Source: a virus
Taxonomy: Duplodnaviria > Caudoviricetes
DNA length: 53,375 bases
Strand: one strand, 5' to 3'
IMG/VR virus record: IMGVR_UViG_3300036816_000028
Span: 1 to 53,375 of that record
Below the pieces are notes generated by a model that saw only the letters and a list, made by a program, of their open reading frames with translations, was not told the origin of the DNA and made no database searches. Each line of letters opens with the position of its first letter. The first letter of the stretch is position 1. The translations under genes were made by a program, and so were the position numbers. Below are positions 1 to 53,375 of this stretch, one piece after another.

Positions 1-1
1 C

Positions 2-904
2 GACTACCGCGCAGAAGTCCACGCGGGTGCGGCCGTCCACGATGATGTTCTTCAGACCTTCGGTTTTGCCCGCGTTCGGAGCACCGGTGATCAGGTAGTG
101 GCCCAGCGGGCGCGACGTCGCGTCGTCCCCGCACATCCACACCGCCATGACGGAGCCGTCGGCCCGGCCGCCGTACACCAGCGGGCCGTCCGCGATGGAC
201 TTCCCGGGCATGCTGGGGCCCGTCCAGACCCGGACGGCGGTGGCGTCGTCAGACGGCTGGAAAGCCACCCTGACACGGTCAGCGCGGCCTTTGACGGGCG
301 TGACAGTCACGTCGTCAGCGCCCATTCCGACCGCGGAGGCGATGTTCTTCCGGGCGGCCACGACGTCGTCCGACGTGCCCTCTCCGGGCTTGAGCTGGAC
401 GTCCGCCTCCACTCGGCCGTCCTTCTCCGTGATCTTCTTCGTCCGGGCTCCGGCCAGGGCCGCCACCCGCTGGAACAGGGGGTCCTTCTCCCGGGTGGCC
501 TTGTCGGCTTCGTGCTGGGGCTGCATGGCGAAGTGCCGGAGGTTCCAGCACAGGGACAGGATCGGGGCACCTAGTGCCCACAGTTTGACCATCTCCGGGT
601 CCAGCGGGTTCCCGGCGCTGGCCAGGGTGAACCAGCCGGTCACGGCGCCGGTGAAGACGGTGGCCAGCGTCCGGGTGTACTCATGCCGGTTGCGCCAGGT
701 CAGGTGGGTGATGCCGGTCAGGACGACCGCTCCGGCGCCCATCCCGGCCGTCAGAGCCGGGTCCCCGTGGACTGCGAACTGGGCGGCCAGGGCTGCGGGC
801 ATGGCGCTGGCGGTGATGGCCCAGGGCTGCGCCCAGGCCGGGATGGGGCCGGAGCCTTGGGCGGTCTCCTGGCCCTTTGACCTGCTCTTCTTCTTGTCGG
901 ACAT
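2..904 (-). CDS. traB: FtsK/SpoIIIE-family conjugative DNA translocase TraB (N-terminal 301 aa; runs off window, absent from ORF track)
   Basis: Manually translated: ATG at 904 with AAGGAGG RBS, MSDKKKSRSK..., N-terminal hydrophobic helices, then GHYLITGAPNAGKT Walker A near 64-105; lies downstream of traA-like and spd-like genes as in Streptomyces plasmids. Confidence 0.8.
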   Translation of the reverse strand, partial: MSDKKKSRSKGQETAQGSGPIPAWAQPWAITASAMPAALAAQFAVHGDPALTAGMGAGAVVLTGITHLTWRNRHEYTRTLATVFTGAVTGWFTLASAGNPLDPEMVKLWALGAPILSLCWNLRHFAMQPQHEADKATREKDPLFQRVAALAGARTKKITEKDGRVEADVQLKPGEGTSDDVVAARKNIASAVGMGADDVTVTPVKGRADRVRVAFQPSDDATAVRVWTGPSMPGKSIADGPLVYGGRADGSVMAVWMCGDDATSRPLGHYLITGAPNAGKTEGLKNIIVDGRTRVDFCAVV

Positions 905-920
905 GGCTCCGGCCCTCCTT

Positions 921-1445
921 TCAGAGCTTGATCGAGAAGTGGCGGTTCTTCGGCTTGTCGGTGCCCTCCAGGAGTTCACCGAAGGCCGCTTCAAAGGCGG
1001 TCCAGACGCCGACGAACTCCCCGGCGTTCTCGGCGAACCCGTCTCCGATCTTGTTCAACCGCTTGGTGACCCGGCGCATCTTGAACACCGCGCCCCAGGA
1101 CCGGTTCTGACGACCCATCTCCTTCGCACCGGCGGTGAGTTCACCGGCGGCCAGGTGGGTCTCCACGGCCAGTCGGTGGCACAGCGCGCGGCCCATCTCG
1201 CAGAAGGCATGGAGGTCGTTTTGGTCGGACAGCTCCTGGTCCACAAAGCCCCTGATCAGGGCCGTAAGGTCCTTCGGGCTGGTGGCGGAGCCACCGGCGC
1301 CCCGGCCGGAGCCGGAGCTGGCCGGGAGGCCGTCTTCGCGCAGCCCGCGCGCCCGTGCGTCGGCCGCGTCCTTCGGGATGGTGCCGCGGGTGGTGTTGTC
1401 CCCCGGCTTCAGCTTCGCATCGGCCATGGCCTGCTCCTCCGTCAT
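921..1445 (-). CDS. traA: Plasmid transfer protein TraA-like (pSN22/pJV1 type)
   Basis: 174 aa, ATGA-coupled to upstream gene; DLHAFCE...KMRRVTKRLNK...VWTAFEAAF pattern and position directly before traB. Confidence 0.6.
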   Translation of the reverse strand: MTEEQAMADAKLKPGDNTTRGTIPKDAADARARGLREDGLPASSGSGRGAGGSATSPKDLTALIRGFVDQELSDQNDLHAFCEMGRALCHRLAVETHLAAGELTAGAKEMGRQNRSWGAVFKMRRVTKRLNKIGDGFAENAGEFVGVWTAFEAAFGELLEGTDKPKNRHFSIKL

Positions 1446-2326
1446 GCGCTCTGGGCAAGCGCGCTGCGCGCCCGCCGGATGCTGGTGTTCATGGTGTTGG
1501 GCTTCGTGTCCTGGCCGAAGCTGTCCCGGATCATGTCCTTGATCACGTCGTCCGGGGTGTCCTCACCCTGGGACAGGATCTCCAGGACGAAGGACTTCAT
1601 GGAGCCGTTCCGGATGGCCCGTGTCCCCGCGGGGACAGGAGCGGTGTCCTTGTCCTCCATGGCTGCGGGGACAGGCTCTGCGGTGGGGACAACTGCCGGG
1701 GACAGTTCGGGGACCGCCGGGACAGCAGCCGCGGGGACAGGCTCAGCAGCCGGGGACACCGGCGCGGTGTCTGCGGGGACAACCGGGCTGTCCTGCGGGA
1801 CAGCGGGGACACCGCCGACGAAGGACACGGCCTGGGACAGGACACGGACGCCGGTCGGGGACGCGGCCAGGTGGAGCAGGTGGCCGAAGACCAGGGCCGG
1901 AATGCAGGAGATCGTGACCGTCAGCGTCTGGTGGTAGGTCCAAGCGTTGCCCGGCTGCCAGCCGGAGCCGTACAGGTGCGCGATGGGCTGGGCGGCCATG
2001 GCCAGCGTGATGGACGCGATGGCACCCCCGACGGCCGTGCGCTTGCCCGGCGCCCCCTTGGGCCGCTTCGTGGCCACGACGGCGGCCACACCGGCGTACA
2101 TGGTCAGCACTGCGGGCATGCCCCAGGCCAGCCAGTCGGTCCACCCGGCCAGGTGCGCCAGGAAGTGCTCCCCGGGGGCGGACATCACCAGGACGATGAC
2201 GGCCACGGCGGGCCGGACCCAGTCCTGAATCCAGCCGACCCAGAGCGGGTTACCGTCGTGGTCGGTGCGGGACAGGACAGGGACACGGGTGGCGTCGGGA
2301 ACGGTGTCCTTCTGCTTCCGGAACAT
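1442..2326 (-). CDS. Spd-like (plasmid spread) membrane protein with Pro/Ala linker and C-terminal HTH-like domain
   Basis: ATG 2326 with GAGGAGG RBS; about 4 TM helices (SAPGEHFLAHLAGW...LAMAAQPIAHL...IPALVFGHLLHLA), VPA-rich linker, helical basic C-terminus. Confidence 0.65.
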   Translation of the reverse strand: MFRKQKDTVPDATRVPVLSRTDHDGNPLWVGWIQDWVRPAVAVIVLVMSAPGEHFLAHLAGWTDWLAWGMPAVLTMYAGVAAVVATKRPKGAPGKRTAVGGAIASITLAMAAQPIAHLYGSGWQPGNAWTYHQTLTVTISCIPALVFGHLLHLAASPTGVRVLSQAVSFVGGVPAVPQDSPVVPADTAPVSPAAEPVPAAAVPAVPELSPAVVPTAEPVPAAMEDKDTAPVPAGTRAIRNGSMKSFVLEILSQGEDTPDDVIKDMIRDSFGQDTKPNTMNTSIRRARSALAQSA

Positions 2327-2441
2327 GGTGTCCTCCTCTTCAGGGACAGACTTTGATTTAGTCGTCCCAGTAAAAGGGACAGTCCCCGGACTGTCAAGGA
2401 CAGCCGGGGACTGATTCGGGGGACAGGGACAGAAGGACAGA

Positions 2442-2846
2442 TCAGGGGTGTCCCTGGGGGACATACGGGCGGGGACGGCGTGTCCTCCAATGCGTCCCGT
2501 CGAAGAATTGTCCCCGCTGTCCCCAGGACGTCATGTGCCAGGGGGTGTCCCCGCTGTCCTGGGTGTCCTCCGTGGAGTCGTCCCCGCTGTCCTGGCCGGG
2601 GACAGGGCCGATCAGCGGTTCCGGGGACAGGCCGTCCTCCACCGGCGGGACGAAGTCCTGTCCCGCCGGAAGGGAGGACAGAGCCAGGGACGCCCGGGAC
2701 ACCGCGGCGCGGAGTCCGGAGAACGCCTCCACGATGGCGGCCATGGTCGCCGACGCCTGGCGGACCCGGTACGGCTCCAGCTTCTGCGCGTCCTTGATCC
2801 ACTGGGACACGGGAGCGCCGTGTCCTCCAGCCGTGTCCCTGCTCAC
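2442..2846 (-). CDS. Hypothetical protein (motif-rich DNA)
   Basis: GTGA overlap with upstream stop; 134 aa. Confidence 0.5.
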   Translation of the reverse strand: MSRDTAGGHGAPVSQWIKDAQKLEPYRVRQASATMAAIVEAFSGLRAAVSRASLALSSLPAGQDFVPPVEDGLSPEPLIGPVPGQDSGDDSTEDTQDSGDTPWHMTSWGQRGQFFDGTHWRTRRPRPYVPQGHP

Positions 2847-3070
2847 CGGACATCGTCCTTCGTGGCGCCCTTGACGATGCCGACCGCCGGGACAGCCGGA
2901 TCGTGGACTTCCAGGGAGACCTCCTTCAGGACACCGCTCCAGCGGATCGTCCCGGACACCCGCTCCAGTCCCCCGGCGCCCTTCGCCCGTGCCGACGCAC
3001 AGAAGCGCTCCAGGTCCACCAGAGTGATCCAGCCCTGCTTCTCACTGACCGTCGTGTGGCTGGTAGCCAT
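2843..3070 (-). CDS. Hypothetical protein (75 aa)
   Basis: ATG 3070 with GGAGG upstream; coupled to next gene. Confidence 0.6.
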   Translation of the reverse strand: MATSHTTVSEKQGWITLVDLERFCASARAKGAGGLERVSGTIRWSGVLKEVSLEVHDPAVPAVGIVKGATKDDVR

Positions 3071-3266
3071 CTCCGTCCAACCTCCATTCCGTGTACAGGA
3101 AGTCCCGCGGGACAGTTCCCGCAGGGATCGATTCGTCCCGCTGGAGGACGATCGACATAAGGCGGCCGACATCCAGTTCTTTCGGGGACTGGACGACCCC
3201 TCCGACGCGCGCCGGGTCGTCGTCGCTCCCCACATCCATGGAGTAGACGTAGACCGCCCGTCCCAT
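3042..3266 (-). CDS. Hypothetical protein (74 aa)
   Basis: TGATG overlap with upstream stop; MGRAVYVYSMD... Confidence 0.5.
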   Translation of the reverse strand: MGRAVYVYSMDVGSDDDPARVGGVVQSPKELDVGRLMSIVLQRDESIPAGTVPRDFLYTEWRLDGDGYQPHDGQ

Positions 3267-3565
3267 CACTCCACGCTCCAGCGCTTCTCCGACAGGTCCA
3301 CGTCGTCGGACATGCCGGTCAGCTCCCGGAGCCAGAAGACCAGGACGGCCCGGTCCCTGGCCGACATCGCGCGCAGCGCCAGGACGGCGCCGGGGTAGTC
3401 CCCGTCCGTCACCGCGTTGAACGCCTCCAGCTCCAGCCGGACCGGCACGGACGTGGCCTTCAGAGACCGCATCTCCCCCGCCGACCTGACCGCCTCCGCG
3501 TCGGCCGCGGAGCCGACTCCGCCCAGTTCCAGCGGCTGGCGGTCGCGCTTCCACCACTTCTTCAC
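3266..3565 (-). CDS. Hypothetical protein (99 aa)
   Basis: GTG 3565 preceded by GGAAGGTAGGAAGATC; high GC3 codon usage. Confidence 0.6.
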   Translation of the reverse strand: MKKWWKRDRQPLELGGVGSAADAEAVRSAGEMRSLKATSVPVRLELEAFNAVTDGDYPGAVLALRAMSARDRAVLVFWLRELTGMSDDVDLSEKRWSVE

Positions 3566-3572
3566 GATCTTC

Positions 3573-4241
3573 CTACCTTCCCCGGTCCGGCCGACCGGCG
3601 GTGGACGTGCCCGGGTGGCTGTACCACTTCCAGGTGACACGGTTGATGTGCTCGAACTTCGCTCCGCCGTCCAGGAGCCTGATCAGGTAATCCTCATCCT
3701 CTCCGCGGTACCGGCCATCCTGGAGCCGGTACCCGTCGCGGAAGCCCCCGGCGGCGCGGACGGCTTCGGTCCTCACCAGATGGGTCATCGGGATGAAGGA
3801 GCCCTGGCGCCGAAGGTGCGCTTCCTGCTCCTTTCCGAAGCGGATTCCCCAGGGCGCCCGGATCTGCCCCTGGAAGGTCACGGCCGTGGGGTCGGGACCG
3901 CCGATCATCTTCGGGGACGGGTAGACCAGATCGACGGCCGGGTCCGCCTCCAGGACGCGCATGCACGCCAGGATGTGGTGGGGCAGGAGTTCGTCGTCAT
4001 CGTCCAGCCAGGCCACCACGTCCGTGGCTACCCGCTCCAGCGCCCGGTTCCTCGCCTCCGCGGCGCCGGTGCGCTCCGCGTCGTACTCCGCCACCACCTG
4101 GTCCGGGAACCGGCGCTGGGCGCGTACAGAAGCCATGGCGCGCTCGAACAGCGCTTCCCGGCCGGGGATGGTAGGAATGACGATCGCCACCGTGAGCCGC
4201 TTCGGGTTCGGGCGCCCGGCGCGCCGCTTCGCCTCACCCAC
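3573..4241 (-). CDS. Glycosyltransferase family 2 (GT-A fold)
   Basis: VAIVIPT, GAAEARNRAL, WLDDDD (DxD), EDEDY motifs. Confidence 0.88.
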   Translation of the reverse strand: MGEAKRRAGRPNPKRLTVAIVIPTIPGREALFERAMASVRAQRRFPDQVVAEYDAERTGAAEARNRALERVATDVVAWLDDDDELLPHHILACMRVLEADPAVDLVYPSPKMIGGPDPTAVTFQGQIRAPWGIRFGKEQEAHLRRQGSFIPMTHLVRTEAVRAAGGFRDGYRLQDGRYRGEDEDYLIRLLDGGAKFEHINRVTWKWYSHPGTSTAGRPDRGR

Positions 4242-4503
4242 GGCCGGGCTTCCCCAGTACCTGGCTGATCTCCTCCGGCGTCATCTCCCGGCCGAAGGGC
4301 TGTTCCGGCGCAGTGAAGTCCACGTGGATGGCGGACACCGTCAGGGCCACCGTGTGGCCGCTGGCGTCGCTGTGCGCCCGCATCCACGCGGAGACGTCGT
4401 CCCAGGCCGTCCCGGTGTCGTTCTCCTTGCAGCCCAGGCACAGGGCCACGTAGAGCGGAATCGAGTCGGCCGGGGTCTTCCTCTTCTGCTCTCCCCAGGG
4501 CAT
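4234..4503 (-). CDS. Hypothetical protein, possible CxxC/His zinc finger (89 aa)
   Basis: TAATG overlap with epimerase stop; CLGC...H...GH. Confidence 0.6.
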   Translation of the reverse strand: MPWGEQKRKTPADSIPLYVALCLGCKENDTGTAWDDVSAWMRAHSDASGHTVALTVSAIHVDFTAPEQPFGREMTPEEISQVLGKPGRG

Positions 4504-5408
4504 TACGCCTCCTTTCTGAAACACCGGGCCACACCCTGTTCCAGCGTGACCTCCGGCGTGTAGTAGCGGAGCATCTTCGACGGGTCCCCGACCCGGTAGG
4601 CGACGCCGGTGGGCTTCCCGGGGTCGGCCGTGATGGACGCCGGGATGTAGCCCGCGGCAGCCGTGACCAGCTCCGCCAGCTCCCGGAACGACGTGGCCCG
4701 GCCGGTGCACAGGTTCACCGGATCGGTCACGTCCGCGTCGGCCAGCGCCATGACTCCCTTCACGATGTCGTCCACGTGGATGAAGTCCCGGACGCAGTCC
4801 CCGCACCACGTCGGGAACGGGTCCTCCCGGCGCCGTGCGCGCTCCACGAAGGCGCGGAAGGGGTAGGTGTCGTCCTGGTCCTCCCCGTAGCCGGAGAAGG
4901 GCCGTACGACCGTCACCGGGACACCGCTGGCGCGGAGCGATCCGGACAGCGCTTCGCCGACCACCTTCGACCAGCCGTACACCTGGTCCGGCGGGACCGC
5001 CGGACACGGGTCGTCTCCGTCGTGCTCGCTGAGCCAGGTCGGGGCAGTCGCACTCTGGTAGGCCGCCGGGTACATGGCGGAGGAGCTGAAGTAGACCACC
5101 CGGCCGGGCTTCGCCTTCGCGGCCCAGCGGAACATTTCGGCGTCGATGGCCAGGTTCACCGCGGTCTCCAGCGGGGAGCCGTCGATGACCTCCCGGCCGC
5201 CGACCACGGCCGCCGCGTGGACGACCAGGTCCCAGCGCCTGACGTCCCGGCCGCCGCGTTGAGCGTCCCGGAAGTAGTGGACGCAGTCCTGGGAGGAGGA
5301 GCGCTTCGTGTCCAGGCCGGTCACGGAGTACCCGCGTCGGACCAGCTCCGCGATGAAGTGGCGGCCCAGGAAGCCCAGGTCACCGGTCACCAGTGCTTCC
5401 ACGATCAC
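4503..5408 (-). CDS. NAD-dependent NDP-sugar epimerase/dehydratase (extended SDR)
   Basis: LVTGDLGFLG (GxxGxxG), FSSSAMY, YGWSK (YxxxK), RPFSGYG, RDFIHVDD. Confidence 0.92.
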   Translation of the reverse strand: MIVEALVTGDLGFLGRHFIAELVRRGYSVTGLDTKRSSSQDCVHYFRDAQRGGRDVRRWDLVVHAAAVVGGREVIDGSPLETAVNLAIDAEMFRWAAKAKPGRVVYFSSSAMYPAAYQSATAPTWLSEHDGDDPCPAVPPDQVYGWSKVVGEALSGSLRASGVPVTVVRPFSGYGEDQDDTYPFRAFVERARRREDPFPTWCGDCVRDFIHVDDIVKGVMALADADVTDPVNLCTGRATSFRELAELVTAAAGYIPASITADPGKPTGVAYRVGDPSKMLRYYTPEVTLEQGVARCFRKEA

Positions 5409-5611
5409 CACTCCCCTTTGAAGTGCGGCGCGTTCGCCGAAAGGTACTGGTTGTCGGTCAGCGGACGGGCGATGGTCCAGGAGCGCCGCGGGTGAAGCGT
5501 CTTCGGCGCGTAGCAGTGTCGGCAGATCCACCGGCGCCAGCCGCGCGGTTCGAACGGGTGGGGCTCCACCTTGGACGGGTGGATCTTCGTAACGTCGGGC
5601 TTCCTCACCAT
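5405..5611 (-). CDS. Small hypothetical protein with H...CxxC...H motif
   Basis: Fills gap with overlaps at both ends; HPF...CRHC...HP. Confidence 0.55.
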   Translation of the reverse strand: MVRKPDVTKIHPSKVEPHPFEPRGWRRWICRHCYAPKTLHPRRSWTIARPLTDNQYLSANAPHFKGEW

Positions 5612-6213
5612 GCGCTCCCACTCCCCGACGTGTTGCCGCCGTGCCAGCGCCACTCCCAGGTCCGGGCGTAGTGGTGGACGAACTTGGCGCCTTCGTTCAG
5701 ACACTTGATCCACATGCCCCAGTCCTCACAGGGGTTGCCCGGATCGCCCCGGTGCTCGAACCCGCCGACGTGGTGGAGCAGGGACGTCCGCGCCAGGACC
5801 GTGATCGGGATGTAGTTCTGGTGGCTGCGGATCGTCTCCGCGTCGAACTCCCGGCCTTCGTACTGCGGGAACGGATCGGTTCCTACCGGCAGGTCGAACC
5901 AGGGGTACACCACGTCCGCGTTAGTGTCCCTGGCGGTCTCCAGGAGCGCTTCCACGTGGTGCGGGTACCAACGGTCGTCGGAGTCGAGAAAGGCCGCCCA
6001 CTCCGCCGTGACGCCCGCCAGGGCCCGGGTCCTGGTGACGGCCGCACCGTCGTGTTCGGTGTCCACCGCCACATGGATGGCGTCCACCGGCCGGGACTGC
6101 GCGGTGACGGAGACCAGGGCGTCGATCAGCATGCCGTTCGCCACGTTCGGCGCGTGGACGGGGATGACGGCAGCCACTTGGCCGCGCCGGTACGGCCACG
6201 CGGTCCCGTTCAC
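5605..6213 (-). CDS. Glycosyltransferase family 2 (paralog of 3573-4241)
   Basis: GTGA-coupled start; VIPVH, GAAVTRTRAL, FLDSDD, CEDWGMW. Confidence 0.88.
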   Translation of the reverse strand: MNGTAWPYRRGQVAAVIPVHAPNVANGMLIDALVSVTAQSRPVDAIHVAVDTEHDGAAVTRTRALAGVTAEWAAFLDSDDRWYPHHVEALLETARDTNADVVYPWFDLPVGTDPFPQYEGREFDAETIRSHQNYIPITVLARTSLLHHVGGFEHRGDPGNPCEDWGMWIKCLNEGAKFVHHYARTWEWRWHGGNTSGSGSAW

Positions 6214-6899
6214 CCCTCCACCGCCCAGCGGATCAAGTCGGCATCGGCCGTCAGGCGTCCGTCCGCTTCGTACGCCAGCCAGAAGGCCCGGTCCGCGCTG
6301 TCCACCGCGGGCGCGTTGGCCTCCCGGTAGCCGTCGTCCATGGCGGCCTTCCCCGCGGCCGGGTGAAGGTGCTCGATCACCGTGTCCGGCAAGTAGACCA
6401 GCGTGCCCAGGGCTTCGCCCAGCGCCTTCCAGTAGTTGTCCAGGTACAGGTGGACCATCCCCGGCGGGACCATGGAGCGCAGCGCCCGGACGATCCGCGC
6501 GTCCATGAAGACGGCAGTCGGCAGGTTGGCTCCCTGGAGCAGGTCGTTCCCGTAGACGATCCGCGGCGTGCCGTCGGCGCCGTCCTTCAGGGCGTGAAGG
6601 ACGGCCAGATCCCAGCCGGGCGTGACCGGGAGGTGGTCGTCCCCCATGAAGCCCAGGGCGTCGTAGCTGTCCATGGCCTCCACCGCCATCATGTTCAGCG
6701 TCGGGCCCAGCCGCTGCCGGTGGATGACGGCCAGGTTGGACAGCCCCAACCGGCAGTAGTCCATGCACTTCGGGTCGTCGTCGTCCACGACGAACCGGAA
6801 GGACACGTCCGTCCCGGCGGCCGTCTCCTGCCAGGTCTTCTCCAGCCGGTCCGCGTTCTCCGGGCGCCCGCGGGACGGCACGATCACCAGCATCTTCAC
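6210..6899 (-). CDS. Glycosyltransferase-like protein (GT-A fold)
   Basis: VIVPSRGRP, FVVDDDD, GFMGDDH, HLYLDN, IEHLH motifs typical of actinophage glycosyltransferases. Confidence 0.75.
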   Translation of the reverse strand: MKMLVIVPSRGRPENADRLEKTWQETAAGTDVSFRFVVDDDDPKCMDYCRLGLSNLAVIHRQRLGPTLNMMAVEAMDSYDALGFMGDDHLPVTPGWDLAVLHALKDGADGTPRIVYGNDLLQGANLPTAVFMDARIVRALRSMVPPGMVHLYLDNYWKALGEALGTLVYLPDTVIEHLHPAAGKAAMDDGYREANAPAVDSADRAFWLAYEADGRLTADADLIRWAVEG

Positions 6900-7138
6900 G
6901 CGGGCTCCTCCACGATCGTCCAGACGTTGTCCCCGACGCCGGAGACAGTCCGCCGGACCATTCCCGCGGTGGACAGCCGGGTCAGGGCAAGGTAGGTGAG
7001 CTGGGGGGAGATCGACAGAGCCTCCGCGATCTCGTTCCGGCTCTTCGGTCCGTTCTCTGCCAGGAAGGCGCGGATCGTCGCGTCACGCCGGACGGTTGTG
7101 TCCGGCCTGGGGCGCCCGCGCTGGGCCTTTTCGGCCAT
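6896..7138 (-). CDS. Winged helix-turn-helix DNA-binding protein
   Basis: AAAGGAG RBS; RGRPRP AT-hook-like, GPKSRNEIAEALSIS...LTRLSTAGMVRR. Confidence 0.8.
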   Translation of the reverse strand: MAEKAQRGRPRPDTTVRRDATIRAFLAENGPKSRNEIAEALSISPQLTYLALTRLSTAGMVRRTVSGVGDNVWTIVEEPA

Positions 7139-7192
7139 CACCGGCTCCTTTCGTTTCATCGGTTCGCTTAACTGTAGCTTGACCAGCCGGTT

Positions 7193-7873
7193 TCAGTGGC
7201 TGGCGTACACCGGCTCCATGAAGCGGTAGAGCCCGTACAGGTCTCCGGGGGTGACGTATCCCGGCCAACGACCATCAACGAACAGGTGCCAGCCGCTGAC
7301 GTCAGCCGCGCGATCGGCCAATTGGCTGCAAATCATGTGGTTACTGGTCTCCACGAAGTGCTTCAGGCCCGGCGCGGGGATGTGGAAGCGGTGCGCCGCC
7401 AGCGCGAAGTAGTCGGCCACGCTGTAGGGCGTGCCGACCAGATCCAGGGCCGCCCCCGCCACGGCCGACCGCAAGTCGTCCGGGCAGCGGAGGTAGACCG
7501 GGTCCAGCCCGTCGTAGCGGGACAGCGGAGAGAGCAGGGCGCCCCCGGGCATGGCCTCCACGATCTTCATCCCGTCGGCCACGTCCCGGTCCTCTCCGCG
7601 GACGTGGATACCGGCCACGACGAAGGCGTGTTCGTAGTCGGCGAAGCCGTCACCGTTGAACCACTGGCCCAGCCGGATGGCCGCACCCCCGGCGCCGGTC
7701 ATGTGGACGATGCCGATGTCTCCGGGCTTCGGCACGTAGGGCAGAGTCCCACCCGCCATGCGCATAACCGCTTCGCTGATCTCCTCCACCTCTTCCTTCG
7801 GGGTTCCGGGAATCGTTCGCAACCGGTGCACGGCGGTTCCGAACGAAACGTCTTCCTTGTCGTCATCGGACAT
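7193..7873 (-). CDS. Permuted papain-like NlpC/P60 amidase (YiiX/YebB-like)
   Basis: PGDIG, YEHAF (His first), VEAMPGG, GTPYS, ICSQL (Cys), VTPGDL. Confidence 0.75.
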   Translation of the reverse strand: MSDDDKEDVSFGTAVHRLRTIPGTPKEEVEEISEAVMRMAGGTLPYVPKPGDIGIVHMTGAGGAAIRLGQWFNGDGFADYEHAFVVAGIHVRGEDRDVADGMKIVEAMPGGALLSPLSRYDGLDPVYLRCPDDLRSAVAGAALDLVGTPYSVADYFALAAHRFHIPAPGLKHFVETSNHMICSQLADRAADVSGWHLFVDGRWPGYVTPGDLYGLYRFMEPVYASH

Positions 7874-7903
7874 GATCGAGTCCTTTCGGGTCAGAAACCT
7901 GGA

Positions 7904-7950
7904 CGGCCCGCGGTGGTGAGGGTGGGAGGTCACCTCACGACCGCGGGCCG
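7904..7950. terminator. Stem-loop (terminator/attenuator-like)
   Basis: CGGCCCGCGGT...ACCGCGGGCCG 11-bp arms with further inner pairing. Confidence 0.55.
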
Positions 7951-7984
7951 CTTGTTGCAGGTGGATCGGTGGTGCGTCGGCCGT

Positions 7985-8080
7985 TCAGCGGCCCTTGCCG
8001 TTGCCGGACTCCGTCGGACGCGGTCCGCTCGGCTCCGTGGTGCAGCCGCCCTTGCGGCAACCGGGGATCGAACAACTCAT
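7985..8080 (-). CDS. 31-aa Cys-containing peptide MSCSIPGCRKGGCTTEPSGPRPTESGNGKGR
   Basis: GGAGG RBS; upstream TTCCCC-N17-TATATT promoter-like element; below ORF-track cutoff. Confidence 0.5.
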   Translation of the reverse strand: MSCSIPGCRKGGCTTEPSGPRPTESGNGKGR

Positions 8081-8149
8081 GGGCCCCTCCATCGGTAGAT
8101 TTCATTTGATCGAGACGAATATATCGCTCTACCGGCCGGAGGGGAAGAC

Positions 8150-8335
8150 CTAGCGCTTCGCGCCCTTCAGCTTCCGGTGCGCCGGGCAGATGTCGCGCCC
8201 CAGCTTGTCCCGGCGCCAGCCGTCGATCCGGGCGAGTTTTTGGGCTTGGACCGCGGTAAGTCGTGCCCATCCGGCGTGATGTTCCGCTGGGCACAGATCA
8301 CACCGGACCGTCACCCGGTCCTGGTTCCAGCTCAC
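8150..8335 (-). CDS. Small zinc-finger protein (61 aa)
   Basis: GTGA overlap; CDLC...GW...DICPAH pattern common in actinophages. Confidence 0.65.
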   Translation of the reverse strand: MSWNQDRVTVRCDLCPAEHHAGWARLTAVQAQKLARIDGWRRDKLGRDICPAHRKLKGAKR

Positions 8336-8787
8336 CGGTCCCACTCCCGCAGTGCTTCGGCCGTCGGCGCGTCGGTCAGGGCCGCCTGTTCCAGTGCATC
8401 CCGGACCGGAGCCGACAGGAACCGGCGCCCTCCGCTGCCCGGGGAAGAGAGCAGGTGGACCGCTTCGAAGGCGTCCCTGGCACGCTGGACGCGTCCGCGG
8501 TCGTCCTCCCCGGGGACGTTCGACACGCCGGACGTGTGGACGCTGTAGCCCGTCTCTCCGAAGCCGTGGAGGAAGATCAGTACTTCGAACCACCGGCACG
8601 CCGGGCACGGCCTGGAGTCGGTGACGAAGTCCCCACCGTGGGTGTGCCGGTCCTGCTTCGTGCGCGCGGACCCTATGAGCTGGGCCCGGTGGACGTCCTC
8701 CGTACCGCCGTCCACCGGGACGGTCCAGTTCGTGGCGTACTGGCCGACGTCCTCCGGCCCGGGGAAGTGGTGCTCTGTCCTGGGCAT
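8332..8787 (-). CDS. Hypothetical protein (151 aa) with HTH...CPACRW metal-binding motif
   Basis: AAGGAG RBS; clean ORF. Confidence 0.7.
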   Translation of the reverse strand: MPRTEHHFPGPEDVGQYATNWTVPVDGGTEDVHRAQLIGSARTKQDRHTHGGDFVTDSRPCPACRWFEVLIFLHGFGETGYSVHTSGVSNVPGEDDRGRVQRARDAFEAVHLLSSPGSGGRRFLSAPVRDALEQAALTDAPTAEALREWDR

Positions 8788-8825
8788 GGCTGTTCTCCTT
8801 CCTGGGTTCCTGTTGCTTCAGTGAA

Positions 8826-9020
8826 TCACGTGACCTGGCCGACGGCCTGGTCAGTGCGTCCGGACGTGATCTTCTGCGCGTACTCCCGCAGCGCCCAGCG
8901 GTAGACCACCGAGACGTCCACGCCCAGGCGTTCGGCTTCTTCCCGGAACACCTGGACGATCTCCGGCCGCTCCACCATGTGCACGTGTGCGGTGAGCTTC
9001 GCATTCCCTTTCGCTGCCAT
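8826..9020 (-). CDS. Ribbon-helix-helix (CopG/Arc-like) DNA-binding protein
   Basis: HVHMV strand then EEAERLGVDVSVVYRWALREY helices; leaderless start. Confidence 0.7.
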   Translation of the reverse strand: MAAKGNAKLTAHVHMVERPEIVQVFREEAERLGVDVSVVYRWALREYAQKITSGRTDQAVGQVT

Positions 9021-9027
9021 ACCGGTC

Positions 9028-9057
9028 AGCGTACGCTTGACATGTCATAACGTGCAA
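9028..9057 (-). promoter_or_regulatory. Leaderless promoter with TGACATGTCA palindrome in spacer
   Basis: TTGCAC-N18-TACGCT-N7-ATG on minus strand; palindrome 9038-9047. Confidence 0.6.
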
Positions 9058-9071
9058 CGGAAGGGCAAGTC

Positions 9072-9671
9072 ATGGCAGAGATCAGAATCGGAGGGCTCGA
9101 CCTCTCGATCACGTCCACCGGCTTCGCCCGGACCGACGGGACCACCGGCCTGGTGGTCACGAAGCAGACCGACGGGGACCGCCGGATCACCATCATCCGG
9201 GACGCGCTGATGGAGGCCGTCGGAGACGCCCAGGCGGTCGTCCTGGAGCGCGCACCGGCCACGCTGAAGGGGTACGCCGGAGAGCCGCTGCAACAGCTCC
9301 AGGGAGCCGTACGGGCGGCCCTGATGGACCGCGGAATCCCGTACGCCGTCGTCCCGCCGTCCACGCTGAAGCTTTTCGCGACCGGGCACGGCAATTCCCC
9401 GAAGTCGGAGCTGGCGGTGGCCGCGTACAAGCGAGCCGGTGTCGAGTTCGAGCGGGACAAGGGCGGGGACCAGTGCGACGCCTGGTGGCTCCGGATGGCC
9501 GGTCTGTCGAAGTGGGCCATGATCCCCTTCGTCCTGCCGAAGACCCAGACGGACGCACTGGACAAGGTGGTGTGGCCGGAGCCGAAGGCGGAAACGTTGG
9601 AGGACGCGTTCTCCGCGGTGTACCGCCGTGGATCGGAAGTCCCGGCCGCGGGCTTCGACCCCTGGGCCTGA
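9072..9671 (+). CDS. ruvC: RuvC-like Holliday junction resolvase
   Basis: GLDLSITSTG, VVLE, PPSTLKLFATGHGNSPK, DQCDA. Confidence 0.85.
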   Translation: MAEIRIGGLDLSITSTGFARTDGTTGLVVTKQTDGDRRITIIRDALMEAVGDAQAVVLERAPATLKGYAGEPLQQLQGAVRAALMDRGIPYAVVPPSTLKLFATGHGNSPKSELAVAAYKRAGVEFERDKGGDQCDAWWLRMAGLSKWAMIPFVLPKTQTDALDKVVWPEPKAETLEDAFSAVYRRGSEVPAAGFDPWA

Positions 9672-9677
9672 GCACGA

Positions 9678-9720
9678 CGAAGCCCCCACCCGGTCCCGGA
9701 AGGGATGGATGGGGGCTTCG
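9678..9720. terminator. Stem-loop terminator between convergent ruvC and ssb
   Basis: CGAAGCCCCCA...TGGGGGCTTCG arms. Confidence 0.7.
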
Positions 9721-9852
9721 CTCTGCCCGTGGTTGGCTGCGCTTCCTTCAGCCGCAACGCCCGGCAGATCTGCGGACGGTGGACCGCAGGTTGTTCCAGC
9801 GGCCGGTGGTCAGAGCCTAGGTGAGTCACCGGCGGCCGGAACGGTCAGGGGC

Positions 9853-10521
9853 TTACGCCCAGGGGTCGGACGCCGGAGCGGCGGTCGGAGCCTGGCTGGG
9901 CGCGGACGGGGCGTCGGACCAGGCGTCGGCAGCGGCGCCGGTGGCGTCCTCCGCCTCCTTGGTCAGGAACTCGCTGGCGGCCTTCGCGTTGGCCGCCGCG
10001 GGGGTCCACTTCGCCGCGTAGTTGTAGCGGTAGAAGTCGGAGTTCCGGGCCTTCGTGCTCTCCAGGCGCTTGACCTGGATGTACGCCCCGCGCTCCAGCG
10101 TGGCGTTCCCGGCCTCCCGCATGGCCTTCACGATGGCCTTCTGCATGGAGCCCTTGACGTACAGGGTGCGCATGCCGTCGTCGTCCGGGACCGGCTTCTG
10201 GATGTACTGGTTGGTCTCCCAGGTGACGCCGGTGGCCTCACCCTGGATGTGGAGCAGGAGCTGGTTCGCGGGCTTCGCCGCGCGCCGCTGGTTCTCCCGG
10301 AGGTCGGAGTCCTTGACCTGCTTGTTCCCGACGAACCACAGGAGGTCTCCCGTGTTCATGTCGGTCTGCTGTCGCATCTCCCAGTCCACGATGGTGCCTT
10401 CGAAGACGAAGCCCACCTTCGGGAACTTCGCGGCGATGGAGCCGCCTCCGGACAGGAAGCTGGCCGCTTCCCTGTCCTCCGTGCCGCTGCCGTCGGAGCC
10501 GAACGGGTCGTCAGTGCTCAT
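9853..10521 (-). CDS. ssb: Phage single-stranded DNA-binding protein
   Basis: GAAGGA RBS; AKFPKVG...GTIV...QQTD...DDG.RTLYVKG actinophage SSB pattern; acidic tail; next to exonuclease. Confidence 0.7.
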   Translation of the reverse strand: MSTDDPFGSDGSGTEDREAASFLSGGGSIAAKFPKVGFVFEGTIVDWEMRQQTDMNTGDLLWFVGNKQVKDSDLRENQRRAAKPANQLLLHIQGEATGVTWETNQYIQKPVPDDDGMRTLYVKGSMQKAIVKAMREAGNATLERGAYIQVKRLESTKARNSDFYRYNYAAKWTPAAANAKAASEFLTKEAEDATGAAADAWSDAPSAPSQAPTAAPASDPWA

Positions 10522-10529
10522 GTCGCGTG

Positions 10530-10804
10530 TCCTTCGTTCGCGTGTGGTGTTCACCTGTGTGAAGCGGGTCCGGCGCCCGGTACAGCCGTCCGTCTCCGGG
10601 TGTGTCCTGGCGAGGATACCCGCCGGGCCCGCGTTGTTCTCCCCCGCTTCCCGGGCGGTGGCCCGGCGCCGAAAGGCTCCGGGCGTTCCCGCTGGCCGGG
10701 GGAAGTTGGACGGTGCCGCCGGATACTGCTGATCCGTTGGATACTGCTGATCCGGCGGCACCGCTGGCCTTCTGGTTCCGTGGACCGGTCGGCCGAAGGC
10801 CAGC
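10530..10804 (-). ncRNA. Candidate structured leader (~270 nt) upstream of ssb
   Basis: Several nested inverted repeats incl. 14-bp arms 10711-10724/10750-10763 enclosing a tandem GGATACTGCTGATCC repeat. Confidence 0.45.
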
Positions 10805-10830
10805 CTACGGGATTAGTTCGACCGGCACAA
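10802..10830 (-). promoter_or_regulatory. Sigma70/HrdB-like promoter for ssb leader
   Basis: TTGTGC-N17-TAGGCT. Confidence 0.55.
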
Positions 10831-10835
10831 GTATG

Positions 10836-13595
10836 TCAGAACGGCGGCTCCAGGCGGGCTTCCACCTGGTTCCAGTACGCCTTGACCCGGTCCCGCGGCA
10901 TGCCCGCCTTCACGGCTGCCTGGCACAGCGCGGCCAGCTCCTGCATACTCTCCACGGCCGCGAACCGATCGGCCCAGGGAAGCGGCGCCGGGCGCACCGG
11001 GGCGCGTTGGCTGTCCTCTTCGTCCAGTTCGTTCTGACGGTCGGAGAAGAGGACCAGAAGTCGGCCCTTCGGCATGCCCGCGGCCTGGGCCTGCCTCGCC
11101 AGATCCTTCAGCGCGTCCAGGTTCGTCACGGCCGCGAACCGGTCGGCCCAGGAGACGACCGTGGTAGGCGGAGCCGCCGGGGTCTTGGCCAGTTCGGCGG
11201 GCGGTGCGTCGTCGGGGATGCGGTCCATGGCGTGCCACATGAACGCCTCCAGGACGTCGATCGGCATGCCCGCCTCCGCGGCCTGGACGGACAGGGCCTT
11301 CAGCTCTGCCCGGGTCTCCACTGCGGCGAAGCGCTCCCGCCAGGTGGTGACCACAGCGCCCGGCGTCATGGGCTGCGCCGGGGCGGCCGACGCCTTCGCG
11401 GTGGCAGCCAGGTTCTCCGCGCCCTTCGCCGCGTCGGCGGAGGACACACCGTTCACCGTGCCGGTGATCGATTTGTGACCGGCCAGGTTGGCAGCCGTCG
11501 GCATGGACGTGTCCCGCGCCGGAGCGCCCTCCACGGCGGCCAGGGGGAGCGCGGTGAAGACCTTCTTCACCCGCTGCCGGGTCTGGACCTCCAGGCACGC
11601 CTGGGCGTTCCTCCAGCCTTCCTCCAGGTCCACCAGGTAGACCGTCGGCGTGCCCTCCCCGTAAGGGATGTGGACGACGATCCCGACGTCCTCCCGGACC
11701 TTCGGGACGACCCAGTCCGTGCCGTCCATGGCCGACTCCCCGGGCTTGCGCCACGTCCAGTCGTAGCCCTTGCCGTCTTCTCGGACCACCGGCGTGGCGA
11801 TGCCGTGCCGGTTCTGGCCCTTCGCGTACAGGGAGATCTGGGTGGCAATCTCCTCCTGGCCGTACTGGAGATCGGCGCCGGTCTTGACGTCGCCCACCAC
11901 GAACTCCCCGGGCTCCAGGGTCACCAGGCGGCCGGGGGTCTTGCCCTTGCCGGGAAGGGTCGCGGTGATGCGCCGGGTGATCTCATAGTCCCGGTCGAAG
12001 GTGCCGATCACACCCATCTCCACGACGACCGTGGAGCGCTCCACCAGGTGGACATGAGTCTTCAGGCCGAAGCGTTCCACAGCGGACAGGTAGGCCACCG
12101 CGTCCTTTCGGAACTCCTCCACGATCTCCCCGGGCTGTTGCTCCCCGCGGTCCAGCTTCTCCGTGTGAGTGTGGAGGATCGTCCCCTTCGCGGCGCGAAT
12201 CTTGTGACCAGCCGCGTCCTTCGCCTGGTCCACCAGGTCGTTCAGCCGGTCGCGCTCCAGCTTGGCCAGTTCATGCGGCGGAACGGTCGCGTTCTCCAGA
12301 AGGGTCCGGACCTTGCGGCCCAGCTCCGGCCGGTGGACCAGGCCCAGGATGGCCATGCGCTGGGACCACTGGGACAGCGCGAAGGAGTCGGACGCCAGCT
12401 TGACGAAGGTCGTCACGCGGGTGAATTTCTGCTTCTTCGGCACGGTGCCGGGTTTCGCTTCCGGGTCGGGCGCTTCGTAGCGTCCGTTCCGGATCACCAG
12501 CTTCGCCTTCAGCCGGACCATGGGGTCGGTGCGGTCCACCCGGGGGACGTCCTCCGCGGAGTCCTCCTCCAGGGTGTGCCCGCAGCACTCCTGCCCGATC
12601 CAGTCGCCGGAGCCGTCGGGGTCCCGCGCGATCAGGTCGCCCTCCAGGAAGCGCTCCCCGCAGGAGCCGCACGCACCGTCGTAGCGGGCTTCGAACCAGT
12701 GCGGTCCGTCGTCCTCCGACTCTTCCTGCTCCGTGGCCAGGAAGTCGTTCGCGTCCTGCGCCGGGCCCGCGGGACCGGCTCCCAGGAAGGCGTTCGCCGC
12801 GTCGTCGGCCGACGGCGCCGGAGCGGCGGACGCGGGCGGCTGCGGAACGGGTGTACCGCCCAGGAACTCCTCCGCGCTCTGCTTCGGCGCCGGGCGGGCG
12901 GTCTTCGGAACGGGCGCGCTGCCGGTCGACAGCGGAGCGCGGTGCGGATTCGGGCCGCCGGTGCGCGTCACCGTCCGCGGGACGTACCGCGGGCACGCCG
13001 CGTTGTGGGCCATGTCCGGGCTCTTCTTCCCGGGGCACGTGCAGTCGCCTTCGGGGTCGTCGGCGCGTACACCCGCGGACGTCGCCTGGTCCAGGACGTC
13101 CTGGGCCCAGTGGATGTCCGCTTCGGAGGCACCGTCCGGGGAGCGCACGATGGCGGACGCCTCCCGGTACTCACTGGCGGTCGGCTTGTACTCCGTCGGC
13201 TGCGCCTCCGGAGGGATCGGAGCGTCCATCGTCGGGGCGTCGGCCATGGCCGCCTGGGGGTCGCTGTCGTCCGTCCAGGAGCCGTCCCCGGCGGTCGCCA
13301 CGTCGGAGCGCTCCGGCGCCTGGCGCTGGTCGCCCAGGTTGTCGGGCTCCGCCATCCCGCAGCCGTCCACGGTGCAGAACGACCCGGAGTGGCCGTTGTC
13401 GTCGTCGGCGTACTCGAAGCTGTGCGTGTGGTGCTCGGTGTCCTGGATGGGGAAGTTCGAGCCCCCGCCGCACGCCGGGTTGTCGGCCGTGGCCCTCTTC
13501 CCGTTCTCTGCGTGGCTGCGCACCCGGCCGTTCTTCGTCAGGGACAGGTCGTCCCTGGAGCACTCCTGGCAGGAGTACCGCTGGTCGTCGGCCAT
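10836..13595 (-). CDS. Multidomain Cas4-like/PD-(D/E)XK exonuclease (919 aa) with N-terminal Cys/His modules and three C-terminal helical repeats
   Basis: GTILH, VERSTV, GTFDR, GDVKTG, QISLYA nuclease motifs; start after AGGAAGAAGGAAG. Confidence 0.8.
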   Translation of the reverse strand: MADDQRYSCQECSRDDLSLTKNGRVRSHAENGKRATADNPACGGGSNFPIQDTEHHTHSFEYADDDNGHSGSFCTVDGCGMAEPDNLGDQRQAPERSDVATAGDGSWTDDSDPQAAMADAPTMDAPIPPEAQPTEYKPTASEYREASAIVRSPDGASEADIHWAQDVLDQATSAGVRADDPEGDCTCPGKKSPDMAHNAACPRYVPRTVTRTGGPNPHRAPLSTGSAPVPKTARPAPKQSAEEFLGGTPVPQPPASAAPAPSADDAANAFLGAGPAGPAQDANDFLATEQEESEDDGPHWFEARYDGACGSCGERFLEGDLIARDPDGSGDWIGQECCGHTLEEDSAEDVPRVDRTDPMVRLKAKLVIRNGRYEAPDPEAKPGTVPKKQKFTRVTTFVKLASDSFALSQWSQRMAILGLVHRPELGRKVRTLLENATVPPHELAKLERDRLNDLVDQAKDAAGHKIRAAKGTILHTHTEKLDRGEQQPGEIVEEFRKDAVAYLSAVERFGLKTHVHLVERSTVVVEMGVIGTFDRDYEITRRITATLPGKGKTPGRLVTLEPGEFVVGDVKTGADLQYGQEEIATQISLYAKGQNRHGIATPVVREDGKGYDWTWRKPGESAMDGTDWVVPKVREDVGIVVHIPYGEGTPTVYLVDLEEGWRNAQACLEVQTRQRVKKVFTALPLAAVEGAPARDTSMPTAANLAGHKSITGTVNGVSSADAAKGAENLAATAKASAAPAQPMTPGAVVTTWRERFAAVETRAELKALSVQAAEAGMPIDVLEAFMWHAMDRIPDDAPPAELAKTPAAPPTTVVSWADRFAAVTNLDALKDLARQAQAAGMPKGRLLVLFSDRQNELDEEDSQRAPVRPAPLPWADRFAAVESMQELAALCQAAVKAGMPRDRVKAYWNQVEARLEPPF

Positions 13596-13686
13596 CACTT
13601 CCTTCTTCCTATTTAGTCGTGTCGATGGAACTAAACTACAGGTACCGGACCACGGTGGCCACTCTGCCACCGCGGTCCGACAGTGC

Positions 13687-14109
13687 TCAGTCGGGGACGC
13701 GGTCGAAGGACAGGCGCCCGTACGACTCCGACAGGTGCACACGGTAGCTCCCGGGTTCCGGCAGCCGGGTGGAGCGGTGGAGGGCCAGGTTGTGGACCGC
13801 ACAGTCCTCCAGCGCTCCGTCCAGGCGCTCCTTCAGCGGGTGCCGGATCGTGAAGGAGTAGTCCCGGTGCACGGTCATCACGTGCTCCGTCTCCCCGTCG
13901 TCCAGAAGACGGTCAACGGCCGTCGGGTCCGGACACTCCAGGTGCCCGCAGGTGATGTGTCCGCCCGCACCGGTCATCAGCGACGTCCGGCCGCACGCCG
14001 GGCAGTGCCCCTGAAGGTGGTTCGTCTCCGGGCTCACCAGCCGGACCAGCTCCTCCCGGACGACGGCACGGACCCGGGCTTCCTGCGTCCCGTTCCAGTC
14101 CACGTTCAT
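13687..14109 (-). CDS. Conserved actinophage zinc-binding hypothetical protein
   Basis: CPACG...ITCGHLECPDP...ETEH...FTIRHPLKERLD. Confidence 0.7.
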   Translation of the reverse strand: MNVDWNGTQEARVRAVVREELVRLVSPETNHLQGHCPACGRTSLMTGAGGHITCGHLECPDPTAVDRLLDDGETEHVMTVHRDYSFTIRHPLKERLDGALEDCAVHNLALHRSTRLPEPGSYRVHLSESYGRLSFDRVPD

Positions 14110-14411
14110 GATTCCTCTTTCCTGATCATCGCTCCGTGACCGTTCTTCTCGTACACGCGGCCCACGTTCTTGGCCAGCTTCTTCAGGACTTCGTCCTCCA
14201 GGTCGATCCCGTTCATCTGGGCCACGGAGACCAGGTACAGGAGAACGTCGGCCAGCTCCTCCCCGAAGTCCGGCAGACCCTTCCGCCAGGCGGTGAACGC
14301 CTCTCCGACCTCAGCGGTCAGGAGACCGAACTCCAGAGCGGTGTCCGTGGTGTTGAATCCCTTGGCCCGTTTGTTGATCCAGGCCATCCGCTGAGCATCA
14401 CTGATCTTCAC
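14106..14411 (-). CDS. mazG: MazG-like NTP pyrophosphohydrolase
   Basis: AEVGEA...EELADVLLYL...GIDLE; GTGA-coupled to helicase. Confidence 0.85.
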   Translation of the reverse strand: MKISDAQRMAWINKRAKGFNTTDTALEFGLLTAEVGEAFTAWRKGLPDFGEELADVLLYLVSVAQMNGIDLEDEVLKKLAKNVGRVYEKNGHGAMIRKEES

Positions 14412-16138
14412 CGCTTGCGCTCCTTGACCACGTGGTCGAAGACGCGCGTGGCGGCCTTGACCGCCATGGCGTCGGACAGGTCCCCCTGGCGCAGGTCGTG
14501 GATGTCGGTCGGAACCCCCATCGACTTCGCCCGGGAGATCATCCGCGGCTCCGCGCGCTTGCGGCGCCACGACGCCTGGCGCTCGATCCCGAAGGAGCTG
14601 TAGTTGTCGGCTTCCGTCTCCGCCCAGGCTTGCGCCAGGCCCAGGGTCAGTCCTTCGTGGAGCACGACCCAGCGGGCGGTCCCGTGGGACCTCTCCGGCG
14701 CTCCGCCGACGTTCCACAGACCGTCGGCACGCGGCCACAGAAAGACGAAGCCTCCGCTGACGGAGAGGAACTGGACCCCGCCGGGTGTACGGAGCCACAC
14801 GTGGCTGGACGCGGTGAACAGGTCCAGTTCCTTGTGTTTCAGGAGGAAGGCCGTGTTCCCGGAGTGGGACTCCACCCGGTTGGCGGTCTCCTCCTGCCGG
14901 ATGTACGCCTCCGCCAGGGACTCCCCGTCCCGGACCGCGGTCGTGACCGAGTCGTCCAGGTCCACCAGAGTGGAGATCTTCCCGCCGGTGCCCGCGATGT
15001 CCAGGACCAGGGCGTCCGTCTTGCCCGACCACGGGCGCAGCACGCGGCCCACCATCTGGATGAACAGCGGCGCGGACTGGGTCGGCCGTGCGATGACCGC
15101 GCAGTCGGCCATGGGGAAGTCCGCGCCTTCGGTGAGGACCATGCAGTTTACCAGGACGGAGATGCGTCCGGTCCGGAAGTCGTCGTAGACCGACAGGCGG
15201 CCGGGGATCGTGCGGCCCAGGGAGTCGGTGGTGTCCTCCCGCTTCACGCCCGCGGAGACCGCAGCGGCGGTGTAGCCGCGCTGTTCCAGTTCCTTGACCG
15301 TCTCCTCCGCGACAGCCACCGTCGGCGTGAAAACGATGGTCCGGCGCCCCGGCGCGTAGCGGTGGACCACCTCCGCGATCTGAGCGGGGCCGCCCGCCTG
15401 AAGCAGGGCCTCTCCAAGGGCGCCCGCCTGGTAGTCCCCGGCGGTGCGCTTGACCCCGCCCAGATCCAGGCCGTCCAGCTTGACCTCCTGGCCCTTCGGG
15501 TCCACCAGGTAGCCGCGGGAGATCATCCACAGAACCGACCGGTTGTACACCATGTCATCCCAGACACCGCCCAGGCCGACCCCGTCCCCGCGGGCCAGGG
15601 TCGCGGTGAAGCCGACGGCTTTCGTCCCGGTCCAGACGTCCTCCTTGTTGACCAGGCCGGAGTAGCACCCCAGCGCGGCCATGACGTTCCGGTAGCTCAC
15701 GGCTGCCGCGTGGTGGCATTCGTCCACGATCACCAGGCCGACCGGTCCGGCCACCTCCTGGGCATCCAGGAGGCGCTGAGTCCGGTTGGCGCGGGCCAGG
15801 GTCTGCACGGAGCAGACCATGACGTCGGCGTACACCTGGTCGTCGGCCGCCTTCACCTTGCCGATGTCCAGGTCCGGAGCGGTCGCGCGGAGCTTGGCAA
15901 TCGCCTGGTCGGCCAGTTCGTCCCGGTGGACCAGGACGACGACCCGGCGCGGCTGGCCGGTGTAGCCGTGCACGTCGTGGAACTGCCGGGCCATGGCCGC
16001 GAAGATCACGGTCTTCCCGGCGCCGGTGGGCAGAACGACCGCCGGACGCTGCATGCCGGTGTTCCAGGCGTTCCAGACCGCATCCACGGTCTCCGTCTGG
16101 TAGTCCCGGAGCGTCAGCTCCGTTGCCGCGGCCCTCAT
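14408..16138 (-). CDS. Superfamily 2 DEAD/DEAH-box helicase
   Basis: LRDYQ, LPTGAGKT, DECHH, GFTAT, LTEGAD, QMVGRVLR. Confidence 0.93.
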   Translation of the reverse strand: MRAAATELTLRDYQTETVDAVWNAWNTGMQRPAVVLPTGAGKTVIFAAMARQFHDVHGYTGQPRRVVVLVHRDELADQAIAKLRATAPDLDIGKVKAADDQVYADVMVCSVQTLARANRTQRLLDAQEVAGPVGLVIVDECHHAAAVSYRNVMAALGCYSGLVNKEDVWTGTKAVGFTATLARGDGVGLGGVWDDMVYNRSVLWMISRGYLVDPKGQEVKLDGLDLGGVKRTAGDYQAGALGEALLQAGGPAQIAEVVHRYAPGRRTIVFTPTVAVAEETVKELEQRGYTAAAVSAGVKREDTTDSLGRTIPGRLSVYDDFRTGRISVLVNCMVLTEGADFPMADCAVIARPTQSAPLFIQMVGRVLRPWSGKTDALVLDIAGTGGKISTLVDLDDSVTTAVRDGESLAEAYIRQEETANRVESHSGNTAFLLKHKELDLFTASSHVWLRTPGGVQFLSVSGGFVFLWPRADGLWNVGGAPERSHGTARWVVLHEGLTLGLAQAWAETEADNYSSFGIERQASWRRKRAEPRMISRAKSMGVPTDIHDLRQGDLSDAMAVKAATRVFDHVVKERKR

Positions 16139-16335
16139 CGTGTCCCCTCCAGATACTCCGTCAGCGCGTCGCACTGGGCGGGAGTCATGTTCTCCTGACC
16201 GAAGATCGAGATGGCCGTGATGATGACGTCGTCATCGTCCACCCCGTCGAAGACTCCCGTCAGGTGGTGGTCCATCCCCTCTTCGAAGATGAGGGCCGCC
16301 ACCCGGACGACGAAGGCGGCCTCCGCGCGGTTCAC
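16135..16335 (-). CDS. Hypothetical protein (66 aa)
   Basis: Overlaps neighbours at both ends (GTGA/ATGA). Confidence 0.6.
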   Translation of the reverse strand: MNRAEAAFVVRVAALIFEEGMDHHLTGVFDGVDDDDVIITAISIFGQENMTPAQCDALTEYLEGTR

Positions 16336-16541
16336 CGGTCCCATCCCTTCTCCTTGCGCAGTGCACGACAGTGGGCAAGACCCTTGGCCGACAGGCATCC
16401 GGACGGCCCGGTCCATCCGCGACCGCGGGCGTAGGCCAGACCGACGGGGGTCCCGACACCCAGCGCACCGCCGATGCGGTGTTCGGCGTTCAGGACCATA
16501 TCGTCCGCGTCTTCCCGGGCCATCAGTTCGTCGTCGTCCAT
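16332..16541 (-). CDS. Hypothetical protein (69 aa)
   Basis: ATG after AGGAAGAAGGAAG; MDDDELMARE... Confidence 0.65.
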   Translation of the reverse strand: MDDDELMAREDADDMVLNAEHRIGGALGVGTPVGLAYARGRGWTGPSGCLSAKGLAHCRALRKEKGWDR

Positions 16542-16617
16542 CTCTTCCTTCTTCCTTGATCGGTAACCCGACGGCAGCGGACGGGGGTTTCCCGTCCGCC
16601 ACCGGACCGGCGGCCGG

Positions 16618-17103
16618 TCAGTTGTCCGTGGCGGCCCCGCGGTTGCCCTGTTCCCGCGCGTTGAGGCCGGGTTCCAGGATGCCCTCACCGTGATTGACCC
16701 GGTCCGCCAGCAAGTCCGCCCCGCGGTTCCCCAGAGCGCCGCGCAGGAGGTTCCCCGGAGCGAACGGGCGGGGAGGCAGTGCTTCGGGGTGGCGCCGGAT
16801 CTCCATCTCCGCCAGGAGCAGGGCGACAGCGGCCACCTGGACCAGTTCGGTGACAGCCTCCAGCGGGCCGTCCGCCGACAGTGCCTCGAAGACCTCCTCC
16901 AGGAGGACGTGGTCCCCGGTGCGCGTCCCGTCCTGGATCGCACGGTCGTTGATCCGCTTCTGGGCGTCGGCGCTGCCGTGGTACAGCTCCCGGGAGCTGT
17001 TGCCGGGGACCAGCGGGTAGTCCTGCGGGCCGAACTTGGCGTCCTGGCGCGACCGCTCCCGGCCGACCTCCGCCAGGAGCTTCATCAGGATGTGCTCTGC
17101 CAT
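16618..17103 (-). CDS. MazG-like nucleotide pyrophosphohydrolase-family protein
   Basis: GGAGG RBS; ERSRQDAKFG, LLEEVFEA, ELVQVAAVA. Confidence 0.65.
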   Translation of the reverse strand: MAEHILMKLLAEVGRERSRQDAKFGPQDYPLVPGNSSRELYHGSADAQKRINDRAIQDGTRTGDHVLLEEVFEALSADGPLEAVTELVQVAAVALLLAEMEIRRHPEALPPRPFAPGNLLRGALGNRGADLLADRVNHGEGILEPGLNAREQGNRGAATDN

Positions 17104-17105
17104 GG

Positions 17106-17546
17106 TCAGTTCCTCCAGCTTTTCGATTCGGTGGTGTTGTGGCGGATGTCGTGACCGGACCCGGGCGTGTGGTGTGCCGGGGACCGGGTGCCGAACAGGC
17201 TTCCGCACGCGGAGCACACCTGCTCTTCGTCCTTCCAGGCCCGGTTCCGGACCCAGCCGCACTTCAGGCAGCGCCAGCGCGTGCAGCGACCGCAGGGCTT
17301 CGTTCCCGGCCGGGCGCGGTAGCGGCGCCGGGAGTCCGGCGCGGGGGACGGCGGACGCGGGCGCCGGGCCTTCGGTCCGACGGGGACCGACCGGTCCCGG
17401 GCGGGATCGTCCTCCAGCTCCGTGGCGCACGCGTCGCACATCGGCTCCGCGTAGCCCGTCTGATCGGGGTCCATGGTCCAGGCGGCACAGCGGGCGCAGC
17501 GCGGCCCGCGCGCAGCGACAGCGGCCAGGACAGCAGGGAAGCTCAT
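17106..17546 (-). CDS. Cys-rich zinc-finger protein (five CxxC)
   Basis: ATGA-coupled; CARC, CDAC, CGRC, CLKC, CSAC. Confidence 0.6.
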   Translation of the reverse strand: MSFPAVLAAVAARGPRCARCAAWTMDPDQTGYAEPMCDACATELEDDPARDRSVPVGPKARRPRPPSPAPDSRRRYRARPGTKPCGRCTRWRCLKCGWVRNRAWKDEEQVCSACGSLFGTRSPAHHTPGSGHDIRHNTTESKSWRN

Positions 17547-18121
17547 TTCAGGTTCACCGACCCGTCCGTGTCGGACACGGGGACACCGCGGGCCACCCAG
17601 GTCAGGAGGCGGTGGTCCCAGACGACCGCCACCGGCGTACCCGGGATCTCCAGCCGCCGGTCACGGACCAGCCGGGACCCGGCGATGGTCAGGTAGGAGC
17701 TGTTCGAGCGCTCCAGGTTGTTCAGCGCGTCGGCCAGCCGCTCCGCGGCGAAGTCGGGATGGCTGACCGGCCGGTGCCGCTTGCCGGTCGGGACCCGGCG
17801 GTGGACGGAGTCGTTCATCTCTCCTTCCGTGGACGTGCACCGCGGGCACCGGTGGATGCCGACGTACCGGCGGTTCACCCAGTAGCGCAGGTGCCCACAG
17901 GTCCGGCAGATCCAGGTTCCGCAGTCCCCGCAGACGTAGGGAACGAACGCCTTCGGTGCGCACGGGAGGCGGTACCAGCCGCCGTCCCGCTTCTCCACCA
18001 GACCGACGGCGGCCATCTTCGCCAGCTCTACGACAGCGGCGCCGGTGATCCGGCCGTCGTCGCGGGCCAGGTCCAGGATGGCCGCCCAGTTCCGCTCCAC
18101 GCGGTCGGGACGGCCGGTCAC
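17543..18121 (-). CDS. Cys-rich zinc-finger protein
   Basis: GTGA-coupled; CGDCGTWICRTCG...CPRC. Confidence 0.6.
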   Translation of the reverse strand: MTGRPDRVERNWAAILDLARDDGRITGAAVVELAKMAAVGLVEKRDGGWYRLPCAPKAFVPYVCGDCGTWICRTCGHLRYWVNRRYVGIHRCPRCTSTEGEMNDSVHRRVPTGKRHRPVSHPDFAAERLADALNNLERSNSSYLTIAGSRLVRDRRLEIPGTPVAVVWDHRLLTWVARGVPVSDTDGSVNLK

Positions 18122-18483
18122 AACCTGCTCCGGTCGTACTCCGGCAGCGGCGCCCAGTGGACGCTCCGCGACGCACGGACGTGGTTGATCCAGGCGTCGT
18201 GGATGCGGTGGACGAACTCCCACTCCACCGCGACCGCGCCGTAGTCCTCCATGTACGGGGCCAGGGCGGAGATGCAGTCCTCCCGGTTGTGCGGAGAGGT
18301 CACCACGCATTCGTCCCCGGGACGCCCGTAGTCGGCGAGTACCGACCAGCCGAAGAACGGGGCCTCACCGATCCACACGGTGTAGGTCTTTCCCATCCAC
18401 GGATACGTGATCCGGGTGGCGCGGGCCCGCGGCATGGCCGCCAGTTCCGCGGCCGTCACCGGGATCATGATCTGGTTCTTCAT
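18118..18483 (-). CDS. Hypothetical protein, first gene of leftward operon
   Basis: AAGGAGG RBS, strong promoter upstream. Confidence 0.75.
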   Translation of the reverse strand: MKNQIMIPVTAAELAAMPRARATRITYPWMGKTYTVWIGEAPFFGWSVLADYGRPGDECVVTSPHNREDCISALAPYMEDYGAVAVEWEFVHRIHDAWINHVRASRSVHWAPLPEYDRSRL

Positions 18484-18510
18484 GGCCCTCCTTCCTTCTT
18501 CCTGGCCACC

Positions 18511-18569
18511 ACCCTAGGGTCAGTGTCAAAGAGTGTCAATCGCTGTAAAAGACTGCTACGCTCCCGGTC
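18511..18569. promoter_or_regulatory. Divergent promoter pair with GTGTCAA direct repeats
   Basis: Minus: TTGACA-N17-TAGGGT (18539-18511); plus: TACGCT-N7-ATG leaderless start of HTH gene. Confidence 0.75.
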
Positions 18570-18755
18570 ATGGACACTGACCTGATCACCCGGCGCGGAG
18601 CGGCCGACCGTGCGGGCGTGGACGTCCGCACGGTGGACTACTGGCGCCGGACGGGCAAACTGACGGAACACCGCGACGGCCGCGGGCGCGTCTGGGTGGA
18701 GGTGGAGGAGCTGGACCGGCTGCTGAAGCCGGTCCCCGTTTCTGCCACCCGCTGA
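18570..18755 (+). CDS. MerR/excisionase-like HTH DNA-binding protein
   Basis: LITRRGAADRAGVDVRTVDYWRRTGKL...GRVWV. Confidence 0.8.
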   Translation: MDTDLITRRGAADRAGVDVRTVDYWRRTGKLTEHRDGRGRVWVEVEELDRLLKPVPVSATR

Positions 18756-18780
18756 ACGACCAGGAAGCGAGGAAGAGAGA

Positions 18781-19254
18781 ATGACGATCAAGGCCATTGA
18801 AACGGCCTACGGCGGATGCCGGTTCAGGTCCCGTCTGGAAGCCAGGTGGGCGGTCTTCTTCGACGCCCAGCACTGGACGTGGACCTACGAACCGCAGGGC
18901 TTCACGCTGCCGTCGGGGAACTACCTGCCGGACTTCCAGGTGGCGCCGTACGGTGGGGACCCGGTCTGGTTCGAGGTGAAGGCGCCGGGTGTGCCGGACG
19001 ACGCGCGGTGGCCGGAGCTGGCCGCCGCTACCGGCGTCCTGATCATCGTGGCGAAGGGCATGCACCGGACCGGAGACGACTGTATGACGGCGCACAGCGC
19101 CGACGTGTACGCGCCCGGGGGTGCGGGCCACGGGCTGAAGCTGTGGATGAACGCCCCGCGGTCGGCCTGGGACGCTGCCTCCGGCGCACGGTTCGAGCAC
19201 GGGGAGTCCGGAGCAGCCGGACGCCGCTCCGGGCGCGGACGGAGGCGTCGGTGA
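18781..19254 (+). CDS. PD-(D/E)XK-family nuclease-like protein
   Basis: FRSRLEARWA, YEPQG, YLPDF, WFEVK. Confidence 0.75.
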   Translation: MTIKAIETAYGGCRFRSRLEARWAVFFDAQHWTWTYEPQGFTLPSGNYLPDFQVAPYGGDPVWFEVKAPGVPDDARWPELAAATGVLIIVAKGMHRTGDDCMTAHSADVYAPGGAGHGLKLWMNAPRSAWDAASGARFEHGESGAAGRRSGRGRRRR

Positions 19255-22200
19255 CCGCGGAGGCGGTGGAGTCCACCGCTGCCGGGCGGCCGACCGACCA
19301 GGAGGCGTCCCCGCTGAGCCTGGCCCACCAGGCGGAGCTGGAGGCGTCCTGCGTCGGTGAGGAGCACATCGCGGCGCGCGGCTACCGCACGCTGTACGGG
19401 TCGGACGAAGACCGCACGGAGCTTCGGGACCTGCGCATCCCCCGTTGGATGTGGCGGGAGCCCACCGCATTCCCGGGTCTGCTCATCCCGGAGTACCGGG
19501 CCACCGGGGAGCTGATCGGCTACCAGTGGAAGCCGGGTCAGCCGCAGCGCAACCCGGAGGGCAAGCCGGTCAAGTACGCCAGTGCGACCGGGGCGCCCAA
19601 CCACATGGACATCCCGCCCCTGGTGGCGGACAAGGTCCGTGACCCGAAACACTCGCTGTGGATCACCGAAGGCGTGAAGAAGGCCGACTCCCTGGCGACG
19701 CTCGGGAAGGCCGTCGTCACGCTGACCGGCGTCTTCAACTGGCGGTCCAAGCTGGGCACGCTGGGCGACTGGGAGGACATCCCGCTGAAGGGCCGGACCA
19801 TCGTGGTCTGCTTCGACGCGGACGCCCGGGAGAAGCGCACGGTTCTCCTGGCCATGGTCCGGCTGGGCCGCTGGCTGACGTCCAAGGGTGCGGCCGACGT
19901 CCGGTACCTGATCGTCCCGGCAGAGGTGGAGCAGGAGGAGGGCGCGCCCGTCGCGGTGAAGGGCGTGGACGACTACTTCCGAGCTGGGGGGACGCTCGAA
20001 GAGCTGGGCGCGTTCGCCACCCGGGAGGAGCCGGGCGGGGGCGGCGCCCAGGACGCCAGCTTCAGTGACGCCGTGATGGCCGACACCGTGTGCGGTGAGG
20101 CGCTGGAGGGGGTCTTCCGCTGGTCCGCAGGACTGGGGTGGATGACCTGGACCGGGAAGGTCTGGCGGAAGGCCACGGACGCCACCGTGACCGAAGCGGT
20201 ACGTCTGTGGGCGCTGGCCCAGTTCGAACGGGTGCTGGAGCGCCAGCGGGACGACCCGAACCGGGACCTGCGGGCCCAGATCGACGGCTGGCGGAGCGCC
20301 CTGGGAAAGGCCAAGCTGAACGCCCTGGTGGCGTTGTCCCGGGGCATCCTGGAAAGCGATCCGGGGGACTTCGACGCCGACCCGGACGCGATCAACTGCC
20401 CGAACGGCATCGTGGACCTGCGAACGGGCTTGATCGTCCCGCACGACCCGGACCGACTGATGACGAAGATCACCGGCGTGGACTACGTCAAGGACGCGGA
20501 GAGCACCGACTGGCTGAAAGCGCTGGAGGCGTTGCCGGAGGGCGTGCGGGACTGGTTCCAACTCCGCATCGGCCAGGCCGTCACCGGCCATCTGACGCCC
20601 GACGACCTGGCCGTCATCTGCCAGGGCGGAGGGGAGAACGGGAAGTCCACAGTCTTCAATGCGCTCCTGGTGGCCACCGGGCTGTATCACATCATGGTGG
20701 CGGACCGGGCCATGTTGGGGAACGCCAGCGACAACCACCCCACGGAGATGATGGACTTCCGCGGCGCGCGGCTGGCGATGCTGGAGGAGACGCCGGAGGA
20801 GCGGCACCTGGACACCAACCGGCTGAAGAAGCTGGTGGGCACCCGGGAGATCACCGCCCGCGGGATGCGCCAGGACGACGTGACGTTCGAGACGACGCAC
20901 TCCCTGTTCGTGAACACGAACTTCGAACCGCAGGTCAACGAGACGGACCACGGGACCTGGCGCCGTCTGGCGCTCCTGAAATTCCCGTACACCTATCGCA
21001 AGCCCCATGAGCCCCTGATGGGCCCGAACGACCGGCGGGCGGACCCGACGCTCCGGCAGCGGGTGGAGACCCCCGCGGTGATGGAGGCGGCCCTGGCCTG
21101 GGCGGTGGAGGGCGCTCAGCGCTGGTACGCGGCCGACCGCATCATGCCGGGCCTGCCGGACCAGGTCGTTGCCGACACGATGGAGTGGCGCCAGAAGTCG
21201 GACCCGATCCTGAAGTTCGCGAACGAGAACCTGGAGTTCGACCGGGAGAGCCACATCACCGGCGCGGAGCTGACCGACGCGTTCATGTCCTTCCTGGAGT
21301 CGGAGCGGTCGAAGCCGTGGTCCGCGAAGACCTTCGTCAGCCGCTTCGGTGGTCACGATCTGTGTTCACGGAACGGGGTCGCATACAAGTTGATCAAGGC
21401 GCGGGCGGGCCGTTCGACGCGGAAGCCGAACCTGTCCGTATCGGCGTCCTACAAGGCGTGGCTGGGGGTGCGCTTCACCACCCCGGACGACACCGATCCG
21501 TCTCAGGATGTGGGATTTTCCCCGGAATCCCCGAACGAAGATCCTTTCGGGGATTTTAAGAACCCGCAGGTGGAAGGGGGTGTTCAAGATCAGGTAACCC
21601 CAGTAACCTCACCGCCGGTTAAGCGCCCTAGTACGCGAGAAACGCAGCTTAACCGGCGTAGAGGTTACTCAGGTTACCGAAACGATGTCGTTTCGATAAA
21701 TGAAGATCATCAGGAAGAAGAAATGTCCGAAATGAGCGAATCCACGGAGCCCGTGTTCTTCGACCTGGAGGGCGCGAACGCCGACGAACTGTTCACCTAC
21801 AGTGATGACGGAGGGTCACCGCCGGTCGGCTTCGTCCGGCTGGCCGGTGCCGCCGTCGGAGAGGGTGAGATCCGCACCGGTGTGCCGGTGGAGAAGCTGG
21901 TCCGGATGCTGGAGGAGCGGCCGTCGGCGGGCCACAACATCCTGGGCTTCGACGGCCTGGCGCTGGCCTTCCACCACGGCATGGACTGGGAGAAGTTCTG
22001 CGCCGGTGCGGTGGACACGGAGATCAACGCCCGGCTGGACGACCCCCCGCGGTCCAAGGAGACCGGTGGGAGTGAGGACCGGTACGACCTGGACCACATC
22101 GCCGCGAAGCTGGGGGTGGGTGGGAAGACCGACTCCGCCAAGCGGCTGAAGGACAAGTTCGGCGGGTACGACCGCATCCCCGTGGACGACCCGGAGTACC

Positions 22201-23489
22201 ACGCGTACCTGAAGGGCGACGTGGCCGCCACCCGGTCGGTGGCCGGTCGGCTGCCGATGACGGAGTACGGCCAGCGGGAGCACCTTCTGGCGTCCCTGGC
22301 GGGACGGATGACGCTCAACGGCTGCCGGGTGGACGTCGCGCTCCTGCGGAAGCGCCTGAAGGACGGCCAGGCACGCAAGCGGGCGGCCATGGAGGAGCTG
22401 GCGGACGGCCAGGGTCTTCCGCTGGGGCGCACCGTCATGCGCGGCCGGGGTGCGGCGAAGGCGCCGGTGTTCGAGCCCTTCAGCTCCCCTTTCAACACCA
22501 CGGAGGGGAAGGAGTGGCTGGCGGACCTATGGCAGCGCTTCGGGGTGGTCCGGCCGCCGGTGACCGACAGCGGGGCCCTGTCCACCGCCGCGGAGCGGCT
22601 GAAGGCTGTGGCGGACAACCCGCGGTGCCCGGCGGAGCTGAAGCACGTCCTGGAGCTGATGGAGGTCATCACCACCACCAGGACCGTCTACCAGACCGCT
22701 GCCACGTACATGACCGCCGAAGGCCGGGTGCACCCCATGGTCTCCATGCGCCAGGCGTCGGGCCGGTGGTCGCTGACGAAGCCGGGCCTGACCGTCTTCG
22801 GGAAGCGCGGCGGGCGCCACGTGGAGCGGGAGATCATCATTCCGGAGCGGGGCCATGTGGTCATCACCTGCGACCTGGCACAGGTGGACATGCGCGGGGT
22901 GGCGGGCCACTGCCAGGACCCGGCGTACATGGAGCTGTTTCAGCCCGGCAAGGACATCCACCAGGAGATCGCGGACATGCTGGGCATCGCCCGGCAGGAC
23001 GCGAAAGCGTTCGGCCACGGGTACAACTACGGGCTCTCACTGAACGGCGCGGTCCGCCGCGGTGCGGACCTGGAGCTGGCAAAGGTCTTCTACCAGGGCA
23101 TGGTCACCCAGTTCCCGGTCAAGGAGGAGTGGACGAAGAAGATCCAGTCCATGGGGGCCCACGGGGACCTCCTGGACAACGGCTTCGGGCGCAAGATGCG
23201 CTGCGACCCGGAGAGCGCCTTCACCGTCGCGCCCGCGCTGATGGGCCAGGGCAGTGCCCGGGACATCACCATGGAGGTCCTGATCCGGCTCATGACGGCG
23301 CACCCGGAGTACCGGCCGTTCCTGCGGATCTACGTCCACGACGAATTCGTCTTCTCCGTTCCGGAGGCCATGGCGGAGGAGGTCGGAGCGGAGATCGAGA
23401 AGGCGTTCACCTGGGAGTGGCGCGGCGTGCCGATTCTTTGTGATCGCACTGCACCCGCGGAGAGCTGGGGTGCGGCCAGTGCGAAGTGA
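19251..23489 (+). CDS. polA: Primase (TOPRIM/DUF3854-like)-D5/SF3 helicase-family A DNA polymerase fusion (1412 aa)
   Basis: WITEGVKKAD and CFDAD (TOPRIM); INCPNGIVDL (D5_N); GGGENGKST Walker A; FDLEG, GHNILGFD, YLKGD (3'-5' exo); DLAQVDMR, RQDAKAFGHGYNYG, VHDEFVF (Pol A/B/C); no stop between domains. Confidence 0.9.
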   Translation: MTAEAVESTAAGRPTDQEASPLSLAHQAELEASCVGEEHIAARGYRTLYGSDEDRTELRDLRIPRWMWREPTAFPGLLIPEYRATGELIGYQWKPGQPQRNPEGKPVKYASATGAPNHMDIPPLVADKVRDPKHSLWITEGVKKADSLATLGKAVVTLTGVFNWRSKLGTLGDWEDIPLKGRTIVVCFDADAREKRTVLLAMVRLGRWLTSKGAADVRYLIVPAEVEQEEGAPVAVKGVDDYFRAGGTLEELGAFATREEPGGGGAQDASFSDAVMADTVCGEALEGVFRWSAGLGWMTWTGKVWRKATDATVTEAVRLWALAQFERVLERQRDDPNRDLRAQIDGWRSALGKAKLNALVALSRGILESDPGDFDADPDAINCPNGIVDLRTGLIVPHDPDRLMTKITGVDYVKDAESTDWLKALEALPEGVRDWFQLRIGQAVTGHLTPDDLAVICQGGGENGKSTVFNALLVATGLYHIMVADRAMLGNASDNHPTEMMDFRGARLAMLEETPEERHLDTNRLKKLVGTREITARGMRQDDVTFETTHSLFVNTNFEPQVNETDHGTWRRLALLKFPYTYRKPHEPLMGPNDRRADPTLRQRVETPAVMEAALAWAVEGAQRWYAADRIMPGLPDQVVADTMEWRQKSDPILKFANENLEFDRESHITGAELTDAFMSFLESERSKPWSAKTFVSRFGGHDLCSRNGVAYKLIKARAGRSTRKPNLSVSASYKAWLGVRFTTPDDTDPSQDVGFSPESPNEDPFGDFKNPQVEGGVQDQVTPVTSPPVKRPSTRETQLNRRRGYSGYRNDVVSINEDHQEEEMSEMSESTEPVFFDLEGANADELFTYSDDGGSPPVGFVRLAGAAVGEGEIRTGVPVEKLVRMLEERPSAGHNILGFDGLALAFHHGMDWEKFCAGAVDTEINARLDDPPRSKETGGSEDRYDLDHIAAKLGVGGKTDSAKRLKDKFGGYDRIPVDDPEYHAYLKGDVAATRSVAGRLPMTEYGQREHLLASLAGRMTLNGCRVDVALLRKRLKDGQARKRAAMEELADGQGLPLGRTVMRGRGAAKAPVFEPFSSPFNTTEGKEWLADLWQRFGVVRPPVTDSGALSTAAERLKAVADNPRCPAELKHVLELMEVITTTRTVYQTAATYMTAEGRVHPMVSMRQASGRWSLTKPGLTVFGKRGGRHVEREIIIPERGHVVITCDLAQVDMRGVAGHCQDPAYMELFQPGKDIHQEIADMLGIARQDAKAFGHGYNYGLSLNGAVRRGADLELAKVFYQGMVTQFPVKEEWTKKIQSMGAHGDLLDNGFGRKMRCDPESAFTVAPALMGQGSARDITMEVLIRLMTAHPEYRPFLRIYVHDEFVFSVPEAMAEEVGAEIEKAFTWEWRGVPILCDRTAPAESWGAASAK
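21593..21695. other. Origin-like imperfect palindrome in AT-richer interdomain linker
   Basis: GGTAACC/AGTAACCTC/CGCCGGTTAAGC mirrored by GCTTAACCGGCG/GAGGTTACT/GGTTACC, then CGAAACGA-TG-TCGTTTCG. Confidence 0.6.
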
Positions 23490-23871
23490 CCGGTTCCGCT
23501 ACCCGGCGGGGATCACGGACAAAGCGGCTTACGACGCCCAGACGTACCTGGAGGCGGGAACGGAGGAGGCGATGGCCGCCGCACGGCGGATCGACCGCCG
23601 GGAGAGGAAGAAGGAGATCATGAAGAAGCTGAAGGATCTGGCCGGACTGGGGGTCGGCCACCAGTTCATCCTGGGGTGGAAGGAGCGCCAGGCCGCCGCT
23701 GCGGAGGCGGACCTGTTCCTGATCCGGTGCGCTGCGCTGGGCTTCACCCGGCATGAGACGGCCGCCGCGGTGCTGAAGGCCCATGAGCTGTATCCGGCCT
23801 TCACCGTGGAGCAGATCAAGGCGTACGTCTGGGAGCGGATGACCGACGGAACGCTGACTCCGGTGAAATGA
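23470..23871 (+). CDS. Hypothetical protein (start uncertain)
   Basis: High-GC3 frame overlapping polymerase end. Confidence 0.65.
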   Translation: MRPVRSDRFRYPAGITDKAAYDAQTYLEAGTEEAMAAARRIDRRERKKEIMKKLKDLAGLGVGHQFILGWKERQAAAAEADLFLIRCAALGFTRHETAAAVLKAHELYPAFTVEQIKAYVWERMTDGTLTPVK

Positions 23872-23926
23872 TCAAAGGACTGATCAGGGATGATTCATGA
23901 TCATTGTTACGTAGGAAGGCGGGATC

Positions 23927-24529
23927 ATGGAACTGGACATGACCGTCATGTACGCCCGGCGGTGCCCGGCGGTGCAGACCAACGGCCGGGCGTGCATGCA
24001 GCCCGCCGGGAGCAGGACCAAGCACAAGGGGTGGGGCTTCTGCCGGTTCCACCAGGGCGGTGTCCGACCTGTAGAGGAGACCTGGGCCATGGCGGCTGAA
24101 CTGGCGGAACAACTGGACATGAACCCGCTGGAGGCGCTGCTCCACAGCGTGCGGGTGGCGGGCGCCCATGCGGCCTGGGCGGACGTCCAGCTTCAGGCCG
24201 CGATCAAGCGCCAGGAGGACGACGGCGGGAATCCGGGCGACGCTCCGAACGACGCGGTGAAGCGGTGGATGATCGAGTCCCGCAATGAACGGCGGCTGTT
24301 CGTCCAGGCGTCCAAGCTGTCGGTGGACGCCGGTGTGGCCGCCGCGCTGGTCCAGCGGGTGGAGCTGGAGTCCACGGCCGTGGCGGAGGCGGTGATGGCC
24401 GCCGTGGACACGCTGGACCTGGAGCCGTCGGAGAGGAACCGCGCGCTGGGCAAGGCGCAGGAGCGTCTTCTGGAGATAGCGGGTGCAGCGATGGAACTTC
24501 CCGACGTCCAGGGCTTGTCCGACCGCTGA
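23927..24529 (+). CDS. HGGxSTG-like zinc-knuckle protein, probable terminase small subunit
   Basis: RRCPAVQTNGRACMQPAG...GFCRFHQGG then helical coiled region. Confidence 0.6.
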   Translation: MELDMTVMYARRCPAVQTNGRACMQPAGSRTKHKGWGFCRFHQGGVRPVEETWAMAAELAEQLDMNPLEALLHSVRVAGAHAAWADVQLQAAIKRQEDDGGNPGDAPNDAVKRWMIESRNERRLFVQASKLSVDAGVAAALVQRVELESTAVAEAVMAAVDTLDLEPSERNRALGKAQERLLEIAGAAMELPDVQGLSDR

Positions 24530-24537
24530 CCTGTCAA

Positions 24538-24572
24538 GAGGTGGCGCTGGGTTTCGTCTTCCGGCGCCACCT
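24538..24572 (+). terminator. Stem-loop after terS-like gene
   Basis: AGGTGGCGCTGG...CCGGCGCCACCT. Confidence 0.55.
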
Positions 24573-24629
24573 GCATGTTCGGGCGCAGCGGTGCGCCGGT
24601 GCCCTGCCGCTGCCGGAATCCGCCCGTAG

Positions 24630-25250
<621 letters not shown>

Positions 25251-25341
25251 CCTGGCGCTGGCCGGTTGGTGCACCGGCGTACAGCCGCGGACGTGCTGGG
25301 TCCGCGATGCCGGGTGGCTGTTGGCGCGGACACCCGAAGAA

Positions 25342-25381
25342 CGAACAGCCCCCTGGCATCCGACCACCAGGGGGCTGTTCG
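25342..25381. terminator. Bidirectional terminator between convergent genes
   Basis: Perfect 15-bp stem CGAACAGCCCCCTGG/CCAGGGGGCTGTTCG. Confidence 0.8.
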
Positions 25382-25396
25382 CTGCGCGGGGACCTG

Positions 25397-25519
25397 TTAG
25401 CAGGGCTGGCCGCACTTCGTGCACTTGCCGATCCACTCACCGGACGTTCCGCCGGTGTGGTCCCCGCCGTTCGGGCAGTTGCCGAAGACGGTCGAAATCA
25501 GGCGCAGGAGTCGGTTCAC
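25397..25519 (-). CDS. 40-aa zinc-finger peptide MNRLLRLISTVFGNCPNGGDHTGGTSGEWIGKCTKCGQPC
   Basis: GTG directly after AGGAAGAAGGAAGATC; C...H...CxxC; not in ORF track. Confidence 0.65.
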   Translation of the reverse strand: MNRLLRLISTVFGNCPNGGDHTGGTSGEWIGKCTKCGQPC

Positions 25520-25585
25520 GATCTTCCTTCTTCCTCTCGGGTTCCACCGCGGCCGGGTGGATTCCCGGCCGCGGAAGTCTCTGGA

Positions 25586-26062
25586 TCAGACGGTCTTCCA
25601 GGTGTAGGAGATCACCTGGGGCGCCAAGGCGTGGCGCTGGTCGTTGCCGAAGTACAGCGATCCGGCCGGGTCGGAGCGGAAACCGATCACCCAGGAGTCG
25701 AAGGGCTCCGGAGCGTAGTAGCCGTCCGTCATGGACAGTTCGTAGCTGATGTGGCCGCGGTAGGCGGTGCGCTCGAACGTGTCCGCGTCGGTGCACTCGG
25801 TGCGCTCCTCCATCAGCGCCACGAACCAGGCGGCGAACCGGCTGGTGGTGACCGCGTCCCAGTTCGGGGTGGCCGCTTCCACCGGCGCCGTCTCGGTGGC
25901 CTCCTCCGTCTCCACCGGCGCCGCGTTCCGGGCGTCGAAGGCGGCCAGGACCGCGTCCATCTCCGCCTTGCCAGCGGCCTGGAGCGCCTTCAGGTTGGCG
26001 GCGCTGGGGTCGGCGGTGAAAGCGGCTTCTGCGTCCCGGCGGGCGATGGAGAGAGTGTTCAT
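25586..26062 (-). CDS. Hypothetical protein (158 aa)
   Basis: ATG after AGGAAGAAGGAAGATC; TTGACA upstream. Confidence 0.75.
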   Translation of the reverse strand: MNTLSIARRDAEAAFTADPSAANLKALQAAGKAEMDAVLAAFDARNAAPVETEEATETAPVEAATPNWDAVTTSRFAAWFVALMEERTECTDADTFERTAYRGHISYELSMTDGYYAPEPFDSWVIGFRSDPAGSLYFGNDQRHALAPQVISYTWKTV

Positions 26063-26233
26063 GATCTTCCTTCTTCCTGGTCGTCTTGCTGTGTCTCTAT
26101 ACTCCCGCAAGTCAGAACTCTTGTCAAGTTATGCGTAAGTCTCTGACCTGCGAAAATGAAGATTCTTTGGCGCCGGACGACGCACACAGGGCGCGCGGGT
26201 AGCCTTACTCCAGCCGATGAAAGGAATGGAACC

Positions 26234-27130
26234 GTGACTTACGGATTCAGCATGGAGGACGGCGTGTACCGTCGTGATCTCCCGCGTACGGACCGACGTC
26301 TGGGCCGACACGTCCGCCACGACCACCGGTCCGCGCGGTACGCCGTCGGCGTGCTGCCGAAGCGCGCCATCCAGAAGGTGAGCTGGACCCGGCGCATCGG
26401 AATCCTGGACCAGCTTCAACTGGGCAAGTGCACCGCGGAGGCGTTCACCGGCGCGGCCGGGACGGACAGCGCGGCGGGCCAGGGCCAGACCTCCGTGACG
26501 CTGGCCGCCTCCGCGGCCGGGCGCGGCTTCCTGAACGCCGGGCAGACCTACGCCCTGGACGACACGTTCTCCACGGCCTTCTACAGCGTGGAGACGGCGG
26601 ACGACAGCTACCCGGGCTCCTACCCGCCCGACGACACCGGCTCCGACGCGCTGGGTGCCATGGCCGCGGGCAAGGCGCTGGGGCTGGTCGGCCAGTACCA
26701 GCACGCCATGAGCTACGCCGCGGCGGTCTCCGCCATCCAGTCCGGCGCGCTGCTGTGGGGGACCACGTTCTACAACTCCATGTTTGACCTGGACTCCAAG
26801 GGCTACTTCGTGGTCAACCCGAAGTCGGGTGTGGCGGGCGGCCATGAGATGGTCCTCACCAGCTACGACCCGGAGACCGACGAATGGGGCGGGGACAACT
26901 CCTGGAACGAGAGCTGGGGCCCGCTGGACGGATCGTTCAAGATCACGGGGAAGAATCTGACCGCGCTCCTGAAGGACGACGGGGACGTGACGCTCCCGGT
27001 GTGGACCTTCGCGCCGATCACACCCGTCCCGCCCACTCCGCCGGTGCCGCCGACGCCCGCGACCGTGGACGACTCCGCACTGTGGGCCGCTGCGCAGTCC
27101 TGGGCGGCCGGTAAGGGGTTCACCGCGTGA
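26234..27130 (+). CDS. Papain-like cysteine peptidase (C1-like)
   Basis: LDQLQLGKCT (Gln, Cys), GGHE (His), DNSWNESWG (Asn); Pro-rich linker near C-terminus. Confidence 0.8.
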   Translation: MTYGFSMEDGVYRRDLPRTDRRLGRHVRHDHRSARYAVGVLPKRAIQKVSWTRRIGILDQLQLGKCTAEAFTGAAGTDSAAGQGQTSVTLAASAAGRGFLNAGQTYALDDTFSTAFYSVETADDSYPGSYPPDDTGSDALGAMAAGKALGLVGQYQHAMSYAAAVSAIQSGALLWGTTFYNSMFDLDSKGYFVVNPKSGVAGGHEMVLTSYDPETDEWGGDNSWNESWGPLDGSFKITGKNLTALLKDDGDVTLPVWTFAPITPVPPTPPVPPTPATVDDSALWAAAQSWAAGKGFTA

Positions 27131-27333
27131 TGAACCCCTTCGCCGCACTGTTCCCGACGGAGAAGCGGCGCCCGGCCGACGCCCGCAGCGTGACCATGTC
27201 GGAGGGCGGTTTCCAGATCTGCGGGTACTCCGCGGACGACGTCCTGAAGCTCCTGGCCGGGATGAAGGGCGACGACGCCATGACGGCCAAGTTCGGGGAG
27301 CAGGACAAGACGCCGTCCGGTGGATACGCGTAG
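27127..27333 (+). CDS. Hypothetical protein (68 aa)
   Basis: GTGA overlap; fills gap before terminase. Confidence 0.55.
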   Translation: MMNPFAALFPTEKRRPADARSVTMSEGGFQICGYSADDVLKLLAGMKGDDAMTAKFGEQDKTPSGGYA

Positions 27334-27343
27334 GGAGCAGGAC

Positions 27344-28762
27344 ATGACGGTGACGGACGCCCAGCGCATCGCGGCCGGTGCGGCTGCGCACATCGCGCGC
27401 GGCATGGCTTCCACGCGCTGGCGTCCGCTGCCCCACCAGGTCCCGCCACCGGACGACTGGTACGGCTGGCTTCTGATGGCCGGGCGCGGTGCGGGCAAGA
27501 CCGACGCGTGTGCGGAATACATGGTCCAGCACGTGAACGGACCGCCGTGCCTTCCCGGACCCAGCCCGCACTGGATGGGCATCATTGCTCCGACCCTGGG
27601 CGACGCGGCCACGTCGTGTTTCGCCGGGCCGTCGGGCATCCGGACGCACGACCCGTCGGCCACCATGGTCACCACGAAGGGCGGCACGGTGATCCGGTGG
27701 CCGAACGGGTCGGAGGCGAAGCTGTTCGGTGCGCACACGGAGGAGGAGACCGACCGTCTCCGCTCCGGCGGTAACCGCTGCCTGATGTGGCTGGAGGAGT
27801 TGGCCGCCTGGCGGTACCTGGACGAAGCCTGGGCACAGATGCGTTTCGGTCTGCGCGTCGGGCCCCACCCGCACTGGATCGGGTCCACCACGCCGAAGAC
27901 GCGTCCGCTCATCCGGCGCCTGCACGAAGGCAAGGTCCCGAACACGGTCCTGACCCGCGGTTCCATGTACGACAATCCCCACCTCCGGCCGGAAGTGCGT
28001 GCCGCGCTGGAGGAGGAGTACGCGGGTACGCCGATGGGTCGTCAGGAGCTGATGGGACTCCTGATCGAAGAGGACGAAAACGCACTGTGGAACCGGAAGG
28101 TGATCGACGCCAGCCGCGTGCACCCGAACGACCTTCCGGACCTGGGCCGGATCTCCGTCGGCGTGGACCCGTCGGGCGGTGCCGGTGAGCAGGGAATCAT
28201 CGTGGTGGGGAAGTCCAGGCTGCGCCTGGCGCCCATCACCATGCCTCCGGACATCCTTCCGGAGGGGGGCCCGCCGCAGCCGATGACCCCGCGGCACCTG
28301 GGCTACGTGCTGGACGACCGGACCGTCCGCCTGAAGCCGGAGGGCTGGGGCCGCGCGGTGGTGCGCGCCGCGGTGGAGTGGGAAGCGGATGAGATCTTCG
28401 TGGAGGTCAACTACGGCGGGGACATGTGCATCTCCACCGTGGGTTCCGTCCTGGAGGCGGAAGGGCTGAACATCCCGATCCGGGCGGTACGCGCTACGCG
28501 CGGCAAGGCCATCCGGGCGCAGCCGGTCAGCGCGTTGTCCTTCCAGGGGGCGTGGTCGCACGTCGGGGAGTTCGAAGCTCTGGAGGACCAGATGACGACC
28601 TGGACGCCGGAGACCGACTGGAGCCCGGACCGGCTGGACGGTTCGGTCTGGAACGCGCACGGGCTGAAGCTGGTGGGCCCCGGCGTCCGTGGGAAGGGCT
28701 CTTTCGGTGGTTCAATGGGACAAAAGCAAATCATGACAACAAGTCGAAGGTCATTCCCATGA
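27344..28762 (+). CDS. terL: Terminase large subunit
   Basis: AGRGAGKT Walker A, WLEE Walker B, STTPK, VGVDPS and SPDRLD nuclease motifs. Confidence 0.93.
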   Translation: MTVTDAQRIAAGAAAHIARGMASTRWRPLPHQVPPPDDWYGWLLMAGRGAGKTDACAEYMVQHVNGPPCLPGPSPHWMGIIAPTLGDAATSCFAGPSGIRTHDPSATMVTTKGGTVIRWPNGSEAKLFGAHTEEETDRLRSGGNRCLMWLEELAAWRYLDEAWAQMRFGLRVGPHPHWIGSTTPKTRPLIRRLHEGKVPNTVLTRGSMYDNPHLRPEVRAALEEEYAGTPMGRQELMGLLIEEDENALWNRKVIDASRVHPNDLPDLGRISVGVDPSGGAGEQGIIVVGKSRLRLAPITMPPDILPEGGPPQPMTPRHLGYVLDDRTVRLKPEGWGRAVVRAAVEWEADEIFVEVNYGGDMCISTVGSVLEAEGLNIPIRAVRATRGKAIRAQPVSALSFQGAWSHVGEFEALEDQMTTWTPETDWSPDRLDGSVWNAHGLKLVGPGVRGKGSFGGSMGQKQIMTTSRRSFP

Positions 28763-28944
28763 TCACCCTGCCCCTGACGCTGGTCTTCCTCGCGATCCTG
28801 GCCGCCTTGTCCGCGTCCCGCGGGCGCTTCCACGTCGGCACCACGGCACTGGCCGTTGTGACCGGCGTCATGCTGGCCAATACGGTCATCGGCGCGGACA
28901 TCGTGGCCGTGGTGTCCAGCGCGGTGCACGTCTTCAGCGCGTGA
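28759..28944 (+). CDS. Small membrane protein (61 aa)
   Basis: ATGA overlap; two hydrophobic helices. Confidence 0.6.
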   Translation: MITLPLTLVFLAILAALSASRGRFHVGTTALAVVTGVMLANTVIGADIVAVVSSAVHVFSA

Positions 28945-28993
28945 GGCGGTACCTTCTTTCCGTGTACCAGCCGAACGAAAGAAGGTACCCCTG

Positions 28994-29365
28994 ATGGCCA
29001 CTCCCGACCCGGCGCCCGCCAACCCGGCAGCGCCCGCGGAACCGGCTCTCCTGTTCGCCCTGCTCTCCGCCGTGCTGGGCCTCCTGGCCGCGCTGCACGT
29101 CGGCCACCTGACCACCGATCAGACCGGCGCCATCATGATCATTGTGAACGCGGTGTTCGGTGCGGTCGTGGCGGCGCTCACCCGGCCGGTGTCCCCGGCC
29201 GCCTTCACCGGTGCGTTCTCCGCCATCGTGGCGGCTGTCGCCTCCTTCGGTCTCCATCTCTCCCCGCAGGTGACCGGCGCATCCTCCGGCCTGATCATGG
29301 CGTTCGTCCTCCTGGTGGCCCGCGGCCACGTCGCGCCGGTCGTGAACCCGACGCTGCGCCGATGA
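28994..29365 (+). CDS. Holin-like membrane protein (4 TM)
   Basis: 123 aa, four hydrophobic segments, basic C-terminus. Confidence 0.6.
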   Translation: MATPDPAPANPAAPAEPALLFALLSAVLGLLAALHVGHLTTDQTGAIMIIVNAVFGAVVAALTRPVSPAAFTGAFSAIVAAVASFGLHLSPQVTGASSGLIMAFVLLVARGHVAPVVNPTLRR

Positions 29366-29526
29366 AGCGGCGCGTCCTGCGCTGGCTGCGCATCTCCCGG
29401 CCGACCACGGCGGAGCGGCAACGGCAGGTGATGGAGGACGGGGTCCGCGCCGGGATGGAGTACATCGTCCGGCGCTACGGAGAACATCTGCCGACCAGCC
29501 GGACCGTCCACTGGTACGACCGCTGA
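29362..29526 (+). CDS. Hypothetical protein (54 aa)
   Basis: ATGA overlap; MKRRVLRWLRISRP..., high GC3. Confidence 0.5.
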   Translation: MKRRVLRWLRISRPTTAERQRQVMEDGVRAGMEYIVRRYGEHLPTSRTVHWYDR

Positions 29527-29590
29527 ACCACCCGGCGCCGGTCACCACGACCGGCGCCGGTCGTCTGTCCGATCAAGGAAGTGAGGAACC

Positions 29591-30031
29591 ATGCCCATCT
29601 GGCTTTATCTGATCATGATGGCGCTGTCCGGCTACCGGCTGACGGTCCTGGTCGTCCAGGACACCTTCCCGCCGGTGCTCTGGCTGCGGGACCGGGTCGT
29701 CGGCGGCTGGCGGCCGGTCACCGCGAAGGAGTGGGAGCAGATCCGCGCGGCGGCGCAGGACGGCGCAGCGAAGACGTTCACCACCCAGGCCGTGGACTTC
29801 GGCGGGAAGCGCGGGGAGCAGGAGGCCCGGTACGTGGAGCGTGCCTCCTGGGTGCCGTTCTGGCTGTCCGACCTGGTCTCCTGCCCGTGGTGCGCGTCCG
29901 GCTGGATCTCCCTGGCGCTGGCGGCTGCCGGTGCGGCGCAGGGGTTCTACGGCTGGCCGGTGTCCTGGCTGGTGTGGGGCGCGGTGTGGGCCGTGTCCGC
30001 GACCATGGCCGCCTGGGAGGTGAGCCGCTGA
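29591..30031 (+). CDS. DUF1360-like membrane protein
   Basis: YRLTVLVVQD...LR and LVSCPWCASGW motifs. Confidence 0.75.
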   Translation: MPIWLYLIMMALSGYRLTVLVVQDTFPPVLWLRDRVVGGWRPVTAKEWEQIRAAAQDGAAKTFTTQAVDFGGKRGEQEARYVERASWVPFWLSDLVSCPWCASGWISLALAAAGAAQGFYGWPVSWLVWGAVWAVSATMAAWEVSR

Positions 30032-30144
30032 TGGAGACTCTGGAGATCGTCGGCGGGACCGTGTTCGGCATCGCGCTGGGCGCCGGACTGGCGTACCTGC
30101 TCGGTCGTCATGCGGTCCGGAAGTGGATGGAGCAGGAGTGGTGA
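30031..30144 (+). CDS. Small single-TM protein (37 aa)
   Basis: TGATG overlap, GGAGG RBS. Confidence 0.55.
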   Translation: METLEIVGGTVFGIALGAGLAYLLGRHAVRKWMEQEW

Positions 30145-30341
30145 GCGGACGATCGAGAGAGCCGTACGTCTACGAAGGCCAGCCCGGCCTGGCTGCGATC
30201 GTGAACGCGATCATCGATCTGTGTTGCGACCACCAGAGGGAGACGGCGGGACCGCTGGACGGGACCACGATGTACACCGACGCGGACGACATCGCGCCGT
30301 CGGAGATCCTGGACCTGATCCGGAGCAGGGGGCAGCGGTGA
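30141..30341 (+). CDS. Hypothetical protein (66 aa)
   Basis: GTGA overlaps at both ends. Confidence 0.55.
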   Translation: MSGRSREPYVYEGQPGLAAIVNAIIDLCCDHQRETAGPLDGTTMYTDADDIAPSEILDLIRSRGQR

Positions 30342-30583
30342 GTGACCCGACCCCGTTCGACGCCGGGAACCGTCTCCTGGACGAAGTCCCCGCGGAGCTG
30401 ACCACCACGATCATGAACGGGCCCGGCGGACAGCGGCTGGCCGTGACCGTGCGCACGCCGTCCACGACCGTTACCGTTCTCCTGGCGAAGGACTGGGCGG
30501 AGCGGTGGCGCGATCAGATCGCGTCCGCCATCGCGTCCATGTCCGGCCTGATCCTCCCCCTGAACGGAGATCCCCATGGCTGA
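30338..30583 (+). CDS. Hypothetical protein (81 aa)
   Basis: GTGA overlap; MSDPTPFDAGN... Confidence 0.6.
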   Translation: MSDPTPFDAGNRLLDEVPAELTTTIMNGPGGQRLAVTVRTPSTTVTVLLAKDWAERWRDQIASAIASMSGLILPLNGDPHG

Positions 30584-31172
30584 GTGGCGACTGACCGACG
30601 AACTGGTCCCGCACGTGTCCACCGCCGACTATCACCACGATCGGGAGCGCGCGCCGCACCTGGAGCAGCCCTGGCACCGGCCGCGCCTGGAACAGGCGGC
30701 CGCCTTCGTGCGCAAGGCTGCGGAACTGGGCGCGGTCACCTGGTCGGACCTGGGGTGCGGGGACGGCGGCCTCCTGTATCTCGCCCAGGACGTCTTCACC
30801 CATGCATGGGGTTACGACTTCCAGCCGTCGAATGCTGCGGGCTGGGTGGAGCGCGGCGTTCAGGCACAGGCTCTGGACGTGTTCGGGAAGGGCCGGGCCG
30901 CGGCGGCGCTGGGCGACGTCGTGTCCATGACCGAAGTCCTGGAGCACGTCGCGGAGCCGCACCTGACACTGACCCGGCTGGCCATCGACCCCCGGCCGCG
31001 CTTCCTGGTGTGCTCCAGCCCGTGGAACGAGCATCCGGGAAACCACAGCGATTGCCACGCCTGGGCCTGGGACATGGTGGGCTACCGCGCCATGGTCGAA
31101 GACGCCGGGTGGTCGGTGATCGATCACGTCCCGGTCGGGTTGTTCCAGGTCATCCTGGCGGAATCCCGCTGA
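30576..31172 (+). CDS. Class I SAM-dependent methyltransferase
   Basis: SDLGCGDGG, GYDF, TEVLEHV, SSP motifs. Confidence 0.85.
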   Translation: MAEWRLTDELVPHVSTADYHHDRERAPHLEQPWHRPRLEQAAAFVRKAAELGAVTWSDLGCGDGGLLYLAQDVFTHAWGYDFQPSNAAGWVERGVQAQALDVFGKGRAAAALGDVVSMTEVLEHVAEPHLTLTRLAIDPRPRFLVCSSPWNEHPGNHSDCHAWAWDMVGYRAMVEDAGWSVIDHVPVGLFQVILAESR

Positions 31173-31199
31173 ATCGGATCTTCCGTGCATGATGGTCCC

Positions 31200-31502
31200 G
31201 TGGGAAGACTCTGGTTGATCGTTGAAGCAACAGAAGCGCCAGCGACGGACCCTGTTTCGTCTGTGCTGGTCCAGTATGGTGCCATCGGGGTAATAGCCCT
31301 GGTGGCGCTTCTGGCTGTGCGTGTCCTGTTCAACCGGGTGGCAGAATACGCGGATCAGCAGAAGGAGCGGGCCGACCGTCTGGAGGAGGAACTGAGGCGG
31401 CTCAATGAGACGATCCGTACGGAAATCGCGCCAGCTCTCGCCAGGTCTGCCGAAGCCCTGGCCGACTACCGGCACGCACCCGCACGGCGCCCCAGGAGCT
31501 GA
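31200..31502 (+). CDS. Membrane protein with coiled coil (holin/lysis-cassette-like; start uncertain)
   Basis: QYGAIGVIALVALLAV TM then ERADRLEEELRRLNE. Confidence 0.6.
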   Translation: MGRLWLIVEATEAPATDPVSSVLVQYGAIGVIALVALLAVRVLFNRVAEYADQQKERADRLEEELRRLNETIRTEIAPALARSAEALADYRHAPARRPRS

Positions 31503-31503
31503 T

Positions 31504-31671
31504 GTGTCTCCCGCACCCGCAGCCGGAACAGACCGGCTGATCCAGGAATCCGAGCGACTGCGCGCATGGTTGTCGGGTACGGCGGCCAGTCTGGCGCAGT
31601 ACGCGGAAGACCTGATCACTGAAGGACGAATCCTCCGGGAGGAAGAAGACGATGACCAGCCCGGAGAGTGA
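31504..31671 (+). CDS. Hypothetical protein (55 aa)
   Basis: AGGAG RBS before GTG. Confidence 0.5.
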   Translation: MSPAPAAGTDRLIQESERLRAWLSGTAASLAQYAEDLITEGRILREEEDDDQPGE

Positions 31672-32128
31672 GACCAAACTCCAGGAACTGATCACGGTCG
31701 GGACCCAGCTCCTGGAGCAGATCAGCCAGTTCGCCGACCAGTCGGGGACCCAGTTCGTGTCTCTGGCGCAGCGGGCCCGCGCCAACCGGCGGGCCATCAT
31801 CGCTCTGGGGATCAGCCTGTTCCTGGACATCGTTCTGACCTTCGTGACCGTGTTCGCCTGGGTCCAGGTGTCCAACAACGAACACAAGATCAGCGACTTG
31901 ACGGCTCGGCTGGACTACTCCCAGACCGTCCAGCGCCAGAAGGCGCTGTGCCCGCTGTACCAGCTCCTCCTGGACAGCAAGTCCACCGCATCCCGCAACG
32001 CCTCCCCGGACCCGAAGGCGTACGACCACGCTTTCGACGTGATCGGCCAGGGGTACGCCGCGCTGGACTGCTCCGCGTACATCACGGACCCGAACTCCAG
32101 CGGTGTGACCACTCCGACGACGAATTAA
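31652..32128 (+). CDS. Single-TM membrane protein (158 aa)
   Basis: TM AIIALGISLFLDIVLTFVTVFAW, two Cys in C-terminal domain. Confidence 0.7.
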   Translation: MTSPESETKLQELITVGTQLLEQISQFADQSGTQFVSLAQRARANRRAIIALGISLFLDIVLTFVTVFAWVQVSNNEHKISDLTARLDYSQTVQRQKALCPLYQLLLDSKSTASRNASPDPKAYDHAFDVIGQGYAALDCSAYITDPNSSGVTTPTTN

Positions 32129-32227
32129 TTTCATCGGCCAGCTTTATTAATTAGCCATTCCGGCGCTTTCAATTCGAAGGCCGTATTCGGGTACCCTGTC
32201 GCCCAGACCGATACTGGGAGGCGCCGC

Positions 32228-34057
32228 ATGCCGTGGTACAACGCCCTGGGCTTCGGCCGCCGACCGGCGCCGCCGGACGTCCCGGCTTCCCTGACCGCGG
32301 CGGCTGCGCCCGTCAAGGGCCCGCAGTCCCAGTTCCTCCAGCACACCCAGAACTGGCAGAACGAAGCCTGGGACTTCTACGACGCCAACGGGGAGTACAA
32401 CTACGGCGTCACCTGGCTGGCCAACATGATGTCCCAGGTCCGACTCCGCGCCGCCCGGTTGGACCCGGAACTGGACGAACCGGAGATCCTGAACGACGGC
32501 GCAGCCGCGGAGATCATCGCCAAGATGAACGGCGGTGTGGGCGGCCAGTCCCAGATGATGCGGTCGCTGTCCACCCAGCTCTCTGTTCCCGGTGACTGCT
32601 ACCTGATCGGGGAGCAGACGGGCCCGGCGGAGAAGTGGACCGTTCGGTCCGTGGACGAAGTCCGGGCGCAGTCTGGCCGCTTCCAGGTCGTGACCGGGCG
32701 TACGCCCAGCGTGGAGTGGTCCGACCTCCCGCCGGACTCGATTCCGGTACGGATCTGGCGTCCGCATGAGCGTTGGCACCACATCGCCGACAGCCCGTCC
32801 CGCTCCGCCCTGTCCACCATGCGGGAACTGGAACTGGTCAACCGGCACATCACCGCCCAATACCTGTCCCGGCTGGCGTCGGCCGGTGTGCTGATCCTGC
32901 CGGAAGAGGTGACCTTCCCGGTGCGGGAGGAGTTCGAAGACGCTCCGGACCCGTTCGTGGCGGAGTGGGTGGAGGTGGCGCGGGAAGGCATCGCCAACCC
33001 GGGCACGGCGTCCGCCGTTGTTCCGATCCCGATCCGTGTCCCCGGTGAGTACGTGGACAAGATCAAACACCTGGACTTCACGCTCAAGATCGATGACAAG
33101 ATCATCGAAAAGCGGGACAGCGCGATCAACCGCCTGGCCACCCAGATGGACATCCCGACCGAAGTCCTGACCGGCATGGGCAAGGTCAACCACTGGACCG
33201 CCTGGCAACTGGACGAAGGCAGCCTGAAGACGCACATTGCGCCGCTGGCGGAGGTCATCTGCTACTCCCTGACCACCGGGTACTTCCAGGCGCGGCTGGC
33301 CGCCTCCAACGTGCCAGACCCGGAACAGTACGTGGTTTGGTACGACATGTCCGAACTGGCCATCCGGCCGGACAACAGCACTAACGCTCAGGCCGCCTAC
33401 GACCGTCTGGAGATCTCTGGGTCCGCGCTGCGTCGTGAGACCGGCTTCGGTGAGGACGACGCTCCGACCACCCAGGAGCTGGAGGCCATGACCCAGAAGG
33501 CCATCTTGCGCGAGGCTCCGGCGTCCCCGATGGCTGCGGTGGCGGCCGACGCCCTGGCCGGGAAGCATGTCTTCGCCGATGCCATGGGCGGGACCGCGGC
33601 ATCCGGCACCGGCGGGGAGGTGGGCACCAAGCAACCCGCGGAGTCGTCCGACGACGGAGCACCGCCGGGGCCGCCGTCCACGTCTCCGCCGTCCCAGGCC
33701 GCACCGAAGGACACGCCTCCGTCCACATCCCCGCCCGGCGCGGAGCGTGCGTCGGCCGCGGTGATCCGCGCGTCCGCCCAGGCGTCCGCCGTCCACGTGC
33801 TGCGCTACTCCGTGGACGCCGTACCGCAGCTTCTGCATCCACCGGGTGTGTGCTCCACGCACGCGTATTCCTGCCCGTTCACACACAGTGCCTGGGGCCG
33901 CTGGCTTCCGTCTCTGACCACCGGGACCTACGAAGTCCGCCTGGACGCCTTCGGACAGCTCCGGGTGGGCCGTTTCGCGCCGGAAATGGACACGTTGGGC
34001 TGGATCACCACCACAACGGCGGTGGGTCGGAAGGGGACCAACTATGCCCGCGCATGA
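32228..34057 (+). CDS. Portal protein
   Basis: WQNEAWDFYD, RIWRPH, SRLASAGVL, NHWTAW motifs of actinophage portals; position before head genes. Confidence 0.85.
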   Translation: MPWYNALGFGRRPAPPDVPASLTAAAAPVKGPQSQFLQHTQNWQNEAWDFYDANGEYNYGVTWLANMMSQVRLRAARLDPELDEPEILNDGAAAEIIAKMNGGVGGQSQMMRSLSTQLSVPGDCYLIGEQTGPAEKWTVRSVDEVRAQSGRFQVVTGRTPSVEWSDLPPDSIPVRIWRPHERWHHIADSPSRSALSTMRELELVNRHITAQYLSRLASAGVLILPEEVTFPVREEFEDAPDPFVAEWVEVAREGIANPGTASAVVPIPIRVPGEYVDKIKHLDFTLKIDDKIIEKRDSAINRLATQMDIPTEVLTGMGKVNHWTAWQLDEGSLKTHIAPLAEVICYSLTTGYFQARLAASNVPDPEQYVVWYDMSELAIRPDNSTNAQAAYDRLEISGSALRRETGFGEDDAPTTQELEAMTQKAILREAPASPMAAVAADALAGKHVFADAMGGTAASGTGGEVGTKQPAESSDDGAPPGPPSTSPPSQAAPKDTPPSTSPPGAERASAAVIRASAQASAVHVLRYSVDAVPQLLHPPGVCSTHAYSCPFTHSAWGRWLPSLTTGTYEVRLDAFGQLRVGRFAPEMDTLGWITTTTAVGRKGTNYARA

Positions 34058-37000
34058 TCATTTCACGGGCGCGCATAACGCGATCACCGCGGACGCGTCC
34101 AGCGACCACCTGAGTGGCTGCATGGTCGCGCTCATGCCGACCGAACAGGACGCCGCACGGATGGCCGTGGACGGCGGGGAGGCAGCGGCGGACCTCCATC
34201 TGACGCTGGCCTACCTGGGCCCCGACGCGAACGCCTGGGACGACGCCGCGCGGACGGAGCTGACCGGCTTCCTGCGCTCCGTCATCCAGTCCTCCGAATT
34301 CGGCTCCTGGAACAGCTTCACTGCGAAGGTCTTCGGGGCCGCACACTGGAACGGTGACGGAGACAGCCCGGCCTGGGTGTGGAGCGTCGGTGACCAGCCG
34401 GACGACGACTCCATGGACCACGACGGGGACGCCCTGGAGGACTACCACGACCTGGTGTTCGACGCGCTGGAATCCGGCCACGACCACCCGGATCTCCCGG
34501 CGCCGCACAGCCCGTGGGTGGCGCACATCTGCGCCGCCTACAGCGCGGACGACGCGTTCCTTCCGCTCCTGGAGGCCAAGCTGGGGACGGTCACCTTTGA
34601 CCGCCTCCGGCTGTCGTTCGGGGACGACGACACGGACATCCCGCTGAACACCGATGTGGCCATGTCCGGCCCGTTGACGGCCGCCGGGATGCGCCGCAAG
34701 CCCAAGGGGTTCGAGAGTGCGTCCACTGTGGACTTCGCGCTCATGGACAGCTCCTGGAAGGCCGCGGTGGACCGGGCCTACGTAGCCTGGATGGCCATCC
34801 TGTCCGCTCAGCGCCAGGAGCTGACCGACCAGGTGAAGGCTGCTGTGGACGGCGGGGACTTCGCCGACCTGGCCGCTATGACCGTCTCCACCGCGGCGGC
34901 TGTGGACCTCCTGTCAGAGCACATGGCGCGCTTCGCCCAGACCGCCGGTCAGCAACAGGAGCACGAAGCAGACCGACAGGGCGTGGCCGTCCCGCCCTGG
35001 GCGCTGACCGACGACGACCCGGAAGGCGTGACCGCTTCCCTGTCGTCGGCCGCGAAGTCCTTCCTGTCCCGCATGCGCGCGTACGCCTCCGTCGTCGCCT
35101 CCAGCCTGGCCAACCGAATGGTGTCCTCCGCGTCCCAGCGCTCCATCACGCTGGCGGAGGCGGACGCCGACGGCGCGGCGGTCGCGCGGGACGTGGAGAC
35201 CTACCTGGCCGACCACCCGAAGGCGTATGTCCGGCAGGGCATCGCGGCGGCCATGACCATGGCTCAGAACACGGGCCGTCTGGCGGTGCTCACCGCGGCG
35301 CCGCCGGGGAGCTACTACGCCTCCGAAATGCTGGACTCGAACACCTGCGGGCCGTGCCGCGCGATCGACGGTAAGGAATTCGCCACGCTCAACGCGGCGG
35401 AGGATGCGTACCCCGCCGGGGGCTACGTGGACTGTGCGGGCGGATCAGCCTGCCGGGGAACCATGGTCACCGTCTGGGACGCCGGACAGACCGCCAGTGC
35501 GACACCGAAGGAGGGCATCGTGGCGGAAACCGAAGACCTGGGCGGGAAGCCGAACCCGGGCACGAAGAAGGACAAGCGGCTGAAGGAGAACGACCAGGGC
35601 AAGGCGAAGGCCGTCGGCGACGCCGACCACTTCGCCGCTGGCGCGTCCGTGTCGGACAAGCCCTGGGACGGCGCCGCCAGCCGCTTCAACGACGACCAGT
35701 GGAAGCGCGCCACCGCGGCCTGTGACGGGGACGGAACACCCAAGGAGGCGTGCTTCCTGCCTCACCACGAACCGGACGGCACGCTGAACCGGAACGGCCT
35801 GCACGCGGCGGCACAGCGCGTCGGCTCCGTCACCGGCCGCTCCCCGGCGGCTGTCGCGCACGCGAAGTCCCACCTGCGCAACCACTACAGCCAGATCGGG
35901 GAGGATGCTCCGGACTCGATCGCGGCCACCCTGGGCGACGCCGTGGAAATGGCACTGGCCCCGGCCGACCCGGACGCCGTCATGCCCGCTTCCGACAGCA
36001 ACACTGCACCCTGGCGCGGACCGCTGGCCGTGGAGGGGAAGACCACCGGCGACGGTCGGGAGTTCGCCGCGGGGTCTCTGACCTGGCGTGACCTCCCGGT
36101 GCCGCTGCGCTGGAACAAGGAGGACTCCCACGGAGGTGAAGCCCACACCGTGGCCGTCAACGTCGGCCGGATTGACAAGATCTGGCGTGAGGGTGACCTG
36201 GTCATGGGGGAGGGCGTCTTCAACCTGGCGGAGGCCGACGGCCAGCGCGCGCACGACCTGGTGAAGGGCCAGTTCCTGCGCGGTGTCTCGATCGACGCCG
36301 ACTCCATTTCCGACAAGGACGTGGAGTACGTCTGGCCGGACGTCGGACCGGAGGACGGCGACGGGGAGGACATGGACATCCTGGATCTCCTCTTCGCCCA
36401 GCCGGAGAAGGTGCTGTTCCACGCCGGGCGGATCAGCGCGGCCACCCTGTGCGACATCCCCGCCTTCGCGGAGGCGTATGTGGCGCTCCTGGATAGTGAA
36501 GGCGCGGTGACCGCGGGCGGGACCCCGGCCGGAGCACAGGGCGGGGGAGGCTACGCGGTGCGCGGCGTGCGGGCGCGGACCGTGGACGGCCTGACGGCGG
36601 CCATCAGCGCGCCGGACTGGAAGCCGCCCGCGGAGTGGTTCGCGAACCCCCAGCTCTCCCTTCCGACCGGCATCCAGGTCACGGACGACGGCCGTGTCTA
36701 CGGCCATGCGGCCACCTGGGGCTCCTGTCACATCGGTCAGGCCGACGTGTGCGTCCAGCCGCCGCGGGAAGAGAACCACCCGTACTACATGACCGGAGAG
36801 GTGGTCACGGCTGACGGAGGGCGCGTCTCGGTCGGCCAGATCACCGTGGGCACCGGCCACGCGCCGCTGTCGATGGGCGCCGTTCCGGCGACCGAGCACT
36901 ACGACCACACCGGCCACGCAGTCGCGGACGTCCACGTCGGAAACGATGAACACGGGATCTGGGTGGCGGGCGCCATCCGGCCGGGCGCACCGGCGGACCT

Positions 37001-37283
37001 GGTCCACGCCCTGCGCGCGGCGGGCCAGGTGTCCGGAGACTGGCGCCGGATCGGCTCCGCGCTGCGCTTGGTCGGTCTCCTGGCCGTCAACGTCCCCGGT
37101 TTCCCGGTGCCGAAGATGGCCACGCGGGTGACTGCGTCGGCTGCCGGGTCCGAAGTCCAGACCGCACTGGTGGCCGCCGGGCGCCCGCCGGTCGCGCACG
37201 GCACCACGGAGAAGGAGCTGATCCAGGCGTCCTTCCGGACGGTCATGGACGCGCTGTCCCGCGGTGTCCACAGCGAGAGCTGA
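34044..37283 (+). CDS. 2H phosphoesterase + MuF-like + capsid maturation protease fusion (1079 aa)
   Basis: HLTL...HICA 2H motifs; LDSNTCGPCRAIDG...CAGGSACRG MuF; TGDGREF, GVSID, ATLCDIPAFAEA protease; C-terminal SGDWR domain. Confidence 0.8.
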   Translation: MPAHDHFTGAHNAITADASSDHLSGCMVALMPTEQDAARMAVDGGEAAADLHLTLAYLGPDANAWDDAARTELTGFLRSVIQSSEFGSWNSFTAKVFGAAHWNGDGDSPAWVWSVGDQPDDDSMDHDGDALEDYHDLVFDALESGHDHPDLPAPHSPWVAHICAAYSADDAFLPLLEAKLGTVTFDRLRLSFGDDDTDIPLNTDVAMSGPLTAAGMRRKPKGFESASTVDFALMDSSWKAAVDRAYVAWMAILSAQRQELTDQVKAAVDGGDFADLAAMTVSTAAAVDLLSEHMARFAQTAGQQQEHEADRQGVAVPPWALTDDDPEGVTASLSSAAKSFLSRMRAYASVVASSLANRMVSSASQRSITLAEADADGAAVARDVETYLADHPKAYVRQGIAAAMTMAQNTGRLAVLTAAPPGSYYASEMLDSNTCGPCRAIDGKEFATLNAAEDAYPAGGYVDCAGGSACRGTMVTVWDAGQTASATPKEGIVAETEDLGGKPNPGTKKDKRLKENDQGKAKAVGDADHFAAGASVSDKPWDGAASRFNDDQWKRATAACDGDGTPKEACFLPHHEPDGTLNRNGLHAAAQRVGSVTGRSPAAVAHAKSHLRNHYSQIGEDAPDSIAATLGDAVEMALAPADPDAVMPASDSNTAPWRGPLAVEGKTTGDGREFAAGSLTWRDLPVPLRWNKEDSHGGEAHTVAVNVGRIDKIWREGDLVMGEGVFNLAEADGQRAHDLVKGQFLRGVSIDADSISDKDVEYVWPDVGPEDGDGEDMDILDLLFAQPEKVLFHAGRISAATLCDIPAFAEAYVALLDSEGAVTAGGTPAGAQGGGGYAVRGVRARTVDGLTAAISAPDWKPPAEWFANPQLSLPTGIQVTDDGRVYGHAATWGSCHIGQADVCVQPPREENHPYYMTGEVVTADGGRVSVGQITVGTGHAPLSMGAVPATEHYDHTGHAVADVHVGNDEHGIWVAGAIRPGAPADLVHALRAAGQVSGDWRRIGSALRLVGLLAVNVPGFPVPKMATRVTASAAGSEVQTALVAAGRPPVAHGTTEKELIQASFRTVMDALSRGVHSES

Positions 37284-37325
37284 TCTGGCATCCTGATGAA
37301 GCTACCCCGACAGGAGGTGATCGAC

Positions 37326-37385
37326 ATGGCTTGTGGTTGCGGCGGCCAGCTCCCCCCGCCCCCTCCGACTCCCGACCACACCTGA
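37326..37385 (+). CDS. 19-aa peptide MACGCGGQLPPPPPTPDHT
   Basis: AGGAGGTGATC RBS (near-perfect anti-SD match); followed by terminator. Confidence 0.6.
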   Translation: MACGCGGQLPPPPPTPDHT

Positions 37386-37397
37386 TCCACCCCGGAC

Positions 37398-37432
37398 GGA
37401 GCCCTCACCGCATCCCCCACGGTGAGGGCTCC
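37398..37432. terminator. Bidirectional terminator
   Basis: Perfect 13-bp stem GGAGCCCTCACCG/CGGTGAGGGCTCC between convergent genes. Confidence 0.8.
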
Positions 37433-37439
37433 TTCGCGT

Positions 37440-37904
37440 TCACGTCGCGCTGGGCGTGACCGACCTGTCCAGGTCGGCCTTCAGCGTGTTCATGTCCTTC
37501 AGGGCGGTGTCCGCATCGGAGTTGAAGCCGGTTATATCCCCGTTGTCGATGTCGTCGGCCAGCGTCAGGGAGTCGTCCATGACCCGGTCGTACGACATGT
37601 CCAGCTCCGGATGTCCCGTGGGCGGCCGGACGGCCAGCCCTTCCTTCGCGGTCGTGCGGAGCTTCGCGGCGTCGCCGGTTGCCTGGAGCTGGGAGAGCGT
37701 CGCTCCGTGGGCTCCCAGGTCGACGTAAGTACGGCCCAGCTCCCCCAGGGGACCGGCCGCCTGGCCGTACCAGTCGGCCAGCGGCTGCGCGGTCGCGGAC
37801 GGCCGGACCACCGGCGCCGGGCTGGCAGCCGGATGGCCGGACCCCCCGCACGCCACCGCGCCCAGGAGCAGGAACGGAACCAGAATGAATTCTTTGTGCC
37901 GCAT
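37440..37904 (-). CDS. Lipoprotein (moron-like, antisense within head module)
   Basis: MRHK-hydrophobic-GAVA/C lipobox, Pro/Ala tether, helical body. Confidence 0.75.
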   Translation of the reverse strand: MRHKEFILVPFLLLGAVACGGSGHPAASPAPVVRPSATAQPLADWYGQAAGPLGELGRTYVDLGAHGATLSQLQATGDAAKLRTTAKEGLAVRPPTGHPELDMSYDRVMDDSLTLADDIDNGDITGFNSDADTALKDMNTLKADLDRSVTPSAT

Positions 37905-38016
37905 TGATTAATTCCTTTCATTTCGATGGATCGCATTATTGCACGACCTTTGGAATTAAGGGAAACGGCCTGCTACCTTCATCGCAAACATCATTTCCGT
38001 TCGGCGGAGGTCAACC

Positions 38017-39804
38017 GTGCCCGAACAGTTCGAGAAGACCGACAAGTACCCGGCGCCGGATGACCTCACCACGGTTTCCGACGCCGACCTTCAGGAGCTG
38101 GAGACGGAGTTCGTCGGCTCCTTCGACGCAGTCCACAATCTCCAGGACTTCACCCCGGAGATGGTGGAGTACGCGATGGGCCTCCGGAACGACCTGGACC
38201 GGATCAAGGCGGAGCTGTCCGCCAGGGCCGTCCGCGCCCAGACCCAGGCGACCCAGGCCAAGCTGAAGGCGGACCGCCAGATGGCGGAGCTGAAGGAGGC
38301 CGTCCACGGACCGGCCGAAGGCTCCCCGGAGGCTGTCGCAGCGGCGGCCATCGACCAGTCCAAGCGGGACGCCGCGCTGGCGGAGGTGGTCTCCACGTCG
38401 GTCGTCAAGGGCTTCATGGAGATCCTGGGCGACCGCGCGGGCAAGGAGATCGTCAAGGGTGCACGCGGCGGGGCCGTCGTCGCCTCCCTGGGTGCCACCG
38501 CGGCGAAGGCGCCGAAGCCTGGCGTCCCGTCGCAGCGCCTGGCCATCACCGCGGCGGGCTCCGGCCAGGATCTCCCGTCCCTGGACGCGCTGGCCGCGGA
38601 GTTCACCCGCATGGCCCAGGGCGTGCCGACCACCCGCCTGGGCGGGAACGCGCCCGTCTACCCGGTGGCGAAGGTCCGGAACGACTTCGAACACACCGTC
38701 GACAGTCGGACCTCCCCGGGTGAGGTGGAGGAGATCTGGCGCAAGCTGGTCAACCGCGAGACCCAGGAAGCCCTGGTGGCCGGTGGTGGGTGGTGTGCCC
38801 CGTCGGAGGTCATGTACGACTTTTTCAACATCGCTGACAGTGACGGCGCGATCGACCTCCCCACGGTCGGCGTGAGCCGGGGCGGCATCCGCTTCCCGGT
38901 CTCCCCGTCCATCGGTGACGTGTTCTTCCAGAACGCGGGCACCAACCCGGCGTCCGGCTTCGGCGGTTTCGCCTTCCCGTTCAGCAACGCTTCCGACCCG
39001 TGGCTGTGGACGGAGGCCGATGACATCGCGACCGTCACCGGCTCCGTGAACAAGCCGACGCTCCGCGTCCCCTGCGCCAGCTTCAACGAAGTGCGGCTGG
39101 AGGCGTACGGCCTCACGGTCACCGCGGGCAACCTGACCGACAGCGCGTACCCGGAGGCCACCCGGAACTTCATCCGGCTCCTGCGCGCAGCCTACGCGCA
39201 CGCGATCAATGCGCGGCTGATCGGGCTCATGGACACCGCGTCCGGCAGCACGAACACCATCGGCGCCATCACGACCGACCCGGCCGCGCCGCGCATCTTC
39301 AACGCGGTGGCCCTGGCCGCCACGGACTACCGCGCGAAGTACGCGATGAACACGAACGCGGTGCTGGAGGTCATCATCCCCTACTGGGTCCGGGAGGTCA
39401 TCCGGGCCGACCTGGCGTACAAGCAGGGGATCAACTCCACGGAACTCCTGGCCGTCATCGACTCCCAGATCGACGCGTTCTTCACGGCGCGCAAGGTCCG
39501 GGTCCAGTGGGTGAACGACTACCAGGTCCGCGGCTCCGGCCAGTTCGGCGCGGCGGTCCAGACCACGTGGCCCACCACTGTGAACTTCATGGTCTACGCG
39601 GCCGGGACGTTCCTCCACGGGACCGGCCTCCAGTTGGACCTGGGCGTCGTCCGTGACTCCGTCCTGAACGCGGAGAACGACTTCACCGCGGCCTGGGCGG
39701 AGGAGGCGCACCTGATCGCGATGGTGGGCCACGCCAGCCGGAAGTACACGGTGGCCTTCCAGGTCAACGGCGCCAGCGGTGGCGGCACCACCGCGCGCGT
39801 CTGA
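38017..39804 (+). CDS. Major capsid (hexamer) protein with N-terminal scaffold-like region
   Basis: LVAGGGWCAPSE..YD, DLPTVGVSRGGIRF, LDLGVVRDSVLN motifs; helical N-terminus. Confidence 0.88.
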   Translation: MPEQFEKTDKYPAPDDLTTVSDADLQELETEFVGSFDAVHNLQDFTPEMVEYAMGLRNDLDRIKAELSARAVRAQTQATQAKLKADRQMAELKEAVHGPAEGSPEAVAAAAIDQSKRDAALAEVVSTSVVKGFMEILGDRAGKEIVKGARGGAVVASLGATAAKAPKPGVPSQRLAITAAGSGQDLPSLDALAAEFTRMAQGVPTTRLGGNAPVYPVAKVRNDFEHTVDSRTSPGEVEEIWRKLVNRETQEALVAGGGWCAPSEVMYDFFNIADSDGAIDLPTVGVSRGGIRFPVSPSIGDVFFQNAGTNPASGFGGFAFPFSNASDPWLWTEADDIATVTGSVNKPTLRVPCASFNEVRLEAYGLTVTAGNLTDSAYPEATRNFIRLLRAAYAHAINARLIGLMDTASGSTNTIGAITTDPAAPRIFNAVALAATDYRAKYAMNTNAVLEVIIPYWVREVIRADLAYKQGINSTELLAVIDSQIDAFFTARKVRVQWVNDYQVRGSGQFGAAVQTTWPTTVNFMVYAAGTFLHGTGLQLDLGVVRDSVLNAENDFTAAWAEEAHLIAMVGHASRKYTVAFQVNGASGGGTTARV

Positions 39805-39841
39805 TCCACCCCCGACGGCTTCGACAGAAAGGCGGTGAACA

Positions 39842-40783
39842 GTGGCCGCAGCACGTCAGATCGTTGACGGTCCTTCGTTCACACCGCTGCCGTACGGGCT
39901 CTGGTCCGCTGTCGAGCACCCCACTCCGACCGGTCCGCACTGGCAGAACGGTGTGACCTGGTCGGAGTGGTGCGGCGGTGGCGGTACGACCTATGACCCG
40001 TGCCTGGCTGTGACGGGTACGGGTGGTTCTCCGGCCGGGGGCGGTCCGGGAACCCAGGCTCCGCTGGCGGGGAACATCACCCAGACCAACCGGGGCGCCA
40101 CGTCCTTCACCGTCTACGCGGAGTTCGACTGCTCCGCGGTCGGCAGTGTGGGCGATGCCCGGCAGGTGGCCGAAGACGCTCTGAACAGGGTGGAACAGTG
40201 GCAGGTGGGCGCGGCCTTCTGGACCGGTACCGCGGGCGCGACCGCTGCGGGGCCGACGCCCCAGAAGACCGTGTTCCCCCACCTGGCCGCCGCTTCGTCC
40301 TTCACGGAGGCCGGTACCGGGATCGTCATGCAGCCCGCGGCGTCCATCGTCGCTACCGGAACCGGCGATGATGCGGCCATCACTATGGGCCAGTTGGAGG
40401 GGGCGCTGGCCGACTGCTACCACGGCCAGGGTCTGATCCATGTGGCTTTCGAAGCGCTGGCCACCCTGGAGGCGTTCAAGCTGGCCAAGCGCGACCCGGC
40501 CGACCCGACCAAGCTGTACAGCCCGGCCGGTCACCGGATCGTCGTGGACTCCGGTTACCCGGGCACCGGGCCCGACGGGGCGTCCGCCCCGGCGGCCACA
40601 TCGTGGGTCTACGGCACCGGCGCCATGTTCGGGTACCGCGGCCAGGTGATGATCCCCACCCAGCTCTACCAGTCCTTCGACCGGACGGAGAACACCGTCC
40701 GGATGATTGCACAGCGGACCTACCTTCTCGGGTGGGATTGCTGCCTGTTCGCGGCCCGGCTCAACCTGGGCGTGTCCCAGTAA
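39842..40783 (+). CDS. Capsid pentamer-type protein
   Basis: Follows hexamer gene; PYGL, HWQNGVTW, FTVYAEFDCS, N..RMIAQRTY motifs. Confidence 0.7.
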   Translation: MAAARQIVDGPSFTPLPYGLWSAVEHPTPTGPHWQNGVTWSEWCGGGGTTYDPCLAVTGTGGSPAGGGPGTQAPLAGNITQTNRGATSFTVYAEFDCSAVGSVGDARQVAEDALNRVEQWQVGAAFWTGTAGATAAGPTPQKTVFPHLAAASSFTEAGTGIVMQPAASIVATGTGDDAAITMGQLEGALADCYHGQGLIHVAFEALATLEAFKLAKRDPADPTKLYSPAGHRIVVDSGYPGTGPDGASAPAATSWVYGTGAMFGYRGQVMIPTQLYQSFDRTENTVRMIAQRTYLLGWDCCLFAARLNLGVSQ

Positions 40784-40794
40784 AGGGGTGAGAA

Positions 40795-41496
40795 ATGGCC
40801 ACCACATCGTCCTGTGCAACACCGATCAAGGGCACGATGTACCGCATGGTGAAGCTGGACACGTGCGGCAACCCCGTTACGGGGACGGGCTCCATCCAGA
40901 TCGTGGGGAAGGGCTTCATCCAGGTCCAGATGGAGCCGCAGTACGAAGACGGGACGGAGTTCTTCGAGCGCACCGCGGACGGCTCCGTGTGCGTGAACCA
41001 GAAGGACGACCCGGTCCTGAAGCGACTCCAGCTCACGATGGACTTCTGCGAGATCAACACCACGGGCGCGTCCTACATGATGTCCGCCCGGGAGCTGGTC
41101 GTGACCAACACCGGGTACGGCTTCGCGGTGGCGGAAGGGCTGTCGTCCAACCGCTTCAGCTTGGAACTGTGGCAGCAAGTGGCGGGCGCCGGGGCGTGCG
41201 ACCCGTCCGGTCTCCAGCGGTACATCTACCACGCGTTCCCGAACTGTGGCGCGTCGAAGATCGGCTCCTACACCGTGGAGAACGACCGCGGCACGCTTCA
41301 GATCATCTGTGAGACACGCGCCGCTTCGACGGCCGCGAACATCGGGTGGCTGGACGGACCCGGTTCCGTGTCCTGGCTCCCCGCCGGAACGGTGAACCAG
41401 GCCGGTGGCGGCACGGGCATCCTGGACCACTGGCTGTTCAACATCACCACCGTCTCCCCGCCGACGGCGGCCTGTTCGCCCCAGGCCATCACGTGA
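40795..41496 (+). CDS. Major tail (tube) protein
   Basis: RMVKLDTCG, EDGTEF...ADGSVC, FSLELW motifs. Confidence 0.75.
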   Translation: MATTSSCATPIKGTMYRMVKLDTCGNPVTGTGSIQIVGKGFIQVQMEPQYEDGTEFFERTADGSVCVNQKDDPVLKRLQLTMDFCEINTTGASYMMSARELVVTNTGYGFAVAEGLSSNRFSLELWQQVAGAGACDPSGLQRYIYHAFPNCGASKIGSYTVENDRGTLQIICETRAASTAANIGWLDGPGSVSWLPAGTVNQAGGGTGILDHWLFNITTVSPPTAACSPQAIT

Positions 41497-41801
41497 TCCC
41501 GATCCTCCAGCCTCCGGCGCAGCGATGGGAGTGCCCGAACTGTACCGTCACATCAGTGACGTACGGCCAGGACAACCGCTTCCACCGCTGCGCCGGGCTG
41601 GGCGGCCTCACGGTCGCCATGGTCCGGTCCGGCCTCCACTGCAAGGTGGAGGCCGTGGTCCGGGAGGACTTCGTGGGGGCGGAGGACGTCACCTACGACG
41701 CGGCCGGGCGGCCGATCACCGCCGTGGTCACCACGCGGGACGACGGGAACGACGTCACCGTCTACGCGCCGACCGCGCACATGGAGGGGAACGGGTCGTG
41801 A
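41493..41801 (+). CDS. Hypothetical Cys/His protein (102 aa)
   Basis: GTGA overlaps; WECPNC...FHRC. Confidence 0.65.
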   Translation: MIPILQPPAQRWECPNCTVTSVTYGQDNRFHRCAGLGGLTVAMVRSGLHCKVEAVVREDFVGAEDVTYDAAGRPITAVVTTRDDGNDVTVYAPTAHMEGNGS

Positions 41802-42277
41802 GCTGGACCGCAAGCGCCATCTTCCGGGAGTGGCCGAACCAGACCTTCCAGGCGTCCGGCACCGGGTACACCGGTCTGGACTCCGACACGGTCAAGGCCG
41901 CTCTGTACAACAACACCGGCACGCCGGACAAGGACGCCGCGGTGGCGTCGGCCGGGTACAACACCGGCCAGTGGGTGACGGCCAACGAGGTGACCGGAGC
42001 GTCGGAGTGGGTCGCCGGTGGCCGCGCACTGGCGTCCAAGACCTTCACCAGCCCGGCCAGTGGGACGTTCATGTTCGACGCGGCCGACCTGACCGGTACC
42101 GCGACCGTGACCATGGCCAACGTCTACGGCTGCCTGGTCTACGACGACACGATCAGCGGCGGGACCGTGGCCAAACAGGGTGTGTCCTTCCATTACTTCG
42201 GCGGGGCGCAGTCGGTGACCGCCGGAACCTTCTCGATCATGTGGAACGCGAACGGTCTGCTCCGCATCACCGTGTGA
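41798..42277 (+). CDS. Virion structural protein (159 aa)
   Basis: LDSDTVKAALY...NEV...FDAAD...FSIMWNANG beta-rich pattern. Confidence 0.7.
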   Translation: MSWTASAIFREWPNQTFQASGTGYTGLDSDTVKAALYNNTGTPDKDAAVASAGYNTGQWVTANEVTGASEWVAGGRALASKTFTSPASGTFMFDAADLTGTATVTMANVYGCLVYDDTISGGTVAKQGVSFHYFGGAQSVTAGTFSIMWNANGLLRITV

Positions 42278-42291
42278 GGGGCTGACCGGCC

Positions 42292-43593
42292 ATGGCCACC
42301 ACGTTCGTGAAGAAGGCGTCCGGCCAGTCCGGCTCCGCCTCCCTGACGCTCCCCCTGACCATGGCGTCCGCTCCGACGGCCGGAAACCTTCTGGTCTTCG
42401 CCATGGCCGGGGACAAGAACACCGGCGCTCTGACCCTGGTGGGGTTCACCCAGCTCCAGTCCCTGCTCTCTGCGTCGGTGTCCCTGTACCTGGCCTGGAA
42501 GGTGGCCGACGGTACAGAAACGGCCATCACTCCCACCTGGGCCACGGCGTCGGCCACCGGGAACGTGGCCTGGTACGGGGAGTTCAACGACCCGGCCGTG
42601 ACCGGTGCGGCGGCCTGGCAGATCTCCGCCCAGGCCAGCCACATCACCGATGAGACGAACGTGACCTCCTGGTCCACCGGGACGACCGGGACCACGTCGG
42701 CCGCCGGGCTGGGGTTGTCGGTCATCTGCATGGACTCCGCCGACTCCGTCACCGACGGGACGACCGCCTGGACGAACAGCTTCGCCGCACTGTTCACCAC
42801 GCTGGCCTCCGCCGGTGCGCGCGGAGGGCTGCACCTGGGGAACGCCCAGATCTCCTCCGGTGTCACCGCGGAGTCCACCTTCAGCTACACCCCTTCCGCG
42901 ACGCTGCGGGACCAGCTCTCCGGCGCCCTGGCAGTCTTCAGCCTGGTCCCGCTGCCGACGGACAGTGCCATGGCGGAGTCCCCTACCGCGACCGGCTCCT
43001 CCTTCGGAGCGTCCACCGCGCTGGCCGTCAGCACAGACGCCCCTACCGCGACCGGCTCCTCCTTCGGAGCGTCCACCGCGCTGGCCGTCAGCACAGACGC
43101 CCCTACCGCGACTGGAGCGGCTTTCGACATCGCGGCGGGCCCGGCAGTGCTCCCCGTGGCGCCGGTCGCCACCGGAGCGGCCTTCGATGCGGGCGGCACC
43201 GCGCTGGGCGTCGGCACGGATACCACCGGGGCGTCCGGAGCGTCCTTCGACACGGGCGGCATCGCGCTGGGAACCTCCGCGGCGGCGCCCGGCGCCACGG
43301 GGAGCGCCTGGGATGTGTCGTCCGGTCTCCTGGTCCAGCCGGACACCGTCCAGGCCACTGGAGCGGCGTACAGCGCTTCGGTGTCGGTCGCTGTGACCGT
43401 GACAGCCGCCGCTGGAGCGGCGTCGGCCGTCGGAGTCGCCTTCGACGTTCGGTCCAGCTCCCCCCAGACACCGATCCGACTGCGGATCAGCGGCAAGGAA
43501 CCGTCCGGCCGGACCGGGGGCTATCAGCCGGTATCCTCCTGGGCAGGACGCGAGCCGTCCAGCCGTGCGGAAGGATCGGAGGCGGGGTCGTAG
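42292..43593 (+). CDS. Ser/Thr/Ala-rich virion fibre/decoration protein with ~20-aa repeats
   Basis: 433 aa; repeated xAPTATGxxFx units. Confidence 0.7.
   Translation: MATTFVKKASGQSGSASLTLPLTMASAPTAGNLLVFAMAGDKNTGALTLVGFTQLQSLLSASVSLYLAWKVADGTETAITPTWATASATGNVAWYGEFNDPAVTGAAAWQISAQASHITDETNVTSWSTGTTGTTSAAGLGLSVICMDSADSVTDGTTAWTNSFAALFTTLASAGARGGLHLGNAQISSGVTAESTFSYTPSATLRDQLSGALAVFSLVPLPTDSAMAESPTATGSSFGASTALAVSTDAPTATGSSFGASTALAVSTDAPTATGAAFDIAAGPAVLPVAPVATGAAFDAGGTALGVGTDTTGASGASFDTGGIALGTSAAAPGATGSAWDVSSGLLVQPDTVQATGAAYSASVSVAVTVTAAAGAASAVGVAFDVRSSSPQTPIRLRISGKEPSGRTGGYQPVSSWAGREPSSRAEGSEAGS
42980..43112 (+). repeat. Perfect 60-bp tandem repeat (2 full copies plus partial)
   Basis: 42981-43040 identical to 43041-43100. 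Confidence 0.95.
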
Positions 43594-43928
43594 TGGCGGA
43601 CATCACCCTGGGCCCGTACGTCGTCGGCGAGAAGCCCGCGCCGCTGGAGTACACCTTCCTGGACAGCTCCGGTACGCCGCTGGACCTGACGGGCTACACG
43701 GCGGCCTTCCGGTGCCAGGAGCGTTTCACGCCCGGCGCCTTCGACGGAACGGCCGCCATCCCCACCGGCACGGACGGGATCGTGGTGTACACCTGGACCG
43801 GCAGCGAGTTCCCAACGTCCGGCCGGTACTTCGCGGAGCTGTGGGCCGGAAACGGGACCAACCGCTTCGCTTCCCTGCGTATCCGGTTCGAAGTGGCCGC
43901 GCCCGTTGGCGACGTCCCGTCCGTCTGA
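43593..43928 (+). CDS. BppU-like Ig-fold structural protein
   Basis: PLDLTGYT...GIVVYTW...GRYFAELW. Confidence 0.65.
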   Translation: MADITLGPYVVGEKPAPLEYTFLDSSGTPLDLTGYTAAFRCQERFTPGAFDGTAAIPTGTDGIVVYTWTGSEFPTSGRYFAELWAGNGTNRFASLRIRFEVAAPVGDVPSV

Positions 43929-43937
43929 GAGGCTGCC

Positions 43938-44741
43938 GTGACCGCTGACTTCGGACCCTGTTCCGCCTGGGACCCCATCTGGCCGTGCGACATCTCCACC
44001 TGGTCCCCGGCTGCCACCGGCCTGGCCGCTGAAGCGGCTACGTCGATCGTCTGGGCGATGTCCGGCCGTCGGTTCGGCACCTGCTCCGTGACGCTCCGAC
44101 CGTGCCGCCAGTCCTGCTACGGCAGTGGCTGGGAGGGTTGGTCCCAGTTCTCCCGCTGGTCGAACACCTACACGTCCCCGCTGGTCTACGGTGCTGGGCG
44201 GTTCGGCTGGTGGTTCGACACGGAGTGCGGCTGCGGGGCGGTGTGCGGGTGCTCCCGGCTGTCCCAGGTGGAGCTTCCGGCGCCGGTGAACTCGATCACG
44301 ACCGTCCTCCTGGACGGAGCGGCCATGCCCGCTTCCGGCTACCGGGTGGACGACAACCGGTGGCTGGTCCGTACGAACGGCGGCCGGTGGCCGCGCTGCA
44401 ACGATCTGACGAAGGACGACACCCAGCCGGGTACGTGGTCGGTCACCGCGCTGTACGGAGAGGACGTCCCCACCGGAGGCCGGATCGCGGTCGGCGAGAT
44501 GGCCTGTGAGTACCTGAAGGCCATGGACGGCCAGGACTGCTCCCTCCCGCCGGGCGTGACCCAGCTCGCACGCCAGGGCGTGACGATCGAGCTTCCCCAG
44601 CCGTCGGAGCTGTTCAAGGACGGGCAGACCGGACTGTACACCGTGGACGCCTTCATCGCGTCCGTGAACCCCCACGGGCTGGTCCGACGCTCCCGGGTCT
44701 ACCGGGTGGACGGCCGCCCGCCGCGGAGGGCCGGAACATGA
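43938..44741 (+). CDS. Head-to-tail adaptor
   Basis: WAMSGRRFG.C.VTLRPC, LARQGVTI, TGLYTVDAFIASVNP. Confidence 0.8.
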   Translation: MTADFGPCSAWDPIWPCDISTWSPAATGLAAEAATSIVWAMSGRRFGTCSVTLRPCRQSCYGSGWEGWSQFSRWSNTYTSPLVYGAGRFGWWFDTECGCGAVCGCSRLSQVELPAPVNSITTVLLDGAAMPASGYRVDDNRWLVRTNGGRWPRCNDLTKDDTQPGTWSVTALYGEDVPTGGRIAVGEMACEYLKAMDGQDCSLPPGVTQLARQGVTIELPQPSELFKDGQTGLYTVDAFIASVNPHGLVRRSRVYRVDGRPPRRAGT

Positions 44742-45250
44742 TCCAGGGCGATGACCGGTGGTGGCAGGTGGCCAGTCGGGTGGTCACGGCGGTGTACGCC
44801 GGGCTGGCGGTGGCGCCGGAGCGGTACGGCGTTGTCCCGGGCGCGGTTGCCTGGGACGACTGTGACTGTGGCCTCCTGGCCGTCTCCTGGACGCTGTCCT
44901 ACCCCAGCGACGTCTTCCCGGCCGAACAGGCGGGCGTGAACGGGAACTGTGACTCCGCTTGGGAGGTGTCGGAGTTCCTGATTCAGATCATCCGGTGCGC
45001 GCCGGGTCCGGGACCGAACGCCAACGCTCCGACGGTCAAGGCGCTCTCCGACGCGGCCCGCCTCCAGGACACCGACGGGAACCAGGTCGTGCGGTCCCTG
45101 TCCGCGCTCCTGTGCACGATGAAGGACGCATACGACATTGACGACTTCCTGGTGACCCGGCGCACCCCGCTGGGGCCGGAGGGCGGCTGCGTCGGCAGTG
45201 AACAGCGCTTCCTGGTCGCGCTCCCCCGCATCGTTCCGGCTACCGTGTAG
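44738..45250 (+). CDS. Tail terminator/completion-like protein
   Basis: AWDDC, IIRCAP, GPEGGCVG; position. Confidence 0.65.
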   Translation: MIQGDDRWWQVASRVVTAVYAGLAVAPERYGVVPGAVAWDDCDCGLLAVSWTLSYPSDVFPAEQAGVNGNCDSAWEVSEFLIQIIRCAPGPGPNANAPTVKALSDAARLQDTDGNQVVRSLSALLCTMKDAYDIDDFLVTRRTPLGPEGGCVGSEQRFLVALPRIVPATV

Positions 45251-45252
45251 CC

Positions 45253-45627
45253 ATGGCGGAGTTTCTGACGATCAACGCGACGGCCACCGAACGGCTGGCC
45301 GTCAACTCCTCCCGGTCGATCACCGCACGGAAGACCGCGGCTGTGGCCGGTATCGCCCGGATGATCGCGCCCGGCTCCATGAAGCAGAGCATCCGGGCCA
45401 TTCCCGGCGCCGGGGTCTCCCCCATCGGGATCGTGGTCTGCGACCACCCGGCGGCCGTCTACGTCATCCATGGCACGAAGGCTCACGTGATCAAGCCGAA
45501 GAAAGGCAAGTACCTGGCATTCCAGCCGAAGGGCGGAGGGAACACCGTCTTCGCGCGGATCGTCCACCACCCCGGTACGAAGCCCAACAACTTCATGCTC
45601 CGGGCGCTCCGGCTCACCCCGCGCTGA
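45253..45627 (+). CDS. Neck/tail-completion protein (HK97 gp10-like)
   Basis: HGTKAHVIKP...VHHPGTKPNNFMLRAL. Confidence 0.7.
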   Translation: MAEFLTINATATERLAVNSSRSITARKTAAVAGIARMIAPGSMKQSIRAIPGAGVSPIGIVVCDHPAAVYVIHGTKAHVIKPKKGKYLAFQPKGGGNTVFARIVHHPGTKPNNFMLRALRLTPR

Positions 45628-45669
45628 CTCCGGAAAGATCTTGGTCCGGACCGCGTTAGCGTCTTGACC

Positions 45670-46089
45670 ATGAAGGACTTCTCCCGGGCGCGGCCCACTG
45701 TAGGATTCAAGATCGATAACGACGTCTTCACCGGGGTCCCCGCCATGTCGGCCGACGACATGGTGACCCTGGTGGCGACGTTCTCCGACATGGACGAAAA
45801 CGACCCGGTCCAGGTAGCCAAGACGATCAAGAACATCGTCAGGAACCTCCTGGACAGCCGGTCGGCGGACGTCTTCGTCAACCGGATGGGCGACCGGACG
45901 AACCCGATCGAGTTCGACCAGGCCAACGAGATCATTCTCTGGCTGATGGGTGAGTACGGCATGCGCCCTACCGAACAGCCCTCACCCTCTGGGAGTGGGC
46001 CAGCCAGCCCGGAGTCTGGCATGAGCTTGACGGAACCTACGTCGGTCGCGGTATCGACCTCCTCTCCCTCCCCTGGGCCCAATTCCTGA
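45670..46089 (+). CDS. Tail assembly chaperone (G)
   Basis: Directly upstream of tape measure; TAGCGT-N7-ATG leaderless start. Confidence 0.75.
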   Translation: MKDFSRARPTVGFKIDNDVFTGVPAMSADDMVTLVATFSDMDENDPVQVAKTIKNIVRNLLDSRSADVFVNRMGDRTNPIEFDQANEIILWLMGEYGMRPTEQPSPSGSGPASPESGMSLTEPTSVAVSTSSPSPGPNS

Positions 46090-46355
46090 ACGTGATCTAT
46101 GCCGAGATGCTTCAGCGCATGGACGTCAAGCCCGAAGAGGACGCGGAACAGATCCGCAAGGGCTTCGACAACCAGCTAGGCGTCTCCGGTTGGCAGGTGC
46201 CGGGACGGGAGCCGGTGTACGACGTGCCGGAAGTCGATCCGCGGGCACCGCTGTGGTGGCAGGGGGACGAAGAGGCCAGCTCCAGCTTCCTGGCCGCATA
46301 CGGGATCACGCTGACCGATGGTCCCCTTCCCGGAGAGGAATCCGCCAGTGGCTGA
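45966..46355 (+). CDS. Tail assembly chaperone -1 frameshift extension (GT)
   Basis: Open -1 frame from 45954 without start codon until 46092: PYRTALTLWEW...ELDG...LP..FLNVIY; GC3 bias switches into this frame. Confidence 0.7.
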   Translation, partial: PYRTALTLWEWASQPGVWHELDGTYVGRGIDLLSLPWAQFLNVIYAEMLQRMDVKPEEDAEQIRKGFDNQLGVSGWQVPGREPVYDVPEVDPRAPLWWQGDEEASSSFLAAYGITLTDGPLPGEESASG

Positions 46356-49300
46356 CGAAGTCATCGGCCGCGGATTGATCGAGATCCTTCCCGATTTCAA
46401 GAAGTTCGGGAAGGAACTCTCCGCGGGCATGAAGACCGCGAAGGCACAACTGGACGGCTCCACGGCCGGTCTGAAGGCGTCGGCCGGAACCATCTTCAAC
46501 TCCATGGCGAAGGTCGGTAAGGGCGTCTCCGTCGTCGGGGTCGGGGTGGCCGCTGCGTCGGTCAAGATGGCCGGGACGTTCCAGGCGGAGACCGCCGTCC
46601 TTCAGACGGCCGCCGGGGAGTCGGCCAAGAACTTGGCTACGGTCCGGAAGGGAATCCTGTCCATCTCGGAGGGCACCGGGACCGGGATCAAGAACCTGAC
46701 CGACGGCATGTACACGATCGAGAAGGCGGGGTACCGGGGCGCCGCCGGTCTGGGTGTGCTGAAGGCCGCCGCGGAGGGTGCGAAGGAGGAGAACGCCCAG
46801 CTCTCCGACGTCACCAATGCGATGACCAGCGTCATGGCGTCGTACCACCTGAAGGCCACCGACGCCACGCGCGTGATGAACGCGCTGAAGACGGCCGCCG
46901 GTGAAGGCAAGATCACCATGGAGCAGTTCTCCGGCGCCTTGTCCACGGTGCTGCCGATCGCGTCGGCCAACAAGATCAGCTTTGCCCAGGTGGCCGGTGC
47001 GGTCGCGACCCTCACCCAGCACGGCACGTCGGCGAACGAAGCCACCCAGGAGCTGGCGGCCACAATCCGCCAGCTTGCGGCGCCCAACAACGTGGCCGTC
47101 AAGGAGATGGCCCGCTTCGGGATCACCGCCCAGGACGTCTCCCTGAACTTGGGGAAGAAGGGTCTGACCGGGACTATCAATGAACTGGTCCAGGCCGTTC
47201 TGACGAAGATGGGGCCCAGCGGAAAGATTCTTCTTTCGTCTTTCAACACCACTCAGCAGGCCAGTACCGCGCTGAATGCGATGTTCGAAAAGATGCCGAA
47301 GTCCCTCCAGGATTTGGCCACTCAGTACAAGAACGGAAAGATCGCGTCCGATGACTGGAAGATGGCTATCAAGGGCCTTCCAGTAGATCAGAAGAACCTG
47401 ATCAGTCAGTACGTCACGCTGACCAACAAGAACAAGGGCTTCTCCGACGAACTCCGCAAGGGCGGCCCGGCCACCAAGACCTTCACCGAAGCAATCAAGA
47501 AGATGTCCGGTGGCGCTATCGGATTGAACACCGTTCTCCAGCTTTCCGGAGAAAGCCAGGCCGGATTCCAGGACCGGGTGAACAAGGTCAGCAAGTCGTA
47601 CAACAATGCTTCCAAGGAAGTGGAAGGCTGGAAAACCACCCAGGGGCTGTTCAACACCCAGCTTGCACGGATGAAGCAGACCGTGGAAGTTCTGATGATC
47701 GACCTGGGGACGAAGCTGATCCCGATCCTCCAGACCATGATTACCTGGCTGGGGAAGAACAAGGACGCCGTTTACCTCCTGGCCGGAGCCATCGGAACCG
47801 TCCTGACCCTGTCGGTAGTCGCCTTCGCGGCCAAGACCGTGGTGTCTGCCGCGAAGATCGTTACATCCTTCGCGAAAATCGGCGTCAGCGCGGTGACGAT
47901 GGGGGTCAACTTCGCGCGCGGATTCGCCTCCGCGTCGGCCGCCGCGTCCAGCTCCTCCGGCTTGGCGGGAACCCTGGGAGGAAGCCTGGCGCGGGCGTTC
48001 GACGGCATCCGGCTACGGGCCATGTACGCCGCGGACGCCATCCGGACCAGCTTCGCCAGCGGCGGCATCCGTACAGCCATGACCAGCACCGGCAACGCGG
48101 TAAAGACCTTCGGGAAGAACATCGCCTCCGTGGCGTCGTCGGCAGGGAAGTCGGCCTGGACCGGGATTGTGTCTGGCCTGTCCTCCGTCGGGAAGGGCAT
48201 GAAGGCCGCAGCCATCGCCACCCGGGACTTCACCGTGGCGACCGCCCAGAGCGCGGCGGCCGGGGCGAAGGCGGCGCTGGTCTGGACGGCGCAGCGGATC
48301 AAGACTCTGGCCCAGGCCGCCGCTACCGGGATCGCAACCGCCGCCCAGTGGCTGTGGAACACGGCCATGGATGCCAACCCGATTACCCTAGTGGTCATCG
48401 CTATTGCCGCGCTGGTCGCAGCAATTGTTTATGTGGCTACACAAACGGACTGGTTCCAGAAGCTTTGGAAGGACGCTTGGTCCGGAATTACTATCGCCTT
48501 CAATGCGACATGGACATTTATTCGCGATCACTGGAAGCTTATTCTGGCCATTCTCACCGGTCCAGTAGGCGGAGCAGTCATCTTCATTCTTTCCCATTGG
48601 AAGATGATTCTTTCCGGTATCGAGTCGGTGTTCAACTGGATAAAGGGCCACTGGGTACTCCTGGTTGAAATCATCACCGGGCCCATCGGTATTGCGACCA
48701 CCTACGTGGTCCAGCACTGGCAGAAGATCAAGGACGGGGCGTCGGCCGCCATCAGTGCGGTAGGCCGTTTCTTCTCGAACCTGGGCCACACCATCACCAG
48801 CTCCGTCGGGAGCTTGTCCAAGACGCTGTACAACGCAGGTGCCAACCTGATCCACGGTCTGATCTCCGGCGCCCAGTCCGTCATGAAGGGGATCAAGAAC
48901 TGGGCCACCGGAATCAAAAATTCCATCGTGGGAGCGATCAAGGACGTATTCAAGATCAGCTCTCCGTCCCGGGTCATGATGACCATGGGTGGCCACATGA
49001 TGACCGGTCTTCTCCACGGCATGCTGAAGGGGAAGAAGGTGCTGCACTCCGCTGTGAAGGGGTTGTTCAGCTCCCCCCTGGACGCCGCAAAGAACCTGGT
49101 GAAGAACGGCGTGAACCTGTCCACAGAATGGGTCGGGAAGATCTTCGGCGGAGGCGGGGCCGACAACAAGGGGTACAGCTCCAAGGCGGTCGGTTCCGCC
49201 CAGTCGTTCGCCAAGGCCATCCTGGGGAATTACAACTGGGGCCCCAACGAATTCGGTCCGTTGAAGTCTCTGTGGAACGGGGAATCCGGCTGGAACTACC

Positions 49301-49743
49301 AGGCGTTGAACAAGTCCTCCGGTGCGTACGGCATCCCCCAGGCGCTCCCCGCGTCGAAGATGGCCAGCGCGGGAAGCGACTGGAAGACGAACGCCCAGAC
49401 ACAGATTCTGTGGGGTCTGGGGTACATCCGGGACCGCTACGGAACCCCGGCCGAAGCCTGGGCGAAGTGGCAGGCGCGATCCCCGCACTGGTACGACAGC
49501 GGCGGCTGGCTGCCGACCGGCCTGTCCATGGTCATGAACGGCACCGGGCGGCCGGAGCGCATCCGCAACTCCCGGCAGGAGGCCGCGCTGGGCAACGGCA
49601 CCGGGGCGGGCGTGACCATTAACCTGACCGTCGTGAACAAGGGCGTGATCTCCAACAAGCAAGACGCGATGGACTTCCTGGTGTCCGCCCTGGACACCCT
49701 GAACCGCCAGCACCGGCTCCCGAAGGGGCTGGGTGGTAGCTGA
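46348..49743 (+). CDS. Tape measure protein with C-terminal SLT lytic transglycosylase
   Basis: ~1130 aa Ala/Gly-rich helical, Trp-spaced repeats; GESGWN...SGAYGIPQ...YIRDRYG. Confidence 0.92.
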   Translation: MADEVIGRGLIEILPDFKKFGKELSAGMKTAKAQLDGSTAGLKASAGTIFNSMAKVGKGVSVVGVGVAAASVKMAGTFQAETAVLQTAAGESAKNLATVRKGILSISEGTGTGIKNLTDGMYTIEKAGYRGAAGLGVLKAAAEGAKEENAQLSDVTNAMTSVMASYHLKATDATRVMNALKTAAGEGKITMEQFSGALSTVLPIASANKISFAQVAGAVATLTQHGTSANEATQELAATIRQLAAPNNVAVKEMARFGITAQDVSLNLGKKGLTGTINELVQAVLTKMGPSGKILLSSFNTTQQASTALNAMFEKMPKSLQDLATQYKNGKIASDDWKMAIKGLPVDQKNLISQYVTLTNKNKGFSDELRKGGPATKTFTEAIKKMSGGAIGLNTVLQLSGESQAGFQDRVNKVSKSYNNASKEVEGWKTTQGLFNTQLARMKQTVEVLMIDLGTKLIPILQTMITWLGKNKDAVYLLAGAIGTVLTLSVVAFAAKTVVSAAKIVTSFAKIGVSAVTMGVNFARGFASASAAASSSSGLAGTLGGSLARAFDGIRLRAMYAADAIRTSFASGGIRTAMTSTGNAVKTFGKNIASVASSAGKSAWTGIVSGLSSVGKGMKAAAIATRDFTVATAQSAAAGAKAALVWTAQRIKTLAQAAATGIATAAQWLWNTAMDANPITLVVIAIAALVAAIVYVATQTDWFQKLWKDAWSGITIAFNATWTFIRDHWKLILAILTGPVGGAVIFILSHWKMILSGIESVFNWIKGHWVLLVEIITGPIGIATTYVVQHWQKIKDGASAAISAVGRFFSNLGHTITSSVGSLSKTLYNAGANLIHGLISGAQSVMKGIKNWATGIKNSIVGAIKDVFKISSPSRVMMTMGGHMMTGLLHGMLKGKKVLHSAVKGLFSSPLDAAKNLVKNGVNLSTEWVGKIFGGGGADNKGYSSKAVGSAQSFAKAILGNYNWGPNEFGPLKSLWNGESGWNYQALNKSSGAYGIPQALPASKMASAGSDWKTNAQTQILWGLGYIRDRYGTPAEAWAKWQARSPHWYDSGGWLPTGLSMVMNGTGRPERIRNSRQEAALGNGTGAGVTINLTVVNKGVISNKQDAMDFLVSALDTLNRQHRLPKGLGGS

Positions 49744-52106
49744 TGGCCATCGCCTTCGTAGGTGCTTCCACGCTGTCCGCCAACACTGGCGGGGCCAACC
49801 ACATCCAGGCCGTTCCGCTGCCGACCGGGCACGCGGCGGGGAACCTCCTGCTCCTGGTCATCACGTCCGACTCGATCAAGACGGCCACCGTTCCGGCCGG
49901 ATGGGCCCGGGTCTTCGGCATCCAGGCGGGGACGTCGTCGGCGTCCCCGTTCGCCGCGTATCCGACCACGGTCGTCTACTACAAGATCGACAGCGGTTCG
50001 GAGGGCTCCTCCGTATCCGTGAACTTCCCCACGGACAACTGGCCCCAGGGCGACGCCTACACCGCGACCGCCGTCCTGGCGTACAGCGGCACCGACCAGA
50101 CGTCCCCGGTGGGGGAATGGGGCTGGTTCACCACCCAGTCCACCGCAGCGTCCCAGGCCCACCCGATCGTCACCACGTCCACCACTGGGGAATGGCTCCT
50201 GACGATCCGCGCCGTCTCCACCCAGGGGAGGAATCCGAACTTCACCGTCTCCGGCGGGACCAACGCGGAGCGCGCCGACTTCGGGGACGGTCAGAACGAA
50301 CTGGCCATGGCGCTGTACGACTCGAACGGGTCGCTCACCGCCGGGGCTCAGACCCAGCGGACCACGGTCTCCAGCACCGTGGCCGACTGGGGCTCCAACG
50401 TCATCTCCCTGGCCGTCCGGGTCCCGACGCCCAGCATCGCCCAGGGCCCGACCGCCACGGCCGCGGGGACGGCCTACGGCGCCACGGTGCACGCCGTGGA
50501 CGGTCCCTGGGACCTGTGCGCCGCATTGCCCTCCTACACCTTCGCGGTGGACTGGGCGGGGGACGGAAGCTTCACCACGCCCGGCGACGACGTCACGTCC
50601 GACATCCTGGACGGCGGGGTCACGATCGCGTACGGCCGGGACGACAACCGCCAGCTCTCCCCGCCGAAGACCGGGAACGCGGCCTTCTCCCTGAACAACA
50701 CGGACCGCACGTACTCCCCGGAGAACGCGGCCGGACCGCTGTACGGGGACCTGGACCCGGCGCGCGAGTGCCAGGGCTCCGTGACCTTCTACGGGCAGAC
50801 GTACCCGCTGATGTTCCAGCGCGTGGACGACTTCACCGTCCACGCGGACATGGATGACCGGACCGTGGACTTCACCTTCCTGGACGGCCTGAACCTCCTG
50901 TCCGGCGTGACCCTGTCCACCGACGTCCAGTCCGGCCAGCGTACCGGCGCGCTGATCAACTACGTCCTTGACCTGGCAGGCTGGACCGGTGGCCGGGACA
51001 TCGACCCGGGTGTGACCATCGTGCCCTGGTGGTGGGTGGAGGGCACCGATGCCCTGTCCGCGATCAACGACCTGGTGAAGAGCGACGGGCCGCCGTCGGT
51101 CGCCTACGTCTCCCCGGACAACACCTTCGTCTTCCGGGACCGCCATCACCGGCTTCTGGATGAGAAGTCGGTGAACGTCCAGGCAGTCTTCTCCGGTAAC
51201 AAGCTGATGGACTGCACGTCCCCGTCGGCCACCGGCCTGAACTTCTCCGCTCCGTTCGACTATGAGAACGGTTGGAAGAATATCGTCAACAGCGTGTCCT
51301 TCACCGTCTCGGAACGGAGTCCGGACACAGGCTTGACCGCCGTCTGGACCAACGACTCCACCCTGTCCCTGTCCACCGGCCAAAGCGTGACCCTGACCGT
51401 CTCCGGCGGGGACCCGTTCATCAACGCGGTGACGCCGGTGGTCGGAACGGACTACGTCCTCACCGGTTCCGGGACGGCCCAGATCCAGCTCTCCCGGACG
51501 TCGGGCCAGTCGGTCACCCTGTCCATTCTGGCGGTGGGCTCCCCGATCACCATCAGTGGACTCCAGGTGCGCGCCCAGGCCATCGCGGTCCGGAACACAA
51601 TCATCGTCGGCCAGGACGACGCGGGGTCCATCTCCGCGCACGGCCAGAAGTCCTACACCGACACTGCCCCCTGGGCCGGAGTGAACGACGCCTTCGCGGT
51701 CGCGGAAGCCATCCTTCTGCACTACGCGAAGCGGCGGCCCACGGTCTCCCTGCGGATCTCCGCGAAGAACGGCGCTCACCTGGTACAGATCCTGTCCAGG
51801 TCCATCTCCGACCGGATTCATATCGTTAACGGTGAAATGGGAATTGACGACGATTTCTTTATTGAAAATGTCGCCCACACCATTCAGCGGATGAACAATT
51901 CAAATGGACAGCCTCCCGTCCATTCCGTGGTGTTCGGATGCGAGAAAGAGGTGTTCGTGACCGCGAACCCCTTCCGCTTCGACGTTCGCGGGGCGGGCTT
52001 CGATCAAGGCGTGTTCGACCAGATAGGGTCCAGTGACCCGACCACCGTCTTCGTCTTCGGGGACACCGGCCGGGGCGTCTTCGACTTCGGAACCTTCGGA
52101 CTGTGA
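49743..52106 (+). CDS. Minor tail protein (787 aa)
   Basis: TGATG-coupled to tape measure; beta-rich tail-tip/hub-like C-terminal half. Confidence 0.8.
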   Translation: MAIAFVGASTLSANTGGANHIQAVPLPTGHAAGNLLLLVITSDSIKTATVPAGWARVFGIQAGTSSASPFAAYPTTVVYYKIDSGSEGSSVSVNFPTDNWPQGDAYTATAVLAYSGTDQTSPVGEWGWFTTQSTAASQAHPIVTTSTTGEWLLTIRAVSTQGRNPNFTVSGGTNAERADFGDGQNELAMALYDSNGSLTAGAQTQRTTVSSTVADWGSNVISLAVRVPTPSIAQGPTATAAGTAYGATVHAVDGPWDLCAALPSYTFAVDWAGDGSFTTPGDDVTSDILDGGVTIAYGRDDNRQLSPPKTGNAAFSLNNTDRTYSPENAAGPLYGDLDPARECQGSVTFYGQTYPLMFQRVDDFTVHADMDDRTVDFTFLDGLNLLSGVTLSTDVQSGQRTGALINYVLDLAGWTGGRDIDPGVTIVPWWWVEGTDALSAINDLVKSDGPPSVAYVSPDNTFVFRDRHHRLLDEKSVNVQAVFSGNKLMDCTSPSATGLNFSAPFDYENGWKNIVNSVSFTVSERSPDTGLTAVWTNDSTLSLSTGQSVTLTVSGGDPFINAVTPVVGTDYVLTGSGTAQIQLSRTSGQSVTLSILAVGSPITISGLQVRAQAIAVRNTIIVGQDDAGSISAHGQKSYTDTAPWAGVNDAFAVAEAILLHYAKRRPTVSLRISAKNGAHLVQILSRSISDRIHIVNGEMGIDDDFFIENVAHTIQRMNNSNGQPPVHSVVFGCEKEVFVTANPFRFDVRGAGFDQGVFDQIGSSDPTTVFVFGDTGRGVFDFGTFGL

Positions 52107-52117
52107 GGAGCAGACCA

Positions 52118-52474
52118 ATGACCGAACCGGCGCCGGTGCGCGCCTACGTCTACGGCGGGGACTGGGTGGCCGACTGCGGGCGGGACGGGTGCTCGAACGT
52201 GGAGCACCTGTTCACCCCTGCCCGGATGAACGGTCCGCGTATCCTCCAGCGACCGTTCTACGCCTGCTCCTACTGCGGGTTCCAGGCGGACATCTCCTGG
52301 CCGGACACCGGCTTCATGGCGGAAATCGGGGAGATCCTGGGGAAGCGGCCGATCCCCGACACCCGGAACTGGTACCCCCAGGACCATGCCACCGCGATCC
52401 GTTTCCGCATCCCGCACGGCCAGAGCGCGGCCGACCTGCGGGCGGAGAACGAAGCCCACGGGGTGCCCGCATGA
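52118..52474 (+). CDS. Cys-rich tail-region protein
   Basis: GAGGAG RBS; WVADC...C...CSYC, RNWYP. Confidence 0.7.
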   Translation: MTEPAPVRAYVYGGDWVADCGRDGCSNVEHLFTPARMNGPRILQRPFYACSYCGFQADISWPDTGFMAEIGEILGKRPIPDTRNWYPQDHATAIRFRIPHGQSAADLRAENEAHGVPA

Positions 52475-53010
52475 CCTGGTCCGCGCCGATGACGGCGGTA
52501 GCCGGGTCGATCTTCAGCGCGGCCCAGTTCAACCAGTACGTCCGGGACAACCTGAACGAGACGGCACCTGCGAAGGCGTCTGCCGACGGCCAGGTGTTCG
52601 TGGCCACCGGAGCGAACGCCATCGACGTCCGGGTACCGGCCAGCGCCCGGGTGAACACGTCGGAGACCACCACGGCTACCTCCTACGGGGACCTGGCCAC
52701 CGTCGGGCCCTCCGTGACGTGCACCACCGGCGCGCACGCCCTGGTGATCGTCACGGCCGACATGGACAACAACTCCGACAACGCGGCGTCCAGTGCCAGT
52801 TTCGCCATCACCGGTGCGTCGTCCATCGCAGCCGCGGACAGCCACCGCATCGCCCGGGACGGCCACCCTGCGAGCAACATCGTCCGGTACTCCGCGGCCA
52901 GCTTCTTCAACACCCTGGTTCCGGGCTCCAACATCTTCACCATGAAGTACCTGGTGGGGTCCGGAACCGGTACGTTCGCCAACCGGGAGATCTTCGTCTT
53001 CCCGATGTGA
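52471..53010 (+). CDS. Minor tail protein
   Basis: MTWSAPMTAVAGSIFSAAQFNQYVRDNL N-terminus; ATGA overlap. Confidence 0.75.
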   Translation: MTWSAPMTAVAGSIFSAAQFNQYVRDNLNETAPAKASADGQVFVATGANAIDVRVPASARVNTSETTTATSYGDLATVGPSVTCTTGAHALVIVTADMDNNSDNAASSASFAITGASSIAAADSHRIARDGHPASNIVRYSAASFFNTLVPGSNIFTMKYLVGSGTGTFANREIFVFPM

Positions 53011-53035
53011 TCCGAGAGAGGAAGGAGGCGCCGTC

Positions 53036-53329
53036 ATGGCGGCTACCACGATCGTCCAGTACGTCCAGATCATGCGGAACGCCCAGTGGGACCTGGCGCG
53101 GAAGCTGGGTGCCGACCTGTCGGCCGCCGACCGCCAGACCCGAGTCCTGATGATCTCCACTTTGGCCGTCCAGGCGGTGCTGATCGAAGTCCTGGTAGCG
53201 AAGGGGGTGGTGAAGGACGCCGAACTCCTGGGCGCGCTCAACGCGGCGCGGGCCGATCCGTCGTACCTCCCTCCGGTGGAACCGGTCTACCCCGTCATCT
53301 GGAACACCGACCCTGTGACGGGGTTCTGA
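53036..53329 (+). CDS. Hypothetical protein (97 aa)
   Basis: AAGGAGG RBS. Confidence 0.7.
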   Translation: MAATTIVQYVQIMRNAQWDLARKLGADLSAADRQTRVLMISTLAVQAVLIEVLVAKGVVKDAELLGALNAARADPSYLPPVEPVYPVIWNTDPVTGF

Positions 53330-53375
53330 TGGCCTGGACCGTACCCATGACCGCGGTGGCGGGGAGCGTTTTCAC
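53329..53375 (+). CDS. Minor tail protein, paralog of 52471 (partial, runs off window)
   Basis: MAWTVPMTAVAGSVF matches MTWSAPMTAVAGSIF. Confidence 0.65.
   Translation, partial: MAWTVPMTAVAGSVF

Follow-up and report, generated by a model that had tools for sequence, protein, structure and literature searches.

A conserved GGACA site array co-varies with the C-terminal domain of a predicted membrane protein encoded beside traB in a tailed phage

The 53,375-nucleotide stretch of phage DNA analyzed here (IMG/VR record IMGVR_UViG_3300036816_000028; hereafter the window) carries 56 copies of the word GGACA/TGTCC in one segment of about 1.6 kb. This field lies over and around a gene, A, for a predicted membrane protein encoded upstream of a TraB homologue. 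It exceeds what codon choice provides, recurs at homologous loci, and its word co-varies with the C-terminal domain (tail) of A. Comparison of sequences leads us to favor, at slightly better than even odds (about 55%), the reading that the field is the cognate site array of the A tail and tethers the locus to the membrane. The features concerned are the following.

2..994, minus strand: 5' part of the gene for the TraB homologue, start TTG 994 or ATG 904
921..1445, minus strand: gene D, 174 aa, no known family
1442..2326, minus strand: gene A, 294 aa, GAGGAGG upstream of the ATG at 2326, 298 homologues
1507..3114, both orientations: whole GGACA/TGTCC field, 56 sites, core RGGACAS
1507..1844: downstream arm, 22 sites, coding for the linker, C-terminal domain and post-transmembrane (post-TM) helix of gene A
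1845..2269: gap over the DNA coding for the conserved TM core, a single site at 2180
2270..3114: upstream arm, 33 sites, spanning the gene A 5' end, the DNA between A and B, and small ORFs B and C
2369..2397, minus strand: promoter-like TTGACA-17 nt-TTTACT before gene A, read by eye
2442..2846, minus strand: ORF B, 134 aa, high GC3, 17 sites, homologue found in L006 only
2843..3070, minus strand: ORF C, 75 aa, 4 sites, no homologue found

The exact count bears out the "about 55" copies of the first-pass annotation. Its expectation of roughly 3 is right for uniform composition but too low against the rest of the window, whose rate predicts 6.1 copies in 1507-3114; the excess is 9.2-fold (Poisson p 3e-34). 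The whole window holds 252 copies against 153 ± 12.5 in 100 dinucleotide shuffles, none of which reached 252, and there is no second field in it, every other 1608-bp window having at most 16. The core RGGACAS emerges from the flanking bases: G (33), A (20) or C (3) and never T stand before GGACA, and G (27), C (21), A (4) or T (4) after it. GGGACA is found 33 times against 1.16 expected, and 46 of the 90 RGGACAS copies of the window fall in the field. As had been described, the sites use both strands (33 plus, 23 minus) and several reading frames, and they extend over the linker and C-terminus, the promoter region and the upstream ORFs, with one site, at 2180, in the TM-coding stretch 1845-2180. 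The field is bipartite and surrounds gene A. Spacing inside each arm is irregular (5-51 bp, no dominant period); the linker-coding stretch 1622-1816 has 14 sites (72 per kb) and the non-coding gap 2327-2441 (115 bp) has 7. Tandem repetition was rejected as the origin of the whole field, since one 66-bp unit present twice at 70% identity, plus a few short arrays, explains small parts only. We also rejected DnaA boxes: the TTGTCCACA-type consensus requires a particular base after TGTCC, and this base is absent, T preceding GGACA in 0 of 56 copies.

The first-pass annotation had proposed that selection on the DNA shapes the protein, and had staked this on a codon-shuffled control. When synonymous codons were permuted within each gene, the enrichment persisted in genes A, B and C. 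Gene A has 27 sites against 11.6 ± 1.9 (27 reached in 0 of 2000 shuffles) and its codons 171-294 have 19 against 8.2 (0 of 2000); for gene B the figures are 17 against 7.4 ± 1.8 (0 of 2000), and for gene C, in the frame 2843-3070, 4 against 0.85 (7 of 2000). The flanking genes D and E show no enrichment in the same shuffle. Among 18 homologous A genes the observed count was reached in 0 of 500 synonymous shuffles for 17, and in 5 of 500 for L012. Furthermore, linker composition tracks the local word across relatives, RGGACA going with VP/SP/DT, GAGGACA with ED, CGGACA with [PAT]DT and GAGACG with ET. Both the surviving excess and the linker that follows the word thus uphold the proposed selection at the DNA level.

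Protein A belongs to an unstudied family without a Pfam model, and the literature searched contains no description of this family or of such a field. In its structure model, residues 28-155 (DNA 1862-2245) form four TM helices, residues 171-240 (DNA 1607-1816) a disordered linker about 70 residues long, and residues 243-293 (DNA 1448-1600) a C-terminal three-helix bundle with pLDDT above 90, or 83 when the tail is modelled alone. The tail helices span residues 243-252, 259-270 and 276-293, and the third, NTMNTSIRRARSAL, is basic, with R285 invariant in 48 sequences; the modelled tail thus has the compact three-helix bundle and basic third helix of helix-turn-helix (HTH) domains. Searches of Pfam and PHROGs assigned no family to A, B, C or D (for A, no Pfam match at E<=1), a PDB profile search with the tail returned no significant match (best E 0.13), and Foldseek gave no match for the whole model and a non-significant best E of 1.9 for the tail. 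Most of the closest fold neighbors of the tail, none of them significant, are DNA binders of HTH or winged-helix type, and phi29 p16.7 also appears among the neighbors; the Atlas structure rows with an HTH_32 region for the tail are all "under the bar."

The name spd, given to gene A in the first-pass annotation, fits by position but not by homology. Spd proteins of Streptomyces plasmids serve intramycelial spread, which shows in pock size. Like spd genes, A shares with traB a gene row in which stop and start codons overlap: A, D and the TraB homologue are consecutive on the minus strand, and the ATG of gene D overlaps the stop of gene A as ATGA (1442-1445). However, no sequence relationship to an Spd protein or to DUF2637 was found. 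A tblastn search found no homologue of A in 72,556 plasmids, and hhalign of the A family against the plasmid DUF2637 protein encoded upstream of traB returned a probability of 1.6%. The only case of the kind is gp8 of phage Success, a distant A relative with a sub-threshold DUF2637 match (E 0.015). Megablast of positions 1-6000 against phages and plasmids found no match; relatives of A were recovered from viral contigs with an alignment query, a single-sequence locus query having given no confirmed relative.

The A-D-TraB order is retained in L005-L010, and gene D was not found after A in L011 and L012. In the window traB is cut by the contig end, so that its 3' end and any clt array lie outside. 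Alignment of the full-length TraB of L005 (668 aa) with annotated plasmid TraB proteins has 93-99% coverage and 28-30% identity (E 1e-40 to 1e-52). The phage is of Streptomyces type, and its TraB is a true TraB homologue. A TraB of this kind is present in none of 50,697 GenBank phage records, and phage papers, in the parts available, mention just "FtsK-like" genes of unknown role. The phage has capsid, portal and TraB genes in common with a 98.8-kb linear "plasmid" from a cultured Streptomyces strain, and a tractable host may therefore exist.

The comparison of homologous loci bears on what reads the field. A field was defined by a minimum of 12 GGACA sites and a minimum density of 10 per kb. 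By this definition, 39 of 77 non-redundant loci (88 minus 11 duplicates) carry one at the A homologue, namely this phage and 38 relatives. All eight class I loci examined in detail have two arms and the TM gap (1-5 sites per about 375-385 bp), with 1-7 sites past the gene stop. GGACA is contained in the top 6- or 7-mer of 26 of the 28 loci with class I-profile tails, the exceptions being L045 (CTGACA first, CGGACA second) and L053 (CGGACG). With MerR/HTH_17-like tails the top 6-mer is GAGACG/TGAGAC in 17 of 27; others have words of their own (GAGCAA, GCTCAC, CGCGCA, CTCAGC, GCGTCA), and the MerR-like tails of L029, L035, L037, L085 and L087 pair with CGGGAC(A/G), near the class I word. The mapping of tail to word is not one to one. 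A third tail type lacks a comparably enriched word in 7 of 7 loci (top 6-mer scores 5-13) despite the common TM domain. The word therefore co-varies with the C-terminal domain of A across the 77 loci, and the earlier suggestion of this domain as the reader gains, by comparison, a probable standing.

Two loci bear on domain swapping. L010 keeps the order GT, A, D, TraB and L021 keeps A and TraB, with TraB identities to L005 (51% and 42%, respectively) inside the class I phage range; their TM domains nest among class I rows in the tree, both on long branches and flagged unsure. Both loci combine a MerR-like tail (STVRTWK) with a GRGACG field of 20-70 sites, GRGACG being the word at MerR-tailed loci without TraB within 5 kb. 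This suggests that in L010 and L021 the word was swapped together with the tail while gene order was conserved. At a finer scale, the base preceding GGACA goes with the residue that occupies position four of helix 3 (N[TS]-x-X). Where this residue is N or H, purines are the majority in 10 of 10 loci (68-95%); where it is S, R, Y or W, the most frequent base is C in 19 of 19 (41-89%), although in L058 and L062 purines combined outnumber C. On the TM-domain tree the independent residue/base contrasts are three, all concordant (sign-test p 0.25). The class I tail also exists without the TM domain, in P0131, P0135, P0136 and P0138, whose QD/DT/PDT-rich repeats encode GGACA. Finally, some members of the A family without TraB within 5 kb also have fields, and a TraB-linked role therefore cannot be general; among ten neighboring proteins of the TraB-less loci L013 and L020, Pfam matches were PP2C/SpoIIE-like only.

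In an alternative scenario the array is read by another protein, either a phage product such as B, C or D or a host factor, and gene A merely lies in the landing zone. The A tail is without significant likeness to any known DNA-binding domain, and the near-class I word of some MerR-like loci is what a shared reader might produce. We nevertheless consider this unlikely: the field has no other gene conserved alongside it (B has a homologue in L006 only, C in none, and D is absent from L011 and L012, both of which have fields), the word switches with the A tail inside an otherwise conserved gene order, and loci with the third tail type have no field. Nor would a host-factor reader predict at least five words among Streptomyces, Embleya, viral and metagenome elements.

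The region before gene A raises a further scenario, in which A binds but the array is an operator field only, repressing A-D-traB as a kil-kor-like brake on a toxic TraB, with no tether. The spacer of the promoter-like sequence consists of two inverted motif copies, which also form a terminator-like hairpin after ORF B, and plasmids are described as repressing traB, whose product is toxic when unregulated (PMC4447253, in the part available). However, the promoter was seen by eye and a promoter scan at the field called none. Moreover, an operator needs far fewer than 56 sites spread across 1.6 kb, of which 22 fall within the gene's last third, four TM helices anchoring the reader are needless for a plain repressor, and fields also occur at loci without traB within 5 kb. 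A purely regulatory field thus appears improbable.

The first-pass annotation had also offered TraB as the reader and clt, its recognition array, as the identity of the field. Like the clt of Streptomyces conjugative plasmids, which contains 8-bp direct repeats read by TraB, the field repeats a short word many times in cis within the traB gene row, would likewise bring double-stranded element DNA to a membrane machine (PMC4447253, in part), and has a word, GGACA, one base from TGACA. Yet a clt comprises a small number of direct repeats of a single 8-bp word, sited at the traB 3' end or immediately beyond it; it is bound by the winged helix at the TraB C-terminus and is required in cis for transfer. 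The 56 copies of the field, by contrast, run in both directions at irregular intervals and lie upstream of traB, across a different gene. In six of the nine relatives with TraB, a TGACA array separate from the field starts right after the traB stop; it consists of 6-11 (C/G)TGACA copies, with intervals of mostly 10-13 bp and one predominant orientation. Across the traB stop of an annotated conjugative plasmid lie eight copies of C(C/G)TGACACC, whose core is the TGACA of the relatives, and in L021 the post-traB array remains TGACA while the field word is GAGACG. Given this separate array at the clt position, the GGACA field is probably not the TraB site, and, with fields existing where no traB lies within 5 kb, its identity with clt is very improbable.

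A replication origin, with iterons inside a coding region, deserves mention because dense repeats over linker-coding DNA recall phage lambda. There, ori lies in gene O, where four iterons and an AT-rich region start replication; the binding sites cover linker-coding DNA of the reader's own gene, and from one related phage to another reader and sites change together. The field resembles this arrangement in its sites over the reader's linker-coding DNA and in reader-site co-variation, but lambda has four iterons serving replication and the field 56 sites with a membrane protein devoid of replication-protein features. The phage also encodes its own polymerase-primase and helicase elsewhere, cumulative GC skew reaches its minimum not at the field but at 16-18 kb, a point of divergent transcription, and the sole AT-rich DNA in the field is a short stretch at about 2350-2375 (by eye). 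We see very little room for an origin at the field. The "centromere-like" reading of the first-pass annotation is weakened. The field does form a cluster of repeated sites, putatively for a specific binding protein, as centromeres do, but no ParA-type partner NTPase lies alongside; AAA_31 and ParB_N have no match in the window (about 65% complete). What weakens this reading is that in pS1D4-14.2, a complete linear phage-plasmid relative carried by Streptomyces sp. S1D4-14, the ParA-type gene is at 85.3 kb and the traB locus at 7.5-9.4 kb, about 76 kb apart. Least tenable of all is a word without DNA-level function, arising as a side effect of local composition or of a repetitive linker rich in proline and aspartate: the amino-acid sequence alone does lift the expectation for gene A from about 3.4 (window background) to the shuffled mean of 11.6, but the codon shuffles contradict it, as do the seven non-coding sites, the use of both strands and several frames, the identical word in unrelated upstream ORFs of relatives, and a linker composition that changes with the word and not the word with the linker.

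Known systems offer partial parallels to a site array read by the A tail. Noc with its NBS sites, RacA with its ram sites and phi29 p16.7 each combine a DNA-binding module with a membrane anchor and place DNA at the membrane. The sites of Noc and RacA are scattered over the chromosome and their anchors are peripheral or indirect, and p16.7 has no sequence specificity; in contrast, A has a predicted polytopic anchor and one compact array in its own locus. SpdA2 of pIJ101 reportedly has its sps site inside its own coding region and acts in stability, not transfer. As predicted for A, it is a DNA-binding protein of a Streptomyces mobile element with a short motif, but it is soluble and binds one palindrome, whereas A has four TM helices and 56 dispersed sites (for SpdA2 as a DNA-binding protein with a short palindromic motif, see PMC4170104, in part). 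The gene for SpdB2 of pSVH1, like gene A, specifies a membrane protein and lies ahead of traB in a row whose stop and start codons overlap; SpdB2 is oligomeric, binds double-stranded DNA and interacts with TraB (PMC4447253, in the part available), and is predicted to hold DNA at the membrane, as we propose for A. However, SpdB2 binds DNA non-specifically and A is predicted to be sequence-specific with an array of its own, and no homology between them was found.

We infer binding, membrane topology, tethering and a role in DNA transfer or spread along the following lines. Protein A would be integral in the membrane, with its N-terminus, basic TM2-TM3 loop and C-terminus cytoplasmic by the positive-inside rule, and the three-helix tail on its disordered linker would be the domain that recognizes RGGACAS. 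Since about 56 sites flank and overlap gene A, newly made A would load in cis. It would coat about 1.6 kb and anchor this stretch of phage DNA to the membrane, next to the TraB encoded two genes downstream, and would probably also throttle the A-D-traB promoter through the two motif copies of its spacer. The downstream arm lies within the DNA coding for the linker and the predicted reading domain, so that reader and sites would be inherited, and swapped, as one cassette.

On this reading, the locus would provide a concrete cis-trans pair, in which a polytopic membrane protein, its predicted reading domain and a site array travel as a cassette, and a clean instance of DNA-binding sites setting the amino-acid make-up of a disordered linker. 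Two arrays can be distinguished in one gene row, the large field paired with the membrane protein and the small TGACA array, regular in spacing, paired with TraB, and this separation makes the conjugation-type DNA pump of a tailed phage directly testable. More tentatively, and with considerable doubt, we put forward that this family of phage and prophage membrane proteins uses a swappable C-terminal domain to seize 20-75 cognate sites within and beside its own gene and to dock the genome by TraB, from where double-stranded DNA could spread without virions. Such a reading would cover tailed phages as well as linear phage-plasmids, with a TraB that has its own TGACA clt. If true, double-stranded phage DNA may pass between hyphal compartments or between mycelia.

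The window, an entire linear IMG/VR viral contig of 53,375 bp with 68% G+C and a CheckV completeness of approximately 65%, encodes a terminase, portal, major head protein, major tail protein and head-tail adaptor, together with a fused primase-polymerase, a helicase and a RuvC-like resolvase. On the basis of this phage gene set it is identified as a tailed phage of Streptomyces type. Two very long ORFs on the plus strand (18816-23489 and 34044-37283) encode, one each, the primase-polymerase fusion (1557 aa) and a protein of 1079 aa that starts like an RNA ligase and matches portal, virion-structural and head-protease families. At 46001-50000 the G+C content falls to 0.625-0.631 versus approximately 0.69 elsewhere, and the ORFs of this segment are without PHROG match. 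The membrane-protein gene A, whose closest named relatives are found in Streptomyces phages and in Streptomyces and Embleya genomes, lies near one end of the contig, among GGACA/TGTCC sites distributed as follows.

Features of the gene A locus (sites, GGACA/TGTCC; B and C, small ORFs upstream of A; D, the gene downstream of A)
2-994, minus strand: 5' part of a traB homologue (plasmid-type DNA-pump gene), after D, running off the contig
921-1445: gene D, its start overlapping the gene A stop
1442-2326, minus strand: gene A, 294 aa, GAGGAGG upstream of the ATG
1445-1621: tail-coding part of gene A, 5 sites
1622-1816: linker-coding part of gene A, 14 sites
1817-2245: post-TM helix and TM-coding DNA, 4 sites
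5' end of gene A: 4 sites
115-bp intergenic gap between A and B: 7 sites
ORF B: 17 sites
ORF C: 4 sites

The first-pass annotation had counted some 55 copies on both strands at 1507-3114, nearly absent from TM-coding DNA. An exact count returns 56 (33 plus, 23 minus, irregularly spaced), versus 6.1 predicted from the rest of the window, with a single site, at 2180, in the TM-coding stretch 1845-2180. No other 1608-bp window in a scan of the whole contig exceeds 16. The motif core is RGGACAS, of which 46 of the 90 sites in the window fall within this field, or 3% of its length; GGGACA alone occurs 33 times in the field (1.16 expected). Tandem duplication explains little of the pattern. The excess also persists in the codon-shuffled control that the annotation had named: in 2000 synonymous-codon permutations per gene, the observed counts of gene A (27 versus 11.6 in shuffles) and gene B (17 versus 7.4) were never reached, and that of gene C (4 versus 0.85) was reached by seven, while D and the flanking gene E show no GGACA excess. 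Adjoining the field, at 3573-7933 on the minus strand, is a gene cluster that encodes two glycosyltransferases, a nucleotide-sugar epimerase and an enoyl-CoA-hydratase-like protein; the field-adjoining glycosyltransferase is retained in relatives.

An AlphaFold model of protein A (48 homologues) predicts four TM helices at residues 28-155 with one more helix after them, then disorder over residues 171-240 and a C-terminal three-helix bundle, or tail (243-293, pLDDT >90). The protein belongs to no Pfam family, a search of 72,556 plasmids gave no match to it, and the tail does not significantly resemble any known DNA-binding domain. A total of 298 homologues were recovered (E<=1e-3). We compared 88 loci (27 from viral contigs, 8 from genomes, 50 from metagenomes, two GenBank phages and the window), or 77 after removal of 11 duplicates, and a GGACA field accompanies the A homologue in 39 of these. 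The order glycosyltransferase, field, A, D, TraB is found in relatives L005-L010; D was not detectable in L011 and L012, and in L021 A and TraB were the only genes of the row found. In all eight loci examined with tails matching the profile of the window-type tail (class I), the field has two arms, with 15-46 sites upstream and 12-36 downstream, separated by TM-core DNA holding 1-5, and 1-7 further sites past the A stop. In 17 of 18 homologous A genes, the observed count was reached by none of 500 synonymous shuffles.

Across loci, the enriched word co-varies with the C-terminal domain of protein A. GGACA lies within the top 6- or 7-mer in 26 of 28 loci with class I-profile tails, while MerR/HTH_17-like tails go with GAGACG/TGAGAC (17 of 27) or with words of their own (GAGCAA, GCTCAC, CGCGCA, CTCAGC, GCGTCA), five MerR-like loci having CGGGAC(A/G), a word near that of class I. 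Phage Success combines another HTH tail with GAGAG(C), and a third tail type (seven loci) has no word of comparable enrichment, its TM domain being unchanged. The sharpest cases are L010, which retains the full gene order, and L021: their TraB proteins resemble that of L005 as closely as class I phage TraB proteins do, and their TM domains group within the class I rows, although on long branches, yet both have a MerR-like tail and a GRGACG field. Within class I, the base preceding GGACA varies with the identity of a single residue in helix 3. Purines are in the majority in 10/10 loci with N or H, and C is the commonest base in 19/19 with S, R, Y or W, although purines combined exceed C in L058 and L062. 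On the TM-domain tree the base class switches four times, and 3/3 independent contrasts are concordant, too few for significance (p 0.25). Linker composition also goes with the word: VP makes up 6.5% with RGGACA, ED 5.0% with GAGGACA, [PAT]DT 3.0% with CGGACA and ET 5.3% with GAGACG. Tails of class I are uncommon, with 45 clusters in 1.84 billion representatives, and are C-terminal in every case; where such a tail occurs without the TM domain, the protein retains QD/DT/PDT-rich repeats.

We infer that the tail of protein A binds the field, and the bound protein would keep this genome region at the membrane, next to TraB. The literature searched yielded no published description of such a field. 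The site of SpdA2 is located within SpdA2's own gene. Self-repression by A is likely in addition, because the spacer of a promoter-like TTGACA-17-TTTACT ahead of A, recognised by eye, consists of two motif copies; a promoter scan called none there.

TraB itself had been put forward as a reader of the field. The window ends within traB, and the stretch past its stop lies outside; the full-length homologue of L005 (668 aa, 6361-8364) is 28-30% identical, across 93-99% of its length, to proteins annotated as plasmid transfer protein TraB in small Streptomyces plasmids (E 1e-40 to 1e-52) and has no match among 50,697 GenBank phage records. Directly 3' of the traB stop, six of nine TraB-bearing relatives have a separate array of 6-11 (C/G)TGACA copies, mostly in a single orientation and mostly spaced 10-13 bp apart, which L010, L011 and L012 lack.

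TGACA arrays after traB
L005 8371-8489
L006 8687-8779
L007 5619-5761
L008 8367-8522
L009 8528-8654
L021 8322-8493

These arrays speak against TraB as field reader, as does L021, whose array is retained although its field word differs. The clt of plasmids lies at the traB stop, as does the array of L091, an annotated conjugative plasmid (traA and traB) with eight C(C/G)TGACACC spanning that stop (4937-5038), whose core is shared with the relatives' arrays. The latter are likely to be the phage clt. Regions of this kind are described as containing direct 8-bp repeats recognised by the cognate TraB (PMC4447253). CTGACA, the putative TraB word of the relatives, is rare in the whole window (5 versus 24.3 +/- 4.6 in dinucleotide shuffles, 100/100 with at least 5, codon structure being uncontrolled). 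Upstream of traA-traB, L091 encodes a DUF2637 protein (362-1363) whose TM domain is followed by a long coiled Arg/Glu stretch and, at the C-terminus, an HTH; the 7-mers repeated in its gene (AGCGTGA, 7 versus 0.0; CGTGAAC, 9 versus 0.2) may simply encode ERE repeats.

A centromere is less likely, since the window has neither ParA nor ParB, and in the complete relative pS1D4-14.2 the ParA-type gene is far from the traB locus. This 98.8-kb linear 'plasmid' of a cultured Streptomyces strain (NZ_CP041606.1; L090, L092, L093), in the literature searched named only in a genome announcement, encodes homologues of the window major head protein (58% identity) and portal (57%), a TraB 42% identical to that of L005 and a tyrosine recombinase, and probably represents a linear phage-plasmid from this phage's own clade. 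It has its own membrane protein with C-terminal HTH (L090 2649-4311), with approximately 20 CGAAAG(C) over the 3' half of the gene and the next ORF (18 versus 0.2 expected); that ORF (3848-4258) has a class I-like tail at its end, and GGACA forms a small cluster at 1865-2467. A replication origin at the field finds no support in GC skew.

Field-bearing members of the A family occur also without TraB within 5 kb, and so their general role may lie in docking element DNA at the membrane, TraB being one client.
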